Shown here in pieces: positions 1-64,000 of a stretch of DNA of 64,000 nucleotides (the first letter of the stretch is position 1; each line of letters opens with the position of its first letter). The stretch comes from Escherichia phage nepoznato. Where the stretch lies: sequence record NC_052658.1; one strand, given 5' to 3'. Position numbers and translations under genes: made by a program. The notes beneath the pieces are model-generated. The model did no database searches and had not been told where the DNA came from. It saw only the letters and a list, made by a program, of their open reading frames with translations.

Positions 1-1
1 A

Positions 2-700
2 GATTATGTAGATGGTGTTATTAATTGCGCCGCTTATACGGCTGTAGATAAGGCAGAACATGATTTTGCTACTGCTTTGGCTGTTAATGCGTATGGACCT
101 GCAAATATTGCGGCAGTGTGCAGCAAACTTAAAATTGATTTTGTGCATATTTCTACAGATTATATTTTTAATTATTCTCATCCTATTTTTGAAGATACTA
201 CACCTAACCCAATAAACAATTATGGGTATACGAAAGAACTTGGTGAAAAAATGGTGCGAGGAGTTAACCCAAATGCATATATTATTCGAACAACCTCGGT
301 ATATAGAGAATTTGGAAATAACTTTCTAAAAACCATGTTGTCTCGCTATAATGATGGACAACGTGATTTTATTATTGTTGCTGATCAGTTCTCTTGTCCA
401 ACATATGCTCCAGATTTAGCAGAAGCTATTTTTGAAGTATTAAAAACAGGTTGGTCAAGGTCTGTTAAGACTTACCATTTTGCAGGAAGCCATCTTATTT
501 CTTGGGCGGAGTTTGCGGAAAAGATCTTGACACAGATGCCAGAACCTGTTAAGATATCGGCGGTATCAGCTTCAACCTATAATGCTCCAGCAGCACGTCC
601 GGTGAAGTCACAACTAGTAACCAGTCACTATCTTACAAAATCAGATTTAAATAAAGGTATTGAACAGTCTTTAGCAGTATTACTTAATAAGGAGAGGTAA
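2..700 (+). CDS. RmlD-family dTDP-4-dehydrorhamnose reductase-like sugar nucleotide reductase (5' end outside window)
   Basis: Frame open from window start; motifs HISTDYIF, YGYTKELGE, IVADQFSCPTYAPDLA typical of RmlD. Confidence 0.7.
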   Translation, partial: DYVDGVINCAAYTAVDKAEHDFATALAVNAYGPANIAAVCSKLKIDFVHISTDYIFNYSHPIFEDTTPNPINNYGYTKELGEKMVRGVNPNAYIIRTTSVYREFGNNFLKTMLSRYNDGQRDFIIVADQFSCPTYAPDLAEAIFEVLKTGWSRSVKTYHFAGSHLISWAEFAEKILTQMPEPVKISAVSASTYNAPAARPVKSQLVTSHYLTKSDLNKGIEQSLAVLLNKER

Positions 701-960
701 TGGAATTTGTAATTTTTGGTAAACCTAACTGTCAATTTTGCGAAATGTCAAAACAACTATTAACCATGCGCAATAAACAGTTTGAATATTTAAGTCTTGA
801 TCAAGACTATGATTTAGAATCAATGACTAAAACAGTTGTTGATCTTACCGGAGTTCCTCCACGCACATTTCCACAAATTCTGTCTGAAGTGAACGGGGAG
901 GTAACATACGTAGGCGGTTTTACCGAACTGCGTGATCTCATGGCTCAAATTGCGGAGTAA
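700..960 (+). CDS. nrdC: glutaredoxin-like redoxin (T4 NrdC-like)
   Basis: 86 aa; CQFC active site near N-terminus; C-terminal GGF..L signature; start overlaps upstream stop. Confidence 0.6.
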   Translation: MEFVIFGKPNCQFCEMSKQLLTMRNKQFEYLSLDQDYDLESMTKTVVDLTGVPPRTFPQILSEVNGEVTYVGGFTELRDLMAQIAE

Positions 961-965
961 CAATT

Positions 966-1115
966 ATGAAAAGTAAACAGAAACGTAAGATCTTTTCTCG
1001 TGCTTTGGCAAATGAGCTGAAGTCCAACATAAAGAAAACGAAACCAAAACGTGAAACTTCTCCAGAACATCTGTTGTTTAACGAGTTGGATCACGGAGTA
1101 GGAGACGACGAATAG
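966..1115 (+). CDS. small basic hypothetical protein (about 49 aa)
   Basis: ATG-initiated ORF filling gap between redoxin and lysozyme; below track length cutoff; approximate coordinates. Confidence 0.3.
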   Translation: MKSKQKRKIFSRALANELKSNIKKTKPKRETSPEHLLFNELDHGVGDDE

Positions 1116-1122
1116 GAAGTAA

Positions 1123-1623
1123 ATGGCTAAAGTAGTAGATGAGTTTGATATGCTACGAGTCGATGAAGGACTGAAGCTTACTGTTTATCAAGACCATCTT
1201 GGTTATTGGACAGTCGGCATAGGACACCTTCTGACTAAAATAAAAGATAAAGCAAAGGCTATTCAAATCTTAGATAATCTTCTTGGTCGTAAGACTAATG
1301 GAGTTATCACAGAAAAAGAAGCCCGTCAAATCTTTGCTGACGATGTTGCAAAAGTGAAGAGAGACATAAAAAACAGTGCTATCTTATCACCAATCTATGA
1401 TAAGGTGAGTGATACTCGTAAATTGGGAATAATTAACATGGTTTTCCAGTTGGGGTTAAAAGGTGCTGAAGGGTTTCAAAATAGCTTGACTTTAATCAGC
1501 AATGCATATTATACTCAAGCAGGTAAAAACATGCGTAAAAGCCGATGGTATAGCCAGACGCCAAACCGTGCTGAACGAGTAATTAAAGTTCTGACTTCTG
1601 GAACTTTAGATGCTTACAACTAA
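1123..1623 (+). CDS. e: T4-type lysozyme (endolysin, GH24 muramidase)
   Basis: Near-colinear match to T4 lysozyme blocks: EGLKL..Y.D..GYWTVGIGHLLTK, INMVFQLG, AGF.NSL, KSRWY.QTPNRA.RVI. Confidence 0.9.
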   Translation: MAKVVDEFDMLRVDEGLKLTVYQDHLGYWTVGIGHLLTKIKDKAKAIQILDNLLGRKTNGVITEKEARQIFADDVAKVKRDIKNSAILSPIYDKVSDTRKLGIINMVFQLGLKGAEGFQNSLTLISNAYYTQAGKNMRKSRWYSQTPNRAERVIKVLTSGTLDAYN

Positions 1624-1626
1624 TAA

Positions 1627-1645
1627 AGGGGCTTCGGCCCCTTCT
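1627..1645 (+). terminator. GGGGC-UUCG-GCCCC tetraloop hairpin (mRNA-stabilising or terminator)
   Basis: Perfect 5-bp GC stem with UUCG loop followed by UUCU; same hairpin recurs at 15124. Confidence 0.4.
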
Positions 1646-1660
1646 AAAAGGAGTGCTACT

Positions 1661-2419
1661 ATGGGAAATAAAACCGCAGCTAAAACACAACGGCAGAAAC
1701 TGGCTAATTCAGCAAAGATTGAAAGCCGTTATGCAGCAAAAGCGGTAGGTAATGACGATTACCGTTTAGATGAATTTATGCCTGAAGGGGACCAAAATAA
1801 GATTGTTCAAAGCATGATTTGGAATGATCTGACTGTTGTAAATGCTCCGGCAGGGACTGGTAAAACCTCTGTTGCTTTATGGAAAGCTTTGCAGATGCTT
1901 CGTTCAGGAGACTTCCGTAAACTACTTTTTATCAAGAACCCTACTGAAGTAGGAGATGATCAGATTGGTTTCTTGTCTGGGGATAAAACAGATAAACTAG
2001 CAGCACACTATGAATCTACAAAACGTATTTTCCAGCAATTCATGACAGCCAACAAATTGGAAAACGATATTGGATCAGGTAAGATCGAATTGAATATTCC
2101 TAACTATTTGTTGGGAGCTACCCTGGATAATACAATTGTCATTATTGACGAAGCACAACTTATGTCAACAGAAACACTTAAACTTCTTATTGAACGTGCA
2201 GGTATTAATACGCATGTTATTGTATTAGGCGATGTTCGCCAGACATATGCAATTAAAAAACGTAGCAATGGTCTGCATCAAATTTTGGAACTTTTATATC
2301 CAGAAAATGAAGAAGGTGTTCGTGAGCCAATTGTAGATTTTATTGGATATGTTGAACTGACAACGGACGATAATAAACGTGGACGTTTGTCTAAACTGAT
2401 TACTGAAGTGTTTATTTAA
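1661..2419 (+). CDS. phoH: PhoH-like ATPase
   Basis: Walker A NAPAGTGKTS, Walker B IIDEAQ, PhoH-like KNPTEVGDDQIGFL and HVIVLGDVRQ; start set to ATG 1661 after hairpin. Confidence 0.85.
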   Translation: MGNKTAAKTQRQKLANSAKIESRYAAKAVGNDDYRLDEFMPEGDQNKIVQSMIWNDLTVVNAPAGTGKTSVALWKALQMLRSGDFRKLLFIKNPTEVGDDQIGFLSGDKTDKLAAHYESTKRIFQQFMTANKLENDIGSGKIELNIPNYLLGATLDNTIVIIDEAQLMSTETLKLLIERAGINTHVIVLGDVRQTYAIKKRSNGLHQILELLYPENEEGVREPIVDFIGYVELTTDDNKRGRLSKLITEVFI

Positions 2420-2451
2420 TAACGTGGCAGGGAAGCCATTTATAAGGAGGA

Positions 2452-2955
2452 TTGATGGGTGTAGCAACAATAGCTATCGGAAGAAGCGGTATAGATGAGT
2501 GCTATCAAACGGGACTCGTAAAACCTAACGAATTTCGTCAAATTTGTGTAAACCATATTGAAAAAGAGATTGCTCTTACTTTAGAGAATATGACCCTCCG
2601 AGATAAACTGGAAATGTTTAAATGTTGGTGTCTAGGAGAAGATTGGCTTTTAAACCATTTTCAAGAACTTTCTGATAGTAAAGAAAGCTTGTTTGATTGT
2701 ATAATAGGAATAGCTGGCTCCGATCCCAGCCTTCTGCACATAACAGAAGAAGAGGCGAAGTTACTGTTCTTAAGTAATTTGTTTAATAAGAAAGCACTGC
2801 TTGTTCGTGATTGTAGTGATCTTCTTAATAACCCGCTCGCAACGTCTGATCAAATTTTTGTTGACAAAGAGACACTACGTGCGATAGAATACATCTGCAA
2901 ATATGTGAATGGCGGGAAAGCGGTTCTTAAAACATTAACAGAGGAGGAAGAATAG
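2452..2955 (+). CDS. hypothetical protein
   Basis: 167-aa ORF with RBS AAGGAGG upstream; no recognisable domain. Confidence 0.5.
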   Translation: MMGVATIAIGRSGIDECYQTGLVKPNEFRQICVNHIEKEIALTLENMTLRDKLEMFKCWCLGEDWLLNHFQELSDSKESLFDCIIGIAGSDPSLLHITEEEAKLLFLSNLFNKKALLVRDCSDLLNNPLATSDQIFVDKETLRAIEYICKYVNGGKAVLKTLTEEEE

Positions 2956-3647
2956 TGACGACAATTATTGCAACCAAGAATAAGATTTTGAGTGATGGTA
3001 AGGTAACTTTTGGCGGACGTGTAGATTCTATTAATTTCAAAAAGGTCCGAAAAATTGGAGATTACCTTGTAGGTGGTGCTGGTCGTCTGACCTCCGTGCT
3101 TTCTTTCTTTCAATGGTTTGAACAAAACCTACAGTGCGAAGCAGCACGTGATGCTGTCCCTGGTTTGATGATTCATTCTGATCCAGACAAAGAAGATGAA
3201 GAGTTTATTGCGCTTGTTGTTCATCCAGACGGACGTATTTTCCTGCACGAAGGTAACAATCCAACACGTGCATATCCGATTGATGAAGAATATTATGCAG
3301 TAGGAAGTGGGTCAGACTTTGCTTTAGCTGCTCTTGATGCAGGGGCAACACCAGAACAAGCTATGGAAGTAGCTAAAAAGCGAGATGCTTTTTCTGGTGG
3401 TGAAACATTTATTGAAGAACAAGACGAGATTATTGAATTAACAGACGATGATTTAGAAAACTTCTCCAAAGAAGAATTAATCAATCTTTTGAAATTCGGT
3501 AATCCCTACGGTGAAGAAGAACCTCGTAACGTGGCAGGTAACGAGGCGGATACTGAAGAAAAATCTGTTGCAGAAAACAACTTGACTTCTAAATCTGAAA
3601 ATATTAATCTCGTAAATGTGGCGGATTTCGAAGGAACCGCTATTTAA
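2955..3647 (+). CDS. HslV-like Ntn-hydrolase peptidase
   Basis: N-terminal MTTII (Thr nucleophile after Met), KKVRK, GGAG, AVGSGSDFALAAL blocks matching HslV; acidic C-terminal extension. Confidence 0.55.
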   Translation: MTTIIATKNKILSDGKVTFGGRVDSINFKKVRKIGDYLVGGAGRLTSVLSFFQWFEQNLQCEAARDAVPGLMIHSDPDKEDEEFIALVVHPDGRIFLHEGNNPTRAYPIDEEYYAVGSGSDFALAALDAGATPEQAMEVAKKRDAFSGGETFIEEQDEIIELTDDDLENFSKEELINLLKFGNPYGEEEPRNVAGNEADTEEKSVAENNLTSKSENINLVNVADFEGTAI

Positions 3648-3653
3648 CAAACT

Positions 3654-3672
3654 GCCCCTTCGGGGGCATTTC
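3654..3672 (+). terminator. GCCCC-UUCG-GGGGC tetraloop hairpin
   Basis: GC stem with UUCG loop followed by AUUUCUU, between two plus-strand genes. Confidence 0.4.
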
Positions 3673-3692
3673 TTAAACATAGGAGATTAATA

Positions 3693-4127
3693 ATGTTACA
3701 AGTTCCTGCTAAGTTTGTTGAAGGCGCTATCCACTCTTACCGTCAAACATGTAAGAGGGCAAGAAACTGTTTAGATGGTCTGGTGGCAAAAACCTATACT
3801 GTTGAAAAGAAGAAACGTTGGTTTGGCAAAGATGTTTACGAAGTTAATATTTTTGGTGAACATAAACTAAACCACGATACTCCTGAAAACATGTTAGAAA
3901 TATTTCTAAGAGATGACAAAATATCTCCTATGGATTACCAACTTTTAAAATTTTATGATTCTTCTTTGGCTATTGATAAGTTTGTTGAGGATATTCTGTC
4001 TAGAAAAACAGATAAAAACACTTATCCTCTAGAGGCTGATCAAATAGGATTATTAAACGAGATTTCATCTTTTAAAGAGTTGGATAATATTACAAAAGAG
4101 GAGATTTTAGATGGCATTAGATTATGA
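3693..4127 (+). CDS. hypothetical protein
   Basis: 144-aa ORF, RBS AGGAGA upstream. Confidence 0.5.
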   Translation: MLQVPAKFVEGAIHSYRQTCKRARNCLDGLVAKTYTVEKKKRWFGKDVYEVNIFGEHKLNHDTPENMLEIFLRDDKISPMDYQLLKFYDSSLAIDKFVEDILSRKTDKNTYPLEADQIGLLNEISSFKELDNITKEEILDGIRL

Positions 4128-4620
4128 TCGCCCAACGAGCGATTATTATCCAACACCGCAAAAAGCAATCAATAGTTTGTTTAGTGTTATAGATTTCAAA
4201 AATCTAAAGGAAGAAGGTTGGGTTTTTGCAGAACCTTGCAGAGGTGAAGCTGAAGCGATTTATCGCCATTTTCCTGAAGGTTCAGAATATTGTGAACTTG
4301 AAGAAGGTAAGGATTATTTTAGTCACGAGTGGGAAAATCGTCCCGACATTATAATCACAAACCCTCCATTTAAGTTAGCAATGGAGTTCTTGGAAAAGAG
4401 CTTAAAAGAGGCGGATGTTTGTATTTATCTTCTTCGGTTGGGCTTCTTGGAGTCAAAGAAACGACGAGAGTTCCATCAAAAGAATCCACCGACAAACCTT
4501 ATAGTTCTTTCAGAACGGCCTTCGTTTGTTGCAGGTGGAACAGATAAGACAGCATACGCTTGGTATGTATACGACCCAAAGAATCGTTTGGGCCTCTCTC
4601 AACCATTTTATTTTGTTTAA
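4111..4620 (+). CDS. dam: phage Dam-type DNA N6-adenine methyltransferase
   Basis: N-terminal DYYPTP and catalytic NPPF motif in a 169-aa protein, as in small phage Dam-family methylases. Confidence 0.7.
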   Translation: MALDYDRPTSDYYPTPQKAINSLFSVIDFKNLKEEGWVFAEPCRGEAEAIYRHFPEGSEYCELEEGKDYFSHEWENRPDIIITNPPFKLAMEFLEKSLKEADVCIYLLRLGFLESKKRREFHQKNPPTNLIVLSERPSFVAGGTDKTAYAWYVYDPKNRLGLSQPFYFV

Positions 4621-4632
4621 GGAGTGTGAACT

Positions 4633-4869
4633 ATGGGTAAACTAATTATGACAGTGGCTATTGATTTTGATGAAGTAGATGAAAGCCTCAACCTTTCACT
4701 TTCTACTGATGTAGAGGGTGAAATGGATAATATTGAAGCAGCTACTGCTCTTTTCTTCAAAAAAGCTATTGAAGTTTATGCCGAACATGCTGCAAACCAA
4801 GCAGTAGACTATGGCGGCATCGTGCGAGCTTTGGTTCACTCTACCGAGGACAATGACTGGGAAGACTAA
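4633..4869 (+). CDS. hypothetical acidic protein
   Basis: 78-aa ORF in tandem same-strand array. Confidence 0.45.
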   Translation: MGKLIMTVAIDFDEVDESLNLSLSTDVEGEMDNIEAATALFFKKAIEVYAEHAANQAVDYGGIVRALVHSTEDNDWED

Positions 4870-5072
4870 TGGCTTACAATTATTACTGCATTTATGCACA
4901 TGAAAAGAAAAAAGGTGACACTGGGACTAACGTTTATGCGGAGTCTGAATCTCATGCAAAAGAGATTGGTGCTATCCTTCTATCACGCTGGACTGGAAAT
5001 AATTACAGTGCAGAAGATATGTTTGCAGAAGTAGATTCTGGTATCCAAGAAGACAACATAACAACTACGTGA
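4869..5072 (+). CDS. hypothetical protein
   Basis: 67-aa ORF, ATGA-type overlap with upstream gene. Confidence 0.4.
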   Translation: MAYNYYCIYAHEKKKGDTGTNVYAESESHAKEIGAILLSRWTGNNYSAEDMFAEVDSGIQEDNITTT

Positions 5073-5117
5073 TATACTTATACTCCCTTCTCGGAGGGAG
5101 TATTTTAAGGAGGGATT

Positions 5118-5312
5118 ATGCAGAGCGGAGAAGAACTTTTAGAGAAACAATTCTCAACGCGTCAACAAGCTTTAAGTTATATGGTTTTTCTAAGCAATCT
5201 TGATGTGAATGAGATACTTTTACGGCGCGAAGGTAATTTCTGGAGCGTTAAATATCATGCAACAAGGTCTGTAATCTACCTGGAAGAGGCGGAATTCTCT
5301 TTGGTAGAATGA
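5118..5312 (+). CDS. hypothetical protein
   Basis: 64-aa ORF preceded by hairpin and RBS AAGGAGGG. Confidence 0.45.
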   Translation: MQSGEELLEKQFSTRQQALSYMVFLSNLDVNEILLRREGNFWSVKYHATRSVIYLEEAEFSLVE

Positions 5313-5326
5313 TCCGAGGAGTAGTT

Positions 5327-5899
5327 ATGCGTTCAACTTTCACTGGCAAAATAAACGCTGGTTTGATTTTTACCGCAGTAAGCATTCTTAGCAAAAAGTT
5401 TAAAGTTGTTAACTTACCTGTGTGTGTCGATTTCGATCATGTTTTTGATCCTTCGAACCCCACTCGTTGCATAGTAAGGAGTAATGTTGAAAACCCAACA
5501 GAAAATCTTTTTTATGTAACAAAACCATCTCAAAGCATACTTAACCAGGTTGAGGCGAAATTGATACCTAACGGTAAATATTACTCCTTTTTACCTTGTA
5601 AGTCGGTTGAAGTAGAGAATAGCAGTACTTTCGCTAACAACTTGTCTGTATTCGTTTTCTTTGTTTCGCACGAAGATGAAACAGATGAAATGGTAGCAAC
5701 AGTGAGATCACTTTATGACTCTTTAGGGGTTGTTTATAGACAACAAGTGTGCGAAAATAATAAAGCCTGTGTAGATTTCATTATCAACGGTATTTGTGTT
5801 TGTAGAGTAGAATCTTTTTGGCTGCACGATACATATGTGACTGTAGCAGAGGTTATATCTGAACCAAAATTTAGTCATGCTGTTTCGTTAATAATTTGA
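5327..5899 (+). CDS. hypothetical protein
   Basis: Track ORF 5309-5899; start moved to internal ATG preceded by GAGGAG. Confidence 0.45.
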   Translation: MRSTFTGKINAGLIFTAVSILSKKFKVVNLPVCVDFDHVFDPSNPTRCIVRSNVENPTENLFYVTKPSQSILNQVEAKLIPNGKYYSFLPCKSVEVENSSTFANNLSVFVFFVSHEDETDEMVATVRSLYDSLGVVYRQQVCENNKACVDFIINGICVCRVESFWLHDTYVTVAEVISEPKFSHAVSLII

Positions 5900-5909
5900 G
5901 GAGGAAGGA

Positions 5910-6239
5910 ATGGAAATTACTACAGAACAAGCCCTTATCGACGAGGGTCGTAAAATCTTAGAAAAGCATTTAGGGGAGATTCATAAAACTCCTGGCTATT
6001 TGGGTTGGAGAATTGTTGAAGCTGTAGATTTCCTTCCTCGTAACAGTAAAAGCGTCGAAATGCGATCTCTTTTCTTATTAGTAAAGGTGGATGGGGATAC
6101 ACCTTTTAAAGATGCCGCAGAGCATATTGAAAAAGTTGAAGAGAAAGCTTATGCAGAATTTGCCGATCTTGTTTTAGAACAAGAGATTGAAGGAAAGGTG
6201 AATATTTTTATTTTCTTAGATTTTGAGGAGGATAAGTGA
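5910..6239 (+). CDS. hypothetical protein
   Basis: 109-aa ORF, RBS GGAGGAAGG upstream. Confidence 0.45.
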   Translation: MEITTEQALIDEGRKILEKHLGEIHKTPGYLGWRIVEAVDFLPRNSKSVEMRSLFLLVKVDGDTPFKDAAEHIEKVEEKAYAEFADLVLEQEIEGKVNIFIFLDFEEDK

Positions 6240-6979
6240 TCATACATAGAGAAATTACTGTTAAAAGCGATCAAGATCTTTTTATAATTGGAGATCTACA
6301 CGGTTGTTATAATTTGTATGAAAAAGGAAAGGCAAAGTTAGGTATCCGAGATACAGATGTAGTTGTATCTTTAGGAGATCTTACTGACCGTGGAAAGCAA
6401 AACTTTCGTTGTGTTTTAGAATTTACTCGTAAACACAATCGCTACGCTATTCGTGGAAATCATGAAGACATGATGATTAAAGGTATGCTGGAAGGAGATC
6501 GTAGCTACTTCGAGTGTTGGTATCAAAATGGAGGATATACAGTCCTTGAAGAATGTGGTGAAGAAGGAGCTACAGCCTTAGCAATGATGACAGAAGATTT
6601 ACCTGTTGTTCTCATTGTTAACTACAGAGGCATGAAACTTGCGTTTATTCATGGTGGGTATCCATCTTCTTTGGAATATCTCCCTGTAACAGATATTCCA
6701 GAATACACTTTGAAGATGACAAAAACACAGGAAAACCGTTTTGCTGAAGCACTTATGTGGGACAGAGATATGGTGGACTGTGCTAAAGAGGGAATGAAAC
6801 TTCCTGTTGTGATGGGTGTGGACTATGTGTTTCATGGACACTCTTATGTAAAAACACCTATTATCAATGCGAATCGTGTTTATATGGATACTGGATCTGT
6901 GTTCAATAATAACTTAACATTTGCTTATTTCGATATGGACGGTGGTCTTCAATTTTATTCAACTCTTGAGGAGGATTAA
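6236..6979 (+). CDS. Ser/Thr protein phosphatase (calcineurin-like metallophosphoesterase)
   Basis: Metallophosphatase motifs GDLHGCY, GDLTDRG, GNHED, GHS in order; GTG start overlapping upstream stop. Confidence 0.8.
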   Translation: MIIHREITVKSDQDLFIIGDLHGCYNLYEKGKAKLGIRDTDVVVSLGDLTDRGKQNFRCVLEFTRKHNRYAIRGNHEDMMIKGMLEGDRSYFECWYQNGGYTVLEECGEEGATALAMMTEDLPVVLIVNYRGMKLAFIHGGYPSSLEYLPVTDIPEYTLKMTKTQENRFAEALMWDRDMVDCAKEGMKLPVVMGVDYVFHGHSYVKTPIINANRVYMDTGSVFNNNLTFAYFDMDGGLQFYSTLEED

Positions 6980-7287
6980 TGTATAAGATTACAATTATTC
7001 AAAGTGTAGGTAATATCCGTAAAGAAGTTATCTTAGAAACAGAAGATGTTAATCTTGTTCGTGAGATTGTTTTTAAGGAAGATAACCTGCAAACTGTAGA
7101 ATCGGATGCACCGAATCTTATGGTGGATCAAGAATATTCTGAACTTCGTCGTATTTTTGAAGAGATTCAGAAGAAAGAAACACAACCTACCATAAAACCT
7201 TTTGGTCCTTATGATCCGAGCAATCCTAGCAGTCCTTGGATCATGAGAAATACGGAACCCTATACACCTTTTGAAATTACTTGTTGA
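6979..7287 (+). CDS. hypothetical protein
   Basis: 102-aa ORF with RBS GAGGAGG. Confidence 0.45.
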   Translation: MYKITIIQSVGNIRKEVILETEDVNLVREIVFKEDNLQTVESDAPNLMVDQEYSELRRIFEEIQKKETQPTIKPFGPYDPSNPSSPWIMRNTEPYTPFEITC

Positions 7288-7294
7288 GGTGATT

Positions 7295-7876
7295 ATGGCA
7301 GAACTGTTCTATACGGGAGTTGGAAGTAGAGACATATCTGAAGAAGAGTGGGCTTTGATGGTAGGCATAGGAAAATGGCTTTCAAACCTTGGGTTTAAAT
7401 TAAGGTCTGGGAAGGCAGAGGGTAGTGATTCTGCTTTTGAAACAGGTGTCCAAGAGTCTGAAAATCCTACTAACAAGGAGATTTATGTTCCTTGGGAAAA
7501 TTTCAAAGGTAATCAGATTCCAGGTGATGTTATTGTTCTTGCAAAACCAGATACAATGAACTATGCTATCTCTGTGCAATGGATCAAAGATGTTCACCCA
7601 GCTTATGAAAAGCTTAAGCAGGGTGCTAGAAAATTGCACCAACGTAATGTGCATCAGGTGTTAGGCAGAGATTTGGAGAATCCTGCTCCATCGTGTTTCT
7701 TGTTGGCTTGTGCTAATACTGATAAACATGGGGATGCAAAAGGTGGAACAGCTACGGCTTGGAAGATAGCTAAAGCCAATAATGTTCCTTGTTTAAACAT
7801 TCGTGGGAAAACAAAACAAGAGATTTACGATTTTCTACGACCTTTGGTAATGAGGGCAATAACAAGTGATTCCTAA
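7295..7876 (+). CDS. SLOG/DprA-like Rossmann-fold nucleotide-binding protein
   Basis: GVGSRD ... SGKAEGSDSA ... GGTATAW pattern; start moved to ATG after GAGGTG. Confidence 0.4.
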   Translation: MAELFYTGVGSRDISEEEWALMVGIGKWLSNLGFKLRSGKAEGSDSAFETGVQESENPTNKEIYVPWENFKGNQIPGDVIVLAKPDTMNYAISVQWIKDVHPAYEKLKQGARKLHQRNVHQVLGRDLENPAPSCFLLACANTDKHGDAKGGTATAWKIAKANNVPCLNIRGKTKQEIYDFLRPLVMRAITSDS

Positions 7877-8378
7877 ACGTAAACGTGGTGAACAAAGAAC
7901 AAATTTGGCAGAAATCTTAGATTACAACATGGTTAATGATGTGACAAAAGAAATTCTCCCTATTGTAGAAGATATTCTTCGTAGAGGGTTACGATTCTGC
8001 TCGGATCGGGTACATTTCATGTGGACACATAAAAGTGACTCCGCTTTGAATTTCTATCCTTTAGATTATACTCTGAACAATACAGAGATGAAAGATATCA
8101 ACAAATACTTAATGGGATATAAAGATATAACCGAAACTGTTCTTGGAGAATTGGCAGAGATCTTGGCTAATGATATCCTTAGAAATATTAATAAGGCTCT
8201 TGACAGAAGTCCAGCAGGAGTAGTAGTATCTTTTGCTGTGCCAGATATGGTTAAATATGAGTCTACAATACCTAATAAAGCTTATGCCTTTCTTCGGAGA
8301 GACGTTCGTGGAAATGTGTTGGAGATGGAGTCAAACTACAAGATTGAGGAGGTTTTATGGCAGAGTTCGGATCAGTAA
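7866..8378 (+). CDS. hypothetical protein
   Basis: 170-aa ORF in tandem array. Confidence 0.45.
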   Translation: MIPKRKRGEQRTNLAEILDYNMVNDVTKEILPIVEDILRRGLRFCSDRVHFMWTHKSDSALNFYPLDYTLNNTEMKDINKYLMGYKDITETVLGELAEILANDILRNINKALDRSPAGVVVSFAVPDMVKYESTIPNKAYAFLRRDVRGNVLEMESNYKIEEVLWQSSDQ

Positions 8379-8647
8379 CAAGTTTTGAAAGTAACTTCGT
8401 TACCGCTTGGGAAGCTTGGGATGAAATGGGTGTTGGGGAACTTTATTTTTACAATGTAACACTACGTCCAGAGTATGCTTACCTGGTACCAGAAGGAACA
8501 GTTCAAATTGGCATGTATTTGTCTTCTCAAGACGGTGTTGTTCAATTTGAGTTTTATTCTAACACAACGGACAACGAATTTACATACCGCGCATTTCATG
8601 TCAACATGTCTTTAGGAGAGGAGAAATTTTATGACGACCAAGTTTAA
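8357..8647 (+). CDS. hypothetical protein
   Basis: 96-aa ORF in tandem array. Confidence 0.4.
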   Translation: MAEFGSVTSFESNFVTAWEAWDEMGVGELYFYNVTLRPEYAYLVPEGTVQIGMYLSSQDGVVQFEFYSNTTDNEFTYRAFHVNMSLGEEKFYDDQV

Positions 8648-8828
8648 AACAGTAGAAGAAGCCGTAAAAGCAGCTTATGAGGCTTTAGCGGAAGCAGAGC
8701 AGTTAGCAGATGAGACTGGTAAAGGTTTCCGTTTCTCCCCTGAATATGGGATGGGTGGTTATTATGATCCAGAAGACGAAAATGAGAACACTGGAACAAA
8801 TTGGCATCCATCTTCTTTAAGTTGTTAA
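8631..8828 (+). CDS. hypothetical protein
   Basis: 65-aa ORF with RBS GGAGAGGAG. Confidence 0.4.
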   Translation: MTTKFKTVEEAVKAAYEALAEAEQLADETGKGFRFSPEYGMGGYYDPEDENENTGTNWHPSSLSC

Positions 8829-9109
8829 TAGGAGGTAAAGTGGGAATCGAAGATATCAAAGGTTATAAACCGCATACCGATGACAAAATTGGTAAAGTGA
8901 ATGCTATTAAAGATGCTGAAGTTCGATTAGGATTAATCTTTGATGCTCTAATGTCTGAATTGTGGGCTGAACTGGATGATTGTGAAGATTTGGAAGAGTC
9001 TACCAATATATCCACCCGCCTTGACCAAATTTCAATAGCAAAGACTAAGTTGAAAGAAGCTTCTATGTGGGCCTGTCGTTCCGTTTTCCAACCAGAGGAG
9101 AAATACTAA
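8801..9109 (+). CDS. hypothetical protein (true start possibly GTG near 8840)
   Basis: Track ORF; AGGAGG followed by GTG about 40 nt inside. Confidence 0.4.
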   Translation: MASIFFKLLIGGKVGIEDIKGYKPHTDDKIGKVNAIKDAEVRLGLIFDALMSELWAELDDCEDLEESTNISTRLDQISIAKTKLKEASMWACRSVFQPEEKY

Positions 9110-9327
9110 TGAGTGATCGTAATGTTGAAGAATTAACTGAAAAAGCCCAAGCTATTATGGCTTTAGTGGACGAACTTACAAAAGAAGCTGAAGATGCTGG
9201 TTTTGGTCTTAGTTTAGAAAATGACGCAATCTGTTTTGAAGATTGGCAATCCTCTTCTTGTTATGGTGAAGGTGATGATGGTTTCGTCGTTAATTCTCAA
9301 GGCGTTTGGCACAGTAGTAGCTGTTAA
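9109..9327 (+). CDS. hypothetical acidic protein
   Basis: Track ORF 9067-9327; start moved to ATG after GAGGAG. Confidence 0.4.
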   Translation: MSDRNVEELTEKAQAIMALVDELTKEAEDAGFGLSLENDAICFEDWQSSSCYGEGDDGFVVNSQGVWHSSSC

Positions 9328-9336
9328 GGAGAGATT

Positions 9337-9609
9337 GTGGAGTCTGAAGGCGAACTGCTGATAAAAAAGAAAGTTAAAGAGATGGAACAAGCACAAAGAA
9401 AGTTTCGTAAGGAGATTGAAGAACTTTGTGAACAGTTTCAGGAACAAGCTTGGATAGGTGACTACGGTAACGGAGAAACTTATTACCCTACAGGAACGCC
9501 AGCCGCAGATCACTATATTGATTTCATTTGTGAAGATTATGGTGTAGAGTTGGATGAAAATGGTTTAACCACAAGAGGTGTTTGGATCTCTTCTTCCTCA
9601 ATGTGTTAG
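9337..9609 (+). CDS. hypothetical protein
   Basis: 90-aa ORF followed by intrinsic terminator. Confidence 0.45.
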   Translation: MESEGELLIKKKVKEMEQAQRKFRKEIEELCEQFQEQAWIGDYGNGETYYPTGTPAADHYIDFICEDYGVELDENGLTTRGVWISSSSMC

Positions 9610-9618
9610 TAAATAATA

Positions 9619-9640
9619 ACCCGCTTCGGCGGGTTTTTTA
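9619..9640 (+). terminator. intrinsic terminator
   Basis: ACCCGC-UUCG-GCGGGU hairpin followed by UUUUUU. Confidence 0.7.
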
Positions 9641-9669
9641 TTGACAGAAATCTGGAAGCTTGATAAACT
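9641..9669 (+). promoter_or_regulatory. sigma70-type promoter
   Basis: TTGACA, 17-bp spacer, TAAACT; directly after terminator and before RBS GAGGAG of next gene. Confidence 0.55.
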
Positions 9670-9699
9670 TAACCTATCAACCAATAGAGGAGAAATATT

Positions 9700-10635
9700 A
9701 TGGTGTTAATTGGTAGCCGTGCATTACAAATTCATGCTATGGATATGGGAAAAGACTTGTATCGCCCTTGTGTAGATTTAGATTACCTCTGTACAGAACA
9801 AGAATGGGAAGAATTATCAAAAATGTTCTCTCAAGATGAGTTTGTTGAACTTGTAGAGCGTAAAGGGAACAAGGGCCATGTCAAAATGATAGCTGGTGCA
9901 CATTTGGAATACGATATTGCTTCTCAAGGAGATAGCACAGAAGCTTTGATTAGTTATTGTGAAGACTCTGATGATATTCGTCGAACTTACGCTGGACACG
10001 TTGTTGCTCCTTTAGATGTGCTCTACCTTCTTAAAATGAGTCATCGTTTTAAAAAGGATAGTCCTCACTTCTTTAAAACTATGAAAGATATTCATTTCAT
10101 GCGGTCACTGGGCGCAAAGATCCCAGAAAATCTTAAGAGTATTTATGAGTTGCGTGAGAAAGAAACATACACTTACTCTCATCCAAACTTAAACGTGAGA
10201 AGTAAAGACTTCTTTAAAGGTGATGAGGTTCCGTATGTTTATGATCATGACTCTATTCATGAAGCAATCGCAGTAATGGATGCTCCAGCATATAAATCTT
10301 ATATGAAAGATGGAAGTGAAGTTATGACCAGCAAAGAAAAGTTTTTTGCTCAACCAAAACATGTGCGCCTGTTAGGTGTTTATGAAGAAGCGTGTGTTTT
10401 GGCTTTGGAACGTTCACAAATTCCTTTCGGTGAAGAGATCGGAGGTCCAACCCCTAAGCAAAGTTTTATGATGGCTTTATCTAAAGTTTGCACATCTATC
10501 ACTAGTGGTTGGTTTCGTGAATATGCCTATGAATCCTTCCATGTCGTGATGAAGCTTTATGAAAGTATGGGAGAAGATGATTACATCAAAAGATTCCACG
10601 CTAATAAACACTTACTTAAACCTTTTGAGGAATAG
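9700..10635 (+). CDS. hypothetical protein (311 aa)
   Basis: Long ORF after promoter with RBS; no confident domain. Confidence 0.55.
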   Translation: MVLIGSRALQIHAMDMGKDLYRPCVDLDYLCTEQEWEELSKMFSQDEFVELVERKGNKGHVKMIAGAHLEYDIASQGDSTEALISYCEDSDDIRRTYAGHVVAPLDVLYLLKMSHRFKKDSPHFFKTMKDIHFMRSLGAKIPENLKSIYELREKETYTYSHPNLNVRSKDFFKGDEVPYVYDHDSIHEAIAVMDAPAYKSYMKDGSEVMTSKEKFFAQPKHVRLLGVYEEACVLALERSQIPFGEEIGGPTPKQSFMMALSKVCTSITSGWFREYAYESFHVVMKLYESMGEDDYIKRFHANKHLLKPFEE

Positions 10636-10636
10636 T

Positions 10637-11308
10637 ATGGGGAGGAAATTAGAAAACCTGTCTGGAATGGTATTCAATGGTATAACAGTTCTTGATGTAG
10701 CAATTAAGGAGACTGGATGATCTACAAAATGGAATTGTATTTGTCATTGCGGTGAGAAGTTTGTTACTACAGCCGAAAGATTAAAATCTGGTAAAACTAA
10801 ATCTTGTGGTTGTGAGCGTTACCATTACAAGTTCATTGAGGATAGATATACATATAATTCCTACAATGCCATGATAGACAGGTGCACCAATGAGAACTCA
10901 CCGAATTATCCTAAGTATGGAGGTAGTGGAGTTTCTGTATGCTGTAGATGGTTAGAGAAGGGGGACTTAGGTTTTTTGAATTTCGTTGAGGATATGGGTA
11001 GTAGACCACAAAACACAACCTTAAACAGAATTAATTCTGCTGATGTTTATAGCAAAGAAACCTGTGAGTGGGCTTCACTCGCAATGCAATCTTATGATCA
11101 AAAACTAAGGAAAGATAATCTATCCGGTATTTGTGGGGTAAAATACAGAAAAGATAGGGGCAAATGGATTGCATACATCCGAGTCAATGGAGAGCATATT
11201 AGTTTATACTATGGTAACAGTAAAGAAGAAGCTATTCGTAAACGGAAGGAGGCAGAGATGTTATATTATGATAGGGCTAAGGTGAAACCTTACGAAGGAG
11301 GTTATTGA
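10637..11308 (+). pseudogene. AP2-domain homing-endonuclease-like ORF interrupted by in-frame TGA near 10718
   Basis: Continuous frame from ATG 10637 except one TGA after 27 codons; downstream Cys-rich C.C.CG...SCGC motif and AP2-like GVKYRKDRGKWIAYIRVNGEHISLYYGNSKEEAIRKRKEAE. Confidence 0.4.
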
Positions 11309-11309
11309 T

Positions 11310-11708
11310 ATGGGTTGGTGTGATCAGTCACAAAGTTACTTCAAAGTAACACATGCGGATCTCAACAAAGCAAGAGTGAAGTTGTTGAGTATCGAAAAAG
11401 AAACAGTGGCTATTGACAAACGTCTCCGAGAGAGTAAAGTGGTAATCACTTCTTGGTTTGGACTGAAACGTAAAGTCATGACGCAACGAGAGCATGTAGT
11501 TAAAAATATGCACGGTTGGGCTTGGTTCCACGATATGGCAGAACATTTGGGATACATTTCTCCTGAAGAACATGATCTCTTGGAGTTACGCTACCGCCTT
11601 CCAGATGTAGAAGATTTAGATTTGTGGATCAGTTCAGAACAGATCTTCCTAACAGAAAGTGATTGGCGTAAAGTTATGGCTTGTCTTGAATGGAGGGGTA
11701 ATGAGTAA
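11310..11708 (+). CDS. hypothetical protein
   Basis: 132-aa ORF. Confidence 0.45.
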   Translation: MGWCDQSQSYFKVTHADLNKARVKLLSIEKETVAIDKRLRESKVVITSWFGLKRKVMTQREHVVKNMHGWAWFHDMAEHLGYISPEEHDLLELRYRLPDVEDLDLWISSEQIFLTESDWRKVMACLEWRGNE

Positions 11709-12384
11709 AACAGTTTTGTCTATGTTTGACGGATCTGGGATCATGGTGTTACGTTATGCCGAAGCAGGTCACAAGTGTTTTTGTGTAAACGCTGATGAAG
11801 GGGACCACGGTAAATACGAGGTTAGGATGGAGCACCCAAACATAACCTATGTGAATGCTTGGATAGATTCTACATTCAACCCTGAAGATCATGGAATACC
11901 TAAACCCGATATTATTTTTGGATTTCCACCTTGCACTATGTTAGCAGGTAGTGGTAGCAAACACGAACGCAGCACAGAGGAATTAGATGAAGCTTTAGCT
12001 AATATTCGTGTAGTGGAAGATTTGGGTAACAAATACAATGTTCCTTGGATGATTGAGAACCCAGTAGGTAAACTTTCAACCTTATGGCGTAAACCAGATT
12101 TTTACTTTGATCCTTATGAGTATGGTGGGTATTTGTTTGAAGAGGAAGGAAGCTTTCATCCTAAAATGCCTACCCGTGATGGGTATACAAAGAAAACTTG
12201 TATTTGGCACGGCAATGGTTTTGTTCAACCAGTGAAGAAACCAGTAGATCATATAGGCTGCTTCTGGGGTTGGAAAAGCTTAGGTGGAGCTAGTGCAAAA
12301 ACAAAACAACTTAGATCACTAACCGCACGTGGTTTTGCTCGTGCAGTGTTTTTGTCTAACAATCTTCTAGATAAGGAGAAATAA
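11701..12384 (+). CDS. C5-cytosine methyltransferase-like protein (short)
   Basis: Motif I-like SMFDGSG, motif IV-like GFPPCT, motif VI-like MIENPVG; shorter than canonical C5-MTases. Confidence 0.45.
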   Translation: MSKTVLSMFDGSGIMVLRYAEAGHKCFCVNADEGDHGKYEVRMEHPNITYVNAWIDSTFNPEDHGIPKPDIIFGFPPCTMLAGSGSKHERSTEELDEALANIRVVEDLGNKYNVPWMIENPVGKLSTLWRKPDFYFDPYEYGGYLFEEEGSFHPKMPTRDGYTKKTCIWHGNGFVQPVKKPVDHIGCFWGWKSLGGASAKTKQLRSLTARGFARAVFLSNNLLDKEK

Positions 12385-13034
12385 TGTCAAATTCAAAACC
12401 AGTGGTTGCTTATCAAGTAGATCGTAATGATGGTGAAGGAAGTGTTGTTATTTTCAGTACACACGGTCTTGAGGCTCGTCGAAAAGGTGCATATCGTTTA
12501 GAATGTGAGTTTGAAGACTGCACAAGCCACCGTGTCAAACAATTCGATCAATATGCTGATAAAGGCTTCGTCCCTATCAAAGCCTTACTGGAAGATGGTT
12601 GGTGGGTATATTCTGCTTTTGATGGTGTTAGACTCGACGAACCTGTAGGAGGTCTTGAGGCAGATTTTGATGAATGCGAAGATGGCTTGTATATTGAAGA
12701 GGATCTTGTATTCTCCCTTGACGAGAAAAGTGTGTGGAAGAACTGGGAAGAAATGGAACGTCACGCGCATTTTATCAACAATGCTTTGATTCGTAAAGCT
12801 TGGTTTATGGAGGCGGTGAAGGTAGCGTATCCGCAGTTCACCTTTACAGAGGTTTGGGGCGGTCCACACCACATCACCCATACAGCATTTTTCGACTTCC
12901 CTGGTTCACGTTACAAAGGTAATATAATGTGGGACTGGGATGAGAATAAAGTACCATCTGTTAAAGACTTTCGTTGCTATGTTTGCCAAGGTGATCAAGA
13001 AGCCCTTGACAAATACCTACAAAGTCTGGTATAG
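12384..13034 (+). CDS. hypothetical protein
   Basis: 216-aa ORF, overlapping start/stop with upstream gene. Confidence 0.5.
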   Translation: MSNSKPVVAYQVDRNDGEGSVVIFSTHGLEARRKGAYRLECEFEDCTSHRVKQFDQYADKGFVPIKALLEDGWWVYSAFDGVRLDEPVGGLEADFDECEDGLYIEEDLVFSLDEKSVWKNWEEMERHAHFINNALIRKAWFMEAVKVAYPQFTFTEVWGGPHHITHTAFFDFPGSRYKGNIMWDWDENKVPSVKDFRCYVCQGDQEALDKYLQSLV

Positions 13035-13051
13035 TGCCAACATCTGAACAA

Positions 13052-13080
13052 AGCCTCCTGTTTCAGGGGGCTTTTCTTTT
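13052..13080 (+). terminator. probable intrinsic terminator
   Basis: GC-rich imperfect hairpin (AGCCTCCTG..CAGGGGGCT) followed by T-run. Confidence 0.45.
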
Positions 13081-13092
13081 ATAGGAGGGAAT

Positions 13093-13572
13093 ATGTTTCA
13101 AGTAAATATCAATGTGCATAATAGTTACTCTGATTGTGAAACGTGTGGCTATAATTCATCTAATGTTGTTCGTATTAGTGGCGATTTAGGAGAAGCTTCT
13201 TTTGGAGAAGAAGCAAGTTGCTTTAGTGGTATGGATGCAGAATGGAATGATATTGCACATTGGTTGGTGAGCAAACTAAAAGAAAAAGAGAAACCCTTTC
13301 CTACTCTGCTTGATCGTTCCTTTGTAGAAGATGCAGGTAAAGCATATGCGGATTATGCTTATGCAGACGGGAAATATTTGGAAGATGATAAGGCTAACCA
13401 TTTGCTTTATGTTTATTATGAAGCTGAATCTGCCTACGATAATTATTATAGCATGTCTAACATCCTCCGTCTATTTGCAGAGTTTGATATTTATTTTGAA
13501 GTAGAATTTTCAGAAGATGATACTTACGAATATGATTCTTATGATCCATTTGAGGAGGACGAGGGTGAATGA
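13093..13572 (+). CDS. hypothetical highly acidic protein
   Basis: 159 aa, D/E/Y-rich; RBS AGGAGGG. Confidence 0.5.
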   Translation: MFQVNINVHNSYSDCETCGYNSSNVVRISGDLGEASFGEEASCFSGMDAEWNDIAHWLVSKLKEKEKPFPTLLDRSFVEDAGKAYADYAYADGKYLEDDKANHLLYVYYEAESAYDNYYSMSNILRLFAEFDIYFEVEFSEDDTYEYDSYDPFEEDEGE

Positions 13573-14309
13573 TAGAACGAAAACCCTTACCAGATAGAGA
13601 TTACTTGTTATCAAGGTTTAGTGTGGAGAATGGTCGTCTTGTTTGGAAACCTAAACCTTCTACAACAAAAGAGAACAAAAGGTGGAATAGCAGATACGCA
13701 GGGAAGATTGCAGGGACTATTGATAAAGTTGGTTACTCTCATGTCAAAATAGATGGTATTGTATACTTGGAGCACAGAGTTTGTTTTAAAATGTACCATA
13801 ATTACTGTCCAGATGTTATAGATCATGATGATGGCAATAAGCTTAATAATGCGGAAAGTAATTTATTGGATAGTAACTATTTATTAAATAATAACAATAG
13901 ACATGTGGATGGGTTAGAAGGTATTTATGAAAAGGATGGTGTTTTTCTTTGGGTTATAAACTACAACCAAGAAACTTTCTCTGTTTCAGGTTTCAAAACT
14001 AAAGAGGAAGCTACTGTAGCTAGAGCTTTAGCAAAACAAGAAATTTTGAAAGGATCTTATATCAAAAAAGAAAAGAAGCGTATAGATAACACTTCAGGAT
14101 TAAGTTGTGTGTTTGTGGCAACAAGAGAGAGAACATTCTTTTTCAAGTTTGTGTTTGACAAGACCACGTATTGCAAATATGGTTTCAACGATCCAGAGAG
14201 ATGTGCTATAGCTCTGGAGAAGCTAAGGTTGAAGGTGATGAAAGAAAAATATAAACCTGCAAATAAAAGCATTTGCGAAAAACATAAGGAGGAGATTTAT
14301 GCCGCGTAG
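13569..14309 (+). CDS. free-standing HNH homing endonuclease-like protein
   Basis: GYSHVKIDGIVYLEHRV and IDHDDGNKLNNAESNL motifs typical of HNH nucleases. Confidence 0.6.
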   Translation: MIERKPLPDRDYLLSRFSVENGRLVWKPKPSTTKENKRWNSRYAGKIAGTIDKVGYSHVKIDGIVYLEHRVCFKMYHNYCPDVIDHDDGNKLNNAESNLLDSNYLLNNNNRHVDGLEGIYEKDGVFLWVINYNQETFSVSGFKTKEEATVARALAKQEILKGSYIKKEKKRIDNTSGLSCVFVATRERTFFFKFVFDKTTYCKYGFNDPERCAIALEKLRLKVMKEKYKPANKSICEKHKEEIYAA

Positions 14310-15114
14310 AGTCATATTCATAACTGGCGCAGGACTATCTGTGGATAGCGGTATCCCAGCTTTTAGAACAGATACTTCTTCAGGGGAGGCGTTATGGTCT
14401 TCTTATAATCTTTCTGAAGTCTGTGACATTTTCAACTTCCGTGACGGTTATCAGCAAGAACAAGGTATTCTTGATGCTATGGGCGGTTTAGATGCGGAAG
14501 GATATAACCTCTACCGTAAAACTCACGACTTTTACAATAAACGTCGCGCGGAATTAGAGAAAGTTGACCCGAATCCGGCACATCTTCAGATTGGGGAATG
14601 GTTCAAAAAACATGGTGCAGAAAAGATTATTAACATCACTACTAACGTTGATGACCTCCTTGAACGAGCAGGAGTAGATAGGGAAGAAGTGCTACATGTG
14701 CATGGTTTTCTTCCTGAAATTACTTTTCAAAGAAAAGCTGGACAACCTACAATTGTAAAAGATGTTGGTTATCAAGCCATAGATGTAGATGACTACCATT
14801 ATGTAAAACCTAATGTAATCTTCTTTGGGGAAGCTGCTCCACTTTACACAGATATGTATCATATTTTTGATACACTGACGGCTCAAGATATGGTTATCGT
14901 TGTAGGCTGCTCTAACCAAGTAATCAACTTCAACTGGGAACTCTTCCCTGCCCTGAATATTGGGGTTAAGATGGTTGTAGTTAACCCAGGTTTGAATTTT
15001 GTAGAACAAACTCTCTACGAAGAACGTGGAGTGCTTGTCTACCGAGAGAAAGCAGGAACAGTCTTCAGTGATGAAGGCTTTATCAAAATGGTCGAAGACC
15101 ACTTAAACAAATAA
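14299..15114 (+). CDS. Sir2-family NAD-dependent protein (sirtuin-like)
   Basis: Sirtuin motifs GAGLSVDSGIPAFR, TTNVDDL, HVHG, KPNVIFFGEAAP; no obvious Zn-binding Cys tetrad. Confidence 0.75.
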   Translation: MPRRVIFITGAGLSVDSGIPAFRTDTSSGEALWSSYNLSEVCDIFNFRDGYQQEQGILDAMGGLDAEGYNLYRKTHDFYNKRRAELEKVDPNPAHLQIGEWFKKHGAEKIINITTNVDDLLERAGVDREEVLHVHGFLPEITFQRKAGQPTIVKDVGYQAIDVDDYHYVKPNVIFFGEAAPLYTDMYHIFDTLTAQDMVIVVGCSNQVINFNWELFPALNIGVKMVVVNPGLNFVEQTLYEERGVLVYREKAGTVFSDEGFIKMVEDHLNK

Positions 15115-15123
15115 ACCACTCAA

Positions 15124-15143
15124 GGGGCTTCGGCCCCTTTCTT
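15124..15143 (+). terminator. GGGGC-UUCG-GCCCC hairpin with U-tract
   Basis: Same tetraloop hairpin as at 1627, followed by UUUCUUAUU. Confidence 0.5.
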
Positions 15144-15157
15144 ATTAGGAGAATAAA

Positions 15158-15430
15158 ATGACTGAAGAAATCCGTGATTACTACCTTGCACATTACGTTT
15201 ACTACTTTGCTAATGCTACACAAAAAGGGGAAGGTAATCTTTACTTGGCAACAGGGCATGGAACAGGTGTTAGGAAATCAAATATTGATAATGCCTTGGC
15301 TCAAGTGGCTGCTGGGCTAGAAGATAAACTTAAAACACCTGTAGTTGTAGTGATGCAAAACATAAGTTACCTAGCAAGTTGTACTGAAACCGAATTTAAC
15401 GCGTCTGAAACGCAATCTAACGAAGAATAA
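15158..15430 (+). CDS. hypothetical protein
   Basis: 90-aa ORF, RBS AGGAGA; last gene of plus block. Confidence 0.5.
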   Translation: MTEEIRDYYLAHYVYYFANATQKGEGNLYLATGHGTGVRKSNIDNALAQVAAGLEDKLKTPVVVVMQNISYLASCTETEFNASETQSNEE

Positions 15431-15436
15431 AATAAA

Positions 15437-15462
15437 GGCACCCACTTGGGTGCCTTTCCTAT
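15437..15462 (+). terminator. intrinsic terminator at convergent junction
   Basis: GGCACCC..GGGTGCC hairpin then UUUCCUAUUUU. Confidence 0.65.
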
Positions 15463-15499
15463 TTTAGAGCGTCTCTGTTTGATTTAGGTGGGTTCTAGC

Positions 15500-15730
15500 T
15501 TACTTGTGTAGTGCTCTCTCGTATAACTCAATAATCAATTCATCCTCTACTGTAATACGCGCCATTTGATCCGTCTTAAGGATTGTTGGTTGGTAGTGGT
15601 GCATTTCACTATTGATACTACAATCCCATTCGTCATTACCTAAATACTCTCCTATGTGGATCTTAACCATAAACGGAAACGGGTTATCTACCAAAAATGC
15701 CATACAACCTTCTTCGATTTTATTTAACAC
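15500..15730 (-). CDS. hypothetical protein
   Basis: 76-aa ORF, last on minus block. Confidence 0.4.
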   Translation of the reverse strand: MLNKIEEGCMAFLVDNPFPFMVKIHIGEYLGNDEWDCSINSEMHHYQPTILKTDQMARITVEDELIIELYERALHK

Positions 15731-15754
15731 ACGACCTCCTATTGCTACAGATAT

Positions 15755-15776
15755 GAAAAAACCCGCCGAAGCGGGT
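15755..15776 (-). terminator. intrinsic terminator (minus strand)
   Basis: On minus strand ACCCGC-UUCG-GCGGGU followed by UUUUUU. Confidence 0.6.
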
Positions 15777-15821
15777 TCTATTGCTACGATAGAATCACTA
15801 TCCTATAGTATTGTTTCTGTG

Positions 15822-16103
15822 TCAAGCCTTAGCGTAGAAAAACTTCTCATATTCAGCTTTTGTTACGATTGTGGGGCAACCTTTTGTTCCATCCTCGATA
15901 ACAGGGGCTTCTACCATTCTGGTGTTGAATAAGCAATAATTTCCACGCATGTAAATACCCAGTTTTGTTTCTACGATGTGCTCTTTACTTACACTTGAAA
16001 ACTTAATCTCACCATCGGAGTCTCTTATAGCAATAAGCGCATGTTCGGGCCAATCTTTTCCTTTTGCTCCTAAAGCATTATACAATTCTTGAACGAGTTC
16101 CAT
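15822..16103 (-). CDS. hypothetical protein
   Basis: 93-aa ORF with RBS GGAGG. Confidence 0.5.
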   Translation of the reverse strand: MELVQELYNALGAKGKDWPEHALIAIRDSDGEIKFSSVSKEHIVETKLGIYMRGNYCLFNTRMVEAPVIEDGTKGCPTIVTKAEYEKFFYAKA

Positions 16104-16115
16104 ATGACCTCCTTA

Positions 16116-16316
16116 TTAAATAACAAATTTTTCTTCTTCTGGCTTATCGTAATCTGGAGAATAAACATGTGCGGGATTAAAACCTTTAAAATTTCCGCGA
16201 CCTTTACGTGGACAGTTGAATGTGCGAGCTTGATGATCCCCAAAAGATTTCCCACAATGCATACATTTAAAATCAGTGCGTTTAGTCATGCCATATCTCC
16301 TTTTAAAAGGCTGCAC
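16116..16316 (-). CDS. small Cys-rich (zinc-finger-like) basic protein
   Basis: 66 aa with CMHCG and FNCP Cys pairs. Confidence 0.5.
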   Translation of the reverse strand: MQPFKRRYGMTKRTDFKCMHCGKSFGDHQARTFNCPRKGRGNFKGFNPAHVYSPDYDKPEEEKFVI

Positions 16317-16452
16317 CTATTGAAGATGCAGCTTTGATAGATTATTTAGATGAGTCTAAAATGTCTTTTACTTTTGCCGTGATAACGTCTTGATATTTGT
16401 TAATAAGATAGCCTACAACTACACCTACGATAAATGAAACCATTATTTCTCC

Positions 16453-17061
16453 TTATTTAAGTGGTGAGAGAACAATCTCTCGGTTTTTTAAGAACCAAAG
16501 CATGTCATCTTGATCATAGTCTGATCCCTCTGTAGTAGAATTTTTGATAGAATCAAAAAACCAACGAGGTATGCCAAAACAACTTCCAGATGACTGCACG
16601 TCTTTCTGCGACATTTTAAATGTGATTGGAAAATCACAATTCTCAATCTCTCGGATATCTGCTGAAGATAATATTGTAACTTCAACCAGTTCGTCGTTAG
16701 ATGTAGTATCGTTGTCTTCCTCAATAATGTCAAGTGCTTTTTGCACATCTTTTACATCTAATGTTAAACCTGTGGCTTTCTGAAAAGCCGAAACAAAAAT
16801 GAGAGCTTCTTCAGAGCAAGGGGCTTCCAGCAAATGAGCCATAATAGGTGACAAGCAAATGTTAAGATCTTTGTCATACCAACGAACAATCCACACAGGT
16901 GTTGATCCGTTTTGTTTGTCACGAGCCAAAATTGTAACGTGCTGACCCTCTTCTGGTATATGATACAAACCAGAAAAACCAGGGCCTGTAGTAGATTTTT
17001 TGACACGTGCTACATGTCCCACTTCTAAAGGATCTTTACCATCCCAAATCTTCTCTTCCAT
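16453..17061 (-). CDS. hypothetical protein
   Basis: 202-aa ORF with RBS GGAGG. Confidence 0.55.
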   Translation of the reverse strand: MEEKIWDGKDPLEVGHVARVKKSTTGPGFSGLYHIPEEGQHVTILARDKQNGSTPVWIVRWYDKDLNICLSPIMAHLLEAPCSEEALIFVSAFQKATGLTLDVKDVQKALDIIEEDNDTTSNDELVEVTILSSADIREIENCDFPITFKMSQKDVQSSGSCFGIPRWFFDSIKNSTTEGSDYDQDDMLWFLKNREIVLSPLK

Positions 17062-17069
17062 ATAACCTC

Positions 17070-17333
17070 CTAAATAACATCTTTGAAATAGTGAATCACT
17101 TCAATATTATGATACAAAGTGCTTCGCTCTTTTGTGTACTCTGTTTTAGTAACAAACACTTTTGCAATACCGTACTTATGTGCTGGTAGGTTTGGATTAG
17201 TTTGCATAATTTCTTTCACTACGCTTATAGTTTCGTGCTCGGATTCCCAATAAGTGAAGTAACCCTCACTATCAACGATTAAAGACTCGTTTTCAAGATC
17301 TACAAAACAGAAAAATATTGACGGATGGCTCAT
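17070..17333 (-). CDS. hypothetical protein
   Basis: 87-aa ORF. Confidence 0.5.
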   Translation of the reverse strand: MSHPSIFFCFVDLENESLIVDSEGYFTYWESEHETISVVKEIMQTNPNLPAHKYGIAKVFVTKTEYTKERSTLYHNIEVIHYFKDVI

Positions 17334-17497
17334 TCTTTTTCTTCAACCTTCCTCAAAGCTTTTTGATCGAATATGGCGTGTTGCAATTCCCCGTTTTCAT
17401 CGAACCAAGTTACTTTACAAGATTCACCATAACTTTCTATTACTGTCATTTGTTTGTTTGCACCTTTAAGGCAAACCACATCACCTACTTGCATCAT
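17330..17497 (-). CDS. small YodC/DUF2158-like protein (about 55 aa)
   Basis: Minus ORF MMQVGDVVCLKG..MTV....CKVTWF below track cutoff; approximate coordinates. Confidence 0.35.
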   Translation of the reverse strand: MMQVGDVVCLKGANKQMTVIESYGESCKVTWFDENGELQHAIFDQKALRKVEEKE

Positions 17498-17943
17498 GAT
17501 TGAGTTCCTTTTTGTTTTTCAATAGCTGCACGAATTTCTGCTAAAGGTTCTGCTACCAAGTCTTCAACTTCTTGGATTTGTTCATTCATCACATCACGAA
17601 CCATTTGAATACGCTCTTCAAGGGAAACAGCAAGTTCATCTGCATAAGCCATATTAAGAACGTGGTAGAAATTTTCTTGTGCACTTAAAGCACCAGATAA
17701 CAAATAATCCTGATCTTCCTCTGGTAAAAGCATGTGTTGCTCATATTCAGCAAAAGTGTTTTTGTTAATCTCAAGCAAAGCACCCATCATAACATCATAC
17801 TGATAATCTTTATGACCAGGATTGTTTAAAATAATATCTTCAAAGATATTAAGAAGAATCTTAGTAACAAAAGCATTGTTTTCGGCACCTTCCATCTGAC
17901 GGATTACCGTGATTACTTCTTTTTCTTTAGCGTTTTGGCTCAT
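17494..17943 (-). CDS. hypothetical protein
   Basis: 149-aa ORF. Confidence 0.5.
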   Translation of the reverse strand: MSQNAKEKEVITVIRQMEGAENNAFVTKILLNIFEDIILNNPGHKDYQYDVMMGALLEINKNTFAEYEQHMLLPEEDQDYLLSGALSAQENFYHVLNMAYADELAVSLEERIQMVRDVMNEQIQEVEDLVAEPLAEIRAAIEKQKGTQS

Positions 17944-18133
17944 AGTGTTTCTCCTCTGATTCTATTTCGATATAGCCTGTGGTTTTGCACGGGTTACACT
18001 CGTAAATTTGACCTACATCCGCCATAACATATCCTGCACCACCACAATAGGGGCAAGGCATAGGAGGACAAGGTATGGACGTAGTGATTGTTACGACATT
18101 ATCAATTTCCAACATTTTCGCCATTATTACCAT
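17927..18133 (-). CDS. small Cys-rich zinc-ribbon-like protein
   Basis: 68 aa with CPPMPCPYCGG and CNPC. Confidence 0.45.
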   Translation of the reverse strand: MVIMAKMLEIDNVVTITTSIPCPPMPCPYCGGAGYVMADVGQIYECNPCKTTGYIEIESEEKHYEPKR

Positions 18134-18372
18134 TCCGCTATTAACGTCAAACCAAGTGCATCGTTAAAACGCTCAACATTTGAGTATAGGTATGGAGGGG
18201 TTATTTGCTCTAAAATTTGTGCTGCTTCCACTTGGTGCTCTATGTTTTGAGAAGTTCGGGCATAAACTAAGACACCCATTTTATTCAAAATAAAAACAGA
18301 ATCAGACCCATCCAGCTTATCAACGGCTGCATACATTTTAGTCATATTTTCTCCTGGATTACCATTCAGCAA
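18127..18372 (-). CDS. hypothetical protein, C-terminal LIAEW (paralog of 18359-18574)
   Basis: 81 aa; shares C-terminal LIAEW-stop with neighbour. Confidence 0.4.
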   Translation of the reverse strand: MLNGNPGENMTKMYAAVDKLDGSDSVFILNKMGVLVYARTSQNIEHQVEAAQILEQITPPYLYSNVERFNDALGLTLIAEW

Positions 18373-18574
18373 TAAGACTAGGATTCATAGCAAAAGCTTT
18401 GAAAGTTGTTATGTCATGACTAACATTAAAACTAACGCCTTTTACTTTCTCTAGTATTTGAACTTTCGTCTCTCCGTCCCACGGTAGTATGATAACACCA
18501 TCTTCTGTGATCAACCACCAATGGTTCTCTCCATCTCGTGAATCTTTTGCTTTGTATAGAAAATTGGAACTCAT
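18359..18574 (-). CDS. hypothetical protein, C-terminal LIAEW
   Basis: 71 aa; RBS AGGAGG; first gene after minus-strand promoter. Confidence 0.45.
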   Translation of the reverse strand: MSSNFLYKAKDSRDGENHWWLITEDGVIILPWDGETKVQILEKVKGVSFNVSHDITTFKAFAMNPSLIAEW

Positions 18575-18612
18575 TCTTCCTCCTGTTCGGTATTATTCAC
18601 TTGTGAGACACA

Positions 18613-18641
18613 ATGTAACACAAGCTTTGTGAGTTTGTCAA
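18613..18641 (-). promoter_or_regulatory. sigma70-type promoter for minus block 18574-15500
   Basis: On minus strand TTGACA, 17-bp spacer, TTACAT with TG two nt upstream. Confidence 0.4.
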
Positions 18642-18775
18642 GGATCTAATTACATTCTACAGAAGAAGAGGGTTAATAACTATAGGAATAGTCTTACTAT
18701 AGGTGCAATACTAGTTAAGAGTTAGATTGATAGGTAAGATTTATCTTAAACACATAATTGATAGGTGAACCAGCA

Positions 18776-18840
18776 TTGACTTTTTCAAAAAAATATGGTA
18801 CCCTAAACATATGTTTACGAGCGATAGCGAGTAGTAGATT
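18776..18840 (+). promoter_or_regulatory. conserved promoter-like element, copy A (TTGACT, 17 bp, TGnTACCCT, then CGAGCGATAGCGAGTA box)
   Basis: About 60-bp near-identical copy at 49918; extended -10 with GC-rich discriminator. Confidence 0.4.
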
Positions 18841-18934
18841 TCTATATAATAATGTTTCATGTTACTCACGATAGTGAGGTATGAAACGTAAGTGAAGGTA
18901 GATAAACTATGATCATCTATCTACCATCTATTAA

Positions 18935-19144
18935 TCAGTATAGATCTAATGTTAGACTAACAGTTATCCAACAAACAATAACAGTCCATATAACAAGTAA
19001 TGATCTACAAAATACATCCCATTCAAATACATTGTATGTTAACCATTCTCCCATCACAACAGAAGAACCTAACCAACATCCAACAATAACTATAATCCAA
19101 TAAAAGAATCCTACAGTGGAGTATATAGCAAAAGCTTTTAACAT
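18935..19144 (-). CDS. small hydrophobic membrane protein
   Basis: 69 aa, W/I/V-rich predicted TM segments; strong RBS GGAGGAAAG. Confidence 0.45.
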   Translation of the reverse strand: MLKAFAIYSTVGFFYWIIVIVGCWLGSSVVMGEWLTYNVFEWDVFCRSLLVIWTVIVCWITVSLTLDLY

Positions 19145-19557
19145 CTTTCCTCCAGAAGTTGTTCAACAGTTTGACGAGTATGATTGTCCCAGTAAACCTT
19201 AGTGAAGTCAAGAGTTCCTTGTTCGTTTCTCTTAGTTTCGAAGAAGTATCCGCCTTCTCTTTCTACTCTGTCTCTAATGTGCTCTATGAGGTGCTTTTTA
19301 CAAGATGCTGATAAACAGTAGTCATACTCCCCACGAAGTAACGCTATAGCTGCAAGTCTGTTATCACCAACTTGAGATATTGTCCAAGAAAGCATACTAC
19401 CTTCTATACCTAAAGGTGTTTGTCGGATTGAATATCCACCATACCGACTGATAGAAATTATGGAGAGTGGTTCTCCTGTTAGAGATCTTCCTAATGCACC
19501 TTCTGTTGGACTTCCTTCAATAATACGTTTGAAAAAAGCTTTGATCTTACCTAACAT
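19138..19557 (-). CDS. hypothetical protein
   Basis: 139-aa ORF. Confidence 0.5.
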   Translation of the reverse strand: MLGKIKAFFKRIIEGSPTEGALGRSLTGEPLSIISISRYGGYSIRQTPLGIEGSMLSWTISQVGDNRLAAIALLRGEYDYCLSASCKKHLIEHIRDRVEREGGYFFETKRNEQGTLDFTKVYWDNHTRQTVEQLLEERC

Positions 19558-19701
19558 AAGTCCCCCTTAAAAACTTACTTGTTTAAAGTATCTCTTACTT
19601 GTTCTGCTTGACGTTTAGTAATAAAAGTTCCAACAGAAACATTAAACTCATTGACTACAGAGAACGATCCATCACGATTCTCACGAATATTAAACAACTT
19701 C

Positions 19702-19905
19702 TTACTCATTACTACCTCCTTCAATGCTTTGTGCCGTACCGTCCCAAGACATTAGAATGTTTGCCAATAGTTCACGAGGCTCTTTAAACCAAACTTCCAT
19801 CTCATCTAGAATCTCGTCCGTGTCGTAAGTATAACCTGGAACACCAAGTTCACATTTCTTAAGGTAGCTTTCTAACCAACGGTGATAATTCTTAACCCCA
19901 TTCAT
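19702..19905 (-). CDS. hypothetical protein
   Basis: 67-aa ORF. Confidence 0.45.
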   Translation of the reverse strand: MNGVKNYHRWLESYLKKCELGVPGYTYDTDEILDEMEVWFKEPRELLANILMSWDGTAQSIEGGSNE

Positions 19906-20278
19906 ACTGTGCTACCTTTTCTTTTACCCAATTTACACGATCTTTGTCATAATGTTGAGTGCCAATGAAAAGAGCATTGTGGAAGCTTTCAGCACCGAAA
20001 GGGTAGATTGGATCTAAACCATCTTCTTCAAATAACATTTTTAGTCTCTTTGATGTAGATTTCTTAGTTTCTGAATCGTAGCTTGTGGTTATAAGCCAAT
20101 CTTCCAAACAACGACATAACCCTTGACGAGAATCCCAAGGAAAAACACAATCTCCGACAGGAGCTTGTTCAGCCCATTTCAACCAGCCTTTAAAAAAGTT
20201 ATACAATATGTAGTCTTCAGTGTAATACATTAGCGCCTCCTTTACGTATACAATAACACCCCGCAGAACGGGGTGCAA
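19892..20278 (-). CDS. hypothetical protein, member of GLC.CL/YPF paralog family
   Basis: Shares W..W......GLCRCLEDWL ... YPFG pattern with 21170, 24605, 28158, 31243. Confidence 0.5.
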   Translation of the reverse strand: MHPVLRGVIVYVKEALMYYTEDYILYNFFKGWLKWAEQAPVGDCVFPWDSRQGLCRCLEDWLITTSYDSETKKSTSKRLKMLFEEDGLDPIYPFGAESFHNALFIGTQHYDKDRVNWVKEKVAQYEWG

Positions 20279-20281
20279 CTA

Positions 20282-20893
20282 TTATTTAATCTGTTTAAAA
20301 ATTTCGTTTGGAACGGTACCGTTTAAAATACCTTCTACGATCTCTTGTGCAGATGTGTAAGAGAGTCCAAAAGAAGCTACGCCTAAAATTGCCTCCTTCA
20401 AAGGATCTGGCAGGGGTTCAAAATTACCTGCAACAAAGCCACCTGCACAAGCAGCGCCTTCATCATCCCAGAAAACAACTGCTACATCGTTACCATGCGA
20501 AGTTGTGCGATGTGCAATAACTTCAACTTCTGTTCCTTCTTTAGGAACAGAATAAGAACTGTCCCAAGAATATCTTTCCAAATCAGGAACAAAGATAACC
20601 TTTTCACCTACTGGCGGCAGTTCACAACGATAATACCAAGAATTTTTTTCGTTCATTGTTTTATTTTCCTCCACGTCTTCAAAAGTAACGATCCAATCGT
20701 AGCCGTAAGAAAACGGATATTTTAGATCTAAAGAATAAGTTTGACCTAGATCGTCCTCAACAAGAACCATCCTGTCAAAGTTTGCGATGTTAGGATTATG
20801 TTTAATGACAGGGTATGTTTCCCCTACAGTAAATTGTCCCAAATGGTAAAGTTCATCTCTCCAAGTAATTTGGATATGAGTGCATTGAATCAT
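20282..20893 (-). CDS. hypothetical protein
   Basis: 203-aa ORF. Confidence 0.55.
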   Translation of the reverse strand: MIQCTHIQITWRDELYHLGQFTVGETYPVIKHNPNIANFDRMVLVEDDLGQTYSLDLKYPFSYGYDWIVTFEDVEENKTMNEKNSWYYRCELPPVGEKVIFVPDLERYSWDSSYSVPKEGTEVEVIAHRTTSHGNDVAVVFWDDEGAACAGGFVAGNFEPLPDPLKEAILGVASFGLSYTSAQEIVEGILNGTVPNEIFKQIK

Positions 20894-20897
20894 AAAA

Positions 20898-21170
20898 TCA
20901 CCCCCAAGAAATATTTATATATCTTACAATGTTTGCACTGTCTAAAGCCATGTTTGCACCACACCCACGCTCGCGCCAATAACTAACAATACCTTCACAG
21001 ATACTCTCTTGTATCTTCTTATCACTTGGCATTTCTAGTATAAGACTTGGGTTGTGGATGTTTATGTTATAATATCCTTCCTCTGCGGCTTGAGCTACCA
21101 ATTTACTTACTTTTTCAAAGTACGGGGAATTAGTGGCATCTGCCATTGCTTTTAAGGTTTGTCTATCCAT
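20898..21170 (-). CDS. hypothetical protein
   Basis: 90-aa ORF. Confidence 0.5.
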   Translation of the reverse strand: MDRQTLKAMADATNSPYFEKVSKLVAQAAEEGYYNINIHNPSLILEMPSDKKIQESICEGIVSYWRERGCGANMALDSANIVRYINISWG

Positions 21171-21568
21171 TATTCTGCCTCATCATAGAAGAAATCCAAC
21201 TCTTGTTCCAGTTGTTTAACTCGCTCCTTAACCCACTGTACACGTTTTTCATTAAACATGCAACGTTTTTCCTTACACTCTTGCTCAAAAGATTTTGCTG
21301 TGTTAAACGGGAAAGTTGTATCTAAACCAGCATTTTCAAAACTGGCTAATTGCATACCATAAACAGAATATGCTAAAGAATGATCGGCTCGAAATTCATC
21401 ACTTATATACATACGTAGACCTCGGCATAAGCCAACATCAGCGTAACCACTTTCTCGTGGAAAGAGACGGAGGTGTTCTAACCAATTATTATAGAAATCT
21501 AAAAGAATCCTCTTACACTTCAAATCAATTGTCATAAAAAGTTTCTCCTTCATCGAACAAGTTGGCAA
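21170..21568 (-). CDS. hypothetical protein, GLC.CL/FPFN paralog family
   Basis: FYNNWLEHL..GLCRGL...FPFN pattern. Confidence 0.5.
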   Translation of the reverse strand: MPTCSMKEKLFMTIDLKCKRILLDFYNNWLEHLRLFPRESGYADVGLCRGLRMYISDEFRADHSLAYSVYGMQLASFENAGLDTTFPFNTAKSFEQECKEKRCMFNEKRVQWVKERVKQLEQELDFFYDEAE

Positions 21569-21935
21569 GATTGTTCACCGCAATTTGGGTGGAAAGAAGA
21601 CAACTGTTTGCAGACACATAAGCACGGGCTATTTTGTAAACATAAACTTTCGTATTGCAATCTTCTAAAATCGGAAGACTTTCATCGATAGCATCTATAA
21701 CACTAAACATCACATCTAAAACTTTAATTGTAAGTATTGTATCTATATCTTCGTAACCTTTTTCAATCCGACCTGAATAGAAAGTATAGTCCTCAACAGT
21801 TCGTCGTTTAAATTGGCGCATAAAATCAGAACCATCTGTAGCAGAATTGAACAAATTTTCAAAAAATACCTCCCATCCGGCAAAAAGGGCTGACAGCATG
21901 ATTAAGTGATCTACAGATTCATTTTCTTGTTTCAT
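21525..21935 (-). CDS. hypothetical protein
   Basis: 136-aa ORF. Confidence 0.5.
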   Translation of the reverse strand: MKQENESVDHLIMLSALFAGWEVFFENLFNSATDGSDFMRQFKRRTVEDYTFYSGRIEKGYEDIDTILTIKVLDVMFSVIDAIDESLPILEDCNTKVYVYKIARAYVSANSCLLSTQIAVNNLANLFDEGETFYDN

Positions 21936-21943
21936 ATCCTCTC

Positions 21944-22621
21944 CTATTTAATGTTCAATCTAGCACACAAGCGAGAAACAGTTTTAGCATCCCACTTACC
22001 ACCACGTGCTGTTGCGATTTTCTTACTATTGAATTTTTCAGCAATAGTTTTGTAAGGTGTATTTAAATCTCTAAGGATTTCTAAGCGTTCACGGAATGTC
22101 TCTGCAAAAGCATCTGCTTTAACAGAATTGTATTCCATTTTTCCTTTTCTACGTGCAGCGGCAGTTTTAGGATTAGCACTGCCTAATAAAACACCTTTGC
22201 TTTTTGCTACAGCAAGACCCTTTTTAATACGATCAGCAATACCTCTGACTTCTTGTTCAGCCAAAACAGACAGAAGCTGTATAACCATTTTATCTGCGTC
22301 TGGCATGATGGCTATCTTAACATCGATCATTTCTAGAAGAGTTGCTACGGAGGCGTTGTTACGACCCAAGCGGTCAACTTTAGCTACCAATAAAGTTGCT
22401 CCGGTAGCTTTACACATTTCAACCGCTTTAACCAGTTCCTTACGTTGCTTCCAATCGCCCTTACCAGAATAGTATTCAGAAAATTGACCAATAACTTCAG
22501 CATCAGGCACAGAGTCTAAGAAGTAACGGATATCGTTCTCTTGGCTCTCCATACCATATTGTGCCTCACCTTTTTTCTGTTTAGAAAGACGACTGTAAAC
22601 AACAAACTTTTTCATAACCAC
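21944..22621 (-). CDS. small serine recombinase (resolvase/invertase family)
   Basis: N-terminal VVYSRLS catalytic-Ser region, VAKVDRLGRN, C-terminal HTH-like tail; about 225 aa. Confidence 0.8.
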   Translation of the reverse strand: MVMKKFVVYSRLSKQKKGEAQYGMESQENDIRYFLDSVPDAEVIGQFSEYYSGKGDWKQRKELVKAVEMCKATGATLLVAKVDRLGRNNASVATLLEMIDVKIAIMPDADKMVIQLLSVLAEQEVRGIADRIKKGLAVAKSKGVLLGSANPKTAAARRKGKMEYNSVKADAFAETFRERLEILRDLNTPYKTIAEKFNSKKIATARGGKWDAKTVSRLCARLNIK

Positions 22622-22685
22622 TCCTAAACCATTGCTGTATTCTCACTTTACAAAACGAATAAACACTTGTCAAGGTATTTATTAT

Positions 22686-22898
22686 TTACAGCCATTCTAC
22701 TTTTAAGCAGTATTCTTCGACATGTTGTTTACGCTTGTTTTTGTCTATGTAAGTGTATTCAACAAATGTCCCAAGATAATCCTTGTCCACATTGTGTTGG
22801 CTATTAATTGGACATTTAGTACGACAAACCCGTTGCCACTGACGAAGAATTACGGCTTTGTTTTTAGGATCAAAGGGATGAGGGTAATGTGCCTTCAT
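22686..22898 (-). CDS. hypothetical protein
   Basis: 70-aa ORF. Confidence 0.45.
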   Translation of the reverse strand: MKAHYPHPFDPKNKAVILRQWQRVCRTKCPINSQHNVDKDYLGTFVEYTYIDKNKRKQHVEEYCLKVEWL

Positions 22899-23222
22899 TC
22901 ACGCCTCCTGTTTTAGTCGAAAAATATTTTGAATAACGAGAGATGTATAGTTATCACTTAGTCCCATAAGTTCTACTTCCAAGTTTCGAATATCTTCCAC
23001 CGTAGGAGGATATGTTGGTAAAAATGCTTGAGCATTACCAGATCCAACCTCATTGCTGTAAGCAGTTGTAAAATTGTAAGATACAAAACATGAAACACCT
23101 TTTTGTCGGTACCCGATTAATCGACGAATACACCAGATAAGAGCCAAACCTATGAGAACACCTCCTAAACCAGCTAACAAGAAGGATAAGTTCATAATAG
23201 CTTCGTTAACAACTGCTTGCAT
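22899..23222 (-). CDS. membrane protein (single TM)
   Basis: Hydrophobic stretch LSFLLAGLGGVLIGLALIW. Confidence 0.5.
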   Translation of the reverse strand: MQAVVNEAIMNLSFLLAGLGGVLIGLALIWCIRRLIGYRQKGVSCFVSYNFTTAYSNEVGSGNAQAFLPTYPPTVEDIRNLEVELMGLSDNYTSLVIQNIFRLKQEA

Positions 23223-23232
23223 TCTTTTCTCC

Positions 23233-23580
23233 TTAGTTGTGTAAACCCAAATGTGCTACAACTTCTCTACGATAAGATAACTGCATAGCGATTTTATAGC
23301 CAGGATGAAAACCATTTACATCAATGTCATCAAACCAAACCTCAAATGAACCGTGTTTAAGAGTCATTAAGTTAATATACCATTCAATAGTATAATGATC
23401 GTTAGCAATACCTTCGATGTAAAATTCTCGACAACAGTGAGATAAATCTTCACTTGTTTCACGTTTCCAGTCTTTGATAGCACCCTTCTCTTTGGCTTTA
23501 TTCAGAATGTGGATCAGGTCTTCAACTTGCATATTCTCTCCTTTAGTTCCAACTAATAATAATGTGTTTGATAATCCCAA
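23233..23580 (-). CDS. hypothetical protein
   Basis: 115-aa ORF. Confidence 0.5.
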   Translation of the reverse strand: MGLSNTLLLVGTKGENMQVEDLIHILNKAKEKGAIKDWKRETSEDLSHCCREFYIEGIANDHYTIEWYINLMTLKHGSFEVWFDDIDVNGFHPGYKIAMQLSYRREVVAHLGLHN

Positions 23581-24097
23581 AAATACTGTGCTCTGCGGTT
23601 GCCAATGTTACATCCAAACCTTTTGCACGTAGCATTGTAGCTACAACATTTGCCCCTCTTTTCTGTTCACTTATCTGTTCATAAGAAGAAGGGTTATTGC
23701 ACAAACCAAAACTGGAAGGTTCAAAGTATTTTTCAAACTTCCCTTGTTCCGCACAATCTTCAATCTCTAATAGAACGGCGTCTACCATTTCAGTAAAATG
23801 GGAATTTGCTTGCAGTGCTTTATTACGCAGTTTATCACGTAAACTTCCCGTAGATTCTTCCTGCTCTTCTGTCTGTCCATCTTCACAGAAAGGATGAAGT
23901 TCAGCCCAGTCCCAAGCATCTCCTTCTAAAGCAAATAGAGTGTTGTAATTGAAGAAAGTGCAGCGCGGATATTCCCCGTTGAAAGAATCTTTCAGCAGAA
24001 TATATTTCTTACCGTTTGCATGGAAGAGTTCTCCTTTGATAACCTTACCTACAAGGATATCACTGTTAGTGGAACGGGTGCAAATAAACTTTTTCAT
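23543..24097 (-). CDS. hypothetical protein
   Basis: 184-aa ORF. Confidence 0.5.
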   Translation of the reverse strand: MKKFICTRSTNSDILVGKVIKGELFHANGKKYILLKDSFNGEYPRCTFFNYNTLFALEGDAWDWAELHPFCEDGQTEEQEESTGSLRDKLRNKALQANSHFTEMVDAVLLEIEDCAEQGKFEKYFEPSSFGLCNNPSSYEQISEQKRGANVVATMLRAKGLDVTLATAEHSIFGIIKHIIISWN

Positions 24098-24159
24098 GAT
24101 TTTCTCCTCTTTGTTTCGATGAGATGATTATGACAAAGACAGATCCTTCTGTCAACTAT

Positions 24160-24381
24160 TTATTTCCATTCCCCTTGGTGTTCTTTGATCTCATAAGAGT
24201 AGTATTCGAACATGCTCATACAAACCACACCAGACATTTCTAAACAAAGAGGTTTACTATTATAAAAGGCACTTATCATTCTTCCAGCTTTATCTGCTGA
24301 CTCTTTAGTATCACATCCACAAACTGTTCTCACCCAAGGATCAGGGCCATCATATTTAAGACGCACAATCCACATGATCAT
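24160..24381 (-). CDS. hypothetical protein
   Basis: 73-aa ORF. Confidence 0.45.
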   Translation of the reverse strand: MIMWIVRLKYDGPDPWVRTVCGCDTKESADKAGRMISAFYNSKPLCLEMSGVVCMSMFEYYSYEIKEHQGEWK

Positions 24382-24605
24382 TCTTCCATCTCAAACCATT
24401 CAGGGAACACTTTGCGGAAGACCCGCGTGTTTTCTAAGAGAAATTCCAACTCTTTTTCCAAATCTGCGTTCCAACCGTTTATTTTAACACGGATTGCCAA
24501 TGCACTTGCACGGCGACTCAATTCTTGACAGATTGGATCACGCAGAACTATTGAGTCATAAAACTGACAAACAGCCTCAAGTTCATACCAGTTATAATCC
24601 GACAT
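24378..24605 (-). CDS. hypothetical protein
   Basis: 75-aa ORF. Confidence 0.45.
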   Translation of the reverse strand: MSDYNWYELEAVCQFYDSIVLRDPICQELSRRASALAIRVKINGWNADLEKELEFLLENTRVFRKVFPEWFEMEE

Positions 24606-24931
24606 TATTCATCCTCCTCTGCAATACGATCTCTTACCCAATTAATCCTGTCCACGTTCAGGTGACATACCTCTGCATCTGATTCTAAGACATATGCATC
24701 GTAGTTCTCATTGAAAGGGAGTGCTTGACTCAACCCTTTGTGGTAAAACTGTGCGTGCATTTCATCTGACAAGGTTGTTATAAGGGGATTGTAATTACCT
24801 CTGTGCACATAATCGAACAAGTTGGCACACAAACCACAATCCCGCCGAAAAGGTTTACCATCAGGAGCACCAACATCAATCCATGCTAGATAAATTTTAT
24901 AAAACTCCATCAACCTTGTGCTTGTTTTCAT
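24605..24931 (-). CDS. hypothetical protein, GLC.NL/LPFN paralog family
   Basis: FYKIYLAWI..GAPDGKPF..DCGLCANLFDYV ... LPFN. Confidence 0.5.
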   Translation of the reverse strand: MKTSTRLMEFYKIYLAWIDVGAPDGKPFRRDCGLCANLFDYVHRGNYNPLITTLSDEMHAQFYHKGLSQALPFNENYDAYVLESDAEVCHLNVDRINWVRDRIAEEDE

Positions 24932-25169
24932 TTAGCCACCTCGTTAGTTTTTCTTGCTCTTTGTTTGCGCGTTCTAAGCTTCTGAACTTTAAACAGAGGG
25001 AACGAGAATCCCTACCCATGCACAAGCTTTCATCTAAGCTGTGCTCCCCAACCAACCAAAGAGAGTATGTTTGAACATCTAACCCATAGTTTCTGTCTTT
25101 CCATAATCTCACCCCAAGAACATCAAAAGGAGCTTCCGCGACTAAAGAAAGAAACCGATCTTTATTCAT
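24897..25169 (-). CDS. hypothetical protein
   Basis: 90-aa ORF. Confidence 0.45.
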   Translation of the reverse strand: MNKDRFLSLVAEAPFDVLGVRLWKDRNYGLDVQTYSLWLVGEHSLDESLCMGRDSRSLCLKFRSLERANKEQEKLTRWLNENKHKVDGVL

Positions 25170-25231
25170 ATTACACCACCTTGCTCACGTTGATAATGTA
25201 TGTATACCATACATAAAATAAATGTCAAGGC

Positions 25232-25432
25232 TTATCGACACAGATAGTTGTAACGATCTGCTTTATCCTCGGCTTCAGCAAAGTCAGCAATCAAGGAAGT
25301 TTTGAGTTCTTCCAACTCTTTCACCCAAGAGTCGTAATCGTTCTGTGTTTCTCCAATAGTTTGGAGAAAACAATCGTCGTAGCCAATAGACATGGCTAAC
25401 TCGATAATACGTTCCAGTTTTTCTTCCATCAC
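25232..25432 (-). CDS. hypothetical protein
   Basis: 66-aa ORF. Confidence 0.45.
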   Translation of the reverse strand: MMEEKLERIIELAMSIGYDDCFLQTIGETQNDYDSWVKELEELKTSLIADFAEAEDKADRYNYLCR

Positions 25433-25791
25433 TTCTCTCCTTCTACAGACTTCTGTTTAACATAAAAGTAAGCACCACGAGCAAGATACAAATCATGTTC
25501 AATATCGCTCACAGGAAAACCATCTGGATTTTTAAAACCGTCTTCTACAGCCAAAATGAGAGATCGTAAACTGATAGCTAACAACTCCATTTGATCTTGT
25601 AGTTTTCTATTTTCTGCATAAAGGTTTTTGCATTTTTGTTCTGCATTTTTCCATTGTTCTAATGCATGATCATAGTTTCGCATAAGGATAGCTTTTTCTT
25701 GTTCACGTTTAAAAGTTTCTTCACAAATGAAACCCGTGCCTAAACCAGTTTCTTCATCTTTGACAAACACTTCAACAAAATCTTTAGACAT
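25429..25791 (-). CDS. hypothetical coiled-coil protein
   Basis: Track ORF 25429-25923; start moved to internal ATG preceded by AGGAGA, removing overlap. Confidence 0.45.
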   Translation of the reverse strand: MSKDFVEVFVKDEETGLGTGFICEETFKREQEKAILMRNYDHALEQWKNAEQKCKNLYAENRKLQDQMELLAISLRSLILAVEDGFKNPDGFPVSDIEHDLYLARGAYFYVKQKSVEGEK

Positions 25792-25792
25792 A

Positions 25793-26056
25793 TTATCTCC
25801 TATTTGCTTTTGGATACTCCCAACCCTCTGGGAGATCTTCTTTACACATCCACTCAAAAGGCCAGCGACAATAACTGTGCCACTTTCCATCGAGATACAA
25901 GCAATCTTCATCCACTGGTCCACAAGGGTTGATAACTACAACACACCCTTTTGCTCGCCAATATTGAACTATTTCAGGGTAAAAACAAGAAACGTCGGTC
26001 CACTCCCAAATACGTTCATCATTCAAACGGTATGCTGCTGGCAATGTCTCTTTCAT
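25793..26056 (-). CDS. hypothetical Trp/Cys-rich protein
   Basis: 87-aa ORF. Confidence 0.45.
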   Translation of the reverse strand: MKETLPAAYRLNDERIWEWTDVSCFYPEIVQYWRAKGCVVVINPCGPVDEDCLYLDGKWHSYCRWPFEWMCKEDLPEGWEYPKANRR

Positions 26057-26060
26057 ATTA

Positions 26061-26507
26061 TTAAACCTCTGTCAAAGAGAAACGCCAATCCTTACTACTA
26101 CCTACACCAAGGAAGATATAGTCTCCGGTACTAACGGAATATCTCCAAGCGGGAATCCAATCAGGAATCTCTGGCTTATGGCTGTAGCCATAACGCTCGC
26201 CACTCGAATCTGTTGCAATATAATTAACAAATTCAGGAACCTCTAAAGTTTCACCTTGATACTCTACACGCTTGAAGCCATCTTCCACTTCTTTCTCACC
26301 TTCTACCAGAAGGGCAAGAAGTTTGATGTGAGGGCAAGTGAAATCTTGTCCTGGATAACGTGAACGGATATCTGTTAACAATGCGACTACAGCATCCGAT
26401 AACTCTTTATAATCCTCATATCTTACAAATGTACCTTCTGTCGGATCATCAGGACACAAACGCCAAACATCGTTGCAGTTTACAGCATAATGTCTCATTT
26501 TAGTCAT
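26061..26507 (-). CDS. hypothetical protein
   Basis: 148-aa ORF. Confidence 0.5.
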   Translation of the reverse strand: MTKMRHYAVNCNDVWRLCPDDPTEGTFVRYEDYKELSDAVVALLTDIRSRYPGQDFTCPHIKLLALLVEGEKEVEDGFKRVEYQGETLEVPEFVNYIATDSSGERYGYSHKPEIPDWIPAWRYSVSTGDYIFLGVGSSKDWRFSLTEV

Positions 26508-26579
26508 AAATACCTCTATTCATATATTAAGAAACCCAAAATAATAACCAGAACAATGAAAATGATAGTCTCTATCATA

Positions 26580-26828
26580 TTACCAAGCTGCCACTACCCC
26601 AGTGCGTAGGGTTTCTTCATACCCCCAAATATCTGCACTAAGAGCAACAGCAGTCCATTCTGGGGACCAAGTAAAACCCAACAGATCTGTCATCTTTTCA
26701 GCATCTTTTTTAATGCTTTCTTCATCAGAGAAAACACGGTAAAGATCTTCCAACTCTTTTGTAATCTCTGCACGTTCTTCTTCGGTAATCGGTGTTCCTA
26801 CACGATCAGTAGTAAAAACATTCAGCAT
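26580..26828 (-). CDS. hypothetical protein
   Basis: 82-aa ORF. Confidence 0.45.
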   Translation of the reverse strand: MLNVFTTDRVGTPITEEERAEITKELEDLYRVFSDEESIKKDAEKMTDLLGFTWSPEWTAVALSADIWGYEETLRTGVVAAW

Positions 26829-26837
26829 AATATCCCC

Positions 26838-27236
26838 TTATCGTTGCGTACAATCAGCTTCTAGAGTAAGAACATTCGTTATTGTTTTATCATTTTTTAG
26901 AAATGCAAACCAAGCCAAAGTGTCTCGATACTCTGTGCGCATCATCACAACTTCGGTAGTGCCAATAAACTGCTGTGAACCGTACATAGAACTTCCATCT
27001 TTACTCTTTCCTCCTGTGTTTTGAAGAATACCGCTCATCAAAGCACCACCCGAATTTTTAAGGATAAAAGAGTTATCTTTATTAATGACAACAGAAGCCA
27101 TTTTCTTAGGACCAGAAATCACTTCACCTTTCAGATTTTTAACAACTACATCTGATACACACTCATAAACTTGAGACGCATTTGCTGTTCCAAGAGATGC
27201 AATGAGTAACAATAAACCTACGATAATCTTTTTCAT
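26838..27236 (-). CDS. secreted or lipoprotein-like protein
   Basis: N-terminal signal peptide MKKIIVGLLLLIASLGTANA. Confidence 0.55.
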   Translation of the reverse strand: MKKIIVGLLLLIASLGTANASQVYECVSDVVVKNLKGEVISGPKKMASVVINKDNSFILKNSGGALMSGILQNTGGKSKDGSSMYGSQQFIGTTEVVMMRTEYRDTLAWFAFLKNDKTITNVLTLEADCTQR

Positions 27237-27331
27237 ATAAACTCTCCTCTTTGTTTACCCGATGCGCCCCTGTTGGGCGGAAAGGGTTGTACGCAAAATT
27301 TTTAGCTCCAATCGTCGGGTGTCCCGACTCC

Positions 27332-27538
27332 TTACGCTTTTAATGTTTTAACAGAATGACAAGCTTTGCAAACCATAACCGGAACAAGTTCGTCTCCACT
27401 ATCCGCATAAATCACTGTTTTCTTCATTCTGCCACCACATGAACAATACTCTGTATGATCCGCTGGAATATTAAATATTCCGTAATCACTTTCATACTGT
27501 TTCTTACATATGGACACTGCTTTTGTAAAACAAGACAT
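27332..27538 (-). CDS. small zinc-ribbon-like protein
   Basis: 68 aa with CSCGG and CKACH. Confidence 0.45.
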   Translation of the reverse strand: MSCFTKAVSICKKQYESDYGIFNIPADHTEYCSCGGRMKKTVIYADSGDELVPVMVCKACHSVKTLKA

Positions 27539-27540
27539 AC

Positions 27541-27762
27541 CTACTCCGAAAGAACATTCACTTCGTCAGAGAAAAATACGTAATCACAACCTTCCCAAAC
27601 ATCTTCTTCAAACCACTCCCATCCCTCAACTTTGGACATTTCTTCTATCGTAACAAAGAATGTTGTCATATCATCACTAACAAGATGTGCTTCAACAACA
27701 AAAGGAATCTGAACATTCTCAAAACCAACATAACCCAATACATCACAAACTCTAATTTTCAT
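27541..27762 (-). CDS. hypothetical protein (paralog of 30752-30982)
   Basis: Shared W.W.E....G.DYVFF C-terminal pattern. Confidence 0.45.
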   Translation of the reverse strand: MKIRVCDVLGYVGFENVQIPFVVEAHLVSDDMTTFFVTIEEMSKVEGWEWFEEDVWEGCDYVFFSDEVNVLSE

Positions 27763-27763
27763 A

Positions 27764-27964
27764 TTATGCTCCTTTGTAGATTATGTTGGTGCGTTCACAC
27801 TCTGCCACCAGCAAGCGATTAGCAATGTTGTCCATAGGAACATCAATCTCTACGCTCCAGGCATTGATATACACTTCTTCAATCTTTGCTCCAAGCATTT
27901 GTGCGATCAGAGCAACAGCCCCAGCATATTCAAGTTTAATCTCAATTACCATTTTGCACCTCAA
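27764..27964 (-). CDS. hypothetical protein
   Basis: 66-aa ORF. Confidence 0.4.
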   Translation of the reverse strand: MRCKMVIEIKLEYAGAVALIAQMLGAKIEEVYINAWSVEIDVPMDNIANRLLVAECERTNIIYKGA

Positions 27965-27966
27965 GG

Positions 27967-28167
27967 TTATTTATCTTGCTTATATCTTACAAGGCGATCA
28001 CACTCCAGGTCAAGAAATTTCTCCGCATTTCGTTCATGTTTGAGCACAATACATTGTTCTTTCAAGTCTGTAGCTCTTTGCTGCGCGGCTCCTGGGTCAA
28101 AATCCCAAAGCCATGCGGCGAAAAGAACAACCATAACAATTGCCAAGAAAACAAACACTATAGGCAT
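27967..28167 (-). CDS. small membrane protein
   Basis: Track ORF 27967-28203; start moved to ATG after AGGAGG; hydrophobic IVFVFLAIVMVVLFAAWLW. Confidence 0.4.
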   Translation of the reverse strand: MPIVFVFLAIVMVVLFAAWLWDFDPGAAQQRATDLKEQCIVLKHERNAEKFLDLECDRLVRYKQDK

Positions 28168-28472
28168 TGCACATCCTCCTGTGTAGCATGATCTTTTACC
28201 CATTTTATACGGGCAGCATTCAAATGCAATAGCCCGTTTCTTTGTGCAAAATCATATTTAAACCAGTCTCCGTCATCAAACGGGTATTCTTCAGACAACC
28301 CTGCTTCTCGAAATTGCATTTGCATTTCATAATTTAGGTCATCATAACCACCAGACCAAAGATAGAGGCAACTACATAATCCTTTATCATGCCAGAAAGG
28401 ATTATTATCTGGAGCACCAGCTAATAGCCAGTTATGATATGCCTGATAAAATTCTTTAAGTTCCTCTGACAT
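28158..28472 (-). CDS. hypothetical protein, GLC.CL/YPF paralog family
   Basis: FYQAYHNWLLAGAPDNNPF..DKGLCSCLYLW ... YPFD. Confidence 0.5.
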   Translation of the reverse strand: MSEELKEFYQAYHNWLLAGAPDNNPFWHDKGLCSCLYLWSGGYDDLNYEMQMQFREAGLSEEYPFDDGDWFKYDFAQRNGLLHLNAARIKWVKDHATQEDVQCL

Positions 28473-28664
28473 TTAACCTCCTGTATGCAGTGTTGAAAGA
28501 TACGCAGCAAAAGCATTCTCGGCTGTTTTCACCTCCTCTTCAAGATCTTCACGCTCTGCTGGCGTTAATGCATTCCGCACAGCAGCGTCTGCTTCTCGGA
28601 TTTTTCTTACTAAACGTGAAACATCTTTCAATTGTTGAAAAGTAGCCATAATCTTTCTCCTGTT

Positions 28665-28949
28665 TTAGTTAGTGTCACGCCATTCGGCAATCTCTTCGGC
28701 TAAACGATCACAAGAATCGAAAGCCACTTTACCTTTAGTCTGATTTTCATGTCGTACTTCCTTCAATGCGAGTAATGCGTTCACCAGATTATCAACACCT
28801 TGATCATCCAGTGCGATAACATCGAAGTTAAACCCTGTATCAGTTGGGACTTTACGTTTTATGGTGTAATAGTCTCCTTCATGACGTTCAACATACGCGT
28901 ATGGGTAACTGCTGTTTGGATCATGTTTCACGCGAATAGATGTTTTCAT
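28665..28949 (-). CDS. hypothetical protein
   Basis: 94-aa ORF. Confidence 0.45.
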   Translation of the reverse strand: MKTSIRVKHDPNSSYPYAYVERHEGDYYTIKRKVPTDTGFNFDVIALDDQGVDNLVNALLALKEVRHENQTKGKVAFDSCDRLAEEIAEWRDTN

Positions 28950-28964
28950 GTTTTGTTCTCCTCT

Positions 28965-29216
28965 TTAATCAAACCAGTTGTATTCGGAAGGGTAACGAGC
29001 GTAGTTTGGCTTGTACCCCAGTCTTTTCATCTTAACAGACATACGAGTGAAGCCAAAAGTTGTTTTGCCCTTAGACATAAACTTCTTCCCACTCTTCATT
29101 GGCTTCTTAGGGTTTTTGATCGTCTGGTGTAACGCTCGCGCAAGCCACAAAGTGTATGCGCTAGGCACTTGATTAACTTTCATCTTGTTACCTTTCATCA
29201 TTTCACCTCGGACCAA
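28965..29216 (-). CDS. hypothetical basic protein
   Basis: 83 aa, K-rich. Confidence 0.45.
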   Translation of the reverse strand: MVRGEMMKGNKMKVNQVPSAYTLWLARALHQTIKNPKKPMKSGKKFMSKGKTTFGFTRMSVKMKRLGYKPNYARYPSEYNWFD

Positions 29217-29497
29217 TCAATAGTGATCCACTCATATGCTCCGTTTAGGTCCATTTCTTTATAAACAACAAGCCCACGCTCACGAAGAATTGCTACTGCT
29301 TCATCCATCCATTTCACCTGATTGTAGATTTCCCCTGGGTGGGTAGGGGAATTATCCAGACCAAAATCGGATGGCGTGAAATTCCTTGAAGAGTTTCCCG
29401 CTCGTGCTTCAGCAAAACAAGTCTCGATCACTTCTTCAACAGGGAAGTTGAAGGAAGCTTCTTTTGCAATACGGCGTAACTGTTCAGTCAGATTCAT
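29198..29497 (-). CDS. hypothetical protein
   Basis: 99-aa ORF. Confidence 0.45.
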   Translation of the reverse strand: MNLTEQLRRIAKEASFNFPVEEVIETCFAEARAGNSSRNFTPSDFGLDNSPTHPGEIYNQVKWMDEAVAILRERGLVVYKEMDLNGAYEWITIDWSEVK

Positions 29498-29524
29498 CTT
29501 ATTCTCCTTTCGTTGTGTGAAACA

Positions 29525-29962
29525 TTATAACAGATCTAATGCTTTCAACTCTTCTTTCAATGATTCAAGCAGGTCACATTCAACGTCAATCAGAGATAAC
29601 AAGTGACCAACAATGCCTTCCAGATGTTGATACTCACTATAACTTATAAATTCAGAATTGTAAACAGAAACATCCTTAGTTTCTTTCACAACTTCCCCCG
29701 CAGACACGCAAATAAAAAAGTTACGCTCTCCGCGAGCTAACAATATCTCCCAACTTCTGAACGGATACTGTCCAGCCTCAATAATATCCCCGCTGTCCAA
29801 TAAAGTCAATGAGCAAACAGACCCTGATTCACTAACATCTTCGACGCGGAAACAAGACCCGTCAATCAAAGCCGCCATTTTGAAATTTTCATCAGAGATC
29901 ATAGAGAAAGCTTCACATGCAGCTTTACTTTTGAAACAGTAAACAGCATTAACTTTAAACAT
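29525..29962 (-). CDS. hypothetical protein
   Basis: 145-aa ORF. Confidence 0.5.
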   Translation of the reverse strand: MFKVNAVYCFKSKAACEAFSMISDENFKMAALIDGSCFRVEDVSESGSVCSLTLLDSGDIIEAGQYPFRSWEILLARGERNFFICVSAGEVVKETKDVSVYNSEFISYSEYQHLEGIVGHLLSLIDVECDLLESLKEELKALDLL

Positions 29963-30050
29963 AACATTCCCCTTTTAAACAAAAGACACACCGATGGTAG
30001 CAACAACCAGACGCTTATAAACTTCAACCTCTTCTGTAGGATTAGCCATT

Positions 30051-30503
30051 TTATGCTCTGCCTAGTTCATCATACCATTTCAAAGCGTCTTTTGGAAGCA
30101 TACCAAAATCTTCTTTTAGTTCTTTTTCAATCTCTTCTTTCAGTTCATTCAACACTTGCAGTTGGCGTATTTTCTTCCGTAACAAAGCTTCCCGTTCACT
30201 GTTGCTTGGTGTTACTTCATTTCCTGCTATCATCACATATCCTGTCGGAGAGCAAGGAAGATAGTCATCAATATCTTCTAAAGCATAACGATAATTGGAG
30301 TCCAGGAAGTTTACATGCACACGATCACATCCAAACAAGGTAGCACGGAATACTTCGTAACGAGTTTCAGATAGGATATGTTGCACACAGACAATACCTA
30401 CATCATTTTGCACTGCACAGGTTACATCCAACAAACTTGAATGTTCTTTGACATAATCTGCAACACATTGCACATGTGCTTCCAGTATAGATAGTTGTTT
30501 CAT
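30051..30503 (-). CDS. hypothetical protein
   Basis: 150-aa ORF. Confidence 0.5.
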   Translation of the reverse strand: MKQLSILEAHVQCVADYVKEHSSLLDVTCAVQNDVGIVCVQHILSETRYEVFRATLFGCDRVHVNFLDSNYRYALEDIDDYLPCSPTGYVMIAGNEVTPSNSEREALLRKKIRQLQVLNELKEEIEKELKEDFGMLPKDALKWYDELGRA

Positions 30504-30748
30504 TTTCTACCTCCCCATAATGCTAACATTTTATTGAAAATGGAAACGCGTCGTGCGCGAGATGCCATATCATAATTCATTCTTTCCGTCTCTGCAAGAA
30601 ATTGATCTACTGTAATCAACGCTTTTGTCTTCTCTTTCAGAGTTTGCATATTCATCCATTCACATTCAGAGTACCAATTATCGAAATACAAACTATCAAG
30701 AAGATCCATTGCTGCTTCATTCTGTTGTGGTGTGATCATTGCACACAA
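30500..30748 (-). CDS. hypothetical protein
   Basis: 82-aa ORF. Confidence 0.45.
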   Translation of the reverse strand: MCAMITPQQNEAAMDLLDSLYFDNWYSECEWMNMQTLKEKTKALITVDQFLAETERMNYDMASRARRVSIFNKMLALWGGRK

Positions 30749-30751
30749 CCT

Positions 30752-30982
30752 TTAATAAACAATTTCATATTCGTGAGGAAAGAAAACATAATCTTCTCCT
30801 TCTCGTGCATCTATCTCGTCCCAAAACCATTCCTGCACTTCCATCATCTTCGAGAATCGCACATGAGCAAGTCCACTGTATTCCACCGTAGCTTCCAGCA
30901 CAAGTGGAAATTTTGCATGTGCCAAGCCTTTATAACCACCATCATTCTCAATACGAATTTTCATGCGTTTCATGTTATGCAT
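30752..30982 (-). CDS. hypothetical protein (paralog of 27541-27762)
   Basis: W.W.E....GEDYVFF pattern. Confidence 0.45.
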   Translation of the reverse strand: MHNMKRMKIRIENDGGYKGLAHAKFPLVLEATVEYSGLAHVRFSKMMEVQEWFWDEIDAREGEDYVFFPHEYEIVY

Positions 30983-31184
30983 CCTTCAGACCCTTAATAA
31001 AGTAACGACCAACCGGATTCCCTCGGAAGTATTCGTTAATGAAATCGATAACACACGTTTCACTGCCTGTCACAACGGACGGCTTACAGTTTTGGAATTC
31101 TACAGCTACACGGCTGGCTTTAGCCAGTGCTTGCACACGTGTAGGATTAGTCAAGAACATTGTGACAGTTTTCAAATTCTTCAT
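30975..31184 (-). CDS. hypothetical protein
   Basis: 69-aa ORF. Confidence 0.45.
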   Translation of the reverse strand: MKNLKTVTMFLTNPTRVQALAKASRVAVEFQNCKPSVVTGSETCVIDFINEYFRGNPVGRYFIKGLKDA

Positions 31185-31242
31185 TTCATCTCCTCATTAA
31201 CTGTTTGTTATGCGCGGTATGCAAACTATCATACAAACATCT

Positions 31243-31617
31243 TTATTCAATGCAAGCATTATTTGCATCTTCAATTCTGTCTTTCACCCACTGAAGACGT
31301 AACGTGTTGGTATGACACGCCAAGTTTATACACTCTGAAAGGTAATCCATGCAATCTGCATTGAACGGAAGATTGTAGTCCAGCCCTGCACATGTAAATT
31401 GTTTCCTCATTTCATATTTCAAACGGTCTAACAAATGATCACGCCATCTTCTATCTTCTTCTCTAGTTGTCTCACCAACAAAATCATCTACGTAATCTAC
31501 CAGACAACCACATAAGCCACTCGTTGTGCGATTCATTGCAGGATAGTTGGCAATCCATGCTTTATAGAAGCGAAGCAATGTTGCACTACTCAACGGAACA
31601 TTTTTACTCTCTTGCAC
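31243..31617 (-). CDS. hypothetical protein, GLC.CL/LPFN paralog family
   Basis: FYKAWIANYP...GLCGCLVDYV ... LPFN. Confidence 0.5.
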   Translation of the reverse strand: MQESKNVPLSSATLLRFYKAWIANYPAMNRTTSGLCGCLVDYVDDFVGETTREEDRRWRDHLLDRLKYEMRKQFTCAGLDYNLPFNADCMDYLSECINLACHTNTLRLQWVKDRIEDANNACIE

Positions 31618-31955
31618 GATAATCTCCTCTCATCATTAGCCATCTTTCATGGCAATCATCAATCACCAACATCATACGATCAATCTTCGGCAATTACAAT
31701 CGAATTATCATAGGGGATTCCTATCAATTATCCCATATATACTGATTATTTTTGACACCCCACTCTTGTATAAAAAGTAACCCAAAATATCTACGGGGAG
31801 AGATTATTTCGGGACACCCTGTTTCATGGCAATCATGGCAAGAATATCTAATAGAATCAATATCATATGGCAAAAATCATGGCGTATACGTAAGAAGTGC
31901 TTAACGCGAATTTTCGGGCCGTCAGGTCCACGCAGCGACAATTCCCAAATATCAT

Positions 31956-31979
31956 GCGAATGAGAATAATTATCATTCG
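31956..31979. promoter_or_regulatory. Fur-box-like palindrome
   Basis: GCGAATGAGAATAATTATCATTCG; GATAAT/ATTATC hexamer arrangement. Confidence 0.3.
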
Positions 31980-32137
31980 TATTCAATGACTTATGCAAGG
32001 CTCATGCCAACATAGCGACAAGGTGGGCCACTTGATTATAAATCACACAAACACTTATTTATCAATGGTTTGGCAACTTCATCATATGACGGAACATTGT
32101 CAACTGATCCCGCTCATGACAAGCAGACTATTATTTA

Positions 32138-32156
32138 TATGAGAATGATTATTATT
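32138..32156. promoter_or_regulatory. Fur-box-like element
   Basis: ATGAGAATGATTATTATT. Confidence 0.25.
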
Positions 32157-32213
32157 TAAACGTTTATTAACATAAAAACTAAAATAAATCAAGATTATTC
32201 TGATTTTATTTAC

Positions 32214-32410
32214 GTTTAAGAGAAGGTGCTCAACATCCTACCGGATCGCCGTTGGCAATCCTGCGGATATTTACGCCCCCATGATTAAGGTTTATCTCTT
32301 TTCTTAGTGCTCAACATATCGCGTAGCGATAGTATTCGCCCCCGTGATATTTGCTCTTCTCTTAGTGCTCAACATTCCCGCCTGTGGCGGTAACATTTCG
32401 CCCCCAAAAT
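32214..32410. repeat. three direct iterons: CTTAGTGCTCAACAT box, variable short hairpin, (A)TTTCGCCCCC box
   Basis: Boxes near 32225, 32304 and 32363, each followed 30-40 bp later by CGCCCCC; spacing about 60-70 bp. Confidence 0.6.
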
Positions 32411-32453
32411 TATTGACTTTTATTCTATTATGTGCATAGTGTGCAATGTATCG

Positions 32454-32472
32454 GAATGATGATAATCATCCT
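32454..32472. promoter_or_regulatory. Fur-box-like palindrome
   Basis: GGAATGATGATAATCATCC (GATGAT-A-ATCATC). Confidence 0.3.
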
Positions 32473-32779
32473 CCCATTGCCCCCATAATTATTGCCATGC
32501 TAATTGTTTCCTTATGTAATTATCACAATGACTATTGTTATTGCGCTAATGTTATGATCTTGGTAATTACATATAATGCTAATAATAAGCCAGCGCAATA
32601 AGTGTAAGCGTCATTACGCTTGCAATTATTGCAAGCTACGCAGTAACAAGAAATAACCATCACCGATGGTTATGATTGTTGGGGTGTAGTTGGCTTATTA
32701 TTAGCTCGCTACGTGTCCGGCGTAGCGTGCTAATGATGAGTCTGTAAATGATTCATTGTGTAATGATTTCATTCAGGCA

Positions 32780-32995
32780 CTATTTTGCTAATAGTTATTA
32801 TTTTAATGGTTTCGTTTGTTATTGTTCGTTAGTTGGTTGTTTTGTCGTGTTATCGTTATCTTGCTTAGTATTCATCATGGTTTGATTGTTTGTCGTTATC
32901 AATCATCTTGCTATTATTCCTTTGATTATGATTAGTTTGCTTATTGTTTTATGTTGTTTGTTGGTTAGTTGTTGCGAACTATTATCAACATTATA
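32780..32995. repeat. T/G-skewed low-complexity tract (GTT/TTG-rich, nearly A-free on plus strand)
   Basis: About 200 bp of gtttgttattgttcgttagttggttgttttgtcg... with extreme strand asymmetry. Confidence 0.5.
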
Positions 32996-33030
32996 ATTAT
33001 GCGCTTATATTGCATAGATAATCATGGGTA

Positions 33031-33050
33031 GATGATAATGGTTATCATTG
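33031..33050. promoter_or_regulatory. Fur-box-like element
   Basis: GATGATAATGGTTATCATTG. Confidence 0.25.
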
Positions 33051-33271
33051 CACTAGAAAGGAGGTAAAAGGGTGTTTTTGATGGTTTGTTGTTGGTTGTT
33101 GATCGATTTTAACCGCTCTAAATGGCTCTCTAACAGCCTGTAACCCTGGGAGGTATGGTTATTCGTTTGCTGGTTGATTAGCTCGATACCGCGATTTATT
33201 CAGTTTTGTTCTGTGTCGGTTTTTCATAGGCGGAAGCTATCAATATTGTTCGGGCAAAAATAAAGGGCGCT

Positions 33272-33292
33272 TAGTGCGCCCCTTGTATAATC
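33272..33292 (-). terminator. intrinsic terminator (minus strand) ending the cassette array
   Basis: On minus strand GGGGCGCACUAAGCGCCC hairpin then UUUAUUUUU. Confidence 0.6.
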
Positions 33293-33661
33293 TTACTTTG
33301 TGCTGTTGTAAACGTTATCGCGTTCAACCATCACCGCAAGGCGGATCAGTTGATCAGTTGTATCGCGTAAATTGTCGGGCCATGTTTTACTGTTCCAGCT
33401 ATCCAGGTTTGATTGTATATAGGTTTCAATGGCTTGATCCATATTATCAAACAAGTTTTCCTCCAGGCTCTCGGCTGTTTCACACTGGAAAGCATTAGCG
33501 ACACTATTAATCAATAAGCAAGCCAGTAAATCAGCGTTGCGCCAATTTTTACGGATAGTTTCATCTGTCAGATAACCAACGAGATTAACCTTTGCGCCAG
33601 TGGTGGACGTTGCGATCACTTCTTGCGCTTTTTCAACTGCTTTAATTGCTGATTTGCTCAT
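33293..33661 (-). CDS. hypothetical protein (cassette 1 ORF)
   Basis: Track ORF 33293-33739 runs into the promoter; start moved to ATG (MSKSAIK) after RBS AAAGAGG. Confidence 0.5.
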   Translation of the reverse strand: MSKSAIKAVEKAQEVIATSTTGAKVNLVGYLTDETIRKNWRNADLLACLLINSVANAFQCETAESLEENLFDNMDQAIETYIQSNLDSWNSKTWPDNLRDTTDQLIRLAVMVERDNVYNSTK

Positions 33662-33677
33662 CTTCTTTTCCTCTTTG

Positions 33678-33739
33678 TGGGCTTGCTGTATTGCTCGCCC
33701 TACGTGATAAATAATAATATAAGGGTGATCCCGTGTCAA
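33678..33739 (-). promoter_or_regulatory. PeSL-like early promoter with weak leader hairpin (unit 1)
   Basis: Minus strand TTGACA, 17 bp, TATTAT, TATCACGTAGG, weak GC hairpin, RBS. Confidence 0.5.
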
Positions 33740-33877
33740 TAGGTAGAATTGTAAAGATTTGATAGTTTATCTCTTTGATGCTTTGTTGTTTGATAGATGT
33801 TAGCTATCAATATATAGCGGGGTCGTCCGGTGATTATCTTCCCTGTTTCCAGTGCCGCCCGTTCAATAAGCATAACA

Positions 33878-33905
33878 AAAAACAGGACAAAAACAAGCCC
33901 TGTTT
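33878..33905 (-). terminator. probable intrinsic terminator (minus strand)
   Basis: ACAGG...CCUGU hairpin followed by U-run on minus strand. Confidence 0.35.
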
Positions 33906-33913
33906 TGTAAAGA

Positions 33914-34117
33914 TTAGATGATCTGCATATCTTCCACGATAATTTCTAATTTCCAAACAAGATGATCTAAGCTCCCTGATAAAAATGATTCCGATACATA
34001 ACCGCCATCGGACACCGTAGCAAGGATCTCGCCATTTGCTTGCTCTTTGATTTGAACATCCAGGCGGTTAGCCTTTGCTTTGTTCAGGACGGCGATCAGG
34101 CGGTTAGCTGTAGTCAT
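33914..34117 (-). CDS. hypothetical protein (cassette 2 ORF)
   Basis: Start moved to internal ATG (MTTANRL) 20 nt after leader hairpin. Confidence 0.5.
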   Translation of the reverse strand: MTTANRLIAVLNKAKANRLDVQIKEQANGEILATVSDGGYVSESFLSGSLDHLVWKLEIIVEDMQII

Positions 34118-34140
34118 GATGTTTCTCTCTTCTGTTGTGA

Positions 34141-34197
34141 GCGGCACTATTGCCGCCCTACGTGATAAACTTTACTACCTGTTGCGCCTGCTGTCAA
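34141..34197 (-). promoter_or_regulatory. PeSL-like early promoter with leader stem-loop (unit 2)
   Basis: Minus strand TTGACA, 17 bp, TAAAGT, TATCACGTAGG, GCGGCA-AUAG-UGCCGC. Confidence 0.6.
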
Positions 34198-34198
34198 A

Positions 34199-34303
34199 CT
34201 ATTTTTTCTTTGCTTCCATTCGTCTAAGGTTACGGCTTGACTTGTTACGCAAGGCGCTCAAATCATCATAACCTTTAAAAGGTTGCATATTGTTCGGATT
34301 CAT
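34199..34303 (-). CDS. small basic protein (about 34 aa)
   Basis: Minus ORF MNPNNMQPFKGYDDL... with RBS AAGGGG; stop abuts -35 of unit 2; approximate. Confidence 0.3.
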   Translation of the reverse strand: MNPNNMQPFKGYDDLSALRNKSSRNLRRMEAKKK

Positions 34304-34313
34304 GCTACGCCCC

Positions 34314-34592
34314 TTAACGGTTATAAACGTCGTGAATAGTGATAAAGGCGCTACGACCATAAGCCGCCAAATCGGGATTGATCCAAGTGTTATCTAACAG
34401 TGTTTCAAGGACGATAGAATCATCATGAATAGCATCATAGAAATCAGGATGTATGATCGTTTCAATATCGTCCGGTGTTAGTTCCCAATTAAGGTTGCAA
34501 ACCGCTAAAACGTCTACCAATAACTTCCAATCTTGCAAATTAGTGGTTAATACTGTTTTCATTTCTTCGGTAGTGAGTTTAACGATGGTCAT
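34314..34592 (-). CDS. hypothetical acidic protein (cassette 3 ORF)
   Basis: 92-aa ORF about 20 nt after leader hairpin. Confidence 0.5.
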   Translation of the reverse strand: MTIVKLTTEEMKTVLTTNLQDWKLLVDVLAVCNLNWELTPDDIETIIHPDFYDAIHDDSIVLETLLDNTWINPDLAAYGRSAFITIHDVYNR

Positions 34593-34612
34593 GATATTTT
34601 CTCTTTTTGATG

Positions 34613-34673
34613 AGGCGGAAAGTGTTCCCGCTCTCGATGTGAAACATTATACAACACTAAAAACTGATTGCAA
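34613..34673 (-). promoter_or_regulatory. PeSL-like early promoter with leader stem-loop (unit 3)
   Basis: Minus strand TTGCAA, 16 bp, TATAAT, TTTCACATCGAGA, GCGGGAA..TTCCGCC hairpin. Confidence 0.55.
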
Positions 34674-34683
34674 GTGTTTTTAA

Positions 34684-35013
34684 TTATCGCTTGCTATTCT
34701 CTTTCTCTACTTCCCCGATAGCATCGCAAAATTGATTGATAACATCAGGGTGAACGTCAATAGCGTCAAACAATCCGCTATTAGTTGCATTTTGTAAAGC
34801 AATAGACAATTCAGCCAGGGCGTTCAATTGTTTTACACGGAATTGATCGCGGATTGAATCCATATATTCCATCACTGCACTTTCCAGTGTTTCCCATGTA
34901 GTCGCTGCACCTTCGCCTACAGTTACATCCCACAAATTAGACTCGATTTGAGTCAGTACTACAGTTGGGCGACCAGCAACAACACTGCGGGCTAATTCGA
35001 TTTCATTAAACAT
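34684..35013 (-). CDS. hypothetical protein (cassette 4 ORF)
   Basis: 109-aa ORF. Confidence 0.5.
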   Translation of the reverse strand: MFNEIELARSVVAGRPTVVLTQIESNLWDVTVGEGAATTWETLESAVMEYMDSIRDQFRVKQLNALAELSIALQNATNSGLFDAIDVHPDVINQFCDAIGEVEKENSKR

Positions 35014-35020
35014 TTTATTT

Positions 35021-35079
35021 TCCTCTTTGTGGGGAGAACTATTCTCCCCTTCATGTAAAACAGTCTACAGGTTTATTTC
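35021..35079 (-). promoter_or_regulatory. PeSL-like early promoter with leader stem-loop (unit 4)
   Basis: Minus strand TTGACA, 16 bp, TAGACT, TTTTACATGAA, GGGGAGAA-UAG-UUCUCCCC. Confidence 0.6.
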
Positions 35080-35089
35080 TCAATGTCAA

Positions 35090-35269
35090 CTATTTATTAT
35101 CGGGATTGTAAGCCAGGACCGCGCCACTTGCTTTCACCGCCCCAGCCTCATAGCTGCGTAAATCTTCCTCGGTGATATTCATTGCGATCACTTCCTCGAC
35201 CTCTACGCCAGTAGCAAGGGCGATCTCTTTGATGATATTTGATGTTTTGATAATGTCGATAGTTTTCAT
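35090..35269 (-). CDS. hypothetical protein
   Basis: Track ORF 35090-35317; start moved to ATG (MKTIDIIK) after AAGGGG. Confidence 0.45.
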   Translation of the reverse strand: MKTIDIIKTSNIIKEIALATGVEVEEVIAMNITEEDLRSYEAGAVKASGAVLAYNPDNK

Positions 35270-35279
35270 AGTAAGCCCC

Positions 35280-35399
35280 TTACAGAAGAATAGCCGCGAT
35301 GGTTGAAATGAAAGCAATAACAGCGACGATGATCATCATGTTTTTACCTTCGGTTACTGCTACGTTTTCGGTGCTGTATTCTACGGTATATTTGCTCAT
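35280..35399 (-). CDS. small tail-anchored membrane peptide (about 39 aa; cassette 5 ORF)
   Basis: MSKYTVEYSTENVAVTEGKNMMIIVAVIAFISTIAAILL; first ORF after unit 5 leader. Confidence 0.4.
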   Translation of the reverse strand: MSKYTVEYSTENVAVTEGKNMMIIVAVIAFISTIAAILL

Positions 35400-35415
35400 C
35401 TTTCTACCCTCGTTT

Positions 35416-35475
35416 GTGGTTGGCTGTTGTCGCCGCCCTATGTATTTAATATACACTACCACGGCAGCATTGCAA
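35416..35475 (-). promoter_or_regulatory. PeSL-like early promoter with weak leader hairpin (unit 5)
   Basis: Minus strand TTGCAA, 16 bp, TATATT, TACATAGG, GC-rich leader. Confidence 0.5.
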
Positions 35476-35488
35476 GTTTATTTTGCAA

Positions 35489-35779
35489 TTATTTTTCTTC
35501 TGTAAAAAGCCCATCATTAACAACGGCGGCGATGATTTCACGGGCCATTGATTCGGGAAACGGTAGGCTATAATCCTGGCTTGTTTCATCTTCGCAAGAT
35601 ACCCAATGATAAGCTAATGAATAATACCCCTTAGAAACGGTTTTCAGGCTAACAATGATCACGGTGTTTTGTTCGTTGGTAAACGTCGCCGTGATGGTCT
35701 GGTCGTTTTGCACCATATCCATCAAACGGGCGTTATCATTTACCAGGGAAAACATTAGCACGGTGTTAGCTTTACTCAT
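35489..35779 (-). CDS. hypothetical protein (cassette 6 ORF)
   Basis: Start moved to ATG (MSKANTV) 20 nt after leader hairpin. Confidence 0.5.
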   Translation of the reverse strand: MSKANTVLMFSLVNDNARLMDMVQNDQTITATFTNEQNTVIIVSLKTVSKGYYSLAYHWVSCEDETSQDYSLPFPESMAREIIAAVVNDGLFTEEK

Positions 35780-35799
35780 GATTGCATCCTCAAAGGGGC

Positions 35800-35854
35800 G
35801 CGGCACCATTGCCGCCCTACACGATAACTATAACACAATGTAAAACAGGATCAA
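35800..35854 (-). promoter_or_regulatory. PeSL-like early promoter with leader stem-loop (unit 6)
   Basis: Minus strand TTGATC, 16 bp, TATAGT, ATCGTGTAGG, GCGGCA-AUGG-UGCCGC. Confidence 0.55.
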
Positions 35855-36057
35855 CCTTTATTTTTCCACGGTGTCAGCTTGTTAATCATTGGTGATAAAT
35901 AGCGTTTACCAACGTAAAACAGTACGCCAACTGATGCAACGGCGGCGACCTCATGCATAGCCGACGGGAAACGGGTATCATAATAAGATCCAATAATAGC
36001 GATAGCGGCAACGGCTGCAACGTCGATAATGATTTTTTCTTGTTTTGCGGTGATCAT
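35851..36057 (-). CDS. small membrane protein (cassette 7 ORF)
   Basis: 68 aa with hydrophobic AAVAAIAIIGS and VAAVASVGVLFYVG segments. Confidence 0.5.
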   Translation of the reverse strand: MITAKQEKIIIDVAAVAAIAIIGSYYDTRFPSAMHEVAAVASVGVLFYVGKRYLSPMINKLTPWKNKG

Positions 36058-36079
36058 AATATTTACCTTTTTGTATGGT

Positions 36080-36136
36080 GGGGAACTATTCCCCGCCTGA
36101 TGTAATACAGTTTAACAGGTCCGGTTATGGTGTCAA
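36080..36136 (-). promoter_or_regulatory. PeSL-like early promoter with leader stem-loop (unit 7)
   Basis: Minus strand TTGACA, 16 bp, TAAACT, TATTACATCAGGC, GGGGAA-UAG-UUCCCC. Confidence 0.6.
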
Positions 36137-36142
36137 CCGTTT

Positions 36143-36328
36143 TTAAAGATATTTTATGCTAATAACGTTTTCCGGTTTAACCTTGTTATAATGTGCATCA
36201 ACATAGATCAAACCATCGTCAGAAAAGCCCAGGATCACGCCCTGCGCAATAAAACCGTATTCGTCACGGTAACGCACGGCTATTTTTAATGTTGCGCTGT
36301 ACGCTGTTTTAAGCTCGTTTAAAGTCAT
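36143..36328 (-). CDS. hypothetical protein
   Basis: 61-aa ORF after a terminator-like hairpin and RBS GAGGAT. Confidence 0.45.
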   Translation of the reverse strand: MTLNELKTAYSATLKIAVRYRDEYGFIAQGVILGFSDDGLIYVDAHYNKVKPENVISIKYL

Positions 36329-36357
36329 TTTTGTTTATCCTCTACATGTAAAAAGAA

Positions 36358-36381
36358 AGGGCGCTTGGTGCGCCCTTGTTA
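36358..36381 (-). terminator. intrinsic terminator or attenuator inside the array
   Basis: On minus strand AAGGGCGCACCAAGCGCCCUU then UUCUUUUU; near-identical to 33272 hairpin. Confidence 0.5.
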
Positions 36382-36383
36382 TG

Positions 36384-36530
36384 TTAATCCTCTAAATCCA
36401 TCCAATTATATTTGTCACTCTTCCCGCGCTTTGTTTTATTACGCTTGTCGCCTTTGCGGATCACTTCCTCGTTCCAGGCCTTGCGGATCTTGGAAGATTG
36501 AATTTTTTCTGCGCGATTAGATGTATTCAT
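36384..36530 (-). CDS. small basic protein (about 48 aa; cassette 8 ORF)
   Basis: MNTSNRAEKIQSSKIRKAWNEEV...; RBS AAGAGGAAAC; below track cutoff. Confidence 0.4.
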   Translation of the reverse strand: MNTSNRAEKIQSSKIRKAWNEEVIRKGDKRNKTKRGKSDKYNWMDLED

Positions 36531-36550
36531 TTTGTTTCCTCTTCATATGA

Positions 36551-36603
36551 GCGGCACCATTGCCGCTATATTGTTAATTTAAACTGTTTTGTAAAATTGT
36601 CAA
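36551..36603 (-). promoter_or_regulatory. PeSL-like early promoter with leader stem-loop (unit 8)
   Basis: Minus strand TTGACA, 16 bp, TAAATT, GCGGCA-AUGG-UGCCGC. Confidence 0.55.
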
Positions 36604-36609
36604 GGTTTA

Positions 36610-36960
36610 TCATTCATAAGAGCAAGCAAGGATCACGCCTGCAATATAAAGCCAATAATTTTCCCTTTCTCGTTGGATTTTATCATCGCGGCTATTCTCT
36701 TTAATGTATCCCCAGGATGTTAACAGGCGATCAATTTCCCAATATTCGAAAGCGATATTGATATCTGATGGCAAACCTTGTAACCAACTTGCCAGGGCGC
36801 GGACTATTGATCCGTTATATCGTTTTTGATTATCAGGGTACCAGTACTCTGATTCAAAGCGGCGCATCAGTTCGGCTATCTTCTCTTTTTCGCCAGTGAT
36901 GCCATAGTCGATTGATGCTAGGATGTAACCTTTAATTTCGTTTTGTGCTTTCATGGTCAA
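36610..36960 (-). CDS. hypothetical protein
   Basis: 116-aa ORF immediately downstream of 36967-37188 (co-transcribed). Confidence 0.5.
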   Translation of the reverse strand: MTMKAQNEIKGYILASIDYGITGEKEKIAELMRRFESEYWYPDNQKRYNGSIVRALASWLQGLPSDINIAFEYWEIDRLLTSWGYIKENSRDDKIQRERENYWLYIAGVILACSYE

Positions 36961-36966
36961 TCTCTC

Positions 36967-37188
36967 TTATTTACTTACAACCAGTTGATAACCGTTTTCT
37001 ACATTGCTAAACACTGTTAGCCCGTCGTCGCGCTCACTCATCAACAAGCAAGGCGATAACATGCGTTCGGCAGCTTTACACTCATTATAAGCGGCAGTGA
37101 TGTCTCCTGCTGCCTTGTCTTCTGTAGTAAATGTCTCGTTTACGTAAACCTGACCAGCAACAACGGCGACAATAGCAAAAGTAATCAT
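36967..37188 (-). CDS. hypothetical protein (cassette 9 ORF)
   Basis: 73-aa ORF with N-terminal hydrophobic segment. Confidence 0.5.
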   Translation of the reverse strand: MITFAIVAVVAGQVYVNETFTTEDKAAGDITAAYNECKAAERMLSPCLLMSERDDGLTVFSNVENGYQLVVSK

Positions 37189-37221
37189 GATGTTTCCTTG
37201 TTAATAGTGGTTTCTCTTCTC

Positions 37222-37259
37222 TATAGCGCCCATTATAAAGCGCTATAACGAAAAGTCAA
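37222..37259 (-). promoter_or_regulatory. sigma70 promoter with -10 inside an 8-bp-arm palindrome (operator-like; unit 9)
   Basis: Minus strand TTGACT, 16 bp, TATAAT; TATAGCGC-N10-GCGCTATA inverted repeat spans the -10. Confidence 0.55.
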
Positions 37260-37262
37260 CGA

Positions 37263-37430
37263 TTATTTTTTAAGGCTTAAAGTACCTAACTTGTCAGCAT
37301 GACGCAGACCAGGGAAGATCCATTTGCCTGATTCATCTTTTACCGGAGCTTTAAGCGTAGCGCCCAGGTTGGCGGCGTTAACTTTACGTGCAACGTTGCG
37401 AGCGGCTTCACGGGTAGCGCAAGTGATCAT
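37263..37430 (-). CDS. small protein (about 55 aa; cassette 10 ORF)
   Basis: MITCATREAARNVARKVNAANLG...; 20 nt after unit 10 hairpin; below track cutoff. Confidence 0.35.
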   Translation of the reverse strand: MITCATREAARNVARKVNAANLGATLKAPVKDESGKWIFPGLRHADKLGTLSLKK

Positions 37431-37454
37431 GATGTTTTCCTCTTCTCTTTGTTA

Positions 37455-37516
37455 GGCGGTGGACCATTCCGCCGCCTTGATGTAATACAGTTTACTCTTT
37501 TTCTTTCCGGTGTCAA
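37455..37516 (-). promoter_or_regulatory. PeSL-like early promoter with leader stem-loop (unit 10)
   Basis: Minus strand TTGACA, 16 bp, TAAACT, TATTACATCAAGG, 9-bp stem with G-U wobble and AUGG loop. Confidence 0.6.
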
Positions 37517-37526
37517 CAATCTTTTT

Positions 37527-37754
37527 TCAGATTAATTCATCCAGGCATAACAGGCGATCAACGTTGAGATCGGTTAGGCTGATGGTTGGCACCTGGTAGG
37601 ATTCGATGTACTCAACGCTCGACCATTGCCCGAAGTTAGCGACCGCCCAGCTATTCAAGGAAGAGTGAAGATCATCCCCTTTCTTCTCGGTGATAACTGC
37701 TACTACCTGGGAAGTGCCAACGGTGCCGGATACGCGAACAATATTGATAGCCAT
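37527..37754 (-). CDS. hypothetical protein (cassette 11 ORF)
   Basis: 75-aa ORF 20 nt after leader hairpin. Confidence 0.5.
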   Translation of the reverse strand: MAINIVRVSGTVGTSQVVAVITEKKGDDLHSSLNSWAVANFGQWSSVEYIESYQVPTISLTDLNVDRLLCLDELI

Positions 37755-37777
37755 GATTTTTCTCTCTTCTGTTAGGC

Positions 37778-37832
37778 GGGGCGCTTGTCGCCCCTATGTG
37801 ATACATCTTACACTAATTTTAAACGTTGTCAA
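37778..37832 (-). promoter_or_regulatory. PeSL-like early promoter with leader stem-loop (unit 11)
   Basis: Minus strand TTGACA, 16 bp, TAAGAT, TATCACATAGG, GGGCGACAAGCGCCCC hairpin. Confidence 0.6.
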
Positions 37833-37927
37833 ATTATTTTCTATTTCTTCCGTAATAGCCCAATTTATGATCTAAGCTAAAACGTTTTGTTAGATAGGTA
37901 GAACGATGTTTCATTTTTATATCTCCT

Positions 37928-38167
37928 TTACATTCCAACCATCGCGGCGCGGATCGCTGTAGTGCTATACTTGAAACCGTCTGGAGTTTTATCTTGTCCA
38001 GTTTGTTCCAGGAATAACATCATATCACGGGCAGCATCATTACGATTAGTATTAGCGGCGATAAATTCTTTCGCCAACCGATATAACGATTCATCGTTAT
38101 TAATCCAAAGGCTTACATTCCAATGAGTTTTATTTTTGTGACCTAAGAACATTTTTGATTTAGCCAT
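37928..38167 (-). CDS. hypothetical protein (cassette 12 ORF)
   Basis: 79-aa ORF. Confidence 0.5.
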   Translation of the reverse strand: MAKSKMFLGHKNKTHWNVSLWINNDESLYRLAKEFIAANTNRNDAARDMMLFLEQTGQDKTPDGFKYSTTAIRAAMVGM

Positions 38168-38192
38168 GATGTTAATCTCTTTTTTCAGTGAG

Positions 38193-38251
38193 GCGGGAAG
38201 TGTTCCCGCTCTCTATGTAATACAGTTTACTCTTTTTATTCGTGCTGTCAA
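38193..38251 (-). promoter_or_regulatory. PeSL-like early promoter with leader stem-loop (unit 12)
   Basis: Minus strand TTGACA, 16 bp, TAAACT, TATTACATAGAGA, GCGGGAA-CAC-UUCCCGC. Confidence 0.6.
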
Positions 38252-38257
38252 TGCTTT

Positions 38258-38623
38258 TTATAAATCTTTTTTACGTTTAACATCGCTCGCATGACTGTAT
38301 ACAGTGATCCCATTATCACGGCAAAAACGGGAAAGATACGCGCCGCGTGAAAACTCTTTACCTTCCATATTAATAACCTTGCTAAATTCTTCCAGGGCGA
38401 CGGTATCAAAATGATCACCATAACCATATTGAAACGGAACGTTAACCACCTCGATCAGTTTACCGCCGATCTCAACGTCAACCATTAAAGAAAAATATGT
38501 ATTACCGTAGGACTGTTGAAACCAACGACGGGCGCTAATATGCACCGCCTCAATGCTGGATAGTTCAATTTTAGCCGTGTCAGCCAGGGTAGCATAAGAG
38601 GAAACATTAATATTAATAGCCAT
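38258..38623 (-). CDS. hypothetical protein (cassette 13 ORF)
   Basis: 121-aa ORF. Confidence 0.5.
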   Translation of the reverse strand: MAININVSSYATLADTAKIELSSIEAVHISARRWFQQSYGNTYFSLMVDVEIGGKLIEVVNVPFQYGYGDHFDTVALEEFSKVINMEGKEFSRGAYLSRFCRDNGITVYSHASDVKRKKDL

Positions 38624-38645
38624 GATGATAACCTTTTTATTGTTG

Positions 38646-38701
38646 GCGGCACCATTGCCGCCCTACGTGATAAACTATAACAGAATTTTAAACAATGTCA
38701 A
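38646..38701 (-). promoter_or_regulatory. PeSL-like early promoter with leader stem-loop (unit 13)
   Basis: Minus strand TTGACA, 16 bp, TATAGT, TATCACGTAGG, GCGGCA-AUGG-UGCCGC. Confidence 0.6.
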
Positions 38702-38711
38702 ACGTTTTTTC

Positions 38712-38957
38712 TTAGTTTGCGAAATATGGCGCGGCGGCTGATGCCGTTAAGCTCCAAGTGATTTGACTATCGATCAAGTATTCTTCATTCTTGATCCGCA
38801 CGGTATCAATCGAGAAGTTACTAAAAGGTTTACTTTTAATTTTACGAACAACCGTTACACGACGGTTATTTTTCATCTCTTTTAACTGAATCCAGGCGAA
38901 ACCTTTTTCATTAACGAAAATTTCATTGTGGTTAGTGATAGATGATAAGTGTTTCAT
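38712..38957 (-). CDS. hypothetical protein (cassette 14 ORF)
   Basis: Start moved to ATG (MKHLSSI); the track N-terminus YHVGRR is just the translated leader. Confidence 0.5.
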   Translation of the reverse strand: MKHLSSITNHNEIFVNEKGFAWIQLKEMKNNRRVTVVRKIKSKPFSNFSIDTVRIKNEEYLIDSQITWSLTASAAAPYFAN

Positions 38958-38980
38958 GATTTTTCTCTCTTCTGTTTTGA

Positions 38981-39040
38981 GCGGTGGACCATTCCGCCGC
39001 CCTACGTGATACATATTACTACTTTTTCAAACGTTGTCAA
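38981..39040 (-). promoter_or_regulatory. PeSL-like early promoter with leader stem-loop (unit 14)
   Basis: Minus strand TTGACA, 16 bp, TAATAT, TATCACGTAGG, 8-bp stem with AUGG loop. Confidence 0.6.
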
Positions 39041-39049
39041 CAATCTTTT

Positions 39050-39331
39050 TCAACTATATGATCCGCACCGTTCGCAATAGTGATCTTCTTCCTCTTCCAC
39101 TACTTGACCGACAAAATGATCAACCTTTGATTTCAGGCTTTTATAATTACTTTCTACTTCCTGTAGTCGTCGTTGGTAGTATTCCAGGGCTTGCACATAT
39201 GCCGCTTGTTCTGTTTTAGCTTGCATCGCTAAATTCATGCCGCGCGTGTCATCATACAACCAATAACCATCATTGCATTCACTGATTGACAGTGTGGGGC
39301 TTAGTTTTTCGTGACGGATAACCTTGCTCAT
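39050..39331 (-). CDS. hypothetical protein with C-terminal Cys pair
   Basis: Track ORF 39050-39364; probable start MSKVIRHEKL; ends CERCGSYS. Confidence 0.45.
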   Translation of the reverse strand: MSKVIRHEKLSPTLSISECNDGYWLYDDTRGMNLAMQAKTEQAAYVQALEYYQRRLQEVESNYKSLKSKVDHFVGQVVEEEEDHYCERCGSYS

Positions 39332-39341
39332 AGTGTGCGCC

Positions 39342-39446
39342 TTATAGAATGATTGAAACAACAATTGCTACAGTGATCCACACTGGAACGGCTAACAAAA
39401 TAGCGTTAATCGTTCCAACCGTCAAGCTATTTCCTTTATTAATCAT
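39342..39446 (-). CDS. small membrane peptide (about 34 aa; cassette 15 ORF)
   Basis: MINKGNSLTVGTINAILLAVPVWITVAIVVSIIL; RBS AAGAGG; approximate. Confidence 0.35.
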   Translation of the reverse strand: MINKGNSLTVGTINAILLAVPVWITVAIVVSIIL

Positions 39447-39475
39447 TGTAAGCCTCTTGCATAATTTCACTATGA

Positions 39476-39532
39476 GCGGCACCATTGCCGCCCTACGTGG
39501 TAAATATTATGCCAGTGGCGGCGATATGTCAA
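39476..39532 (-). promoter_or_regulatory. PeSL-like early promoter with leader stem-loop (unit 15)
   Basis: Minus strand TTGACA, 17 bp, TAATAT, TACCACGTAGG, GCGGCA-AUGG-UGCCGC; 42-bp core identical to unit 18. Confidence 0.6.
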
Positions 39533-40086
39533 AGACTATTTTCAAAGTTTTCTAGGGCGATCCTTTTTTCTTCCTCTGTCGGCTGATAATCAGGAAAAGC
39601 ATCAGCACACAACAACGGCGGGATCTCTTCGTACTCTTCCTCTTCCGTTGTCTCCTCGTCTTCCTCCTGGGCTATGGCTGCAATTTTGGCTAATTTTCTT
39701 TCAGCTTGAATCAATTTACCATCAAGTACGTTTTTTGCCATGTTGTAAGCGGTCCAGGTGATGCGCTTACTTTCCAGGGCCTGATCGAGCGCCGCTATCT
39801 TGCTGGGGTATTCATCCAGGACACGAAAAGCCGGATCAACTTTGTACAAAGGATTATCTTTCGCGCCGTCGCTCGCATCTTCCGCACTGGATAAATCAGC
39901 GTTACCATTTGCCAGCCAGCCAGGGCGCACATAACGCGCTTTTATGTTGCCGTTACTACGTGCTAACCTGTTACCTATTTGCTCACCGCTATATCCCGTG
40001 GATTCATCGATAAGATGATCGGGAATGATGCGCGGATCATCTGCTTCATGTTTTACCCAAGACTGGATCACATATTCGCGGCCCAT
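39529..40086 (-). CDS. hypothetical protein with acidic C-terminal region
   Basis: Start moved to ATG (MGREYV) after AGGTGG; co-transcribed with 40088-40345. Confidence 0.5.
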   Translation of the reverse strand: MGREYVIQSWVKHEADDPRIIPDHLIDESTGYSGEQIGNRLARSNGNIKARYVRPGWLANGNADLSSAEDASDGAKDNPLYKVDPAFRVLDEYPSKIAALDQALESKRITWTAYNMAKNVLDGKLIQAERKLAKIAAIAQEEDEETTEEEEYEEIPPLLCADAFPDYQPTEEEKRIALENFENSL

Positions 40087-40087
40087 A

Positions 40088-40345
40088 TTAACCACCTTTT
40101 TTCAACAATCGGCATACTTTAAAAAGACTTGCTGAATCCTTGCAAGGGTAGAAAGATGTACGATAATCACGTACGCCAACCTTGCGGATCTCGATGTTTT
40201 CGCATGTTGTTTGATCAAAGATATTTATTTCATCACGCCCCCTTATATAAACATAGTGGGGATGTATTAACGCATATTTTGCTAATCTGTAAAAAGCGTT
40301 ATCTTTGAACGCGATCACGTGACCTTTTAATTTGATGTAAAACAT
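40088..40345 (-). CDS. hypothetical protein (cassette 16 ORF)
   Basis: 85-aa ORF after RBS AAGGTGG. Confidence 0.5.
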   Translation of the reverse strand: MFYIKLKGHVIAFKDNAFYRLAKYALIHPHYVYIRGRDEINIFDQTTCENIEIRKVGVRDYRTSFYPCKDSASLFKVCRLLKKGG

Positions 40346-40363
40346 TCTACCACCTTACAAATA

Positions 40364-40418
40364 GCGGGAACTATTCCCGCTTTATGTAACATATTAACAA
40401 ATTAGTCGTTAATGTCAA
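40364..40418 (-). promoter_or_regulatory. PeSL-like early promoter with leader stem-loop (unit 16)
   Basis: Minus strand TTGACA, 16 bp, TAATAT, TTACATAAA, GCGGGAA-UAG-UUCCCGC. Confidence 0.6.
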
Positions 40419-40421
40419 GCC

Positions 40422-40694
40422 TTAAAGCAAAAACGCTACATCTTGCGCTTTTAATGTAGTGTCAACCATTTTTGGGCTTTTATAATCAACAAAACGCGCG
40501 GTTTTTTCAATAGCAAAACCGAGATAATCTTGTTTATTGAATTTACATTCTTTCTTAAATGTTTCCCGCGCCACGGTGATCGCTGCGTCCAGGGATAAAC
40601 GCCCGTCAATGTTGATATTTGCGAAAGATCCGCCACCGCTCATAGGTTTACCAGTGGTGCCAGCTACGATCATTGTTGCGCTATATGATGCCAT
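40422..40694 (-). CDS. hypothetical protein (cassette 17 ORF)
   Basis: Start moved to ATG (MASYSATMIV). Confidence 0.5.
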   Translation of the reverse strand: MASYSATMIVAGTTGKPMSGGGSFANINIDGRLSLDAAITVARETFKKECKFNKQDYLGFAIEKTARFVDYKSPKMVDTTLKAQDVAFLL

Positions 40695-40719
40695 GATTAT
40701 AATCTCTCTTCTGTTGTGA

Positions 40720-40780
40720 GCGGCTGAACCATTCCGCCGCCCTATGTGATACATCTTATCAGGTTGTTGGTTGTTGTCAA
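40720..40780 (-). promoter_or_regulatory. PeSL-like early promoter with leader stem-loop (unit 17)
   Basis: Minus strand TTGACA, 16 bp, TAAGAT, TATCACATAGG, 8-bp stem with AUGG loop. Confidence 0.6.
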
Positions 40781-40786
40781 TACTTT

Positions 40787-40984
40787 TTATTCTATTCCTG
40801 CAATCTGATTAACGCGTTTGCATTTTGTAGCGTGCTGGTCTTCTGTAATTACTCCCATTTCTAACAGTGAATCAATGAAAGATAAAACCGTTTCATGATC
40901 ATCCTGGGGATGACTGAACTCAGTAAAACCGTTTACTACCACGTTTATTTGTCCAGCTTTCGCCACAATGTGCAATGTTGCCAT
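40787..40984 (-). CDS. hypothetical protein (cassette 18 ORF)
   Basis: Start moved to ATG (MATLHIV). Confidence 0.5.
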   Translation of the reverse strand: MATLHIVAKAGQINVVVNGFTEFSHPQDDHETVLSFIDSLLEMGVITEDQHATKCKRVNQIAGIE

Positions 40985-41005
40985 GATTTTAACTCCAAAT
41001 AATGA

Positions 41006-41062
41006 GCGGCACCATTGCCGCCCTACGTGGTAAATATTATGCCGCCACCTGGCGAACGTCAA
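41006..41062 (-). promoter_or_regulatory. PeSL-like early promoter with leader stem-loop (unit 18)
   Basis: Minus strand TTGACG, 17 bp, TAATAT, TACCACGTAGG, GCGGCA-AUGG-UGCCGC. Confidence 0.6.
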
Positions 41063-41171
41063 TCACTTTTTCAATCTTTTTTATTTTCTTTTTGCTTGCT
41101 ATATATAAAAGAAAGGGCTATCATCTTTCTACCGCGCCAACCTGGGCGCACATCAAAGAAAGGGCGATACC

Positions 41172-41438
41172 ATGACAAATACTACATTACACCTTATGCA
41201 CTCATTGGGCTGGCAAGGCGGCACGGTGCACCAGGTAGCAAGCGCAACGGGCTTAAAGGTTGAAACCGTTCTCAACCTATCAGATTATAAGGTCGAGGAT
41301 AGTTATCAATTACAAAGTTACACGGGCGGTTTTACCTGGGCGCGTGAAGGTGGGAAAGAAAGCAATATACCACATTGGGGAAAAGGTGATATTCATTTTT
41401 GGCTAGGTGTCCTGACCTGGCAAGAAAACAAAAAATAA
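41172..41438 (+). CDS. hypothetical protein
   Basis: 88-aa plus-strand ORF diverging from the minus array. Confidence 0.45.
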   Translation: MTNTTLHLMHSLGWQGGTVHQVASATGLKVETVLNLSDYKVEDSYQLQSYTGGFTWAREGGKESNIPHWGKGDIHFWLGVLTWQENKK

Positions 41439-41440
41439 TC

Positions 41441-41469
41441 TTGACAAGCCCAGGGATCGGGCTTATACT
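41441..41469 (+). promoter_or_regulatory. sigma70-type promoter with PeSL-like leader, no downstream ORF
   Basis: TTGACA, 17 bp, TATACT, then GTTTTACATACAG and GC-rich hairpins; no plus ORF of 20 aa or more before 42.2 kb. Confidence 0.5.
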
Positions 41470-41477
41470 GTTTTACA

Positions 41478-41600
41478 TACAGAAGAGGAAGCGCCACCCC
41501 CACGGCGTAAAGGCGGGGCTAACATACCAGGGGCACTGGTTGGAAGGTTGATCGCCGGTAGGCTGGGCGCTATATATTTGTAAAGAAATGTAAAGATAAA
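41478..41600 (+). ncRNA. candidate structured non-coding transcript or leader
   Basis: About 80-nt GC-rich segment flanked by GCGCC...GGCGC with internal hairpins, downstream of the consensus promoter; not tRNA-like. Confidence 0.25.
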
Positions 41601-41699
41601 ATAATCGCTTGCTTTCCTGGCTGGATCTGTTATTCTTATTACATGGCGAGGGGACACGGGAGCGCGAGACAAACACCGCCCCTGCGCGTCATTCTCTAA

Positions 41700-41720
41700 A
41701 TGAGAATGATTATCATTTAC
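41700..41720. promoter_or_regulatory. Fur-box-like palindrome (AATGAT-T-ATCATT)
   Basis: GAGAATGATTATCATTTAC; perfect 6-1-6 inverted repeat. Confidence 0.35.
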
Positions 41721-41759
41721 TTTATTAAATAAGAATCAATCTCATTTATAAACCTAAAT

Positions 41760-41778
41760 GCGAATCATTATCATTTGC
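41760..41778. promoter_or_regulatory. Fur-box-like element
   Basis: GCGAATCATTATCATTTGC. Confidence 0.3.
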
Positions 41779-42159
41779 ATTTCCACATGAGAACTCTTCT
41801 CATTCCCATCTGCATAAATTTTTGTAAACTTTAAATTTTGCTTTTGTACTTTCATTTTTGTAAAAGCAAAAAAACTTTAAATACTGTGGGCGCGCAAAAT
41901 TTTTAAAATTTTCCTTGACTTTTGAGTTTTGTTTTGTATCTGACATTTTAAGATAATTTTCCTAAACTTTAAATTTTGGTTTTCAACTTTCACTTTTGTA
42001 AATTCTTAAAAAGTTTAAATAATTTGAGGGATTTTTGAGATAATGGATAGTGGGAATTTGATATAACCTTTAATCTTATTAGTAGACCTTCAGGAACCCA
42101 CCTAGATCGAATCCTGGTGATGCAAACTGAAAAAGACAAGGGTTTGTATAGGACAAAAT

Positions 42160-42195
42160 AATAGGCTCTCTACGGTGCTGTAGGAGCCTTATTTC
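42160..42195 (+). terminator. long hairpin with U-tract at convergent junction
   Basis: AGGCTCTCTAC...GTAGGAGCCT stem followed by TATTTCT. Confidence 0.5.
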
Positions 42196-42244
42196 TGTGC
42201 TACAAAGTGACACCTTTGTTCTAAAAATGAAAAAAGTTAAAATA

Positions 42245-42787
42245 TCACAAATATCGTCTTTGCGGTATTTTGTCTGGGAAAAGTATTTCGATCAGTTTGT
42301 TATGATATTTACCTAAAAGATTTTGCCCTTTCCAGTTGACCGGATTTAGCACCCCTGGTTCATACATCCCCATTCCAATTCCGTAAACCTTATCGTAGGG
42401 GCTTGCTTCAACAAACGTTTTGTATTGGTAAAGGTGTAAGTCTGCATACAAATCTGGATTCTGTACATATTTCAAGCATAAACCTCGCATAACAATACGC
42501 TCACGGTTCTCTTCCCATACGTTGTTATCAAAATCCGACACTGCCCTACCCATACGTTTGTAATAAGCTTGGATCTTCTCATCTTTCCGTATCAAACTAT
42601 GAGTCAGAATAGCCTGTGCAGTGTTGTGGTCATTAAAAAGCAAAGCTTTACGCCACATCATATATTGTTCGACACAATTAAATGTTTGATTGTAACCTGG
42701 TTCGGTTTCTGTAAAGGGTGCAATATACCAATTACTAAACACATCTTTATGTGAAAAGAAGAATACATAATCATCAGTTATTCGCAT
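42245..42787 (-). CDS. NADAR-domain (YbiA-like, DUF1768) protein
   Basis: FFFSHKDVFSNWY, EQYMMWRKA, YGIGMG and WKGQNLLGKYHNKL blocks matching the NADAR/YbiA family. Confidence 0.7.
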   Translation of the reverse strand: MRITDDYVFFFSHKDVFSNWYIAPFTETEPGYNQTFNCVEQYMMWRKALLFNDHNTAQAILTHSLIRKDEKIQAYYKRMGRAVSDFDNNVWEENRERIVMRGLCLKYVQNPDLYADLHLYQYKTFVEASPYDKVYGIGMGMYEPGVLNPVNWKGQNLLGKYHNKLIEILFPDKIPQRRYL

Positions 42788-42998
42788 TTTTCATACTCTC
42801 CAAAATTTCACGTTGCCCTTTCTGATAGGCTTTCATCAGGACCACTTTAAGGTTTGTCTCCAAAAGATCTTCATTGTAGTTATACCGCTCCACAACATAT
42901 GTCAATTCATCATAAAGATCAAGAACGGGGTAGAATACAGGGTTATCTGCTAAACGTGCCATAGTTTCTCCTTTGTTAGTCCATCCACCAGTAGCCAT
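42774..42998 (-). CDS. hypothetical protein
   Basis: 74-aa ORF. Confidence 0.45.
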   Translation of the reverse strand: MATGGWTNKGETMARLADNPVFYPVLDLYDELTYVVERYNYNEDLLETNLKVVLMKAYQKGQREILESMKNANN

Positions 42999-43341
42999 AA
43001 ACTGCGTCTGCGTCGATGAGTTTGTGTTTGTTGTTCCGCATGTAGTCTAAGATAAGTAGACGTTTATTGTATCTGGAGAGATTATGACCCTCTTTTCCGC
43101 CATAGTCAAAATATTTTGCAAGATCTTTACACTCAAACAAAATCAGTTCGGGAGTTTCTTCACACTGGTCTGTCTGGTACACTTGACGAATGATCATGTA
43201 TACATCATCGTCTTCCGCTAAATGCTCTACTGGTCCACATCCAGCAGGAACAAATTCATAGTCCCATCGGATCAGATGTTTCTCTACTGCTTCAAAGAAA
43301 TCCATCCTTTCGTTGCGCATAATTTGAACGTCAACTAACAT
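42976..43341 (-). CDS. hypothetical protein
   Basis: 121-aa ORF. Confidence 0.45.
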   Translation of the reverse strand: MLVDVQIMRNERMDFFEAVEKHLIRWDYEFVPAGCGPVEHLAEDDDVYMIIRQVYQTDQCEETPELILFECKDLAKYFDYGGKEGHNLSRYNKRLLILDYMRNNKHKLIDADAVYGYWWMD

Positions 43342-44519
43342 GTTTCCTCCTGTAATGTTCCACCATAAAGTTTATAAATGTTTTGTATTGATGCCATGCA
43401 AGATAACTCCGCTGTCTCTGTGTAGCCATCTGGCATAGCATATTTGCTCACTGCTTCCGTGTGAAGGACACGCTTACAACGCTTTTCTGCATCTTTGCAT
43501 TGCTTCACAGTAGGGAAGTGCCACACTTGGCCCTGTTTCATAGTAAACACATTACGACTATTTTGTTCTTTGATACGGCGATTACTATTATTAGCAATAC
43601 CAAACTTCAGTGCACAGATAATATCTTGCTCATCGTAAATATAATTAATGTAGGCTTGTTGTTGATTTTTGTTAGCACACTGCGGACAACCTTGTCCTAT
43701 GTTTAAAAGGTTGTTTGCAGTTCCTTTTTGTTCCCCATGACTCTTACATACATATTTAAACTTACCTATAGAAGATGGTTTGGTAATCCATCCTATCCAA
43801 ACATACCCTTTCTTTTCTATTTTCTTTCTTACTTTATACGTAATCTGTTCCGCTGTATACCTATAAGATGCAGAGCAACGGCAGGGTAAGTGTCCATATT
43901 TAAGATTGCTACGCGTCATATAAAACTTACCATCACATAGTCCAGCTTTAACATATTCATCATGAGAACAAACAGGACACTGAACCATCCATACCGGATC
44001 ACACCCTTTACGTTCCCCCGTGTTGGTGAAAATAGTGCCTTCCTTAAACTTCCCTGTAGAAAAGAAATCTGCAATATGTTGATCGTCGGGTATTGTTTGT
44101 GACCTCCTTGTGTTCTCATACCTACATATAAGACAACCACTGCCATGTTTAAAACTATCAAAACTACATGTATTCCATTCATGACCATACCTACAACGTA
44201 GCATCATTTTCGTACGCGCACCTTTAAACGGTTCTACGATACCTATGATGGTAATCCCCTTAGCTTCCGCTATTGGTTTACATTCAGTAAGGTATGTTTT
44301 TAAATCTTTAATTTGACCTGCACACATAGGACAACCACTACCACGTTTAAAACTGTTAATACTTGTAGTATCCCATTTATAACCACAATGACACAACAAA
44401 TCAAGTTTTGTATTAACCCCTTTCCATTCTCCCGTCCATCCTAAGATTTGGATTTGCTTACTCTCTGCTATGGGTTGACACTCTTCTTTATATTGTTCCC
44501 ATGATTTTGGTGCTGCCAT
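43335..44519 (-). CDS. Cys-rich protein with three tandem zinc-ribbon-like repeats
   Basis: Three repeats of GW.G......L.C.CG..W.T....F..GSGC..C in 394 aa; function unknown, possibly nuclease-associated. Confidence 0.5.
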   Translation of the reverse strand: MAAPKSWEQYKEECQPIAESKQIQILGWTGEWKGVNTKLDLLCHCGYKWDTTSINSFKRGSGCPMCAGQIKDLKTYLTECKPIAEAKGITIIGIVEPFKGARTKMMLRCRYGHEWNTCSFDSFKHGSGCLICRYENTRRSQTIPDDQHIADFFSTGKFKEGTIFTNTGERKGCDPVWMVQCPVCSHDEYVKAGLCDGKFYMTRSNLKYGHLPCRCSASYRYTAEQITYKVRKKIEKKGYVWIGWITKPSSIGKFKYVCKSHGEQKGTANNLLNIGQGCPQCANKNQQQAYINYIYDEQDIICALKFGIANNSNRRIKEQNSRNVFTMKQGQVWHFPTVKQCKDAEKRCKRVLHTEAVSKYAMPDGYTETAELSCMASIQNIYKLYGGTLQEETC

Positions 44520-44554
44520 CTGTTGCTCCTCTTATTAATCTGATATCCATACAA

Positions 44555-44580
44555 GAGAAAACCCGCCGAAGCGGGTTTAA
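44555..44580 (-). terminator. intrinsic terminator (minus strand)
   Basis: On minus strand AACCCGC-UUCG-GCGGGUU followed by UUCUC. Confidence 0.5.
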
Positions 44581-44594
44581 TAAATCTCAACTTA

Positions 44595-45734
44595 TTAGAA
44601 CACGCTACCTAATGTGGTGGAACGTTGTGTTACAGGCTCCAGCACCACTCGCAGAGTGTTTCCTGGTGTAGTGCTCATCACCAGAATCTTACCACCTTCA
44701 ATCAGATCACAAGTTAGACCATCAGCAGTTGCACACAGATCAATATGTGGGTCGCCATCTTCATCCAGGATAACATAACTGTTGGTTTCCATTGCTTCCA
44801 CTTCATCATCTTTCAAACTTTGCAGATAGATGTTCAGGGAACAAGCACCCGACAAAAACTTAGTAGGGGTGAAGTCGTGCCAGTTATTGATCCAATTCAC
44901 CTTCAGGGTTTTGCCATTAGCTACGATAGAAGCCACATTCCATTTAGCATCGTTGCCTAAAGAAATACCCATCATTTCCAGACATTCTTTAAAAGTCATT
45001 TTTGGATAGAAATTCAATTCTTCTACAATACCTTGAATAACATCAAAAGACAACTCTGTGCTAACATCCCATAAACGTTGGAAGTTATCTACGTGTTTTT
45101 TATTTACCAAGTTCTTATCCAAGTAATCTAACATAGTTTCACTAGACAGTTTATCGTAATTGAAACTGTAATAGATACGACTAGGACGGTTTACAAAATA
45201 TTCCGAGATATAGCCACTATTTTTAGTGAGGATGTAAAGTTTATTTCCACTTCCTGTTCCATCCAACAAGGTCAACAGTGCTTCCTGATCTTCTTTCTTA
45301 GCGTACACTTTATCAAATTCGTCAAATAAAACAACAGCACGATCTGTAATTTTACTCATAAATTCTAAGAAGCCAGCATCTGTGTAAGGCTGTGTAACCA
45401 AAATGGTTGGAATACCTAAACCTTCTGTGGACATTAGAGACATGCTAATCAGTTTAGCTAACATCGTCTTACCACTGCCCTTTGTCCCTGTCAGTAACAC
45501 CCCAGTATTTTTACCTTCTTTACTACGACGAGCAAATGTTTTAATAACATGTGCGGCGCGGTCTTTAGTTTCCCCATAAAGAGTGTTCGGAAGAGAGAAA
45601 CTTTCGCCACGCACTAAAGAGTAGTTACCGTGCGGATCGCAGTTGACAACCCAAACTCCAGCAGGAAGTTTATTAGCTTCAACACCATATTCCTTATTTA
45701 CAACAGCCACATCTCCAAAAATAGTGTATTTCAT
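44595..45734 (-). CDS. AAA-type ATPase
   Basis: Walker A GTKGSGKT, Walker B VLFDEFDK. Confidence 0.6.
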   Translation of the reverse strand: MKYTIFGDVAVVNKEYGVEANKLPAGVWVVNCDPHGNYSLVRGESFSLPNTLYGETKDRAAHVIKTFARRSKEGKNTGVLLTGTKGSGKTMLAKLISMSLMSTEGLGIPTILVTQPYTDAGFLEFMSKITDRAVVLFDEFDKVYAKKEDQEALLTLLDGTGSGNKLYILTKNSGYISEYFVNRPSRIYYSFNYDKLSSETMLDYLDKNLVNKKHVDNFQRLWDVSTELSFDVIQGIVEELNFYPKMTFKECLEMMGISLGNDAKWNVASIVANGKTLKVNWINNWHDFTPTKFLSGACSLNIYLQSLKDDEVEAMETNSYVILDEDGDPHIDLCATADGLTCDLIEGGKILVMSTTPGNTLRVVLEPVTQRSTTLGSVF

Positions 45735-46090
45735 TAGAACGTTTCTCCTTTTAAAATAATTACTGTAAACTTTGCAGTTTTTTCACTCTTAATATTCTTG
45801 ATTAATAAGTACTCTCCTCCAGGTGCATCTTTGTATTGTTTAATAGCTACTATTTCATTTTTGCAAGTAGCTATAATCGAATAAAAAGGACGTTCCGTGT
45901 TATCTTCTTTTCCTGTATATGCCTCAACATCTTTGCACTCTTCTAGAACACCATTCCCAGGTGTATAGTAAAACTTGTTGCCTGTGATCACAACATCTTT
46001 ACCAATATCCGTTTTAACTGCTACAAATTTTTGAGCGTAAGTGGTGAAGCTTACGGTAGCCAGCAATGTGGCTAAGATTAATTTTTTCAT
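45734..46090 (-). CDS. secreted or lipoprotein-like protein
   Basis: Start moved to ATG after GGAGGG; signal peptide MKKLILATLLATVSFTTYA. Confidence 0.5.
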   Translation of the reverse strand: MKKLILATLLATVSFTTYAQKFVAVKTDIGKDVVITGNKFYYTPGNGVLEECKDVEAYTGKEDNTERPFYSIIATCKNEIVAIKQYKDAPGGEYLLIKNIKSEKTAKFTVIILKGETF

Positions 46091-46104
46091 AAACTTCCCT
46101 CCTA

Positions 46105-46269
46105 TTCCCACAACATACAAATCGCAGCGACAAACATGTTAGCAACAGCCGCACCAAGAACTATAAACATCGCCAGTTCAGAAAAATATTCACCAACCAG
46201 AGGGGATACTATTGCACAGAGTAGTCCCAATGTCAAACACAAGTTGATGATGAAGTTTAAAATCATATT
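46105..46269 (-). CDS. small membrane protein (about 54 aa)
   Basis: MILNFIINLCLTLGLLCAIVSPLV...; below track cutoff; approximate. Confidence 0.3.
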
Positions 46270-46275
46270 CTCTCC

Positions 46276-46467
46276 TTACAACCAACCCTTTGCCTGGTAG
46301 CCTTTAGAAAATCCATCTTCCCATTCTTCGAATTCCTTTTTGTGTGTCTTTGGACAATATGGATTTACTTTATTAAACATACCAAACTTGAACCCTGCGG
46401 TATACCCCTTCTTAAAAGCTATTGATTCTAAAGAGATCATATTCTTTCTCCTCTTAGAACTCGACAA
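46276..46467 (-). CDS. hypothetical protein
   Basis: 63-aa ORF. Confidence 0.45.
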   Translation of the reverse strand: MSSSKRRKNMISLESIAFKKGYTAGFKFGMFNKVNPYCPKTHKKEFEEWEDGFSKGYQAKGWL

Positions 46468-46705
46468 TGATTTTGTCTAAGTGTTCTGCTTCAACTTGGG
46501 ATAATGTTAACACCTGCACCAAACCTCTGTCAATACCAATTTTAATGACTTGCAAATAATCACCAAAAAGATCTGATAAAGAAATAGCATGTTCCGTAAC
46601 TACAATAACTTCATTACCTTTAGTGTATTCTTTCCACACCCGACCACATTTATAAATGTAATCTTTTTGATCTTCAGTAATCATTTTAGGTTTGATACTT
46701 AGCAT
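46454..46705 (-). CDS. hypothetical protein
   Basis: 83-aa ORF. Confidence 0.45.
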   Translation of the reverse strand: MLSIKPKMITEDQKDYIYKCGRVWKEYTKGNEVIVVTEHAISLSDLFGDYLQVIKIGIDRGLVQVLTLSQVEAEHLDKIIVEF

Positions 46706-47043
46706 TAAAGACTCCCGTATTCTGGTTCAATATTATGTTTACGACAAATAGTATCCCAACGTTCATTACCAAAACTTCTTCCATGTAGAGCGTTAAATGC
46801 GAAATGCTCTGCCAACCACAATACTACATCATCAGGATCTGTGTCAAGTGGAATCCTAAACTCTCGGTCATAACGCATACGCAGAATAAAATCCTTATCA
46901 TCTTCAAGGAGATACATGTGGCTTTTAGCCCGTGATGCCAAATCAAAGAAAGGAGGCTCATCTTTCCAAATGTGACGCTCAACTTCAACACCATGATCAA
47001 CTACCAGAGTAGCGATCACCTCTCTCATCTCTTTACTAAACAT
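46705..47043 (-). CDS. hypothetical protein
   Basis: 112-aa ORF. Confidence 0.45.
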   Translation of the reverse strand: MFSKEMREVIATLVVDHGVEVERHIWKDEPPFFDLASRAKSHMYLLEDDKDFILRMRYDREFRIPLDTDPDDVVLWLAEHFAFNALHGRSFGNERWDTICRKHNIEPEYGSL

Positions 47044-47044
47044 A

Positions 47045-47296
47045 TTAAAGCCCTCCTAATTTAATGGTCCACTCGACACCTGTTGGGTAACTTCCACGGC
47101 AAATCTTACCATCAGAATGCCAGTTGATACTGTCAGGAAAGGTGTGGTTGACTACTTTTTCATGTGGAAGCCAAGCCGTAGGCTTCTCTCCGCCGTTGAT
47201 CCACACAAAACCTGCATCTTCGAGAAGTTCAAGTGCAAATTCCATATCTTTTGCGTCGTATACCGTCATCTTTTGACCTTTTTGGAACTGAATCAT
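47045..47296 (-). CDS. hypothetical protein
   Basis: 83-aa ORF. Confidence 0.45.
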   Translation of the reverse strand: MIQFQKGQKMTVYDAKDMEFALELLEDAGFVWINGGEKPTAWLPHEKVVNHTFPDSINWHSDGKICRGSYPTGVEWTIKLGGL

Positions 47297-47308
47297 ATTA
47301 CCCCCCTA

Positions 47309-47497
47309 TTAACCAATTAGTTCAACTGCTTTGCAGATGTAGATCCAAACCGGAGTGAGCATAAGAGCTATACCAAATACACAATTCCACTTGATTCCCA
47401 TTTCCTCTATTAGAGACATGATTAAGCCAACAGCACTAATAATCAGATAGATCCCTAAGAAAGCCATTGTGAAGAATTCAGACATATTTAGCTCCAA
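47309..47497 (-). CDS. small membrane protein
   Basis: 62 aa, two hydrophobic segments. Confidence 0.45.
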   Translation of the reverse strand: MELNMSEFFTMAFLGIYLIISAVGLIMSLIEEMGIKWNCVFGIALMLTPVWIYICKAVELIG

Positions 47498-47847
47498 AGA
47501 TTATCAAAATAACTAGCGAATAAAAGACGGCCCTCTAACCGTGCCTTCCTTTGATCTTCAGCATACACGATTTCTGGATTACCACTATCAATAAAAGCAT
47601 TCTCCATCTTTTCTAAAATATTTAACCACTCTCTTCTACCTGTCTCCTCTTCTTCATCTGTATACGGCGCACTTCTATTTGGATACAAAACACGCATCAG
47701 TTTAGTGGGGATCATGACAAACGTGCTATTGTTTGCCTTCTCACGGAAGGCTTTAATTCCTGCATAGATTACCTTCCCCAAAACTGCATCCAAATCCATC
47801 AAGTCACTTTCTTCTATTTGAATTTCGTCGTGTACAATTTTCATCAT
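47488..47847 (-). CDS. hypothetical protein
   Basis: 119-aa ORF. Confidence 0.45.
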   Translation of the reverse strand: MMKIVHDEIQIEESDLMDLDAVLGKVIYAGIKAFREKANNSTFVMIPTKLMRVLYPNRSAPYTDEEEETGRREWLNILEKMENAFIDSGNPEIVYAEDQRKARLEGRLLFASYFDNLWS

Positions 47848-48128
47848 GCCTTCTCCCGATCTGCATCTAATTTCGACAAGAAAGCTGTATACTCTTCCGA
47901 ACCTTGGTGTAAAAACATGCGATAAGAGCTTACCAGTTTCTTGGTCGTTGTATAACGTTCCATTTCCCCAACAACACCTCCACCTAGTGTGTAGAGCACA
48001 ATACCTTCAACTCCAACATGGGTTACTACTTCAACCAAATCTGTGTTATCCCAATGGTAGTTAGGTGACACAATAAGATCGCCAACTGTCAGTTTAATGT
48101 TTGCTGCTTCGTCTTGTGAATAATACAT
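47844..48128 (-). CDS. hypothetical protein
   Basis: 94-aa ORF. Confidence 0.45.
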   Translation of the reverse strand: MYYSQDEAANIKLTVGDLIVSPNYHWDNTDLVEVVTHVGVEGIVLYTLGGGVVGEMERYTTTKKLVSSYRMFLHQGSEEYTAFLSKLDADREKA

Positions 48129-48140
48129 TTTGTTCTCCTC

Positions 48141-48434
48141 TCACATTAAGACACGTTTTGTATCGATGGGTGCATTATCAAACATGTTAAGAACATTGTC
48201 AAGCAGTTTTACTAATTCATTTGTAATTTGTTCTTTTGAACGGGAGGAAGTGAGCACTTTGCTTTCACCAACGATATGCATAACTTTTATAGGGGCATCT
48301 AAAATAATGTTGTGTTGACGATCCTCTTCAAAAGAAGCCAACCATTTCTCATTGTTACCGTGCAAGGCTACAATCACACCAAAACCGTTAATTGTTTCAG
48401 AAATATTCTTAGTTGCTAAAGTAATGTTCATCAT
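48141..48434 (-). CDS. hypothetical protein
   Basis: 97-aa ORF, first gene of minus block. Confidence 0.45.
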   Translation of the reverse strand: MMNITLATKNISETINGFGVIVALHGNNEKWLASFEEDRQHNIILDAPIKVMHIVGESKVLTSSRSKEQITNELVKLLDNVLNMFDNAPIDTKRVLM

Positions 48435-48490
48435 CTACCTCTCTTGTTAATGTTCATACATGATACCTGAAAATAATTTCAGATCAAGTA

Positions 48491-48518
48491 TTGACATACT
48501 TTTTAATCTTGTTAAGAT
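48491..48518 (+). promoter_or_regulatory. sigma70-type promoter for plus block
   Basis: TTGACA, 16 bp, TAAGAT, upstream of RBS AAGGAG and ATG 48549. Confidence 0.55.
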
Positions 48519-48548
48519 CAACTCCTACCAAACAAAAGGAGAAAACAA

Positions 48549-48992
48549 ATGCAAAACATCCAAAACATCAAACTAACTTGGCCCGAAGCTAAAGAAGCAA
48601 TGAAGGAAGGTAGACGTGTTGAGCACCGCCATTTTTGTGGTGGCGAATGGTTTGAGATGCGAGATGGTGTTATTCTCGACGAACAAGGTTATAACATGGA
48701 AACTTGGTTCAGAGGGGAAGCTTGGCAGGAAGAGGGTTGGTCTGTAATTGAAAAAGAAGACAGTAAGGAAGAAGGCGTGTTGTCTAATGTAGAACGCAAG
48801 ATGAGGGAAACAAAGATACCTGCTTTGGATTTTGTATACCTGGAAGAACTTGTGGCAGCATCTTTTGTAGCAGGAAATCTTTGGAATACACCTGTTAGCC
48901 GACTGGAGAACCAAAATAACCCATCTGCTCGTAATCACAAGCTTTATAAGGGTAAAGGTCACAACAAATTAAAGAAAGGAAAGAAGAAATGA
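48549..48992 (+). CDS. DUF2829-like protein (Tad2-like candidate) with basic C-terminal tail
   Basis: N-terminal LTWPEAKEAMKEGRRVEHRHF..W resembles the DUF2829 signature; C-terminal K-rich tail. Confidence 0.45.
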   Translation: MQNIQNIKLTWPEAKEAMKEGRRVEHRHFCGGEWFEMRDGVILDEQGYNMETWFRGEAWQEEGWSVIEKEDSKEEGVLSNVERKMRETKIPALDFVYLEELVAASFVAGNLWNTPVSRLENQNNPSARNHKLYKGKGHNKLKKGKKK

Positions 48993-49138
48993 TCTACAAA
49001 AACAAGTTCACTGGTTGTCTCCGTAAATTTATCAATAAGAAAGGGTATGTTTCTCTTGACAAGGGTGTTACGTGGGTGCAAAATGGCACTTCAGAACAAC
49101 TGATCAAGGCTTTACCTTACTATGAGGAGGTTTTATGA
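48989..49138 (+). CDS. small hypothetical protein (about 49 aa)
   Basis: MIYKNKFTGCLRKFINKKGY...; below track cutoff; approximate. Confidence 0.3.
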   Translation: MIYKNKFTGCLRKFINKKGYVSLDKGVTWVQNGTSEQLIKALPYYEEVL

Positions 49139-49395
49139 CACTTTATCACGTAACTACAGAAGGCGACTGTGAAGGCCGCACTACAAAAGATTTGGGGTAT
49201 GTTGAAGCAGATTCACCTGAACATGCTATCAAATACCTGCATTCCATTGGGAAGTATGCGGGTTATGAGTATACTATCTACGAGGTTGAAATTATTAACC
49301 TTATACAAGTGGCAACTCCTATGGCAGAGTTGAAACATCTTAAGGCAAAAGTAAGACCTGGTATAGTGTCCGATTACAAAGGGGAAGTAAAGTGA
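49135..49395 (+). CDS. hypothetical protein
   Basis: 86-aa ORF with RBS GAGGAGG. Confidence 0.45.
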   Translation: MTLYHVTTEGDCEGRTTKDLGYVEADSPEHAIKYLHSIGKYAGYEYTIYEVEIINLIQVATPMAELKHLKAKVRPGIVSDYKGEVK

Positions 49396-49604
49396 GTGGA
49401 TGGATTAAAGTATCTGGTACCGAGGATGTTCCTATCGGAGAGTGGCTTGTAATCATGGCAAACGGCAAGAAGGGATTCTGTGAAGTTAACAAAACACGCA
49501 ATGGCACGATAGCTGTTATCAATGGTCATTTTTATTTTGACTTGGCACCTGTGATCGCATACCATGCACTACCAACATATGAAGAGGAGATTAACAATGG
49601 CTAA
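49392..49604 (+). CDS. hypothetical protein
   Basis: 70-aa ORF. Confidence 0.45.
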   Translation: MSGWIKVSGTEDVPIGEWLVIMANGKKGFCEVNKTRNGTIAVINGHFYFDLAPVIAYHALPTYEEEINNG

Positions 49605-49914
49605 CAAAGAACCACATGTATATACTGCACTGGTAAAGCACTTGAACAAAGAACGTAACAGGATCATTGCAGATTATCGTAAATTTAAACGTAGTAGTCT
49701 AAATCGTAAATACATGCCACATGCAGCTTTTGACGCTACACGTGCAGTATTTCGTGCAAAGATTGCGGAAATGGATAATCTGCTTAAGCTTGCACGATTA
49801 TCTATTCATGCATCCAAAGTAACAGGAGTCACTCACTTCTTTGACTTCGATACTAAAGCACTATATGCACCAGAAGCAGGTGAACAATTGATTTATCTAC
49901 TTACCAAAAAATAA
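49597..49914 (+). CDS. hypothetical protein
   Basis: Track ORF 49564-49914; start moved to ATG after GAGGAG. Confidence 0.45.
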   Translation: MANKEPHVYTALVKHLNKERNRIIADYRKFKRSSLNRKYMPHAAFDATRAVFRAKIAEMDNLLKLARLSIHASKVTGVTHFFDFDTKALYAPEAGEQLIYLLTKK

Positions 49915-49917
49915 GTG

Positions 49918-49980
49918 TTGACTTTTTTCAAAAAATATGCTACCCTAACCCCGAAGGGTCGAGCGATAGCGAGTATAGAT
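49918..49980 (+). promoter_or_regulatory. conserved promoter-like element, copy B (TTGACT, 17 bp, TGnTACCCT, then CGAGCGATAGCGAGTA box)
   Basis: Near-identical to copy A at 18776. Confidence 0.45.
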
Positions 49981-50090
49981 TATGTAATAGATTAATCTCT
50001 ATCGTTAGATGTTCGAAGAACAGAGATTTAAGTACTTGTTCTTATCGGTAGATGATCGTAAGATCAAGAACAATAATAGGAGAGTGTGTT

Positions 50091-50288
50091 ATGTTAGTCA
50101 GTGAAATACTACCTGACTCTAATGGTAATCAGATCACTATTGATTGGTTTCCTGGTACTGGTACACTAGATCTAACTGCTGAATGGTCTGGTGATATTTA
50201 TGGAGAAGGTGTATTATCATTGTCTACAGAACAAATGATCATCCTTCGTGACTTCTTAATTAGTTTAGATCTAGGAGAAAACAAATGA
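50091..50288 (+). CDS. hypothetical protein
   Basis: Track ORF 50052-50288; start moved to ATG after GGAGAG. Confidence 0.4.
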   Translation: MLVSEILPDSNGNQITIDWFPGTGTLDLTAEWSGDIYGEGVLSLSTEQMIILRDFLISLDLGENK

Positions 50289-50554
50289 GTAAGACTTCTA
50301 TCGAGTTTATCGAGAAATCCCCTGTTCCAAAATTATATCGTTTAGATGAAATTGAACCTATGTCTGTTTTCTACTACTACGATTCAGAAGTAAGTGAACA
50401 AGAACGGGACTACTACTTAGCTACAGATACAGGTGCAGTGTGCTTAACAGGTTCTCGTGCAGGAGAATACATTGTGACTAGTCGTTTTAATGAAGCAGAC
50501 TACTGTTGGGCTAAGGTTGAAACTAAGATTGTCATCAACATCACCAATCATTAA
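50285..50554 (+). CDS. hypothetical protein
   Basis: 89-aa ORF. Confidence 0.45.
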   Translation: MSKTSIEFIEKSPVPKLYRLDEIEPMSVFYYYDSEVSEQERDYYLATDTGAVCLTGSRAGEYIVTSRFNEADYCWAKVETKIVINITNH

Positions 50555-50576
50555 GACTAATCTGATAAAGAGCTAC

Positions 50577-50606
50577 TTGACATGTGCAAAGCTCTTTGTG
50601 TAGAAT
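50577..50606 (+). promoter_or_regulatory. sigma70-type promoter
   Basis: TTGACA, 18 bp, TAGAAT, followed by RBS AAGGAG and ATG 50637. Confidence 0.4.
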
Positions 50607-50636
50607 AAAGATTCACTTACTAAGGAGATTTTATAA

Positions 50637-50834
50637 ATGGCTACAAAGAAACAGAAAATGAAATGTCTTACTCTCACTGAACTGGGTCAAGCTTCCAACT
50701 GCGTTACTGTTGGTAAGATTTATTCTACAGTTCTTGATAAAGACAACAACAGTTTTACTTTCAAAGATGATAACGGAAACCCTCAAGTTGGAATCTACCC
50801 TTCCTGTGCTTTTGGTACTTGGGAAAAAGTGTAA
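50637..50834 (+). CDS. hypothetical protein
   Basis: 65-aa ORF. Confidence 0.45.
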   Translation: MATKKQKMKCLTLTELGQASNCVTVGKIYSTVLDKDNNSFTFKDDNGNPQVGIYPSCAFGTWEKV

Positions 50835-50877
50835 CTAATTAGAGGGTATACTTGTAAATAAGATTAAGGAGGCATTT

Positions 50878-51051
50878 ATGGGAGATAAACAAAGTAACAT
50901 CCGTTACGCTCTTTATGGAAGAATGGGTGCAGATTGTGAATGGATGCTTCTGTCGCAACGTATACCCTCTTACAAAGAGGCTCTTGCGAAAAGAGAACAC
51001 TACAAGCAAACTTGGCGTTTGGTCATCTGTAAGGCTTATGAGGAGGCATAA
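50878..51051 (+). CDS. small hypothetical protein (about 57 aa)
   Basis: MGDKQSNIRYALYGRMGADCEW...; RBS AAGGAGG; below track cutoff; approximate. Confidence 0.35.
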   Translation: MGDKQSNIRYALYGRMGADCEWMLLSQRIPSYKEALAKREHYKQTWRLVICKAYEEA

Positions 51052-51359
51052 TGAGCACATTAACGAAAGCAGTGGAAGTTCACCAGGCATACGAAGAAGC
51101 TGTTAAGGATCATCCAAACCCTTCTTCACTGGTATTTGAAGACTTAAGCCAATACAAGTGGTGTGAAACTCATGATGAAGTCTACTTTTGGAATCCTCCT
51201 AGTTGCGAAGGTAATGTTCATCTGTATAGCTACGAATTGGAATACCGACATGCTGTAGATGAAGATGATAACTACATCATGTTCTACATCAACGATGGGT
51301 GTGGTAGCCAGTGGCACGTTGTCTTCGACAAAAACAAAAAGTCTGACGAGGAGATGTAA
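51051..51359 (+). CDS. hypothetical protein
   Basis: 102-aa ORF. Confidence 0.45.
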   Translation: MSTLTKAVEVHQAYEEAVKDHPNPSSLVFEDLSQYKWCETHDEVYFWNPPSCEGNVHLYSYELEYRHAVDEDDNYIMFYINDGCGSQWHVVFDKNKKSDEEM

Positions 51360-51718
51360 TGAAAAAGTTGCTATTTGTCCTAATGTTGGCGGTGTCTGTC
51401 AGTGCTTCTGCTCGTGACGGCTTCAAGGTTGGGGCAGATCGCACTAAATTCTTCACATGGTTCGGAGGTGAAGCACTTTACCAAGATGGTAAAGATAAAA
51501 TAAAATGTAAGTATGTAGAAACATTAAAAGGTGTGGATGATTGGGGTGATGCTTATCAAGCAACAGGCTTCTCTTGTAAGAAACACCTTTACATTGTAGT
51601 AAAAGAGTTTCAAGATATAAATAAACAACTTTTTATTTTAGTAGATCCTAGCAAATTTGATGAACGGACAGCTTATGAAGTTGACATGTTCTTAGAATAC
51701 AAGAAGGAGGAAAAATGA
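51359..51718 (+). CDS. secreted protein
   Basis: Signal peptide MKKLLFVLMLAVSVSASA. Confidence 0.5.
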   Translation: MKKLLFVLMLAVSVSASARDGFKVGADRTKFFTWFGGEALYQDGKDKIKCKYVETLKGVDDWGDAYQATGFSCKKHLYIVVKEFQDINKQLFILVDPSKFDERTAYEVDMFLEYKKEEK

Positions 51719-52077
51719 GAGAAACGATTGTAGATGTTGTTATTAATGGTCAACGTTATGTGCCTGTTGTAGAGAAAGCTGAACCAGACGCTTTAGATGT
51801 TGTTTTTGAAGACGATGATCTTGGAACTGTTACTGTGCGTGAATATTTCAGACGACTGCTCTCTACACTTTGGGAAGAAGAAGACAGTTTCAGTGGAAAA
51901 CGCCCTTTCGGTAACTCTTGCTGGCAGTTCGATTTGATTATTGGTTTGATCGATGCTGGGTACCTGGAAGGTAAAGTTTATCGTGACGAAGATGGTGGTA
52001 TAGAAGATACCGACTATGATCGTGAAGAAGCAGATAAACTCATCCAGGGTCTGATCGCACGTATGTGTTTAGGTTAA
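51715..52077 (+). CDS. hypothetical acidic protein
   Basis: 120-aa ORF. Confidence 0.45.
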   Translation: MRETIVDVVINGQRYVPVVEKAEPDALDVVFEDDDLGTVTVREYFRRLLSTLWEEEDSFSGKRPFGNSCWQFDLIIGLIDAGYLEGKVYRDEDGGIEDTDYDREEADKLIQGLIARMCLG

Positions 52078-52190
52078 ATAGTGAAGGGTATAGTCATGCA
52101 GGGATTGGTAAGGTTCTAAACAGATCTCGCAACTCTGTATCCCACAGGTTAATGCGAAATAAGGTCAACACAAAATAAGAGGAGAATTTT

Positions 52191-52544
52191 TTGAAAAATA
52201 TTATTGATGTAGATGTGTTTGGTATCACAACACTACAAGACAAACAAGCAACATTGTATTACCATAAAAAAGAGGACCAAGCTTACATCTACATCGGGGC
52301 AGAAAAGTTTGGTGTCGGAGATATGGTTTTAAATGTCGAAGGAGATCTTCCTTTAGAACAAAAGTTGAAAGTTTTTCGTTTCACAGGAGATGTTAAACTA
52401 GACGGCGTTATCGCAATCCTACAAGAAGACCATTATTACATGGTAACTTTCGTTACTCCTGCTTTCTCTGGCCTTAATGGAGAAGAAGCTCTTAACGATG
52501 TTATTATCTTAAAGATTGGTAATGCTCTAAACGATGTAAACTAA
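52191..52544 (+). CDS. hypothetical protein
   Basis: 117-aa ORF. Confidence 0.45.
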   Translation: MKNIIDVDVFGITTLQDKQATLYYHKKEDQAYIYIGAEKFGVGDMVLNVEGDLPLEQKLKVFRFTGDVKLDGVIAILQEDHYYMVTFVTPAFSGLNGEEALNDVIILKIGNALNDVN

Positions 52545-52551
52545 AGGGGGA

Positions 52552-53067
52552 GTGAGTATGTTCTTTGATGCAAATTCTCTTTTTGTATCTACAGCAGGGC
52601 AGTCTGCTGTTAATGCAGAATTTGAGGAAAGAGAAGAATGGATTGATAATCACAACTACGATCCAAGTAATTTAAACTGGTGCAGTTTGGATGTTGGTAA
52701 TCTTAGTCGAGATAATGCACTTAGAGCATACTACTCTGTATATACTGTTGACAATCTTTATCAATACTACGTGTTTCGTAGTCTTATTGTTAATCTTAAT
52801 TTAGCTGGACGTTTAAAGAACAATAAGGCATTCACATTGGGACATTATATTCCCTTCCGTAAAGGTGGTGTGCATTTTCCATGTAATTGGATTATTCAAA
52901 CACGAAAAGAAAACAGTTTAGCAGGAGACACCATGCCAAGATTTAAAGATAAGTGGACATGGGAAAAACAAATGGGATACATTAATGCACATTTGCCACC
53001 TAATCTAAAAGAACCTTACGCCAGCAGAGCTAAGGAAATGATGAGGATTGTCAAGAGTTTTTATTAA
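52552..53067 (+). CDS. hypothetical protein (possible His-Me finger nuclease motif)
   Basis: GHYIPFRKGGVHFPCNW...RKEN loosely resembles an HNH core. Confidence 0.35.
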   Translation: MSMFFDANSLFVSTAGQSAVNAEFEEREEWIDNHNYDPSNLNWCSLDVGNLSRDNALRAYYSVYTVDNLYQYYVFRSLIVNLNLAGRLKNNKAFTLGHYIPFRKGGVHFPCNWIIQTRKENSLAGDTMPRFKDKWTWEKQMGYINAHLPPNLKEPYASRAKEMMRIVKSFY

Positions 53068-53081
53068 GAGAGGAGAAATAC

Positions 53082-54674
53082 GTGTCTACACAATTGAGTT
53101 TTACACCTACCGACGAACAATACGCTATTGAAAGTGGGTATCAAGAAAATCGTTTCGTTACAATTCAAGCTAAATCTGGATCAGGTAAAACGTCAACGCT
53201 GTATATGTTGGCTAATGGCACAAATGATAGTATTCTATACTTAGCATTTAACAAAAGTATGGCAGAGGAAGCTCGACGTAAAATGCCGCCCAATGTTATG
53301 TGCCGAACGCTACATTCTATCTGTTACCAGCGTCTTCCACAAAACCTTCGACACAAATTATCTCGTCCAGAAGGTCAATATGTTAACGTAGCTGGCACTG
53401 GTAGTGAGATTGCCAAGAAATTCAAGATTCAGAACTTGATCGATAAGAATGGTAAAGTGCTACTGACTCGTGCAATGATCGGGTTAATGGTAAAACAAAC
53501 TTTAGCTAAATATGAGTTTTCTGACGATGAACATATCGGACATAAACATTTTCCTAAAGTGCACATGTCAGACTTAAAACGTAAAAACATCAACGAACAA
53601 AAACTTATTAACGAAGTTGTTAAATATGCGAAGCAACTTTGGCGTGAGCGTATTGATCCTAAATCAGAAACCATTATGACTCATGACACCTACGTGAAAC
53701 TCTTTGAATTGAGCAAAGAAGACTTAGGATACGATATTATTTTTGGAGATGAATTCCAGGATGTTAACCCTGCATTCCTGTCTATCCTTCGCAATGCTAA
53801 ATCGGCTAAACGTATTGTTGTTGTGGGTGATGAATTTCAGAGTATTTATCAGTTCCGTGGAAGCCAGAACATGATGAAGCAAACGGCTACATATGGGGTT
53901 GAGTTGCCTCTGACAGCTTGTTTTCGCTTTGGTCCTAAAGTTGCGGACATTGCTAATGCGATCCTTTCTGATCGCTCACCTCTGAAGCATCCGCTGGTAG
54001 GCAAAGGTTATGATACTGTCACTGGAAGTTTTCATTCCGATGTGGTAGATTATAGTAAACCTTACACCATTATTTTCCGTAAGAATTTGACCCTGTTGCT
54101 CGAAGCTATGGACCGAATCGCTAACGGAGAAGAGATTATTATTAACGTAGATACCAAAGATTTCATTTCTATGGTCGATAGTGTTAATGCTTTACGTAGA
54201 GGTGATTTGGACAAAGTTAAGCATGAGACAGTTCTACCTTACACTTCTTGGGAAGAATTTGTAGAGTGTGCAGAATCAGATCCTGATGCAAAACGACTTT
54301 TAAACATTGTTGTTTCTGGTAAAGCTAATAATATTGCATACACTTTACGTATGCACCGTAACTCTCCAACGGCTAAAGTTACTTTAACTACAGCCCACAA
54401 ATCAAAAGGTTTGGAATGGGATCAGGTTATTGTTGCAAATGACTTCCCTTCTAATTATGATAAGAAGGGTGAGTGGGTAGGTCTTGAAGAATCAGAACGA
54501 AATCTTCTGTATGTTGCACATACACGTTGTATTAAATGTCTGCAATGGAACCGGACTGTTCAAGAGATTTTAGACATGCATCGTTTAGGTAAGAGCACGG
54601 CTCCTGTATCTGAAGAAGATAAGCTTATAGCTGCCCTTGCTCGTAAGATTAATCAAATCAGAGAGGATCGTTAA
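53082..54674 (+). CDS. UvrD/Rep-family SF1 DNA helicase
   Basis: Walker A AKSGSGKTST, DEFQD, QSIYQFRG, C-terminal VAHTRC motif. Confidence 0.75.
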   Translation: MSTQLSFTPTDEQYAIESGYQENRFVTIQAKSGSGKTSTLYMLANGTNDSILYLAFNKSMAEEARRKMPPNVMCRTLHSICYQRLPQNLRHKLSRPEGQYVNVAGTGSEIAKKFKIQNLIDKNGKVLLTRAMIGLMVKQTLAKYEFSDDEHIGHKHFPKVHMSDLKRKNINEQKLINEVVKYAKQLWRERIDPKSETIMTHDTYVKLFELSKEDLGYDIIFGDEFQDVNPAFLSILRNAKSAKRIVVVGDEFQSIYQFRGSQNMMKQTATYGVELPLTACFRFGPKVADIANAILSDRSPLKHPLVGKGYDTVTGSFHSDVVDYSKPYTIIFRKNLTLLLEAMDRIANGEEIIINVDTKDFISMVDSVNALRRGDLDKVKHETVLPYTSWEEFVECAESDPDAKRLLNIVVSGKANNIAYTLRMHRNSPTAKVTLTTAHKSKGLEWDQVIVANDFPSNYDKKGEWVGLEESERNLLYVAHTRCIKCLQWNRTVQEILDMHRLGKSTAPVSEEDKLIAALARKINQIREDR

Positions 54675-54926
54675 ATGGCAGGGTATCACATAACAAATAT
54701 TAAGAAGCAACCTTATGGCAGCATAGAAAAGATTAAAGAGGAAGTAGAAGAACTTTTTGATGCTGTTGAACAGGATTGCAAAATAATGCAACTTGTTGAA
54801 TTATCAGATATTATAGGTGCTGTCGAGGGAGTTTTAGAACAACAGTTCCCAGATATGACTTTACAAGATTTGATCATTATGTCAAACATTACTAAACGCG
54901 CTTTCCGCACAGGAGGAAGATCATGA
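54675..54926 (+). CDS. MazG-like nucleotide pyrophosphohydrolase-like small protein
   Basis: 83-aa predicted all-alpha protein with EE..E acidic pattern (KEEVEELFDAVEQD, GAVEGVLEQ). Confidence 0.35.
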   Translation: MAGYHITNIKKQPYGSIEKIKEEVEELFDAVEQDCKIMQLVELSDIIGAVEGVLEQQFPDMTLQDLIIMSNITKRAFRTGGRS

Positions 54927-55480
54927 ACGTAGCTGTTATTGCTCAAGCTATTGATTACTATGGACGGTTTGCGGAGATGTTGGAAGTCCCTTATCTTGTA
55001 GATGCAGATATCCTTGCATATACATTACCAGAAGGTAAAGAGGATCGCCCCTTGGGGCATCCTAATGGGAAGTTTTATGTTGCCAGTGCCGAGCAATCAT
55101 TCTTGCAAATGGAAAAGGATGGCTACGAGTTTATCGCTGGTCATCCCTACATGGCCCTGACACCATGTTACCGCACAGAGGAAGTGTTGGATGATTCTCA
55201 CTTCAACATCTTCTTGAAGCTGGAGTTGATTGAGTTCTATCCCAGCTTTGGTGAAGTGAAAGAGTATGCCGAAGAAATGCGATACTTCTTCTGGACCTAC
55301 TACAAAGTCCAAACAAGAATTGTAGAAACAGAAATAGGGCTTGACGTGGAAGACATGAATGGTTTAGAATTAGGGTCATTCGGAACAAGATTGTCCCCAC
55401 AAGATCATCCATATATTTATGCAACAGCCATAGCCGAACCTCGTGCATCTATGGCAATTAACAGGAGGAATCATGATTAA
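54923..55480 (+). CDS. hypothetical protein
   Basis: 185-aa ORF. Confidence 0.45.
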   Translation: MNVAVIAQAIDYYGRFAEMLEVPYLVDADILAYTLPEGKEDRPLGHPNGKFYVASAEQSFLQMEKDGYEFIAGHPYMALTPCYRTEEVLDDSHFNIFLKLELIEFYPSFGEVKEYAEEMRYFFWTYYKVQTRIVETEIGLDVEDMNGLELGSFGTRLSPQDHPYIYATAIAEPRASMAINRRNHD

Positions 55481-56858
55481 TAAATTTGCCCGTAAACAGG
55501 AAGTTGCTGAAGCAGCACGTCGCGCTGGTGTGTATGACAAATTGTGTGAAGGTATTGTGAAGGTGTATGGCTGGGAGGGAGAAGATGATCCAACCTGTTC
55601 AGGTGATTTTGCAATGAACGATATGACCTTCCCATATATTTCCTACAATGTCTCCACTGGTGAAATAAACGGTGTAACCAGCACCAGTGTTGATCGTTAT
55701 CCAGACGCAGAACAAACCACAGGAGGTTACATGTTAGATTTGATTCTTAAGAAATCAGGGTTATTGGGAATCGAAGACGTTTTCGTAGATGCAGATAGTT
55801 TATCATTAGGAGATGTTGTTAAACTACTGGTAGACTTTAGGTTTGCAACAGGTAAAAGCTTCTGGAAGCCAGAAGATGCTGAACGTTTGAAGACAATCGA
55901 TCCAAGTATGTATGAACTGCCACAATATAAAGATAAACAATTCCGCAAGGTTATCTTCTTTGATCGTCAAGCAGGCTTAGATGCAATGCATATTGAAGTT
56001 GGGGATTTACCACGCCCACACTCTGCTGCTACTGGTGATCGCGGCCTTGTAGAAGTCACGGCTCAAGAATTTAAAAATATGTTTGCTGCGAAATACGATG
56101 AAGCTGCGCCTGTGCCAAGTATTGAGGAGCAAGAGGAAGAACAGTTTGTAGCGGAAGATACTGCATTTGAATATCTGCCGAACACAGGTGTTATGCCTTC
56201 GGAAGATTTCGTGCAGGTTCGCTTCAACAATGGTCAAACAGATGTTGCTAAGGGAACAGTGTTCACTTGGAATATCGACAATCTGGAAGAGTGGGCGATT
56301 AAAGAATACTTCATTCTCCCGCGCACGGCAAAATACAACTATAATAATGGTGGACACCGCCCTTGTGGTGGTCACGTAGAAGTTCTCTTTCGTGACGGAA
56401 CTACGGATAGTGGATCGGCTACGCATTTCACTTGGGGTCATGTTGGATATGATCGGGATATTGTTGGTTGGCTTCCAACTAACAACCCTAAACCACGTTA
56501 CCGTAAGCCTCGTAAGAAGCCTCCGGTAGGTAAGAAGAGTGTCGTTCGTGTCCTCTACACTACGCAACAGACCTACACATTTAAAAATGTGGTAGACGTG
56601 CAAGTAACCGAGGAGCGAGTTTATATCCAATATGATCGTGAAGTTACAGAGGGTATCAAAGAATCGGTTACTACCGAAATTGAAAATAAGCTTGTTATGG
56701 CAATCATTGTGGAAGAAAGTAAAGTAGAGAACGGTAAAGCCTATACTGTTCGTGATAGCTTCTTGCGTAATATCGATGGAACCTGGGATTACAATGGACA
56801 CGATGGGACCGCTGTGAAGAACGGTAAGATCATGGGAAGACAATTCCTCTCCAAATGA
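55473..56858 (+). CDS. hypothetical protein (about 461 aa)
   Basis: Track ORF 55443-56858; start moved to ATG after AGGAGG. Confidence 0.5.
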   Translation: MINKFARKQEVAEAARRAGVYDKLCEGIVKVYGWEGEDDPTCSGDFAMNDMTFPYISYNVSTGEINGVTSTSVDRYPDAEQTTGGYMLDLILKKSGLLGIEDVFVDADSLSLGDVVKLLVDFRFATGKSFWKPEDAERLKTIDPSMYELPQYKDKQFRKVIFFDRQAGLDAMHIEVGDLPRPHSAATGDRGLVEVTAQEFKNMFAAKYDEAAPVPSIEEQEEEQFVAEDTAFEYLPNTGVMPSEDFVQVRFNNGQTDVAKGTVFTWNIDNLEEWAIKEYFILPRTAKYNYNNGGHRPCGGHVEVLFRDGTTDSGSATHFTWGHVGYDRDIVGWLPTNNPKPRYRKPRKKPPVGKKSVVRVLYTTQQTYTFKNVVDVQVTEERVYIQYDREVTEGIKESVTTEIENKLVMAIIVEESKVENGKAYTVRDSFLRNIDGTWDYNGHDGTAVKNGKIMGRQFLSK

Positions 56859-56868
56859 TAAAACTTAA

Positions 56869-56895
56869 AGGCGCACTTTGCGCCTTTTTTGATTT
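56869..56895 (+). terminator. intrinsic terminator
   Basis: AAGGCGCA-CUUU-GCGCCUU hairpin followed by UUUUU. Confidence 0.65.
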
Positions 56896-56961
56896 CCCTC
56901 AAAGCTTTTTTCGGTTGAAAGAGGTAGAATAATAGTTCTACTCACAAAATAAGGATTAATA

Positions 56962-57834
56962 ATGAAAGATTTGTACCAAGATGTTTTTTCTTTTTTAGAT
57001 CGCACTTCAGAAACATACACTAGAGAGAATGCAAACAAACCTTCCCACCTTGTTAACACGCACAGGGATCTCTTGGCGGGGATTTTAAGCAAACATATGG
57101 CAATGACACAGATACTGCCAAAAAACTTGTCAGAATGGCATACAGAAGGTTTTGGACATATTCACGACTTGGATTATCTGCTCTCTCCTCTTACAAACTG
57201 TTGTCTTGTTAATTATCAAGATATGTTAGAGAATGGTTTTAAGATCGGTGCTGCACAGATAGAAAAACCAAAATCTATTGGAGTAGCTACTACAGTGCTA
57301 ACTCAAATCATCCAAGCTGTTGCCTCCAGTCAGTATGGAGGTCAGACGTGTGCGCACATTGATAAAGGTCTTAGTCCTTATGTTGAAGCCAGTTTCCTTA
57401 AAAACATGGAGATAACCAAACGTCGCTACGGTTGTTATGCAAGGAAAGAAGCCCTAGAAATGACCGAACAAGATGTATATGACGCTATGCAAACTCTTTT
57501 GTATCAGGTTAACACTTTAATGAGTGTTAATGGACAATCTCCTTTTATTACAATCAGTATGGGTCTGGATACCTCTGTTTTTGGCAGAATGATCACAGCT
57601 AACTATCTTAAAGTGCATAGTAACGGTCTAGGTAAAGATCATGTAACGCCTGTATTCCCTAAAGTTATTTTCTTTTTACAAGAAGGTGTTAACATGAAAC
57701 CTAGTGATCCTAACTACGACCTTAAGCAACAAGCTTTGGCATGTTGTGCTGATCGTATTTATCCAGATTTTATTTCTGTTCCTTTGAACAAAGAAGTTAC
57801 GGGATCAGCAGATGGTACCGTTACGAGTATGGGT
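56962..57834 (+). CDS. nrdD: anaerobic ribonucleoside-triphosphate reductase NrdD, exon 1
   Basis: Colinear with T4 NrdD N-terminal half (NANK, RDL.AGI.SKH, NCCLV, ENGFK.G.AQIE.PKSIGVAT, SPMG); track ORF stop lies inside the intron. Confidence 0.85.
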
Positions 57835-58604
57835 AAACTATAACTGCTCATGTAAAATCTGCCTAAACGGGGGAACTCTCAACAGAGACAATCCCGTGCT
57901 AAACGTAACAGAACTCCCAACACAGAAGAAGGGGGTACTGATATGAGAAAACAAATTCGTGATTTTGAAGGGTATGAAATTGACGAGCTTGGAAATGTTT
58001 ATTGTACCAGGTATAAGGATGAAAGAATCCTTCGCTCGTGGGAAGAAATAAACACAGGATACCAACTTGTCAGAATACGTAAAAACAAGAAAACTGTTTG
58101 CTTTCGGGTGCACAGACTTGTAGCTGAAGCGTTTTTACCCAATCCAGACAATTTACCTTATGTGAAGCATAAAGGTGACAATAGGAAAGACAACAGTGTA
58201 TACAATCTTGAGTGGGGATCTTGTCCAGACAACACGCAAGAGGGTTACGATAATAACTGTTATGCTTTCTACACAAGGTGTCACAGTGTAAAAGCTACTC
58301 ATAAGGCTACTGGTGAAGTTTTTTACTTTAAAAGTCTGAGATGTTGTGCTGACGCTTTAGGGTTGGACAGAAAAAGAATATCTGCAATCTTAAAACAAGG
58401 AGCACCAAATAATTATGATTATGAGTTCTGTTACGAAATGCCTAACGACTAGCTGTGATGAATGTAGCAGCGTAGGGTGTAAGCCTATGACACCCCAAAT
58501 GGTAGACATGCTTTAAGCATGAAGATATAGTCTGATCTGCATGGTGACATGCAGCAGCACGTAATGGTGCGGGAGTGGCCTTGCGAGCCACTTTGAACAT
58601 AATG
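57835..58604 (+). mobile_element. group I intron in nrdD carrying an HNH homing endonuclease ORF
   Basis: 770-bp insertion between SMG and CRSFLS codons; exon 1 ends in T and the insertion ends in G; boundaries inferred from T4 NrdD alignment. Confidence 0.6.
57943..58452 (+). CDS. intron-encoded HNH homing endonuclease
   Basis: GYEIDELGNVY...VHRLVAEAFLPNP...KHKGDNRKDNSVYNLEWG motifs typical of phage HNH endonucleases. Confidence 0.75.
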   Translation: MRKQIRDFEGYEIDELGNVYCTRYKDERILRSWEEINTGYQLVRIRKNKKTVCFRVHRLVAEAFLPNPDNLPYVKHKGDNRKDNSVYNLEWGSCPDNTQEGYDNNCYAFYTRCHSVKATHKATGEVFYFKSLRCCADALGLDRKRISAILKQGAPNNYDYEFCYEMPND

Positions 58605-59546
58605 TGTAGAAGTTTCTTGTCATACTATGCAACAGAGCAAGGAGAAAAATATGATGGACGATTCAACCTTGGAGTAGTTTCTATCAACTTGCCTCTGATT
58701 GCTGCGGAAGCGAGAAGTAAAGGAGAATCTTTCACCGATCTTCTTAATAAACATATGGAGATAGCCTACGATGCTCACATGCTACGTGTAAACCGTATCA
58801 GACATACCAAAGCATCTGAAAACCCTATTCTTTTCATGGAAGGGGCTTTAGCGCGTTTAAATGCCAATGATGAAATTGGTGTTTTGTTTGAAGGTGGTTA
58901 TGCTTCTATTAGTATTGGTTATGTAGGTCTTGCCGAAGCTTTGGAAATCCTTTATCCAGAAGAAAAAGATAAAAAGGAACTTGGTAAAAACATTCTGCAA
59001 CATATGAAAGATGTGTGTGCTGTGTTTAAAGAGCGATCTAAGCTGGCATTTAGTCTCTATGGAACTCCAGCAGAATCTTTGTGCTATAAGTTTGCAACAG
59101 CTTTAAATGAAAAATACCCAGGTTTGGTAGAAAGAGACTATCTTACTAACTCTTTTCATCAACCTGTATGGTTGGTAACAAATCCTTTTGAAAAATGGGA
59201 TTATGAAGCAGGTTTTGCACAGATTAGTAATGGTGGTAACATAAGTTATGTCGAAACACCAAACTTAAAGAATAACTTAGAAGCTTTGGAGACTTTAGTA
59301 GACTACGCTTATGAACATATTCACTATTTTGGTATTAATCAGCCCGTGGATCAATGCTTTAAGTGTGGTTTTCATGGAGAATTTAAGGCAACGGCTAAAG
59401 GGTTTGAGTGTCCTGATTGTGGCAACCATGAAGAAGAAACTATTTCTGTAGTTAGACGTGTATCAGGGTATCTTTCTGCTCCTAATTCACGGCCTTATAA
59501 CAAAGGTAAAATGCAGGAAGTTTTGCAAAGGGAGAAACATCTTTGA
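58605..59546 (+). CDS. nrdD: anaerobic ribonucleoside-triphosphate reductase NrdD, exon 2
   Basis: CRSFLS...NLGVV.INLP, TPAE.LCY.F, Zn-site CFKCG...CPDCG and glycyl-radical motif RVSGYL; joined product about 604 aa. Confidence 0.85.
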   Translation, partial: CRSFLSYYATEQGEKYDGRFNLGVVSINLPLIAAEARSKGESFTDLLNKHMEIAYDAHMLRVNRIRHTKASENPILFMEGALARLNANDEIGVLFEGGYASISIGYVGLAEALEILYPEEKDKKELGKNILQHMKDVCAVFKERSKLAFSLYGTPAESLCYKFATALNEKYPGLVERDYLTNSFHQPVWLVTNPFEKWDYEAGFAQISNGGNISYVETPNLKNNLEALETLVDYAYEHIHYFGINQPVDQCFKCGFHGEFKATAKGFECPDCGNHEEETISVVRRVSGYLSAPNSRPYNKGKMQEVLQREKHL

Positions 59547-60013
59547 ATTTTGCAGGATATGAACCTGTAGATCTTATTAATGGTGAGGGAGTTAGGTGCT
59601 CCCTCTGGGTTAGTGGTTGTAGCCACGGTTGTCGTGGCTGTTTTAACCAGAAAGCCTGGTCTTATTCTTACGGGGAACCGTTTACTCACGAAAATGTAGA
59701 GCAAGTTTTAAAAGATTTGTCAAGACCGTTTGTAAAAGGTTTAACAATTTTAGGAGGAGAACCATTAGATCCGCAGAATATTTACAATGTTAAAAGCCTT
59801 ATAGAAAAGGTTAGAGACGTTTATGGGTCAAGCAAAGATATAATGGTGTATACAGGATATACTTTTGAGGAAGTGCCTTTATATATTAAAAATCTTGTTG
59901 ACATTATTGTAGACGGAAAGTATGAAATAAACAATCCAACTACAAAACCTTTCAGAGGGTCAGATAATCAAAGATTATGGACCAAAACGGCAAGTGGTTG
60001 GCAATCAGATTAA
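59543..60013 (+). CDS. nrdG: anaerobic RNR activating protein NrdG (radical SAM)
   Basis: Cys cluster CSLWVSGCSHGCRGC near N-terminus; directly downstream of nrdD. Confidence 0.85.
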   Translation: MNFAGYEPVDLINGEGVRCSLWVSGCSHGCRGCFNQKAWSYSYGEPFTHENVEQVLKDLSRPFVKGLTILGGEPLDPQNIYNVKSLIEKVRDVYGSSKDIMVYTGYTFEEVPLYIKNLVDIIVDGKYEINNPTTKPFRGSDNQRLWTKTASGWQSD

Positions 60014-60015
60014 CT

Positions 60016-60218
60016 TAGGAGGTTTCATGGTTACATATTTTGCTGTAGGAGATAGAGTAGGGACGGCAGGAGAACTGTTGAAGAACAGTGATCGGGACGT
60101 TAAGGAGATTCTTGCAACCCTTGTGGATATTTTACAAAGAAAAGAGTTGCTTTCTGATCGAGATGTTGCTAAATTACTTGATATCGGAGGAGATGAACTT
60201 CAAAGACTTCCATTTTAA
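60016..60218 (+). CDS. hypothetical protein
   Basis: Track ORF 59994-60218; probable start MVTYFAV after GGAGG. Confidence 0.4.
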
Positions 60219-60233
60219 GTGAGGAGATAAGTA

Positions 60234-60839
60234 ATGCAACATAGTGTAGTAGTCAACATGCCGAATAGTGGGGATAAATCTTTTGGTGTCCCTGCTAAAA
60301 AAGTGTGGAAAGCCCATTTTCATCTTACTTTATCTAACGTTAGTTCTGAAGAGTTGATGAAAGCAGCTAAGATTATTGGTGCCAAATGCACAACAATTGA
60401 TTTACATCGGGATACAAAGTCTCAACGTGATCGTATGTTAACAAAGTATCAAAGCGATCTCGACACTACTTTAATGTTGCAGTGTGTAGAAAAACTTGAG
60501 AATGCAGGTTTCAATGTTGTTCGTTACAAACTGGAACGAATGTTTAAACATGTTGCCTGTGTTCTTTTCATGGATCTAAGTAAAGAAAATTATGGAGAAG
60601 TTCACATTAAGACTTCAGCAAGTGATCCCGAAGTAGAAACAAACTTCTTCCGTATTTCTTCTAATGCTGAAGAAATTGATTACCGATTTTATAATGCTCG
60701 CTTATATTCCGCAGAAGATAAGTTGCGTTTCAATGAAGCGTATGATATGCTCTTGAACAGTGGGATACAGATAAAAGGCTACCACATAGAACAAGTGGTA
60801 GTGGACAGTAATCTTAACTTAGACGCATGGTGGGCTTAA
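60234..60839 (+). CDS. hypothetical protein (one H-x-T-x motif; weak 2H-phosphoesterase resemblance)
   Basis: 201 aa with FHLTL near residue 28; second motif not evident. Confidence 0.45.
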   Translation: MQHSVVVNMPNSGDKSFGVPAKKVWKAHFHLTLSNVSSEELMKAAKIIGAKCTTIDLHRDTKSQRDRMLTKYQSDLDTTLMLQCVEKLENAGFNVVRYKLERMFKHVACVLFMDLSKENYGEVHIKTSASDPEVETNFFRISSNAEEIDYRFYNARLYSAEDKLRFNEAYDMLLNSGIQIKGYHIEQVVVDSNLNLDAWWA

Positions 60840-60840
60840 T

Positions 60841-61497
60841 ATGACTATTAAACATATCTCTTTTGATGTATGGAACACACTGATCACAGCAAACTCCAAT
60901 TACGCAGACATGCGAGCCTGGACTATCGCAAAATATGGAGATATTACGGAAGTGGAAGCAAGAGCAGCTTATAAGAAGATCAAAAAGGAACTGGATAATG
61001 CAGCACTTCAAGGCAAAGCCGAGTGTGCAGCATACGCCTGGGAAAGACTTGGTTCTGAACTTGGGATAACACCTTGGAAGTCTGCAAAGCTTCGTTTCGA
61101 GTGTGAACAGTGGTTCCTTAAGTTTCCACCACACGTAGCCGTGGATCTGCCGATGTACTTGCTGTATCTTTCGGGACGTTATGATTTGAGTATTAAGAGC
61201 AATACCAACTTTATATCAGGGGATATCCTGCGTCGTGCTTGTAAGTTTGATAGTTGGAATTGTTTTGAGTTCACCCATTTCTCGGATGAAGCTTTACTTT
61301 GTAAACCAGATCCGCGATTCTTTGCTCGCACGCTCACATATTCTCCGATCCCTCTGTTAGGGCACGAAGTATTGCACGTAGGCGATAGTGAAGAATATGA
61401 TGGAAAATGTGTTGACTTAGGATTTAACTTCTGTCATATTAAGAACCCTAACGACTTACTAGAGAAACTTAAAAGAGGAGAAATTGTAAATGCGTAA
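60841..61497 (+). CDS. HAD-superfamily hydrolase-like protein
   Basis: Motif I-like FDVWNTL near N-terminus and motif IV-like HVGDSEEYD. Confidence 0.5.
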   Translation: MTIKHISFDVWNTLITANSNYADMRAWTIAKYGDITEVEARAAYKKIKKELDNAALQGKAECAAYAWERLGSELGITPWKSAKLRFECEQWFLKFPPHVAVDLPMYLLYLSGRYDLSIKSNTNFISGDILRRACKFDSWNCFEFTHFSDEALLCKPDPRFFARTLTYSPIPLLGHEVLHVGDSEEYDGKCVDLGFNFCHIKNPNDLLEKLKRGEIVNA

Positions 61498-62317
61498 TCA
61501 AACTCAAATTTTTGCAAATAAATTTGATGACCTGGAAACTGCTACTTTTGATATCCAAGATTATTCAAAATTGAAATTTGGTAGTAACCAAGCCGCGCGT
61601 CGTATGGGTAAAGAATTGGCACTTCAGTTTTTTGCTCAAGTGGCAATGAAACATATTGGGGAACAATTTGTTATCATTCCTTCTCCTTACAACCATGTGC
61701 ATAATGCTGCAACAATGATGACAGATCATTTTATTAATTACTTTAACATGTTGCAATCACAATATAATCAAGGTCGTTCAGCAGAACTGGACATTATTCA
61801 TCGTAAAGTTAGCTATATCAACGATTATGGTTTCTTGGATAAAGCTAGTCGTAAGAAACTTATTGATGGGGATACATTCTACTGCAACAAAGAATTCTGG
61901 GGTGATAAGAAGCTTGTATTCATTGATGATGTAAATATCACTGGAACGCATGAAGACAAACTGATTGAGATTCTTGATGAAAATCAAGTTAAAAATGATG
62001 TTTACTTCCTGTATTTTGCAAAATATGAAGGTAATCAAGCAGATACCGAAGCTAAACTGAATTTTAACTACATTAATACACCAGAAGCGTTTGTTAAAAT
62101 GATTAATGAAGAACGTGATGCACAGTGTCTTGTTCGTCCTATTAAATATCTTATGGGCCAAAATCATGAAGACTTCAAAATCATTCTTAGCCAATTGCCA
62201 CACTACTATGTAGAGCAACTTTTCTTCGGCTGTTTAGCTGAAGGCTACAATCGAATTGCAAAGTATACTGAAAACTTTGAATTCTTGGATCGTTACACAA
62301 AACAACACATTCTGTAA
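61490..62317 (+). CDS. phosphoribosyltransferase-fold protein
   Basis: PRPP-binding-loop-like KKLVFIDDVNITGTHEDK. Confidence 0.5.
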   Translation: MRNQTQIFANKFDDLETATFDIQDYSKLKFGSNQAARRMGKELALQFFAQVAMKHIGEQFVIIPSPYNHVHNAATMMTDHFINYFNMLQSQYNQGRSAELDIIHRKVSYINDYGFLDKASRKKLIDGDTFYCNKEFWGDKKLVFIDDVNITGTHEDKLIEILDENQVKNDVYFLYFAKYEGNQADTEAKLNFNYINTPEAFVKMINEERDAQCLVRPIKYLMGQNHEDFKIILSQLPHYYVEQLFFGCLAEGYNRIAKYTENFEFLDRYTKQHIL

Positions 62318-62331
62318 TAAGGAGCTAAAAA

Positions 62332-62805
62332 ATGCTTAAAATGAAAACAGGTAATCTTATTGATGCCGCTAAAGCAGGTGAAGTAACTGTTATTGCTCAT
62401 TGTTGCAATTGTATGTGTAATATGGGGGCAGGAATTGCTCCGCAAATTAAACGAGCATTCCCTTATGCATATGCGGCGGATTTAGACACAATGGCTGGTG
62501 ATCAGAGTAAGTTAGGTTCTTTTAGTTTAGGGGTGCCAGACGAACAATCAGACCCTTTGGTATATAATCTATACGGGCAATACCGTTACGGATATAATGC
62601 TAAAGGTCGTCAGTTGGACTATGATGCCCTATACGATGCACTAATAGCTATGGCTAATGATTTGCTTCTCCGTGACCAAAAATGTAAGATCGGTTTACCT
62701 ATGATTGGAGCGGGACATGCCGGAGGTAATTGGGCTATCATCCAAGTGATGATTGAAGAAACTTTAGTAAAAACAGGTCACGATGTGACTATTTATAAAC
62801 TTTAA
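62332..62805 (+). CDS. macro-domain protein (ADP-ribose binding/processing)
   Basis: VIAHCCNCMCNMGAGIA and IGLPMIGAGHAGG glycine-rich loops typical of macro domains; 157 aa. Confidence 0.55.
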   Translation: MLKMKTGNLIDAAKAGEVTVIAHCCNCMCNMGAGIAPQIKRAFPYAYAADLDTMAGDQSKLGSFSLGVPDEQSDPLVYNLYGQYRYGYNAKGRQLDYDALYDALIAMANDLLLRDQKCKIGLPMIGAGHAGGNWAIIQVMIEETLVKTGHDVTIYKL

Positions 62806-62817
62806 GAGGAGATTAGT

Positions 62818-63039
62818 ATGGGTGTTTTTGCAGGTATTGTTGCAGTGGTAAGCTTTTTTGTTATTGCTTTTATGCTTAGTTTGATTCCAGCTTGGTTACT
62901 GTTGCTGGCTTACAACTATGTTGCTGAAGTTATGGGTCATGCAGATATCACTGTCCCAGTAACCTTCTGGACCGTGGTTTGTGTTTCGTTTATTCTGGCT
63001 GTATTACGAGGAATCTTTTCCTCTCATTCAACAAAATAA
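62818..63039 (+). CDS. small membrane protein (two TM segments)
   Basis: 73 aa, hydrophobic. Confidence 0.45.
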   Translation: MGVFAGIVAVVSFFVIAFMLSLIPAWLLLLAYNYVAEVMGHADITVPVTFWTVVCVSFILAVLRGIFSSHSTK

Positions 63040-63042
63040 GTG

Positions 63043-63101
63043 TTGACATAGTTCTTAAAAAGAGTAAGATATATCACATGAAGCGGGGAATAGTTCCCCG
63101 C
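63043..63101 (+). promoter_or_regulatory. PeSL-like early promoter with leader stem-loop (plus strand)
   Basis: TTGACA, 16 bp, TAAGAT, TATCACATGAA, GCGGGGAA-UAG-UUCCCCGC, RBS GAGAGGAG, ATG. Confidence 0.6.
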
Positions 63102-63118
63102 AAAGAGAGGAGAAAAGA

Positions 63119-64000
63119 ATGCAACTCGGTTTCCCAATTATTGATGTAGTTGTTTTAGTTGGTATTTTGGCATTGTCTATTGGTATCGATTTCTTTGGTC
63201 ATAAAGAGAATAAAGAAATTGGAATTAAATCTGCTTTGCTTTGGTCTATTTTTTGGATTGCTTTAGCTTTAGGATATTACGCATTCATTTGGGTAGAACA
63301 TGGTAAAGAGTTTGCCGCGCTTTTCCTAAGTGGCTATGTGTTGGAAAAGAGTCTTTCTGTAGATAACCTGATGGTGTTCATGGCAATTTTTGCAAGCTTT
63401 GGAATTAAGAGCACACATCTCCAACATAAGATTTTACTTTGGGGGATTGCAGGAGCCATTGTCTTCCGAGGTATTTTTGTTGCAGCAGGCACCGCTTTGT
63501 TTAACCTTCATTGGTCGGTACAAGTGTTGTTCGGTTTGATTGTAGCTTGGTCTGCCGTAGCTATCATCAAAGGTGGTGACGAAGAAGAGGATATTGATTA
63601 CTCTAAGCATTGGGCTGTTCGTTTAGTAGGTAAAGTTCTGCCTGTGCACAATGCACTGGATGGTGAAAAGTTCATTACCATTAAGAATGGTATTAAATAT
63701 GCAACTCCTGCTCTTCTTTGTGTGTTTGTTATTGAGCTTACAGATATTGTCTTCTCTTTTGATTCAGTTCCGGCTGTGATCGGTGTGACACAAGAACCTC
63801 TGCTGGTTTATTCTGCAATGCTGATGGCTGTTCTTGGTTTACGTGCGCTTTTCTTTGTGTTAAGTGTAGCTGTGAAATATCTGGTTCACTTAGAGAAAGC
63901 TGTTGCTGTGGTTCTGGTGTTTGTTGGTGTTAAACTTATGTATCACCCGTTCGGTGAAACACTTCATGCCAAGTGGTCATTCCTCCCGCATGATATTTCC
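63119..64000 (+). CDS. TerC-family integral membrane protein (3' end outside window)
   Basis: Open frame of 294 codons to window end; multiple TM segments; TerC motifs LSVDN and FSFDSVPAV. Confidence 0.7.
   Translation, partial: MQLGFPIIDVVVLVGILALSIGIDFFGHKENKEIGIKSALLWSIFWIALALGYYAFIWVEHGKEFAALFLSGYVLEKSLSVDNLMVFMAIFASFGIKSTHLQHKILLWGIAGAIVFRGIFVAAGTALFNLHWSVQVLFGLIVAWSAVAIIKGGDEEEDIDYSKHWAVRLVGKVLPVHNALDGEKFITIKNGIKYATPALLCVFVIELTDIVFSFDSVPAVIGVTQEPLLVYSAMLMAVLGLRALFFVLSVAVKYLVHLEKAVAVVLVFVGVKLMYHPFGETLHAKWSFLPHDIS

Follow-up and report, generated by a model that had tools for sequence, protein, structure and literature searches.

The closest described relatives of the gene analysed here are two groups of proteasome-like proteins, PPH and RPC, both of which lack helix H2 (Fuchs et al. 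2021; PMC8665760). PPH proteins are about 140 aa long (reference sequence WP_042125023.1), while the tailed relatives, RPC (reference sequence WP_140207863), were listed from proteobacterial genomes only and not from phages (PMC8665760). Since 2021, the phage members have been called the first viral representatives of the proteasome family, and proteasome-like peptidases are now seen to be widespread in phages. For phage HslV-like proteins, the literature searched gave annotation-level mentions only, and no biochemistry or genetics for any member. In HslV itself, the pocket for the HslU tail comprises F54, F57, Q114, A79 and K80 (PMC6429459).

Gene, family and spread

The window is a stretch of 64,000 nucleotides from Escherichia phage nepoznato (sequence record NC_052658.1), whose source belongs to Phapecoctavirus (phAPEC8-like E. 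coli myoviruses). A sequence-only reading had placed a gene for an HslV-like N-terminal-nucleophile (Ntn) peptidase at 2955-3647, and the open reading frame (ORF) was recovered with exactly these coordinates, on the + strand and with 230 codons for amino acids. The gene and its flanks contain the following features.

2455-2955, + strand: upstream ORF of 166 aa, phrog_14834 (function unknown)
2861-2890, + strand: sigma-70-like promoter match, TTGACA-18-TAGAAT (11/12), a consensus match only
2941-2947, + strand: Shine-Dalgarno-like GAGGAGG, 7 nt before the GTG, read from the sequence
2955-3647, + strand: coding sequence of the proteasome/HslV-like Thr peptidase, GTG start, TAA stop at 3645-3647, 230 aa
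3653-3674, + strand: terminator-like hairpin TGCCCCTTCGGGGGCA, then TTTCTT, a consensus match only

The translation opens with MTTII (MTTIIATKNKILSDGK...). The GTG at 2955-2957 is the sole possible start, because an in-frame TAA is found at 2928-2930 and ATG, GTG and TTG are absent from there to 2955. The sigma-70-like match lies within the upstream ORF, about 65 nt 5' of the peptidase start, and the hairpin begins 6 nt past the stop codon. The stop of the upstream ORF and the GTG of the peptidase share one base (TAGTG), and this overlap in the sequence makes translational coupling of the two possible.

The family of the upstream ORF consists of close relatives only. The idea that this ORF encodes an inactive alpha-like proteasome subunit was rejected, since the hhalign probability against the peptidase family is 0.1 and the product has neither a Pfam match nor a conserved N-terminal Thr. 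A conserved upstream partner gene was rejected as well, as the ORFs found in front of the peptidase gene in Vibrio phage qdvp001 and Aeromonas phage 2L372D resemble neither the ORF of the window nor each other. A search of all six-frame ORFs of the window with the family HMM revealed no second proteasome-like gene, and PADLOC, used to look for a link to defence systems, gave no match for the peptidase or its neighbours.

The protein resembles HslV and proteasome proteins much more closely than chance would allow. The PHROG family phrog_1040 ('peptidase HslV family') matches residues 1-229 with an E-value of 1.6e-63, Pfam PF00227 (Proteasome) scores 25.6 bits, above its gathering threshold of 22.4, and Thermotoga HslV (1m4y) is matched with an E-value of 4.9e-9, so that profile searches upheld the relationship to the HslV/proteasome families. 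Comparison of the AF2 model with HslV structures by Foldseek gave E-values of about 1e-10 and a target-normalised TM of about 0.7. However, the HslV equivalog models of NCBIfam scored below their cut-offs (TIGR03692 and NF003964; 31.4 bits versus 157.75, and 32.2 versus 137), and the identity to E. coli HslV (b3932) is 28%; judged by these scores, the protein is not an HslV orthologue. Thus, the original description can be kept insofar as it denotes a homologue of Thr peptidases with the HslV/proteasome-beta fold, but not in the sense of orthology. Likewise, the name in RefSeq is correct at the superfamily level, and neither HslV orthology nor use of host HslU should be assumed from it.

Homologues are present in 232 phage records, and the family profile recovers 5432 clusters (50% identity) with E ≤ 1e-10; among the best 150 of these clusters, most have a size of 137-160 aa. 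All of the other phage homologues tested, including distant ones from Caulobacter, Pseudomonas, Vibrio and Aeromonas phages, match phrog_1040. Three distant metagenomic members have small unannotated ORFs as neighbours, with no recurrent partner and no ATPase. The family is already known from databases (phrog_1040) and from one paper (Fuchs et al. 2021), and RefSeq phage records contain the same gene (99-100% identical; 99.6% to annotated genes), already labelled 'peptidase HslV family'.

The protein almost certainly belongs to the phage-specific minimal proteasome-like group (PPH/phrog_1040); as to the two published groups, it may be of the PPH or the RPC type. It shares with PPH the carriage by tailed phages, the Met-Thr start, the equivalents of Thr1, Asp17, Lys33 and Gly47, and a compact core without H2, and its PHROG match is full-length. 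The conserved beta-sheet core, the catalytic triad, the oxyanion-hole Gly and a propeptide-free start, taken together as a test for PPH, were all found. In contrast to the approximately 140 aa of PPH, the phage protein comprises 230 aa (a 155-aa core and a 75-aa tail), and it has a fixed 26-residue connector past helix H1.

Catalytic core in comparison with HslV and proteasome subunits

The core and its key codons are located as follows.

2955-3419, + strand: catalytic core, aa 1-155, delimited by the AF2 model, column conservation and alignment to E. coli HslV
2958-2960: codon of T2
2994-2996: codon of D14
3042-3044: codon of K30
3081-3083: codon of G43
3303-3311: codons of G117-S118-G119
3384-3386: codon of D144
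3393-3395: codon of S147

Alignment to E. coli HslV pairs Thr1 with T2, Asp17 with D14, Lys33 with K30, Gly48 with G43, and Gly-Ser124-Gly with G117-S118-G119. The Thr directly after Met, proposed as the nucleophile from the sequence, is therefore retained on precise alignment. The Asp-x-x-Ser and Gly-Ser-Gly elements of the proteasome-type set are also intact. Among 230 relatives, G117 and G119 are invariant, and the expected residue is found at T2 in 223, D14 in 225, K30 in 228, G43 in 227 and D144 in 223; S118 is Ser in 216 and Thr in 12, and S147 is Ser in 166 and Thr in 60 (226 in all). The near-invariance of the catalytic residues extends across clusters of less than 50% identity, which argues for selection on catalysis, and the full proteasome-type set is under strong purifying selection. 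Since this set is intact and almost invariant, the enzyme is very probably active. The methionine aminopeptidase of the host can strip an initiator Met that precedes Thr; its removal would leave the Thr as the N-terminal nucleophile without any propeptide, like that of E. coli HslV.

The AF2 model has a mean pLDDT of 83, with values above 90 across most of the core. Its secondary structure runs from a helix (residues 45-67) through coil (68-83) to a strand (84-89), such that H2 is absent. The phage protein and HslV (ClpQ) share the same fold, the MTTI N-terminus and the catalytic residues, and both genes start with GTG. The suggestion that the HslV blocks are kept through the core applies to the catalytic residues, but not to the core as a whole, in which gaps are found opposite E. 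coli HslV residues 9-12, 38-39, 79-85 (H2, including A79 and K80), 93-97 and 133-141. In addition, the phage protein has Asp-x-x-Ser-Gly-Gly where E. coli HslV has Gly-Asp-Ile-Cys-Ile-Tyr, its gene is not adjacent to an hslU, and it carries an additional acidic tail.

The model also resembles BPH (bacterial proteasome homologue; PDB code 5ovs) and 20S beta subunits, with Foldseek E-values of about 4e-10 to 1e-8. The Gly-Ser-Gly and Asp...Ser-Gly-Gly blocks are common to the phage protein, BPH and the 20S beta subunits (PF00227). In contrast to BPH and 20S beta, the phage protein is far smaller and has no H2, propeptide or alpha-type partner, and the target-normalised TM (about 0.55) is lower than for HslV.

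Comparison with the HslU docking site of HslV

The HslU-tail pocket is partly retained. On helix H1, F57 is kept as Phe and F54 is replaced by Leu, which is also hydrophobic. A79 and K80 are located inside a deletion common to all phage members, in a divergent region where the alignment may be shifted by a few residues, and Q114 is replaced by Leu. Lys28 of E. coli HslV, which we take to pair with the C-terminal carboxylate of HslU, is Ser in the phage protein. No phage HslU was detected when E. coli HslU was run as a phmmer query (filters off; best E-value 0.95) against the six-frame ORFs of both the window and phage ukendt, a full genome nearly identical to it, and the annotation of phage ukendt contains no hslU. 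A phage AAA ATPase (44595-45734, - strand) was considered as a dedicated unfoldase and rejected, because its homologues occur across phages of Enterococcus, Bacillus, Staphylococcus and Lactococcus, a distribution unlike that of the peptidase.

These features bear on the possibility of a hybrid protease, in which the phage protein would assemble into hexameric rings like those of HslV and recruit E. coli HslU, either to yield an ATP-dependent protease of altered specificity or to compete with host HslV for HslU. The homology to HslV, the MTTI N-terminus, the shared catalytic residues and the hydrophobic residues kept on H1 are consistent with such an arrangement, as is the fact that no unfoldase of the phage is linked to the peptidase gene. 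Moreover, the observed hosts of the phage homologues are all proteobacteria, which generally carry hslVU, so the phyletic pattern is compatible with HslU dependence. However, H2 is absent in the model, the pocket residues A79 and K80 are deleted, Q114 of the pocket aligns with Leu, Lys28 is Ser, the equivalog scores reach about one fifth of the cut-offs, and HslV has nothing equivalent to the added tail. The hybrid is thus rather unlikely, and nothing positive was seen for the partnership with host HslU suggested by the sequence-only reading: H2 is missing, A79 and K80 are deleted and Q114 is changed. The loss of H2 and of part of the pocket, together with the lack of a phage-encoded HslU, suggests that the protein would act without canonical docking to host HslU, an independence for which the odds are about even.

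The C-terminal tail, proposed mode of action and genomic setting

The acidic C-terminal tail (residues 156-230), already recognised from the sequence, contains 20 Asp and Glu versus 5 Lys and Arg in 75 aa, and consists of two main parts.

3438-3500, + strand: conserved tail motif, aa 162-182 (LTDDDLENFSKEELINLLKFG), predicted to form two short helices (164-168 and 172-181) with pLDDT 86-91
3501-3644, + strand: variable, acidic, predicted-disordered end, aa 183-230, with pLDDT below 50 at residues 190-219

Tails are present in 136 of the 230 sampled relatives, and 79 have at most 12 residues past the core (effectively tailless) while keeping the active site. From 105 unique tails, the consensus L-T-x-E-x-L-x-x-Φ-S/T-K-E-E-L-I-x-L-L was derived for the first 25 or so tail residues, and a strict core of six motif residues is found in 97 of the 136 tailed relatives, versus 0.38 expected after shuffling. 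The end of the tail (aa 183-230) can be aligned among close relatives only; in other phages the tail ends are helix-extended-helix (HeH)/Rho_N-like or Cys-rich. A net negative charge is displayed by 96% of the long tails in the family. The statistical association between the presence of a tail and the 26-residue connector after H1 is real, but it is confounded by shared ancestry and is read as a subgroup signature rather than as evidence of contact. The stretch T-D-D-D-L-E-N-F-S-K in the motif and the C-terminus of E. coli HslU, A-D-E-D-L-S-R-F-I-L, are alike at Asp, Asp, Leu and Phe, a short resemblance spotted by eye; family-wide, the stretch is conserved only at Glu, Leu/Ala and hydrophobic positions. 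The conserved motif provides a concrete experimental handle.

On balance, we favour the explanation that the gene encodes an active, phage-specific minimal proteasome-like peptidase that is independent of HslU and accessory to the phage. The protein would act as a peptide-bond hydrolase, in which the two-helix motif mediates docking or assembly (the bound molecule being a partner, a substrate or a neighbouring subunit) and the variable acidic end forms a disordered appendage. If active and HslU-independent, it would be the smallest proteasome-type protease known, and would offer large lytic phages a route to reshape the host proteome.

Instead of general proteolysis, the same core could serve an Ntn enzyme for a single specific cleavage, for transpeptidation or ligation (as connectase does) or for hydrolysis of a non-protein amide, and this enzyme might be a monomer or small oligomer and not a ring with a chamber. 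According to Fuchs et al. (PMC8665760), stacked rings seem incompatible with several of the new homologues, and connectase acts as a ligase; the tiny core of about 140-155 aa without H2 and the absence of an unfoldase linked to the gene would fit such a role. This alternative is nevertheless improbable, as the full hydrolytic set, including the equivalents of Asp166 and Ser169 and Gly-Ser-Gly, is conserved, and the nearest structures (HslV, BPH and 20S beta) are bona fide proteases. A more specific form of the favoured peptidase is no less speculative: the tailed subgroup might be a self-activating, HslU-independent mini-proteasome, in which the motif docks in cis or trans between subunits, in the groove that opens where H2 is missing, and replaces the activating tail of the motor, while the variable end targets the enzyme (to the nucleoid or to particular host proteins), for example in host takeover or counter-defence.

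In phage ukendt, the peptidase gene is located at 66.6-67.3 kb, and a distance of over 30 kb separates it from the portal and capsid genes (portal, decoration and major head genes at 99-104 kb; portal and major head genes at 99.4-104.0 kb). Its neighbours are lysozyme, PhoH, nucleotide-metabolism and methyltransferase genes. This position suggests that the favoured peptidase would act in the cytoplasm in the early or middle phase, rather than in head maturation. In phage VEcB, an in-frame fusion of PhoH (residues 1-113) to the peptidase (residue 65 to the end) has removed Thr1, Asp17 and Lys33, in a single record that may reflect an assembly error or a laboratory artefact. This loss of the active site counts for dispensability, and the gene is probably accessory and not essential.

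The apparent dispensability in VEcB and the conservation of the tail motif would also suit a decoy or inhibitor that poisons host HslV rings or titrates a host factor via its tail, with the active site as a relic. Such a role is very unlikely, given that every catalytic residue is near-invariant across divergent clusters and that the effectively tailless relatives keep the active site. Least credible is a role in prohead or virion maturation, with phage structural proteins as the substrates of the protease. Processing of phage proteins was raised in the first reading, and maturation proteases are common in phages, but no prohead protease is known to have this fold, and the gene sits in a block of lysozyme, PhoH and nucleotide-metabolism genes, far from the portal and capsid genes, a PhoH-linked position that is also found in Aeromonas and Vibrio phages.

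The peptidase gene and its family

The ORF that the sequence-only reading had assigned to an HslV-like peptidase is present at exactly the described position, with the following flanking signals.

2955..3647 (+): peptidase ORF, GTG start, 230 residues, N-terminus MTTIIATKNK
2941-2947 (+): GAGGAGG box upstream of the GTG
~65 nt before the start codon (+): good match to the sigma-70 consensus, TTGACA-18-TAGAAT (pattern match only)
Starting 6 bases past the stop (+): terminator-like hairpin TGCCCCTTCGGGGGCA, then TTTCTT (pattern match only)

The start codon is unambiguous, since the frame opens after TAA 2928-2930 and no potential initiator precedes the GTG at 2955. This GTG shares one base with the TAG stop of the preceding 166-residue ORF (TAGTG). 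E. coli K-12 hslV (2758-3288, -, in the hslVU locus L008) likewise has a GTG start followed by Thr-Thr-Ile.

The window comes from a ~150-kb E. coli myovirus of the phAPEC8 type, genus Phapecoctavirus (Stephanstirmvirinae); over 5.2 kb, its identity to phages DIJ07P2 and ukendt is 99.4-99.5%. The same gene (99-100% protein identity) is named 'peptidase HslV family' in RefSeq (e.g. YP_009986814.1 in NC_052661.1), and 'ATP-dependent protease subunit', 'putative proteasome component' or 'nucleophile aminohydrolase' by other submitters. Proteins of this kind, and a related group whose members are extended at the C-terminus (RPC), were described by Fuchs, Alva and Lupas in 2021 (PMC8665760). Novelty is therefore low, and the interest left lies in the function and in a conserved tail motif; a literature search turned up no experiments on any member of the phage proteasome homologue (PPH)/phrog_1040 family.

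Membership of the peptidase in this family is assigned with high confidence. The PHROG family phrog_1040 ('peptidase HslV family') is matched over the full length (E = 1.6e-63), and Pfam PF00227 (Proteasome) is passed narrowly (25.6 bits vs 22.4), whereas the two NCBIfam HslV equivalogs are reached with only 31-32 bits vs cut-offs of 137 and 158. HslV proteins are the best solved relatives by sequence (E 4.9e-9 to 1e-4). The HslV-like interpretation holds at the superfamily level, but the accompanying idea of a partnership with HslU is speculative and disfavoured on structural evidence. Homologues occur in 232 phage records, including phages of Escherichia, Klebsiella, Serratia, Aeromonas, Vibrio, Shewanella, Caulobacter, Rhizobium, Erythrobacter and Pseudomonas. 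When 1.84 billion cluster representatives were searched with a profile, 5432 clusters matched at E <= 1e-10, and most of the best 150 matches listed were 137-160 residues long. BFVD contains 42 viral structure models at E <= 1e-3.

Active site and predicted fold

The active site was aligned with that of HslV from E. coli K-12 itself, and conservation was assessed among 230 relatives, which include many representatives of 50%-identity clusters.

Active-site positions of the window protein (aligned HslV residue; relatives conserving the position)
T2 (Thr1; 223/230)
D14 (Asp17; 225/230)
K30 (Lys33; 228/230)
G43 (Gly48; 227/230)
G117 (first Gly of Gly-Ser124-Gly; 230/230)
S118 (Ser124; 216/230, plus 12 Thr)
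G119 (second Gly of Gly-Ser124-Gly; 230/230)
D144 (223/230)
S/T147 (226/230)

These positions are nearly invariant, and the proposed Thr nucleophile survives precise alignment as T2. D144 and S/T147 belong to an Asp-x-x-Ser-Gly-Gly block that resembles Asp166/Ser169 of 20S beta subunits. The protein starts with MTTI or MTTV in 128 of 145 additional cluster representatives from the profile search, and with MTTI in nearly all of 88 closer homologues. Methionine aminopeptidase removes a Met that precedes Thr, so no autoprocessing would be needed to expose the nucleophile, as is also true of E. coli HslV. Conservation of this kind is a strong argument that the enzyme is catalytically active, and confidence in its catalytic competence is good.

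The AlphaFold2 model (mean pLDDT 83, >90 across most of the core) displays a proteasome-type sandwich with a long first helix (H1, 45-67), a coil (68-83) and helices at 120-128 and 133-143; the model places no further helix between H1 and the strand that follows. Foldseek matched HslV (6kui, 1m4y, 1g3i; target-normalised TM ~0.7), BPH (5ovs) and 20S beta subunits, with E of ~1e-10 to 1e-8, and found no close relative among solved structures. Compared to E. coli HslV, the phage protein is gapped opposite residues 9-12, 38-39, 79-85, 93-97 and 133-141.

The C-terminal tail

The C-terminal tail is acidic, as first noticed, with 20 Asp+Glu vs 5 Lys+Arg in residues 156-230, and consists of two parts. 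Residues 162-182 (LTDDDLENFSKEELINLLKFG) form two short helices in the model (pLDDT 86-91), and this motif is kept among tailed relatives down to ~40% identity. Tails longer than 30 residues are present in 136 of 230 sampled family members; a strict six-residue motif core, ~15 residues past the core domain, is found in 97 of these 136 (shuffled tails average 0.38), with close variants in most of the others. The consensus of 105 unique tails is (L/I)-T-x-E-x-(L/A)-x-x-(M/F/L)-(S/T)-K-E-(E/Q)-L-(L/I)-x-(L/M)-(L/I)-(L/F)-(T/G)-G. From ~183 onwards, the tail is not alignable beyond close relatives and is predicted to be disordered (pLDDT <50 for 190-219). The connector after H1 has a fixed length of 26 residues in tailed members, vs a median of 17 in tail-less ones; we read this as a subgroup signature, since its association with the tail is confounded by shared ancestry.

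Other phages carry one of three kinds of module in place of the variable end:

Cys-rich domain, ending W-K/R-L-H-N-A
Lys-rich helical segment
Short module whose matches to Rho_N/Ish1 (helix-extended-helix) are weak and sub-threshold

The W-(K/R)-L-H-N-A ending is seen in most of the homologues P0061-P0071, whose Cys-rich variant has no family match; P0061-P0063 contain a Cys-x2-Cys pair (K-G-x-C-x-x-C). The Rho_N/Ish1-like module, of ~35 residues (L..LA..L.I.YAHNIG.EKL..RI), also matches phrog_2130 and is terminal in many distant tailed homologues (many of P0096-P0135), for example at residues 205-237 of P0111 and 235-269 of Vibrio phage qdvp001 gp056 (L005:4001-4831). These matches suggest a shuffled targeting module, one that the window protein lacks.

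Within residues 162-172 (window 3438-3470, +), T-D-D-D-L-E-N-F resembles the HslV-activating HslU C-terminus, A-D-E-D-L-S-R-F-I-L, a likeness to E. coli HslU (L008:1417-2748, -) that is short and compositionally simple.

Possible partners, genomic setting and role

The evidence best supports an active PPH/phrog_1040 N-terminal-threonine peptidase that acts on its own. Its synthesis would take place early or midway through infection, with the conserved tail motif serving as a docking or assembly element and the acidic end as a variable appendage.

The likeliest of four rivals is a hybrid with host HslU, and all hosts seen for phages with homologues are indeed proteobacteria; however, structural evidence disfavours it. 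In HslV, the HslU C-terminus is accommodated by Phe54, Phe57, Gln114, Ala79 and Lys80 (PMC6429459). Phe57 is retained in the window protein (F52), but Phe54 and Gln114 align to Leu (L49 and L97), and Ala79 and Lys80 fall inside a deletion common to all aligned phage members. No HslU homologue was detected in the window or the near-identical complete ukendt genome (phmmer without filters, best E 0.95), and the latter has no annotated HslU gene. The phage has a single classical AAA ATPase:

44595-45734 (-): classical AAA ATPase, 379 residues, PF00004, phrog_2376

It was rejected as a dedicated partner because its phyletic spread is very unlike that of the peptidase. On these results, canonical docking of host HslU is unsupported; the chances that the peptidase is independent of HslU are about even. 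The ATPase family is also found in Herelleviridae and jumbo phages, and the adjoining 394-residue ORF (43335-44519, -), named 'endonuclease' in RefSeq, has repeated Cys-rich GSGCP.C motifs.

A non-protease Ntn activity ranks second among the rivals, and a non-catalytic decoy third. A virion maturation protease is the least likely, since the gene is >30 kb away from the portal and capsid genes, which makes a role in head maturation unlikely.

The gene is the last of a co-directional block (glutaredoxin, lysozyme, PhoH, the 166-residue ORF, peptidase), preceded by NrdAB and dTDP-rhamnose pathway genes and followed by methyltransferase, Ser/Thr phosphatase, DprA-like and Sir2-like genes. Aeromonas phage 2L372D and Vibrio phage qdvp001 share this order of lysozyme, PhoH, small ORFs and peptidase (window 1123-3647, +), probably because these large myoviruses have a common ancestor; the small ORFs are mutually unrelated across the E. 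coli, Aeromonas and Vibrio myoviruses. Among phages that are smaller or more distant, the gene lies amid small unannotated ORFs. The dTDP-rhamnose pathway is complete (dTDP-glucose 4,6-dehydratase, glucose-1-phosphate thymidylyltransferase, 3,5-epimerase and reductase), encoded at 77-700 (+) and upstream at L001:4323-7601, and the window begins within the reductase gene. A 196-residue ORF (5309-5899, +) is named 'histidyl tRNA synthetase' via phrog_4806; it has no Pfam match, and the name looks doubtful at such a size.

In phage VEcB (NC_052663.1 21498-22298; P0066), PhoH 1-113 is fused in frame to peptidase 65-end at a shared Ala-Ala microhomology, and the deletion takes out the ORF between the two genes, the C-terminal part of PhoH and the active site of the peptidase (Thr1, Asp17 and Lys33). 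Either this is a knockout that arose naturally or the assembly is wrong; if the fusion is genuine, the peptidase gene would be dispensable for propagation. The Phapecoctavirus window contains a single proteasome-like gene. Aeromonas phage 2L372D (NC_048769.1) has two adjacent ones (L004:3432-3983 and L004:4001-4885), a 183-residue tail-less form starting (M)TCIIA and a 294-residue tailed form; both match phrog_1040, and the two could pair as a heteromer, or could stem from a duplication or acquisition in the recent past.

Follow-up and report, generated by a model that had tools for sequence, protein, structure and literature searches.

The window, i.e. the whole stretch of 64,000 nucleotides of Escherichia phage nepoznato (NC_052658.1) that was analysed, contains a reading frame of 223 codons on the forward strand whose sole interruption is a TGA at codon 28. 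The genes and features found at this locus are the following.

9700-10635 (+): the DUF7277-DUF7275 gene nepoznato_77, the constant upstream neighbour of the gene family
10637-11308 (+): the disrupted, putatively mobile gene, very probably a pseudogene, with 223 codons and a stop codon; the product of intact orthologues has 223 aa
10706-10755 (+): by-product of the mutation, as read from the sequence, with a new ATG at 10717 that stands 5 nt after the AAGGAG of 10706-10711
10718-10720 (+): the in-frame TGA, codon 28; all close orthologues read CGA (Arg), with C in place of T10718
10976-11308 (+): nepoznato_78, the only part annotated in the public record (MN850571), 110 aa with a TTG start
11310-11708 (+): the downstream gene nepoznato_79 (phrog_16551), a divergent allele that travels with the insert

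The disrupted frame is tightly packed between its neighbours. Its ATG at 10637 sits 1 nt past the TAG of the upstream DUF7277-DUF7275 gene, its terminal stop is a TGA at 11306-11308, and the ATG of the downstream gene (11310) begins 1 nt past that stop. No promoter of its own was found for the broken gene; the sole upstream promoter-like site (9641-9669) lies ahead of the DUF7275 gene. When a sense residue is put in place of the internal stop, the product matches PHROG 374 ('HNH endonuclease') in one stretch from residue 2 to residue 213 (E=6.8e-61). The annotated fragment, nepoznato_78, appears in databases either as 'HNH endonuclease' or as 'AP2/ERF domain-containing protein'. Four proteins encoded near the broken gene are identical to nepoznato_77, _79, _81 and _82, and for two of them the sequence is known from no genome other than this one of 151,514 bp. 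The ATG at 10717 was created by the C>T change itself and opens an out-of-frame ORF of 12 codons, MIYKMELYLSLR*, by which the gene is not restorable and which is probably meaningless.

Two observations concern the upstream side of the locus. About 1.5 kb upstream, among small ORFs, there is a 91-aa ORF (8834-9109, +) with an Acb2/Tad1 hairpin domain (PF24729, E=1.3e-19, 70.5 bits), a family that consists of phage sponges for CBASS/Thoeris signalling nucleotides. In vB_EcoM_005 (NC_055783.1; L010, 638-1501), the DUF7277-DUF7275 gene and several of its neighbours bear names such as 'prohead assembly scaffold protein' and 'tail tube protein'; the names given to the DUF7275 gene are without Pfam support and look like annotation-transfer errors.

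The nearest relative of nepoznato is DIJ07P2 (Phapecoctavirus, OZ035771.1), in which codon 28 is CGA (Arg). The region is 99.7% identical to DIJ07P2, and the match to 68 other phAPEC8-like phages covers the flanks only, at 84-92% identity. Base 10718 is the sole difference between nepoznato and DIJ07P2 across 10453-11804 (1,352 bp). Of 53,180 bases aligned between the two genomes, 1,548 are different (2.9%), and the immediate flanks show 34 mismatches over 2,852 bp. Had 10453-11804 diverged at the rate of the flanks, it should contain about 16 differences, and the Poisson probability of finding one or none is about 2e-6. Because the TGA is the single difference in 1,352 bp as against a divergence of 2.9%, and because the nepoznato copy carries no other lesion, we regard the stop codon as very recent. 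Judged from these alignments, the CGA>TGA transition appears to have taken place after the cassettes of nepoznato and DIJ07P2 had diverged from each other.

The sense codon is found wherever close orthologues were found. Allele P0001 has CGA at codon 28 in all five Logan contigs that carry it, and Arg28 is present in 10 out of 10 protein variants of the 90%-identity cluster, which together come from over 30 contigs. In more distant family members the alignment column 28 contains R, V, K or S, and never Cys. Each of the homologues with 58-64% identity (VR7, phage 212, Aeromonas phage CC2, EcoM_005 and ECO111 5-P) is one uninterrupted ORF of about 216 aa that aligns collinearly from M1 and shares the MGR start, and therefore the part downstream of the TGA is not an independent gene. 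The homologues of VR7, VR26 and phage 212 were considered as candidates for split genes and rejected, as the homologue itself is intact and the second annotated feature under the match is just the adjoining upstream gene. Comparison with the L017 and L012 alleles gives dN/dS ratios of 0.07 and 0.15, respectively, and the family is thus a functional coding gene under strong purifying selection. Exact-pattern scans of viral and metagenome contigs for the C or the T allele gave 0 matches. Pattern scans, look-ups of the truncated products (145 and 110 aa) and contigs sharing the downstream allele yielded no further assembly with the TGA; apart from nepoznato, the downstream-gene allele occurs on one contig found, which contains an intact 223-aa gene.

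These results bear on an earlier note on this DNA, which had described one frame from 10637 to 11308 with a single TGA after codon 27, as is confirmed by the position of the TGA at codon 28. The note offered a recent nonsense pseudogene as one of its options, and this option is supported by the CGA (Arg) of the orthologues together with the lack of an independent downstream gene. It had also pointed to related phages as the place to look for a sense codon, which is present as CGA in all close orthologues, and to the possibility that in orthologues the downstream part is a gene with its own start, which was seen in no homologue.

Two genes downstream of the broken frame there is a DNA methyltransferase gene (11701-12384, +; phrog_757, E=6.5e-85) that is called 'Dcm' or 'DNA methyltransferase' in relatives and has no Pfam match. 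Should this enzyme methylate the mutated CG to 5-methylcytosine, the C>T change could have been promoted by deamination.

The architecture of the intact protein was studied with an AlphaFold2 model built from 17 family members (mean pLDDT 81.9). The model suggests three modules, a CapR-like zinc ribbon, a weakly HNH-like beta-beta-alpha domain and an AP2 domain, with the following positions.

10676-10813 (+), codons 14-59: predicted CapR-like zinc-ribbon module, with beta strands 16-23, 31-36 and 41-45 and cysteines C34, C36, C38, C57 and C59
10826-11122 (+), codons 64-162: predicted helical plus beta-beta-alpha domain, with strands 128-131 and 143-146 and helix 148-154
11126-11269 (+), codons 164-211: predicted AP2-type DNA-binding domain, three strands plus helix

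The TGA falls inside the zinc-ribbon module. Residues 14-59 correspond to positions 13-66 of the 67 positions of the Pfam CapR homology domain PF21817 with 15.2 bits, below the cut-off of 24.2, and the profile matches 2 of the 17 family members (best E=0.0015). The zinc-ribbon pattern CxCxC ... CxC is present on the beta ribbon, C36, C38 and C57 are invariant across the family, and the module is duplicated in longer family members. At the other end of the protein, the AP2 fold, i.e. a three-stranded sheet packed on a helix, is present in the model. The score of this protein against PF00847 is 18 bits (cut-off 33.3), while 11 out of 17 family members match the same profile (best E=7.8e-6) and the family profile matches WRI1 with E=1.3e-4.

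The invariant residues of the central domain are R131, Y138, C143, W145 and Q151, and Arg131, which is invariant in 17 out of 17 members (LNRIN or LDRIN), stands at the end of the first strand, where the catalytic His of an HNH enzyme would be. A nuclease assignment by sequence was tried and rejected, as no significant match was obtained in Pfam, NCBIfam, the PDB sequence search or hhalign. HNH families (Pfam HNH, HNH_3 and related) gave no match at E<=1 in the 17 members, NCBIfam gave no match, a PDB sequence search with the central-domain profile gave nothing significant, and the hhalign comparison of this profile with a canonical HNH_3 protein returned a probability of 0.4%. The label 'HNH endonuclease' comes only from PHROG families, and the name rests on annotation transfer. 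The modelled fold is compatible with a divergent beta-beta-alpha nuclease, which is not proof of one; a nuclease function is what we infer, and the label is used here in the putative sense.

The earlier note had seen a Cys-rich motif and an AP2-like domain downstream of the TGA; in the model, C34, C36, C38, C57 and C59 stand on the beta ribbon, and codons 164-211 form the predicted AP2 domain. The same note had called the frame homing-endonuclease-like. As far as mobility is concerned the description stands, since the pattern described below is homing-like; as for the endonuclease part, there is no HNH profile match and an Arg occupies the position of the catalytic His.

The distribution and the surroundings of the gene were compared among phages that carry it and phages that do not. 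Two further features are needed for this comparison.

11285-11308 (+): tail of the broken gene, AAACCTTACGAAGGAGGTTATTGA (KPYEGGY*), a copy of the original DUF7275 3' end that holds the GGAGG ribosome binding site of the next gene
10480-11690 (+), approximate borders: mosaic block with 54-83% identity to gene-less Phapecoctavirus genomes, as against 97-100% outside

The gene is absent from 68 of the 69 matching Phapecoctavirus records, so that there is one carrier besides the window. In phAPEC8, ESCO5 and other gene-less Phapecoctavirus genomes the DUF7275 gene is joined directly to the next gene. Among T4-like phages the gene is covered in 5 of 196 matching records, and the others among the matches listed are without about 650 bp at the site. 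When present, the gene starts 9-13 nt past the conserved ...NQHLIKPF codons that close a DUF7277-DUF7275 gene, and this position is constant in five unrelated lineages, namely Phapecoctavirus, the L017-L020 lineage, Gaprivervirus (VR7, VR26, 212), Dhakavirus (EcoM_005) and Aeromonas phage CC2.

The insertion appears to have left a scar. In the gene-less phAPEC8, the DUF7275 gene ends with AAGCCTTTTGAAGGAGGTTATTAA (KPFEGGY*) and the gp192/gp193 junction contains AAGCCTTTTGAAGGAGGTTATTAATATG. In nepoznato the upstream gene ends with …KHLLKPFEE*, with AAACCTTTTGAGGAA at 10618-10632; that is, the upstream gene now reads …KPFEE* as in the L017 lineage, and it is the mobile gene that ends with …KPYEGGY*. 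In comparison to phAPEC8 and ESCO5, the mosaic block takes up the 3'-terminal 150 bp of the DUF7275 gene as well as the entire downstream gene, and it coincides with the stretch (10453-11804) that is identical to DIJ07P2 except for base 10718. Because of the sporadic presence, the constant site, the mosaic flanks and the junction scar, the gene behaves, in the genomes compared, like a free-standing homing element, and the conserved 3' end of nepoznato_77 is presumably its target region.

Several observations extend this picture to the neighbourhood. A paralogue of about 36% identity adjoins the DNA ligase gene in ESCO8, VEcB, PaulScherrer and muut (Phapecoctavirus/Justusliebigvirus-type; hits H43-H48), and therefore the family has at least one other insertion site; no copy of this paralogue is found in the window. 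In L012 (4065-4601), as well as in L013-L015, a second, canonical HNH_3 gene (178 aa, PF13392, E=5e-14) sits between the downstream gene and the methyltransferase gene, on related Phapecoctavirus contigs that carry the intact gene. Nepoznato is without this HNH_3 gene, and thus this short stretch can be called a hot spot of mobile nuclease genes. In the window, several stretches of up to about 6 kb (24167-30317, 33705-35083) have no megablast match in DIJ07P2 and others show 86-92% identity, so the genomes of nepoznato and DIJ07P2 are mosaics well beyond the locus of the broken gene.

Taken together, we think it very likely that a real and very recent CGA(Arg28)>TGA transition inactivated a free-standing mobile gene of nepoznato that would encode a homing-like, three-module DNA-binding protein and putative nuclease. 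This explanation draws on the sense codon in the orthologues, the collinearity of the homologues, the presence/absence pattern, the constant site and the mosaic flanks. It has to be weighed against three others. One of them is that the TGA stems from faulty sequencing or assembly, in which case the real phage would have CGA and an intact gene. It would account for a change of a single base at which every other allele found has C, as well as for the lack of an independent assembly carrying T, and the lysate from which the genome was obtained held two phages. However, the genome was sequenced by Illumina NextSeq in paired-end mode to x120 coverage (CLC assembly), a depth at which a consensus substitution error is very unlikely, and the second phage of the lysate, Jahat, was reported as a separate phage and should not supply the allele. 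A GATC abuts the changed base, and a base-calling artefact at this motif was considered and rejected: positions that differ from DIJ07P2 show no excess within 1 nt of GATC (50 observed, 43.8 expected) or at CCWGG (10 observed, 14.1 expected), which argues against systematic base-calling artefacts at methylation motifs. An error is thus highly unlikely, and the mutation is better taken as real.

The two remaining explanations accept the TGA and assume that some protein is made in spite of it. UGA is the leakiest stop codon of E. coli and K-12 has a weak RF2 allele; nepoznato was isolated on MG1655, and small amounts suffice for homing enzymes, so the allele might be attenuated rather than null, with programmed read-through or selenocysteine incorporation as extreme forms. 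We give this very little credence. A stop at codon 28 occurs in no orthologue, and the TGA at 10718-10720 is directly followed by U, with which termination is most efficient in E. coli. The stretch of 91 nt at 10700-10790, around the codon and past it, folds with -12.4 kcal/mol, no more stably than shuffled sequence (z=+0.64), and reveals no stimulatory or SECIS-like structure; the 64-kb window contains no tRNA, and a UCA anticodon, which would mark a suppressor, is missing from the 10 tRNAs of DIJ07P2. The selenocysteine form is further contradicted by the homologous residues, in which Cys does not occur. TGA is the stop of 12 out of 51 long ORFs in the window and of the broken gene itself, and therefore the genetic code is the standard one. 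Code reassignment, a suppressor tRNA and a read-through structure were accordingly rejected, and the suggestion of the earlier note that the gene may need stop-codon read-through finds no support. The other explanation, which we likewise consider very improbable, is that the part past the TGA is expressed alone as a beta-beta-alpha plus AP2 product, either from ATG 10871 (145 aa), the first in-frame ATG, GTG or TTG past the TGA, or from TTG 10976 (110 aa). The 110-aa ORF is called in the public annotation, AAGGGGGA is located upstream of its TTG, and an AP2 domain is able to bind DNA alone. On the other hand, ATG 10871 is without a Shine-Dalgarno sequence, the MGR N-terminus is conserved in all homologues and a separate downstream gene exists in none, and look-ups showed that neither product is a called gene in other assemblies. 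In addition, deletion of the CapR module ends the activity of CasPR (bioRxiv 10.64898/2026.02.23.707548). A second copy of the family that could complement the broken gene was not found in the window.

If, as we think, a recent nonsense mutation inactivated the gene, translation from ATG 10637, which would be coupled to the upstream DUF7275 gene, would halt after 27 residues inside the zinc ribbon, and the nepoznato allele would give no full-length protein. The intact gene would insert as a homing element immediately 3' of the DUF7277-DUF7275 genes, presumably after cleavage of the empty site by its own protein, and the mutation may have arisen since selection no longer acts on a homing gene that has become fixed. 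The case is one of ordinary gene decay and not of unusual decoding, and the TGA raises no new question on genetic decoding.

With respect to the family as a whole, we tentatively propose a reading that we ourselves find rather doubtful: a site-specific mobile element with a non-canonical beta-beta-alpha nuclease, in which Arg131/Tyr138 would stand for the HNH His and the CapR and AP2 modules would target the protein to the 3' ends of DUF7277-DUF7275 genes in phage families that are not related to each other, or else a CasPR-like protein that is nuclease-free and spreads by another route. Under both of these readings the nepoznato copy would be a dead allele and a natural null control. As nepoznato (TGA) and DIJ07P2 (CGA) have cassettes that differ in one base, they are a ready pair for testing the role of the CapR/HNH-like/AP2 protein in its own spread, and the constant position adjoining the DUF7275 gene is a concrete candidate for the target site. 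In terms of annotation, nepoznato_78 should be replaced by a pseudogene at 10637-11308 instead of a 110-aa 'HNH endonuclease'.

It is instructive to compare this gene with known systems. IPA-HNH homing genes, found in ICP1 and other phages, encode an atypical HNH plus a C-terminal AP2 domain, and the ICP1 copy gp115-gp116 is inactivated by a frameshift; CapR zinc fingers, in turn, are DNA-binding modules of T5orf172 homing genes (Barth et al. 2023, PMC10448857). Like the IPA-HNH genes, the gene described here is free-standing, has a C-terminal AP2 domain and an HNH-like region missed by the Pfam HNH profiles, and, besides occurring sporadically, adjoins the edge of a mosaic block in a region also invaded by other homing genes. 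The presence pattern and the flanks also resemble the 'HEG island' boundaries of the same study (PMC10448857). The differences are that here a CapR-like zinc ribbon comes first at the N-terminus, the HNH-like unit is central, and an Arg is at the position of the catalytic His. In this last respect PacI restriction endonuclease (PDB 3m7k) can be mentioned, an HNH-type beta-beta-alpha-metal enzyme in which a Tyr is thought to replace the HNH histidine.

The CasPRs that have been characterised by experiment, which are CapR plus AP2 proteins, are transcriptional silencers of cas genes and not nucleases (bioRxiv 10.64898/2026.02.23.707548). The two families share an N-terminal CapR-type Cys cluster followed by a C-terminal AP2 domain. 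By the reported residue numbers, the cysteines are spaced alike (C34/36/38 and C57/59 here, C33/35/37 and C56/58 in CasPR-IB1), and two conserved AP2 arginines are 11 residues apart in both (R171/R182 and R138/R149, respectively). By the same numbering, the spacer between the modules is about 33 residues longer in the present protein, approximately the size of the conserved beta-beta-alpha unit, and CasPR-IB1 appears to be without such a stretch. The settings are also different, since CasPRs are found in acr loci of Bacillota prophages whereas this family is found at one DUF7275-adjoining site in lytic phages of Gram-negative hosts.

A further parallel is offered by the free-standing seg/mob homing genes of T4-like phages, which are likewise intergenic between conserved genes, polymorphic for presence and absence, flanked by divergent tracts and in some copies inactivated, even though the present protein is neither a GIY-YIG nor a canonical HNH enzyme. 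Goddard and Burt reportedly described, in 1999, a homing cycle of invasion, fixation and decay. Unlike in such a decay cycle, the dN/dS of this family is 0.07, and decay, as seen in nepoznato, is here the exception.

Follow-up and report, generated by a model that had tools for sequence, protein, structure and literature searches.

Sir2 proteins of bacteriophages were modelled by Skliros et al. (2016; PMC5107563) for the Vibrio phages phiSt2 and phiGrn1, in which, as also in KVP40, the zinc site was found to be missing, and for which deacetylation of host proteins, e.g. Acs, was proposed; as related in that paper, the Sir2 of KVP40 had first been described with a role in NAD+ hydrolysis. In the analysis of Iyer et al. 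(2022; PMC9503650), the majority of viral sirtuins belong to a clade of their own in phages of proteobacteria, for which a KptA/Tpt1-like role in RNA repair was predicted from three types of gene neighbourhood, namely those of jumbo phages, of rV5 and Mydo, and of the T5-like phage SP15. A literature search yielded neither an experimental study nor a substrate assay of a phage sirtuin.

The sir2 gene described here is a direct member of this clade (phrog_2162; 'T5.102 Sir2-like protein' of T5, rV5, Mydo and KVP40/phiSt2), with which it shares the missing zinc site (as in phiSt2 and KVP40), the sequence TTNVD and the motif Y-x-x-R. Both the family and the membership of the gene in it were on record before, and both its annotation and its zinc-less character have already been published. 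It differs from other members of the clade in its setting, since in Stephanstirmvirinae the gene lies outside the RNA ligase/cREC/kinase module and is paired with a gene for a lineage-specific, acidic 159-aa CxxC protein, and in the phage examined here an HNH homing endonuclease gene is located between this partner and sir2.

Results

The sir2 gene and its flanking sequences

The window (the whole stretch of 64,000 nucleotides that was analysed) gave its best DNA match with Escherichia phage ECML-183-2 (98%), and its source is a Phapecoctavirus, a phAPEC8-like myovirus of the Stephanstirmvirinae that infects E. coli. In the first-pass annotation, made from the sequence alone, a Sir2-family gene had been placed at 14299..15114; these positions delimit exactly an ATG-to-stop open reading frame of 271 aa on the plus strand, preceded by a strong ribosome-binding site (Shine-Dalgarno sequence, AAGGAGGAGATTTATG) and coding for a zinc-less, class III-like phage sirtuin. 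The product matched Pfam SIR2 (PF02146) with 76.5 bits (curated cut-off, 24 bits; E=3.2e-21) over profile positions 1-178 of 180, and phrog_2162, 'Sir2 (NAD-dependent deacetylase)', among the PHROG profiles with E=1.2e-95. It is 100% identical to the 'Sir2-like protein' annotated in Escherichia phage nepoznato.

The gene is the second-to-last of a long plus-strand block, after which convergent minus-strand genes begin. The partner gene, the HNH gene and sir2 constitute a small unit bracketed by two terminator-like hairpins, of which one (13050..13074, plus strand; 11-bp stem followed by a T tail) lies 5' of the partner gene and the other (15122..15139, plus strand; GGGGC-TTCG-GCCCC stem with a T-rich tail behind it) begins 8 nt past the sir2 stop codon; a promoter-like site with an 11/12 match is present at 13006-13035. 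The partner gene (phrog_9509; 13093..13572, plus strand) encodes an acidic protein of 159 aa (pI 4.05) with an invariant CxxC...C pattern, for which a Pfam search returned no match and a fold search no informative one, and adjoins or overlaps sir2 throughout the Stephanstirmvirinae, including phage PaulScherrer (39% identity). On the 3' side of sir2, a small conserved ORF (15158..15430, plus strand; 90 aa; phrog_15991, E=5.6e-53) is the last gene ahead of the convergent block, with an ORF at the equivalent position in nieznany and PaulScherrer, and a bidirectional terminator-like hairpin follows at 15434-15457.

The HNH gene upstream of sir2

The neighbouring gene (13569..14309, plus strand; 246 aa), described in the first-pass annotation as a free-standing HNH endonuclease, was recognised as such by phrog_99 (E=2.5e-33), its Pfam HNH_3 score (22.2 bits) being slightly below the cut-off of 24.8. 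The corresponding insertion, a 724-bp stretch at 13563-14286, is missing in phages nieznany and MirsaeidiM, which align to both of its edges and in which the stop codon of the partner gene overlaps the start codon of sir2 (TAATG). Only 2 of 79 related records spanned the insertion, which is missing in most relatives. The two marks of a homing endonuclease were thus both found: an HNH motif, and a fixed intergenic site at which the gene is present in some phages and absent from others. Because the insertion is discrete and so rarely present, the HNH gene is mobile, a homing-endonuclease gene that is no functional partner of sir2. When sir2 was compared with its counterpart in nieznany, the HNH-side 5' two-thirds was much more diverged, the last 90 residues being identical, and dS was 0.58 for sir2 against 0.13 for the upstream partner gene, which suggests that sequence flanking the HNH gene was co-converted during homing.

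Conserved residues and loss of the zinc site

The sir2 product was aligned residue by residue to Sir2-Af2 and E. coli CobB, and alignments of 28 and then of 258 homologues were examined. All four motifs quoted in the first-pass annotation were recovered, namely GAGLSVDSGIPAFR, TTNVDDL (residues 114-120), HVHG (133-136) and KPNVIFFGE (170-178). The first of these is the NAD-binding loop (14326..14367, plus strand; residues 10-23), which aligns with GAGISAESGIPTFR of Sir2-Af2 and CobB and in which G10, A11, G12, S17, G18, F22 and R23 are invariant in the 28 clade members. The catalytic His135 (codon at 14701..14703, plus strand) aligns with the catalytic His of Sir2-Af2 and with H147 of CobB, and G10-G12, F22/R23, N116/D118 and F176 and E178 of FFGE likewise align to both proteins and are, with His135, invariant or nearly so in the 258 homologues. 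The catalytic His, the NAD-contacting GAGxS...GIPxFR, the N and D of TQNID, and FGE, which together mark the sirtuin family, are accordingly all present. The first-pass annotation had named loss of catalytic residues on alignment as one observation that would count against it, and no such loss was seen: His135 and N116 are invariant in 258/258 homologues and D118 is kept in 253/258.

The sequence Tyr79-Asn-Lys-Arg82 (14533..14544, plus strand) represents the class III motif Y-x-x-R, a signature that recognises succinyl and malonyl groups. It aligns to Y92/R95 of CobB (FYNKRR vs FYNARR), the offset of the CobB numbering having been confirmed by the engineered I131C variant in the alignment with 6rxm, and both Y79 and R82 are invariant in 119/119 close homologues. 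The residues of the acyl-lysine tunnel (V117, F176 and V208) are conserved unchanged.

Two features of the classical sirtuins are altered. The TQNID motif is represented by TTNVD (residues 114-118; 14638..14652, plus strand), with Thr115 in place of Gln; Thr or Ser occupies this position in 116/119 (about 97%) of the close clade. The absence of a Zn-binding cysteine tetrad, remarked upon in the first-pass annotation, was borne out: the product contains only two cysteines, C42 and C204, neither of them between HG and KPNV. A remnant of the zinc-binding module is left at residues 137-169 (14707..14805, plus strand), which falls in one length class with the CxxC...CxxC module of Sir2-Af2; no Cys4 zinc ribbon was found there, the segment having 0 Cys and its equivalents in the close clade 0-1 Cys. 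No other segment of the protein varies as much as this remnant in the alignment of 28 clade members; the remnant was modelled as beta strands with a pLDDT of about 95. More distant relatives keep the four zinc-site cysteines, and across the 258 homologues, which are not phylogenetically independent, loss of these cysteines co-varied with the change of Gln to Thr (TQNID to TTNVD), 151 sequences combining Thr with 0-1 Cys and 72 combining Gln with at least 3 Cys, while 19 fell in the two off-diagonal T/Q cells.

Throughout the close clade the proteins are acidic (pI 4.6-6.1; 4.9 for the sir2 product, with a net charge of about -15), and no clade-specific conserved basic residues were found beyond the canonical sirtuin ones in the alignment of 28 members. 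The dN/dS ratio of sir2 against its relatives was 0.16-0.17, and the gene is therefore under purifying selection.

Comparison with other SIR2 families

The AlphaFold model of the product (pLDDT 88) has the Rossmann and small domains of the sirtuin fold and resembles solved sirtuins, the nearest structures being the class III deacylases CobB, Sir2-Af1 and SIRT5 (human and zebrafish). With these class III sirtuins the product has in common the GAG loop, the catalytic His, the N and D of TQNID, FGE and Y-x-x-R; it differs from them in having only about 25% identity, no zinc cysteines and Thr for the Gln of TQNID, in the substrate loop (VIN instead of VYP), in its strong acidity, and in a 25-residue insert in the helical subdomain, which is absent from rV5- and Mydo-like members of the phage clade.

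SirTM (class M) proteins share the sirtuin fold, and a macro-domain gene occurs in the same genome as sir2; however, SirTM was not the closest structural likeness of the model, and no operonic or fused macrodomain partner was found, the sole macro gene (62332..62805) being 47 kb away in another gene block. The SIR2 NADases of defence systems (ThsA, DSR1/2, SIR2-HerA, SIR2-APAZ/pAgo, KomC and Avs5) resemble the sir2 product in having an NAD-binding Rossmann core and no classical zinc ribbon, but neither a match to a defence-system SIR2 model nor a sensor or partner (SLOG, HerA, pAgo, STAND or TIR) was found for sir2. The first-pass annotation had left the choice among deacylase, ADP-ribosyltransferase and NADase open; on structural grounds the deacylase type is favoured, and the defence NADases and SirTM are less likely.

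Distribution among phages

A tblastn search over 50,697 phage records detected sir2 homologues in 989 of them, nearly all labelled Sir2 or NAD-dependent deacetylase. Identities ranged from 63-86% (phAPEC8-like phages) and 50-59% (T5-like) through about 53% (Mydo-like) and about 47% (rV5-like) to 32-38% (Vibrio and jumbo phages). Those with rV5-like phages, Mydo and T5-like phages hold over the full length, which places sir2 by sequence in the clade of Iyer et al. (2022).

Gene neighbourhoods in relatives

All three types of neighbourhood reported by Iyer et al. (2022; PMC9503650) were reproduced. The order in rV5 is RNA ligase 1-cREC-Sir2, with a divergent PNK, a phosphoesterase and a tRNA cluster nearby, and in Mydo and the metagenomic contig L017 it is Metallophos-RNA ligase-cREC-AAA_33 kinase-Sir2-DNA ligase; Nampt and PRPP synthetase genes are also found near Sir2 in Mydo, as are PRPP synthetase and NADAR genes in L017. 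In a T5-like phage, a gene for a HAD_SAK_2 'Swiss-army-knife RNA repair' phosphatase (E=4e-19) is situated three genes 3' of Sir2; the RefSeq record of this phage mislabels the HAD_SAK_2 gene as 'Sir2'. In the jumbo Yersinia phage fHe-Yen9-04, Sir2 adjoins a Nudt16-like Nudix-cREC fusion, an ORF labelled 'RNA ligase' (2H) scores best as the anti-CBASS protein Acb1 (63 bits), and Nampt and NMNAT-like cytidyltransferase genes lie upstream in the Sir2 island. Because of the Acb1 match and of these two upstream genes, the island can equally be read as one of anti-defence or of RNA repair.

Three further contexts were found in distant clade members: a PTH2 peptidyl-tRNA hydrolase gene overlaps sir2 in L013, SmpB and TyrRS genes occur near sir2 in another member, and in L019 an NMNAT-like/CoaE gene overlaps sir2, with HAD_SAK_2 2 kb downstream. 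Taken over the approximately 10 lineages sampled, enzymes of RNA or tRNA salvage (cREC, RNA ligase, PNK-like kinase, HAD_SAK_2, PTH2 or SmpB) were encoded at most a few genes from sir2 in about half. RNA-related neighbours were not seen in a Vibrio phage, in a case adjacent to a DNA polymerase gene, in a T4-like contig or in either of two distant T5-like contigs.

The closest complete genome contains genes for cREC (E=4e-17), Metallophos, RNA ligase, AAA_33 kinase, DNA ligase and a MazG-like protein, together with 9 tRNAs and a CCA-adding enzyme, and its RNA-repair module lies about 30 kb upstream of sir2. No RNA ligase, cREC, kinase, MazG, HAD_SAK, 2H or Nudix gene was found in the unit at 13050-15457 or in the rest of the window. 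Rnl1-type ligases and sirtuins overlapped in some lineages only: 289 Salmonella phage records had Sir2 and 14 an Rnl1-type ligase, Pseudomonas contributed 175 ligase records yet was outside the ten commonest genera of the Sir2 search, and most of the Sir2 phages sampled, which are T5-like, lacked an Rnl1 ligase.

NAD and ADP-ribose genes in the window

The NADAR and macro-domain genes to which the first-pass annotation had pointed elsewhere in the window are real. The NADAR-domain gene (42245..42787, minus strand; Pfam NADAR, E=1.8e-35) is physically unlinked to sir2, and the macro-domain gene (plus strand) exceeds the Pfam Macro cut-off of 22 bits at a borderline 23.0 bits and matches phrog_335 'phosphatase' with E=1e-55. 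A DprA-like gene (phrog_768) at 7271..7876 is presumably a member of the SLOG superfamily, in which case the phage would be well stocked with domains of the NAD/ADP-ribose network. These genes are spread across 55 kb, occur on both strands and belong to different gene blocks; because the NADAR gene (27 kb away and on the opposite strand) and the macro gene belong to transcription units other than that of sir2, the link among the three is thematic and not operonic. The earlier view, of a phage investing in NAD/ADP-ribose chemistry, is fair in this sense, although the dispersal of the genes limits it to a common theme. The set matches the co-occurrence trend described by Iyer et al. (2022; PMC9503650).

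Discussion

Because the NAD-binding and catalytic machinery is complete and the gene is intact and under selection, the sir2 product, as judged from its sequence, would almost certainly consume NAD+ in a substrate-dependent transfer reaction. Of the functions considered, NAD+-dependent lysine deacylation is the most likely, and we assign it about an even chance. Sequence and structure provide a prior that strongly favours acyl-lysine deacylation, because the tunnel residues and Y-x-x-R are kept in an acidic protein with no new conserved basic surface, and because, to our knowledge, every characterised sirtuin of the CobB/SIRT5 structural type is an acyl-lysine deacylase; the gene context favours a role linked to RNA or tRNA.

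As a deacylase, the product would be a catalytically competent zinc-less sirtuin of a phage-specific clade descended from class III (CobB/SIRT5-type) sirtuins. NAD+ would be held in the Rossmann cleft by the GAG loop, F22/R23 and N116/D118, and the conserved tunnel (V117, F176 of FFGE and V208) would take an acyl-lysine side chain from a protein of the host or of the phage, Tyr79 and Arg82 probably giving preference to acyl groups that end in a negative charge, such as succinyl or malonyl; acetyl may be accepted too. The acyl oxygen is predicted to attack C1' of the nicotinamide ribose with release of nicotinamide, after which His135 would activate the 2'-OH and the intermediate would be resolved to free lysine and O-acyl-ADP-ribose. 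Such an enzyme may serve large virulent phages as an auxiliary function by which acylation is reset on proteins of replication, translation or nucleic-acid ligation, the cost in NAD+ being offset in some relatives by the NAD-salvage genes of the phage.

Several observations weigh against a deacylase. Hosts already encode CobB, the literature searched held no assay of a phage sirtuin, and all NCBIfam CobB-type models scored far under their cut-offs (NF001753, 98.4 bits vs 243; NF040867, 84.3 bits vs 320). The zinc site is normally needed for sirtuin activity, and its loss together with the change of Gln to Thr in TQNID may mean a different chemistry. The salvage enzymes encoded near sir2 in about half of the lineages sampled form a pattern that a generic deacylase does not predict.

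It is this pattern that bears on RNA repair of the Tpt1/KptA type (Iyer et al., 2022), which we consider the main alternative, though rather doubtful, for the sir2 product; by this account, the enzyme would use NAD+ to remove a 2'-phosphate from RNA, typically tRNA, after end healing, with a phosphate oxygen held by Tyr79/Arg82 attacking C1'' of NAD+. The prediction covers exactly the clade of sir2 (rV5, Mydo, SP15 and jumbo phages), members of which are 47-56% identical to the product, its published neighbourhoods recurred in our analysis with the PTH2 and the SmpB and TyrRS contexts in addition, and in the closest complete genome the module is present in full, together with the tRNAs and the CCA-adding enzyme. 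Tpt1 and sirtuins use parallel two-step chemistry. Tpt1/KptA is a possible functional analogue in that NAD+ is used, nicotinamide is released and attack by the ribose 2''-OH follows, and related phages put the sirtuin among genes of RNA end healing and sealing, the place of KptA in other systems; the folds, however, are unrelated, Tpt1/KptA belonging to the ART superfamily and sirtuins to the Rossmann fold. The sir2 product is moreover acidic, not basic, and has no clade-specific conserved basic residues, its acyl-lysine tunnel is unchanged, the gene is about 30 kb from the module in the phAPEC8-like lineage, and the window has neither an RNA ligase nor the RNA-repair linkage. To these points against RNA repair are added the patchy co-occurrence of Rnl1 ligase and Sir2, as in Pseudomonas, the lineages that have no RNA-related neighbours, the better match of the jumbo-phage 2H protein to Acb1 and the failure of our literature search to find a published test; we know of no sirtuin that acts on nucleic acid. 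The wider proposal that the zinc-less TTNVD clade acts on RNA and not on protein lysines, whether as a replacement of Tpt1/KptA or as an N-acyl-aminoacyl-tRNA deacylase, is a possible one that we hold tentatively.

An N-acyl-aminoacyl-tRNA produced by a GNAT toxin would also be the substrate in a variant of the next explanation, in which the product, as one of a set of anti-defence genes, counters defence by ADP-ribosylating or deacylating a specific protein of host immunity or stress; this is unlikely. PTH2 rescues acetylated aminoacyl-tRNA, and its gene overlaps sir2 in L013. The Acb1-like 2H protein, Nampt and the NMNAT-like cytidyltransferase of the fHe-Yen9-04 island, the Nampt and PRPP synthetase of Mydo, the PRPP synthetase and NADAR of L017 and the overlapping NMNAT-like/CoaE gene of L019 are known or likely anti-defence functions encoded near sir2 and are consistent with counter-defence, and the remnant of the zinc module, being the most variable segment, behaves as expected of an interface in an arms race.

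Plain NAD+ hydrolysis for host shut-off or superinfection exclusion, after the manner of Thoeris, DSR, SIR2-HerA and pAgo effectors, is very improbable. The NAD pocket is intact, the lost zinc module and altered TQNID recall SIR2 domains that are not deacylases, and NAD+ hydrolysis was the role originally given to the KVP40 protein in the account of Skliros et al. (PMC5107563) cited above; the comparison with defence-system SIR2 proteins nevertheless disfavoured such an enzyme. That sir2 is a decaying or inactive remnant kept by linkage, as the missing canonical zinc site and the lack of an annotation for the gene in the closest phage's GenBank record could be taken to mean, is hardly tenable against an intact frame, catalytic residues that are invariant or nearly so across 258 homologues, a dN/dS of about 0.16, a confidently predicted fold and the presence of the gene in about 990 phage records.

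For this particular sir2 gene, the analysis adds nothing beyond the existing annotation; the function of phage sirtuins is a question for the whole clade and one that needs biochemistry. Members of the clade are conserved in about 2% of the phage genomes sequenced, among them that of the model phage T5 and those of many phages studied for therapy, and handles for a biochemical test are provided by the co-variation of zinc loss with the change of Gln to Thr, the invariant Y-x-x-R, the acidity of the proteins and the new neighbours PTH2 and SmpB. If the enzyme is an ordinary deacylase, large virulent phages would use it to reset the acylation of host proteins. If the RNA reading is true, a sirtuin would for the first time have a substrate linked to nucleic acid, the reach of sirtuin chemistry would be widened to nucleic acids, and phage counter-defence against host toxins that target tRNA would gain a new arm, with an added step of tRNA repair.

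Organization and annotation of the sir2 locus

The sirtuin gene sir2 (14299..15114, plus strand) was adjoined or overlapped by a phrog_9509 partner gene in all Stephanstirmvirinae checked. The partner protein of the window (13093..13572, 159 aa) was very acidic (pI 4.05) and had an invariant CxxC...C arrangement and a poly-acidic tail. The label "putative aminoacyl-tRNA synthetase", given to the partner protein in phage PaulScherrer, was supported by neither Pfam nor fold search. In ECML-183-2, the closest phage, the sir2 product was 100% identical to that of the window, yet the gene is unannotated there because an annotation gap in the GenBank record (28430..31167 of the region analyzed; OL631481.1, 78430-81167) spans it together with a 216-aa gene, the partner gene and the HNH gene.

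The plus-strand block that contains sir2 also included, upstream, the region 5309..8378. It encoded a 196-aa protein of phrog_4806, labelled "histidyl tRNA synthetase" in PHROGs, for which the Pfam search returned no match. Also encoded there were a calcineurin-like phosphoesterase, at 6236..6979 (E=3e-13), and, at 7271..7876, a DprA-like protein (phrog_768), which we take to be SLOG-related.

Loss of zinc-binding cysteines among sirtuin homologues

In the alignment of the homologue set (P0001-P0269), replacement of Gln by Thr in the TQNID motif co-varied with loss of the zinc-binding cysteines: 151 homologues combined Thr with 0-1 Cys and 72 combined Gln with at least 3 Cys, while the two off-diagonal T/Q cells held 19. 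Acidic pI likewise co-varied with loss of the zinc-binding cysteines in this set. The motifs W..Y....VC and FYN.RR were common to the zinc-less phage clade and a wider zinc-bearing group, within which the phage clade appears to be nested.

Divergence of sir2 and the split nrdD gene

When compared with its counterpart in phage nieznany (13997..14797 of the region analyzed), sir2 of the window was a mosaic, with 63-93% identity in the N-terminal and middle blocks and 100% identity over the last 90 residues. The dS value was 0.58 for sir2 and 0.13 for the adjoining partner gene, a fourfold difference. The mosaic structure and the raised dS would fit a model in which the HNH element inserted between the two genes (ORF 13569..14309) co-converted the DNA beside it.

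An insertion of 779 bp (57835-58613), which ECML-183-2 lacks, interrupted the anaerobic ribonucleotide reductase gene nrdD (56962..59546) and left it as two ORFs, 56962..57843 and 58575..59546. The insertion carried an HNH/NUMOD homing-endonuclease ORF (57943..58452) and a full-length but sub-threshold match to the group I intron family RF00028 of Rfam (58315..58554; 39.3 bits against a gathering threshold of 50 bits, E=2.9e-8 when 1.2 kb was searched). The insertion is probably a self-splicing intron carrying a homing endonuclease, and it recalls the intron of T4 nrdD (sunY).

Other genes of the window

Downstream of nrdD/nrdG, a cluster at 60234..62805 encoded an unknown protein (201 aa, phrog_22504), a HAD-like hydrolase (60841..61497), a ComF-like phosphoribosyltransferase, PRTase_3 (61490..62317, E=2e-41), and finally a Macro-domain protein (62332..62805). 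The cluster fitted none of the NARP1, NARP2 and NARP3 pathways as these are described in the abstract of the NARP3 paper; it may form a module for the processing of nucleotides or ADP-ribose.

On the minus strand, in the region 42245..45734, the NADAR gene was located about 550 bp, with two small ORFs between, from the gene for a CapR-domain/treble-clef endonuclease-like protein (43335..44519, phrog_681), whose homologue in nieznany measured 1461 bp versus 1185 bp in the window. Next after it was an AAA ATPase gene with weak STAND-like matches (44595..45734). A serine recombinase/resolvase ORF (21944..22621, minus strand; Pfam Resolvase, E=5e-18) was found surrounded by small early-type genes in this virulent phage.

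Sirtuin neighbourhoods in other phages

The product of HOU65_gp117 in Salmonella phage Seafire (7129..7668 of the region analyzed, 179 aa), named "Sir2 (NAD-dependent deacetylase)" in RefSeq, was wrongly named and proved to be a HAD_SAK_2 phosphatase (Pfam E=4e-19).

In the metagenomic contig ERR9698296_130605 (6001..7100), from an unrelated phage, the sirtuin ORF overlapped the beginning of a gene for a PTH2 peptidyl-tRNA hydrolase (Pfam E=3e-33), a tRNA-salvage neighbour outside the three neighbourhood types given for the clade by Iyer et al. (PMC9503650). Two ORFs were located near the sirtuin of Yersinia jumbo phage fHe-Yen9-04 (4842..5288 and 6763..7671 of the region analyzed). For the ORF labelled "RNA ligase", beside the sirtuin, the best-scoring family was anti-CBASS Acb1 (63 bits); the ORF labelled "nudix hydrolase" encoded a Nudt16-like Nudix domain fused with a cREC domain. 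Because the Acb1-like ORF occurs together with Nampt and NMNAT upstream, the sirtuin island of fHe-Yen9-04 may serve anti-defence instead of RNA repair.
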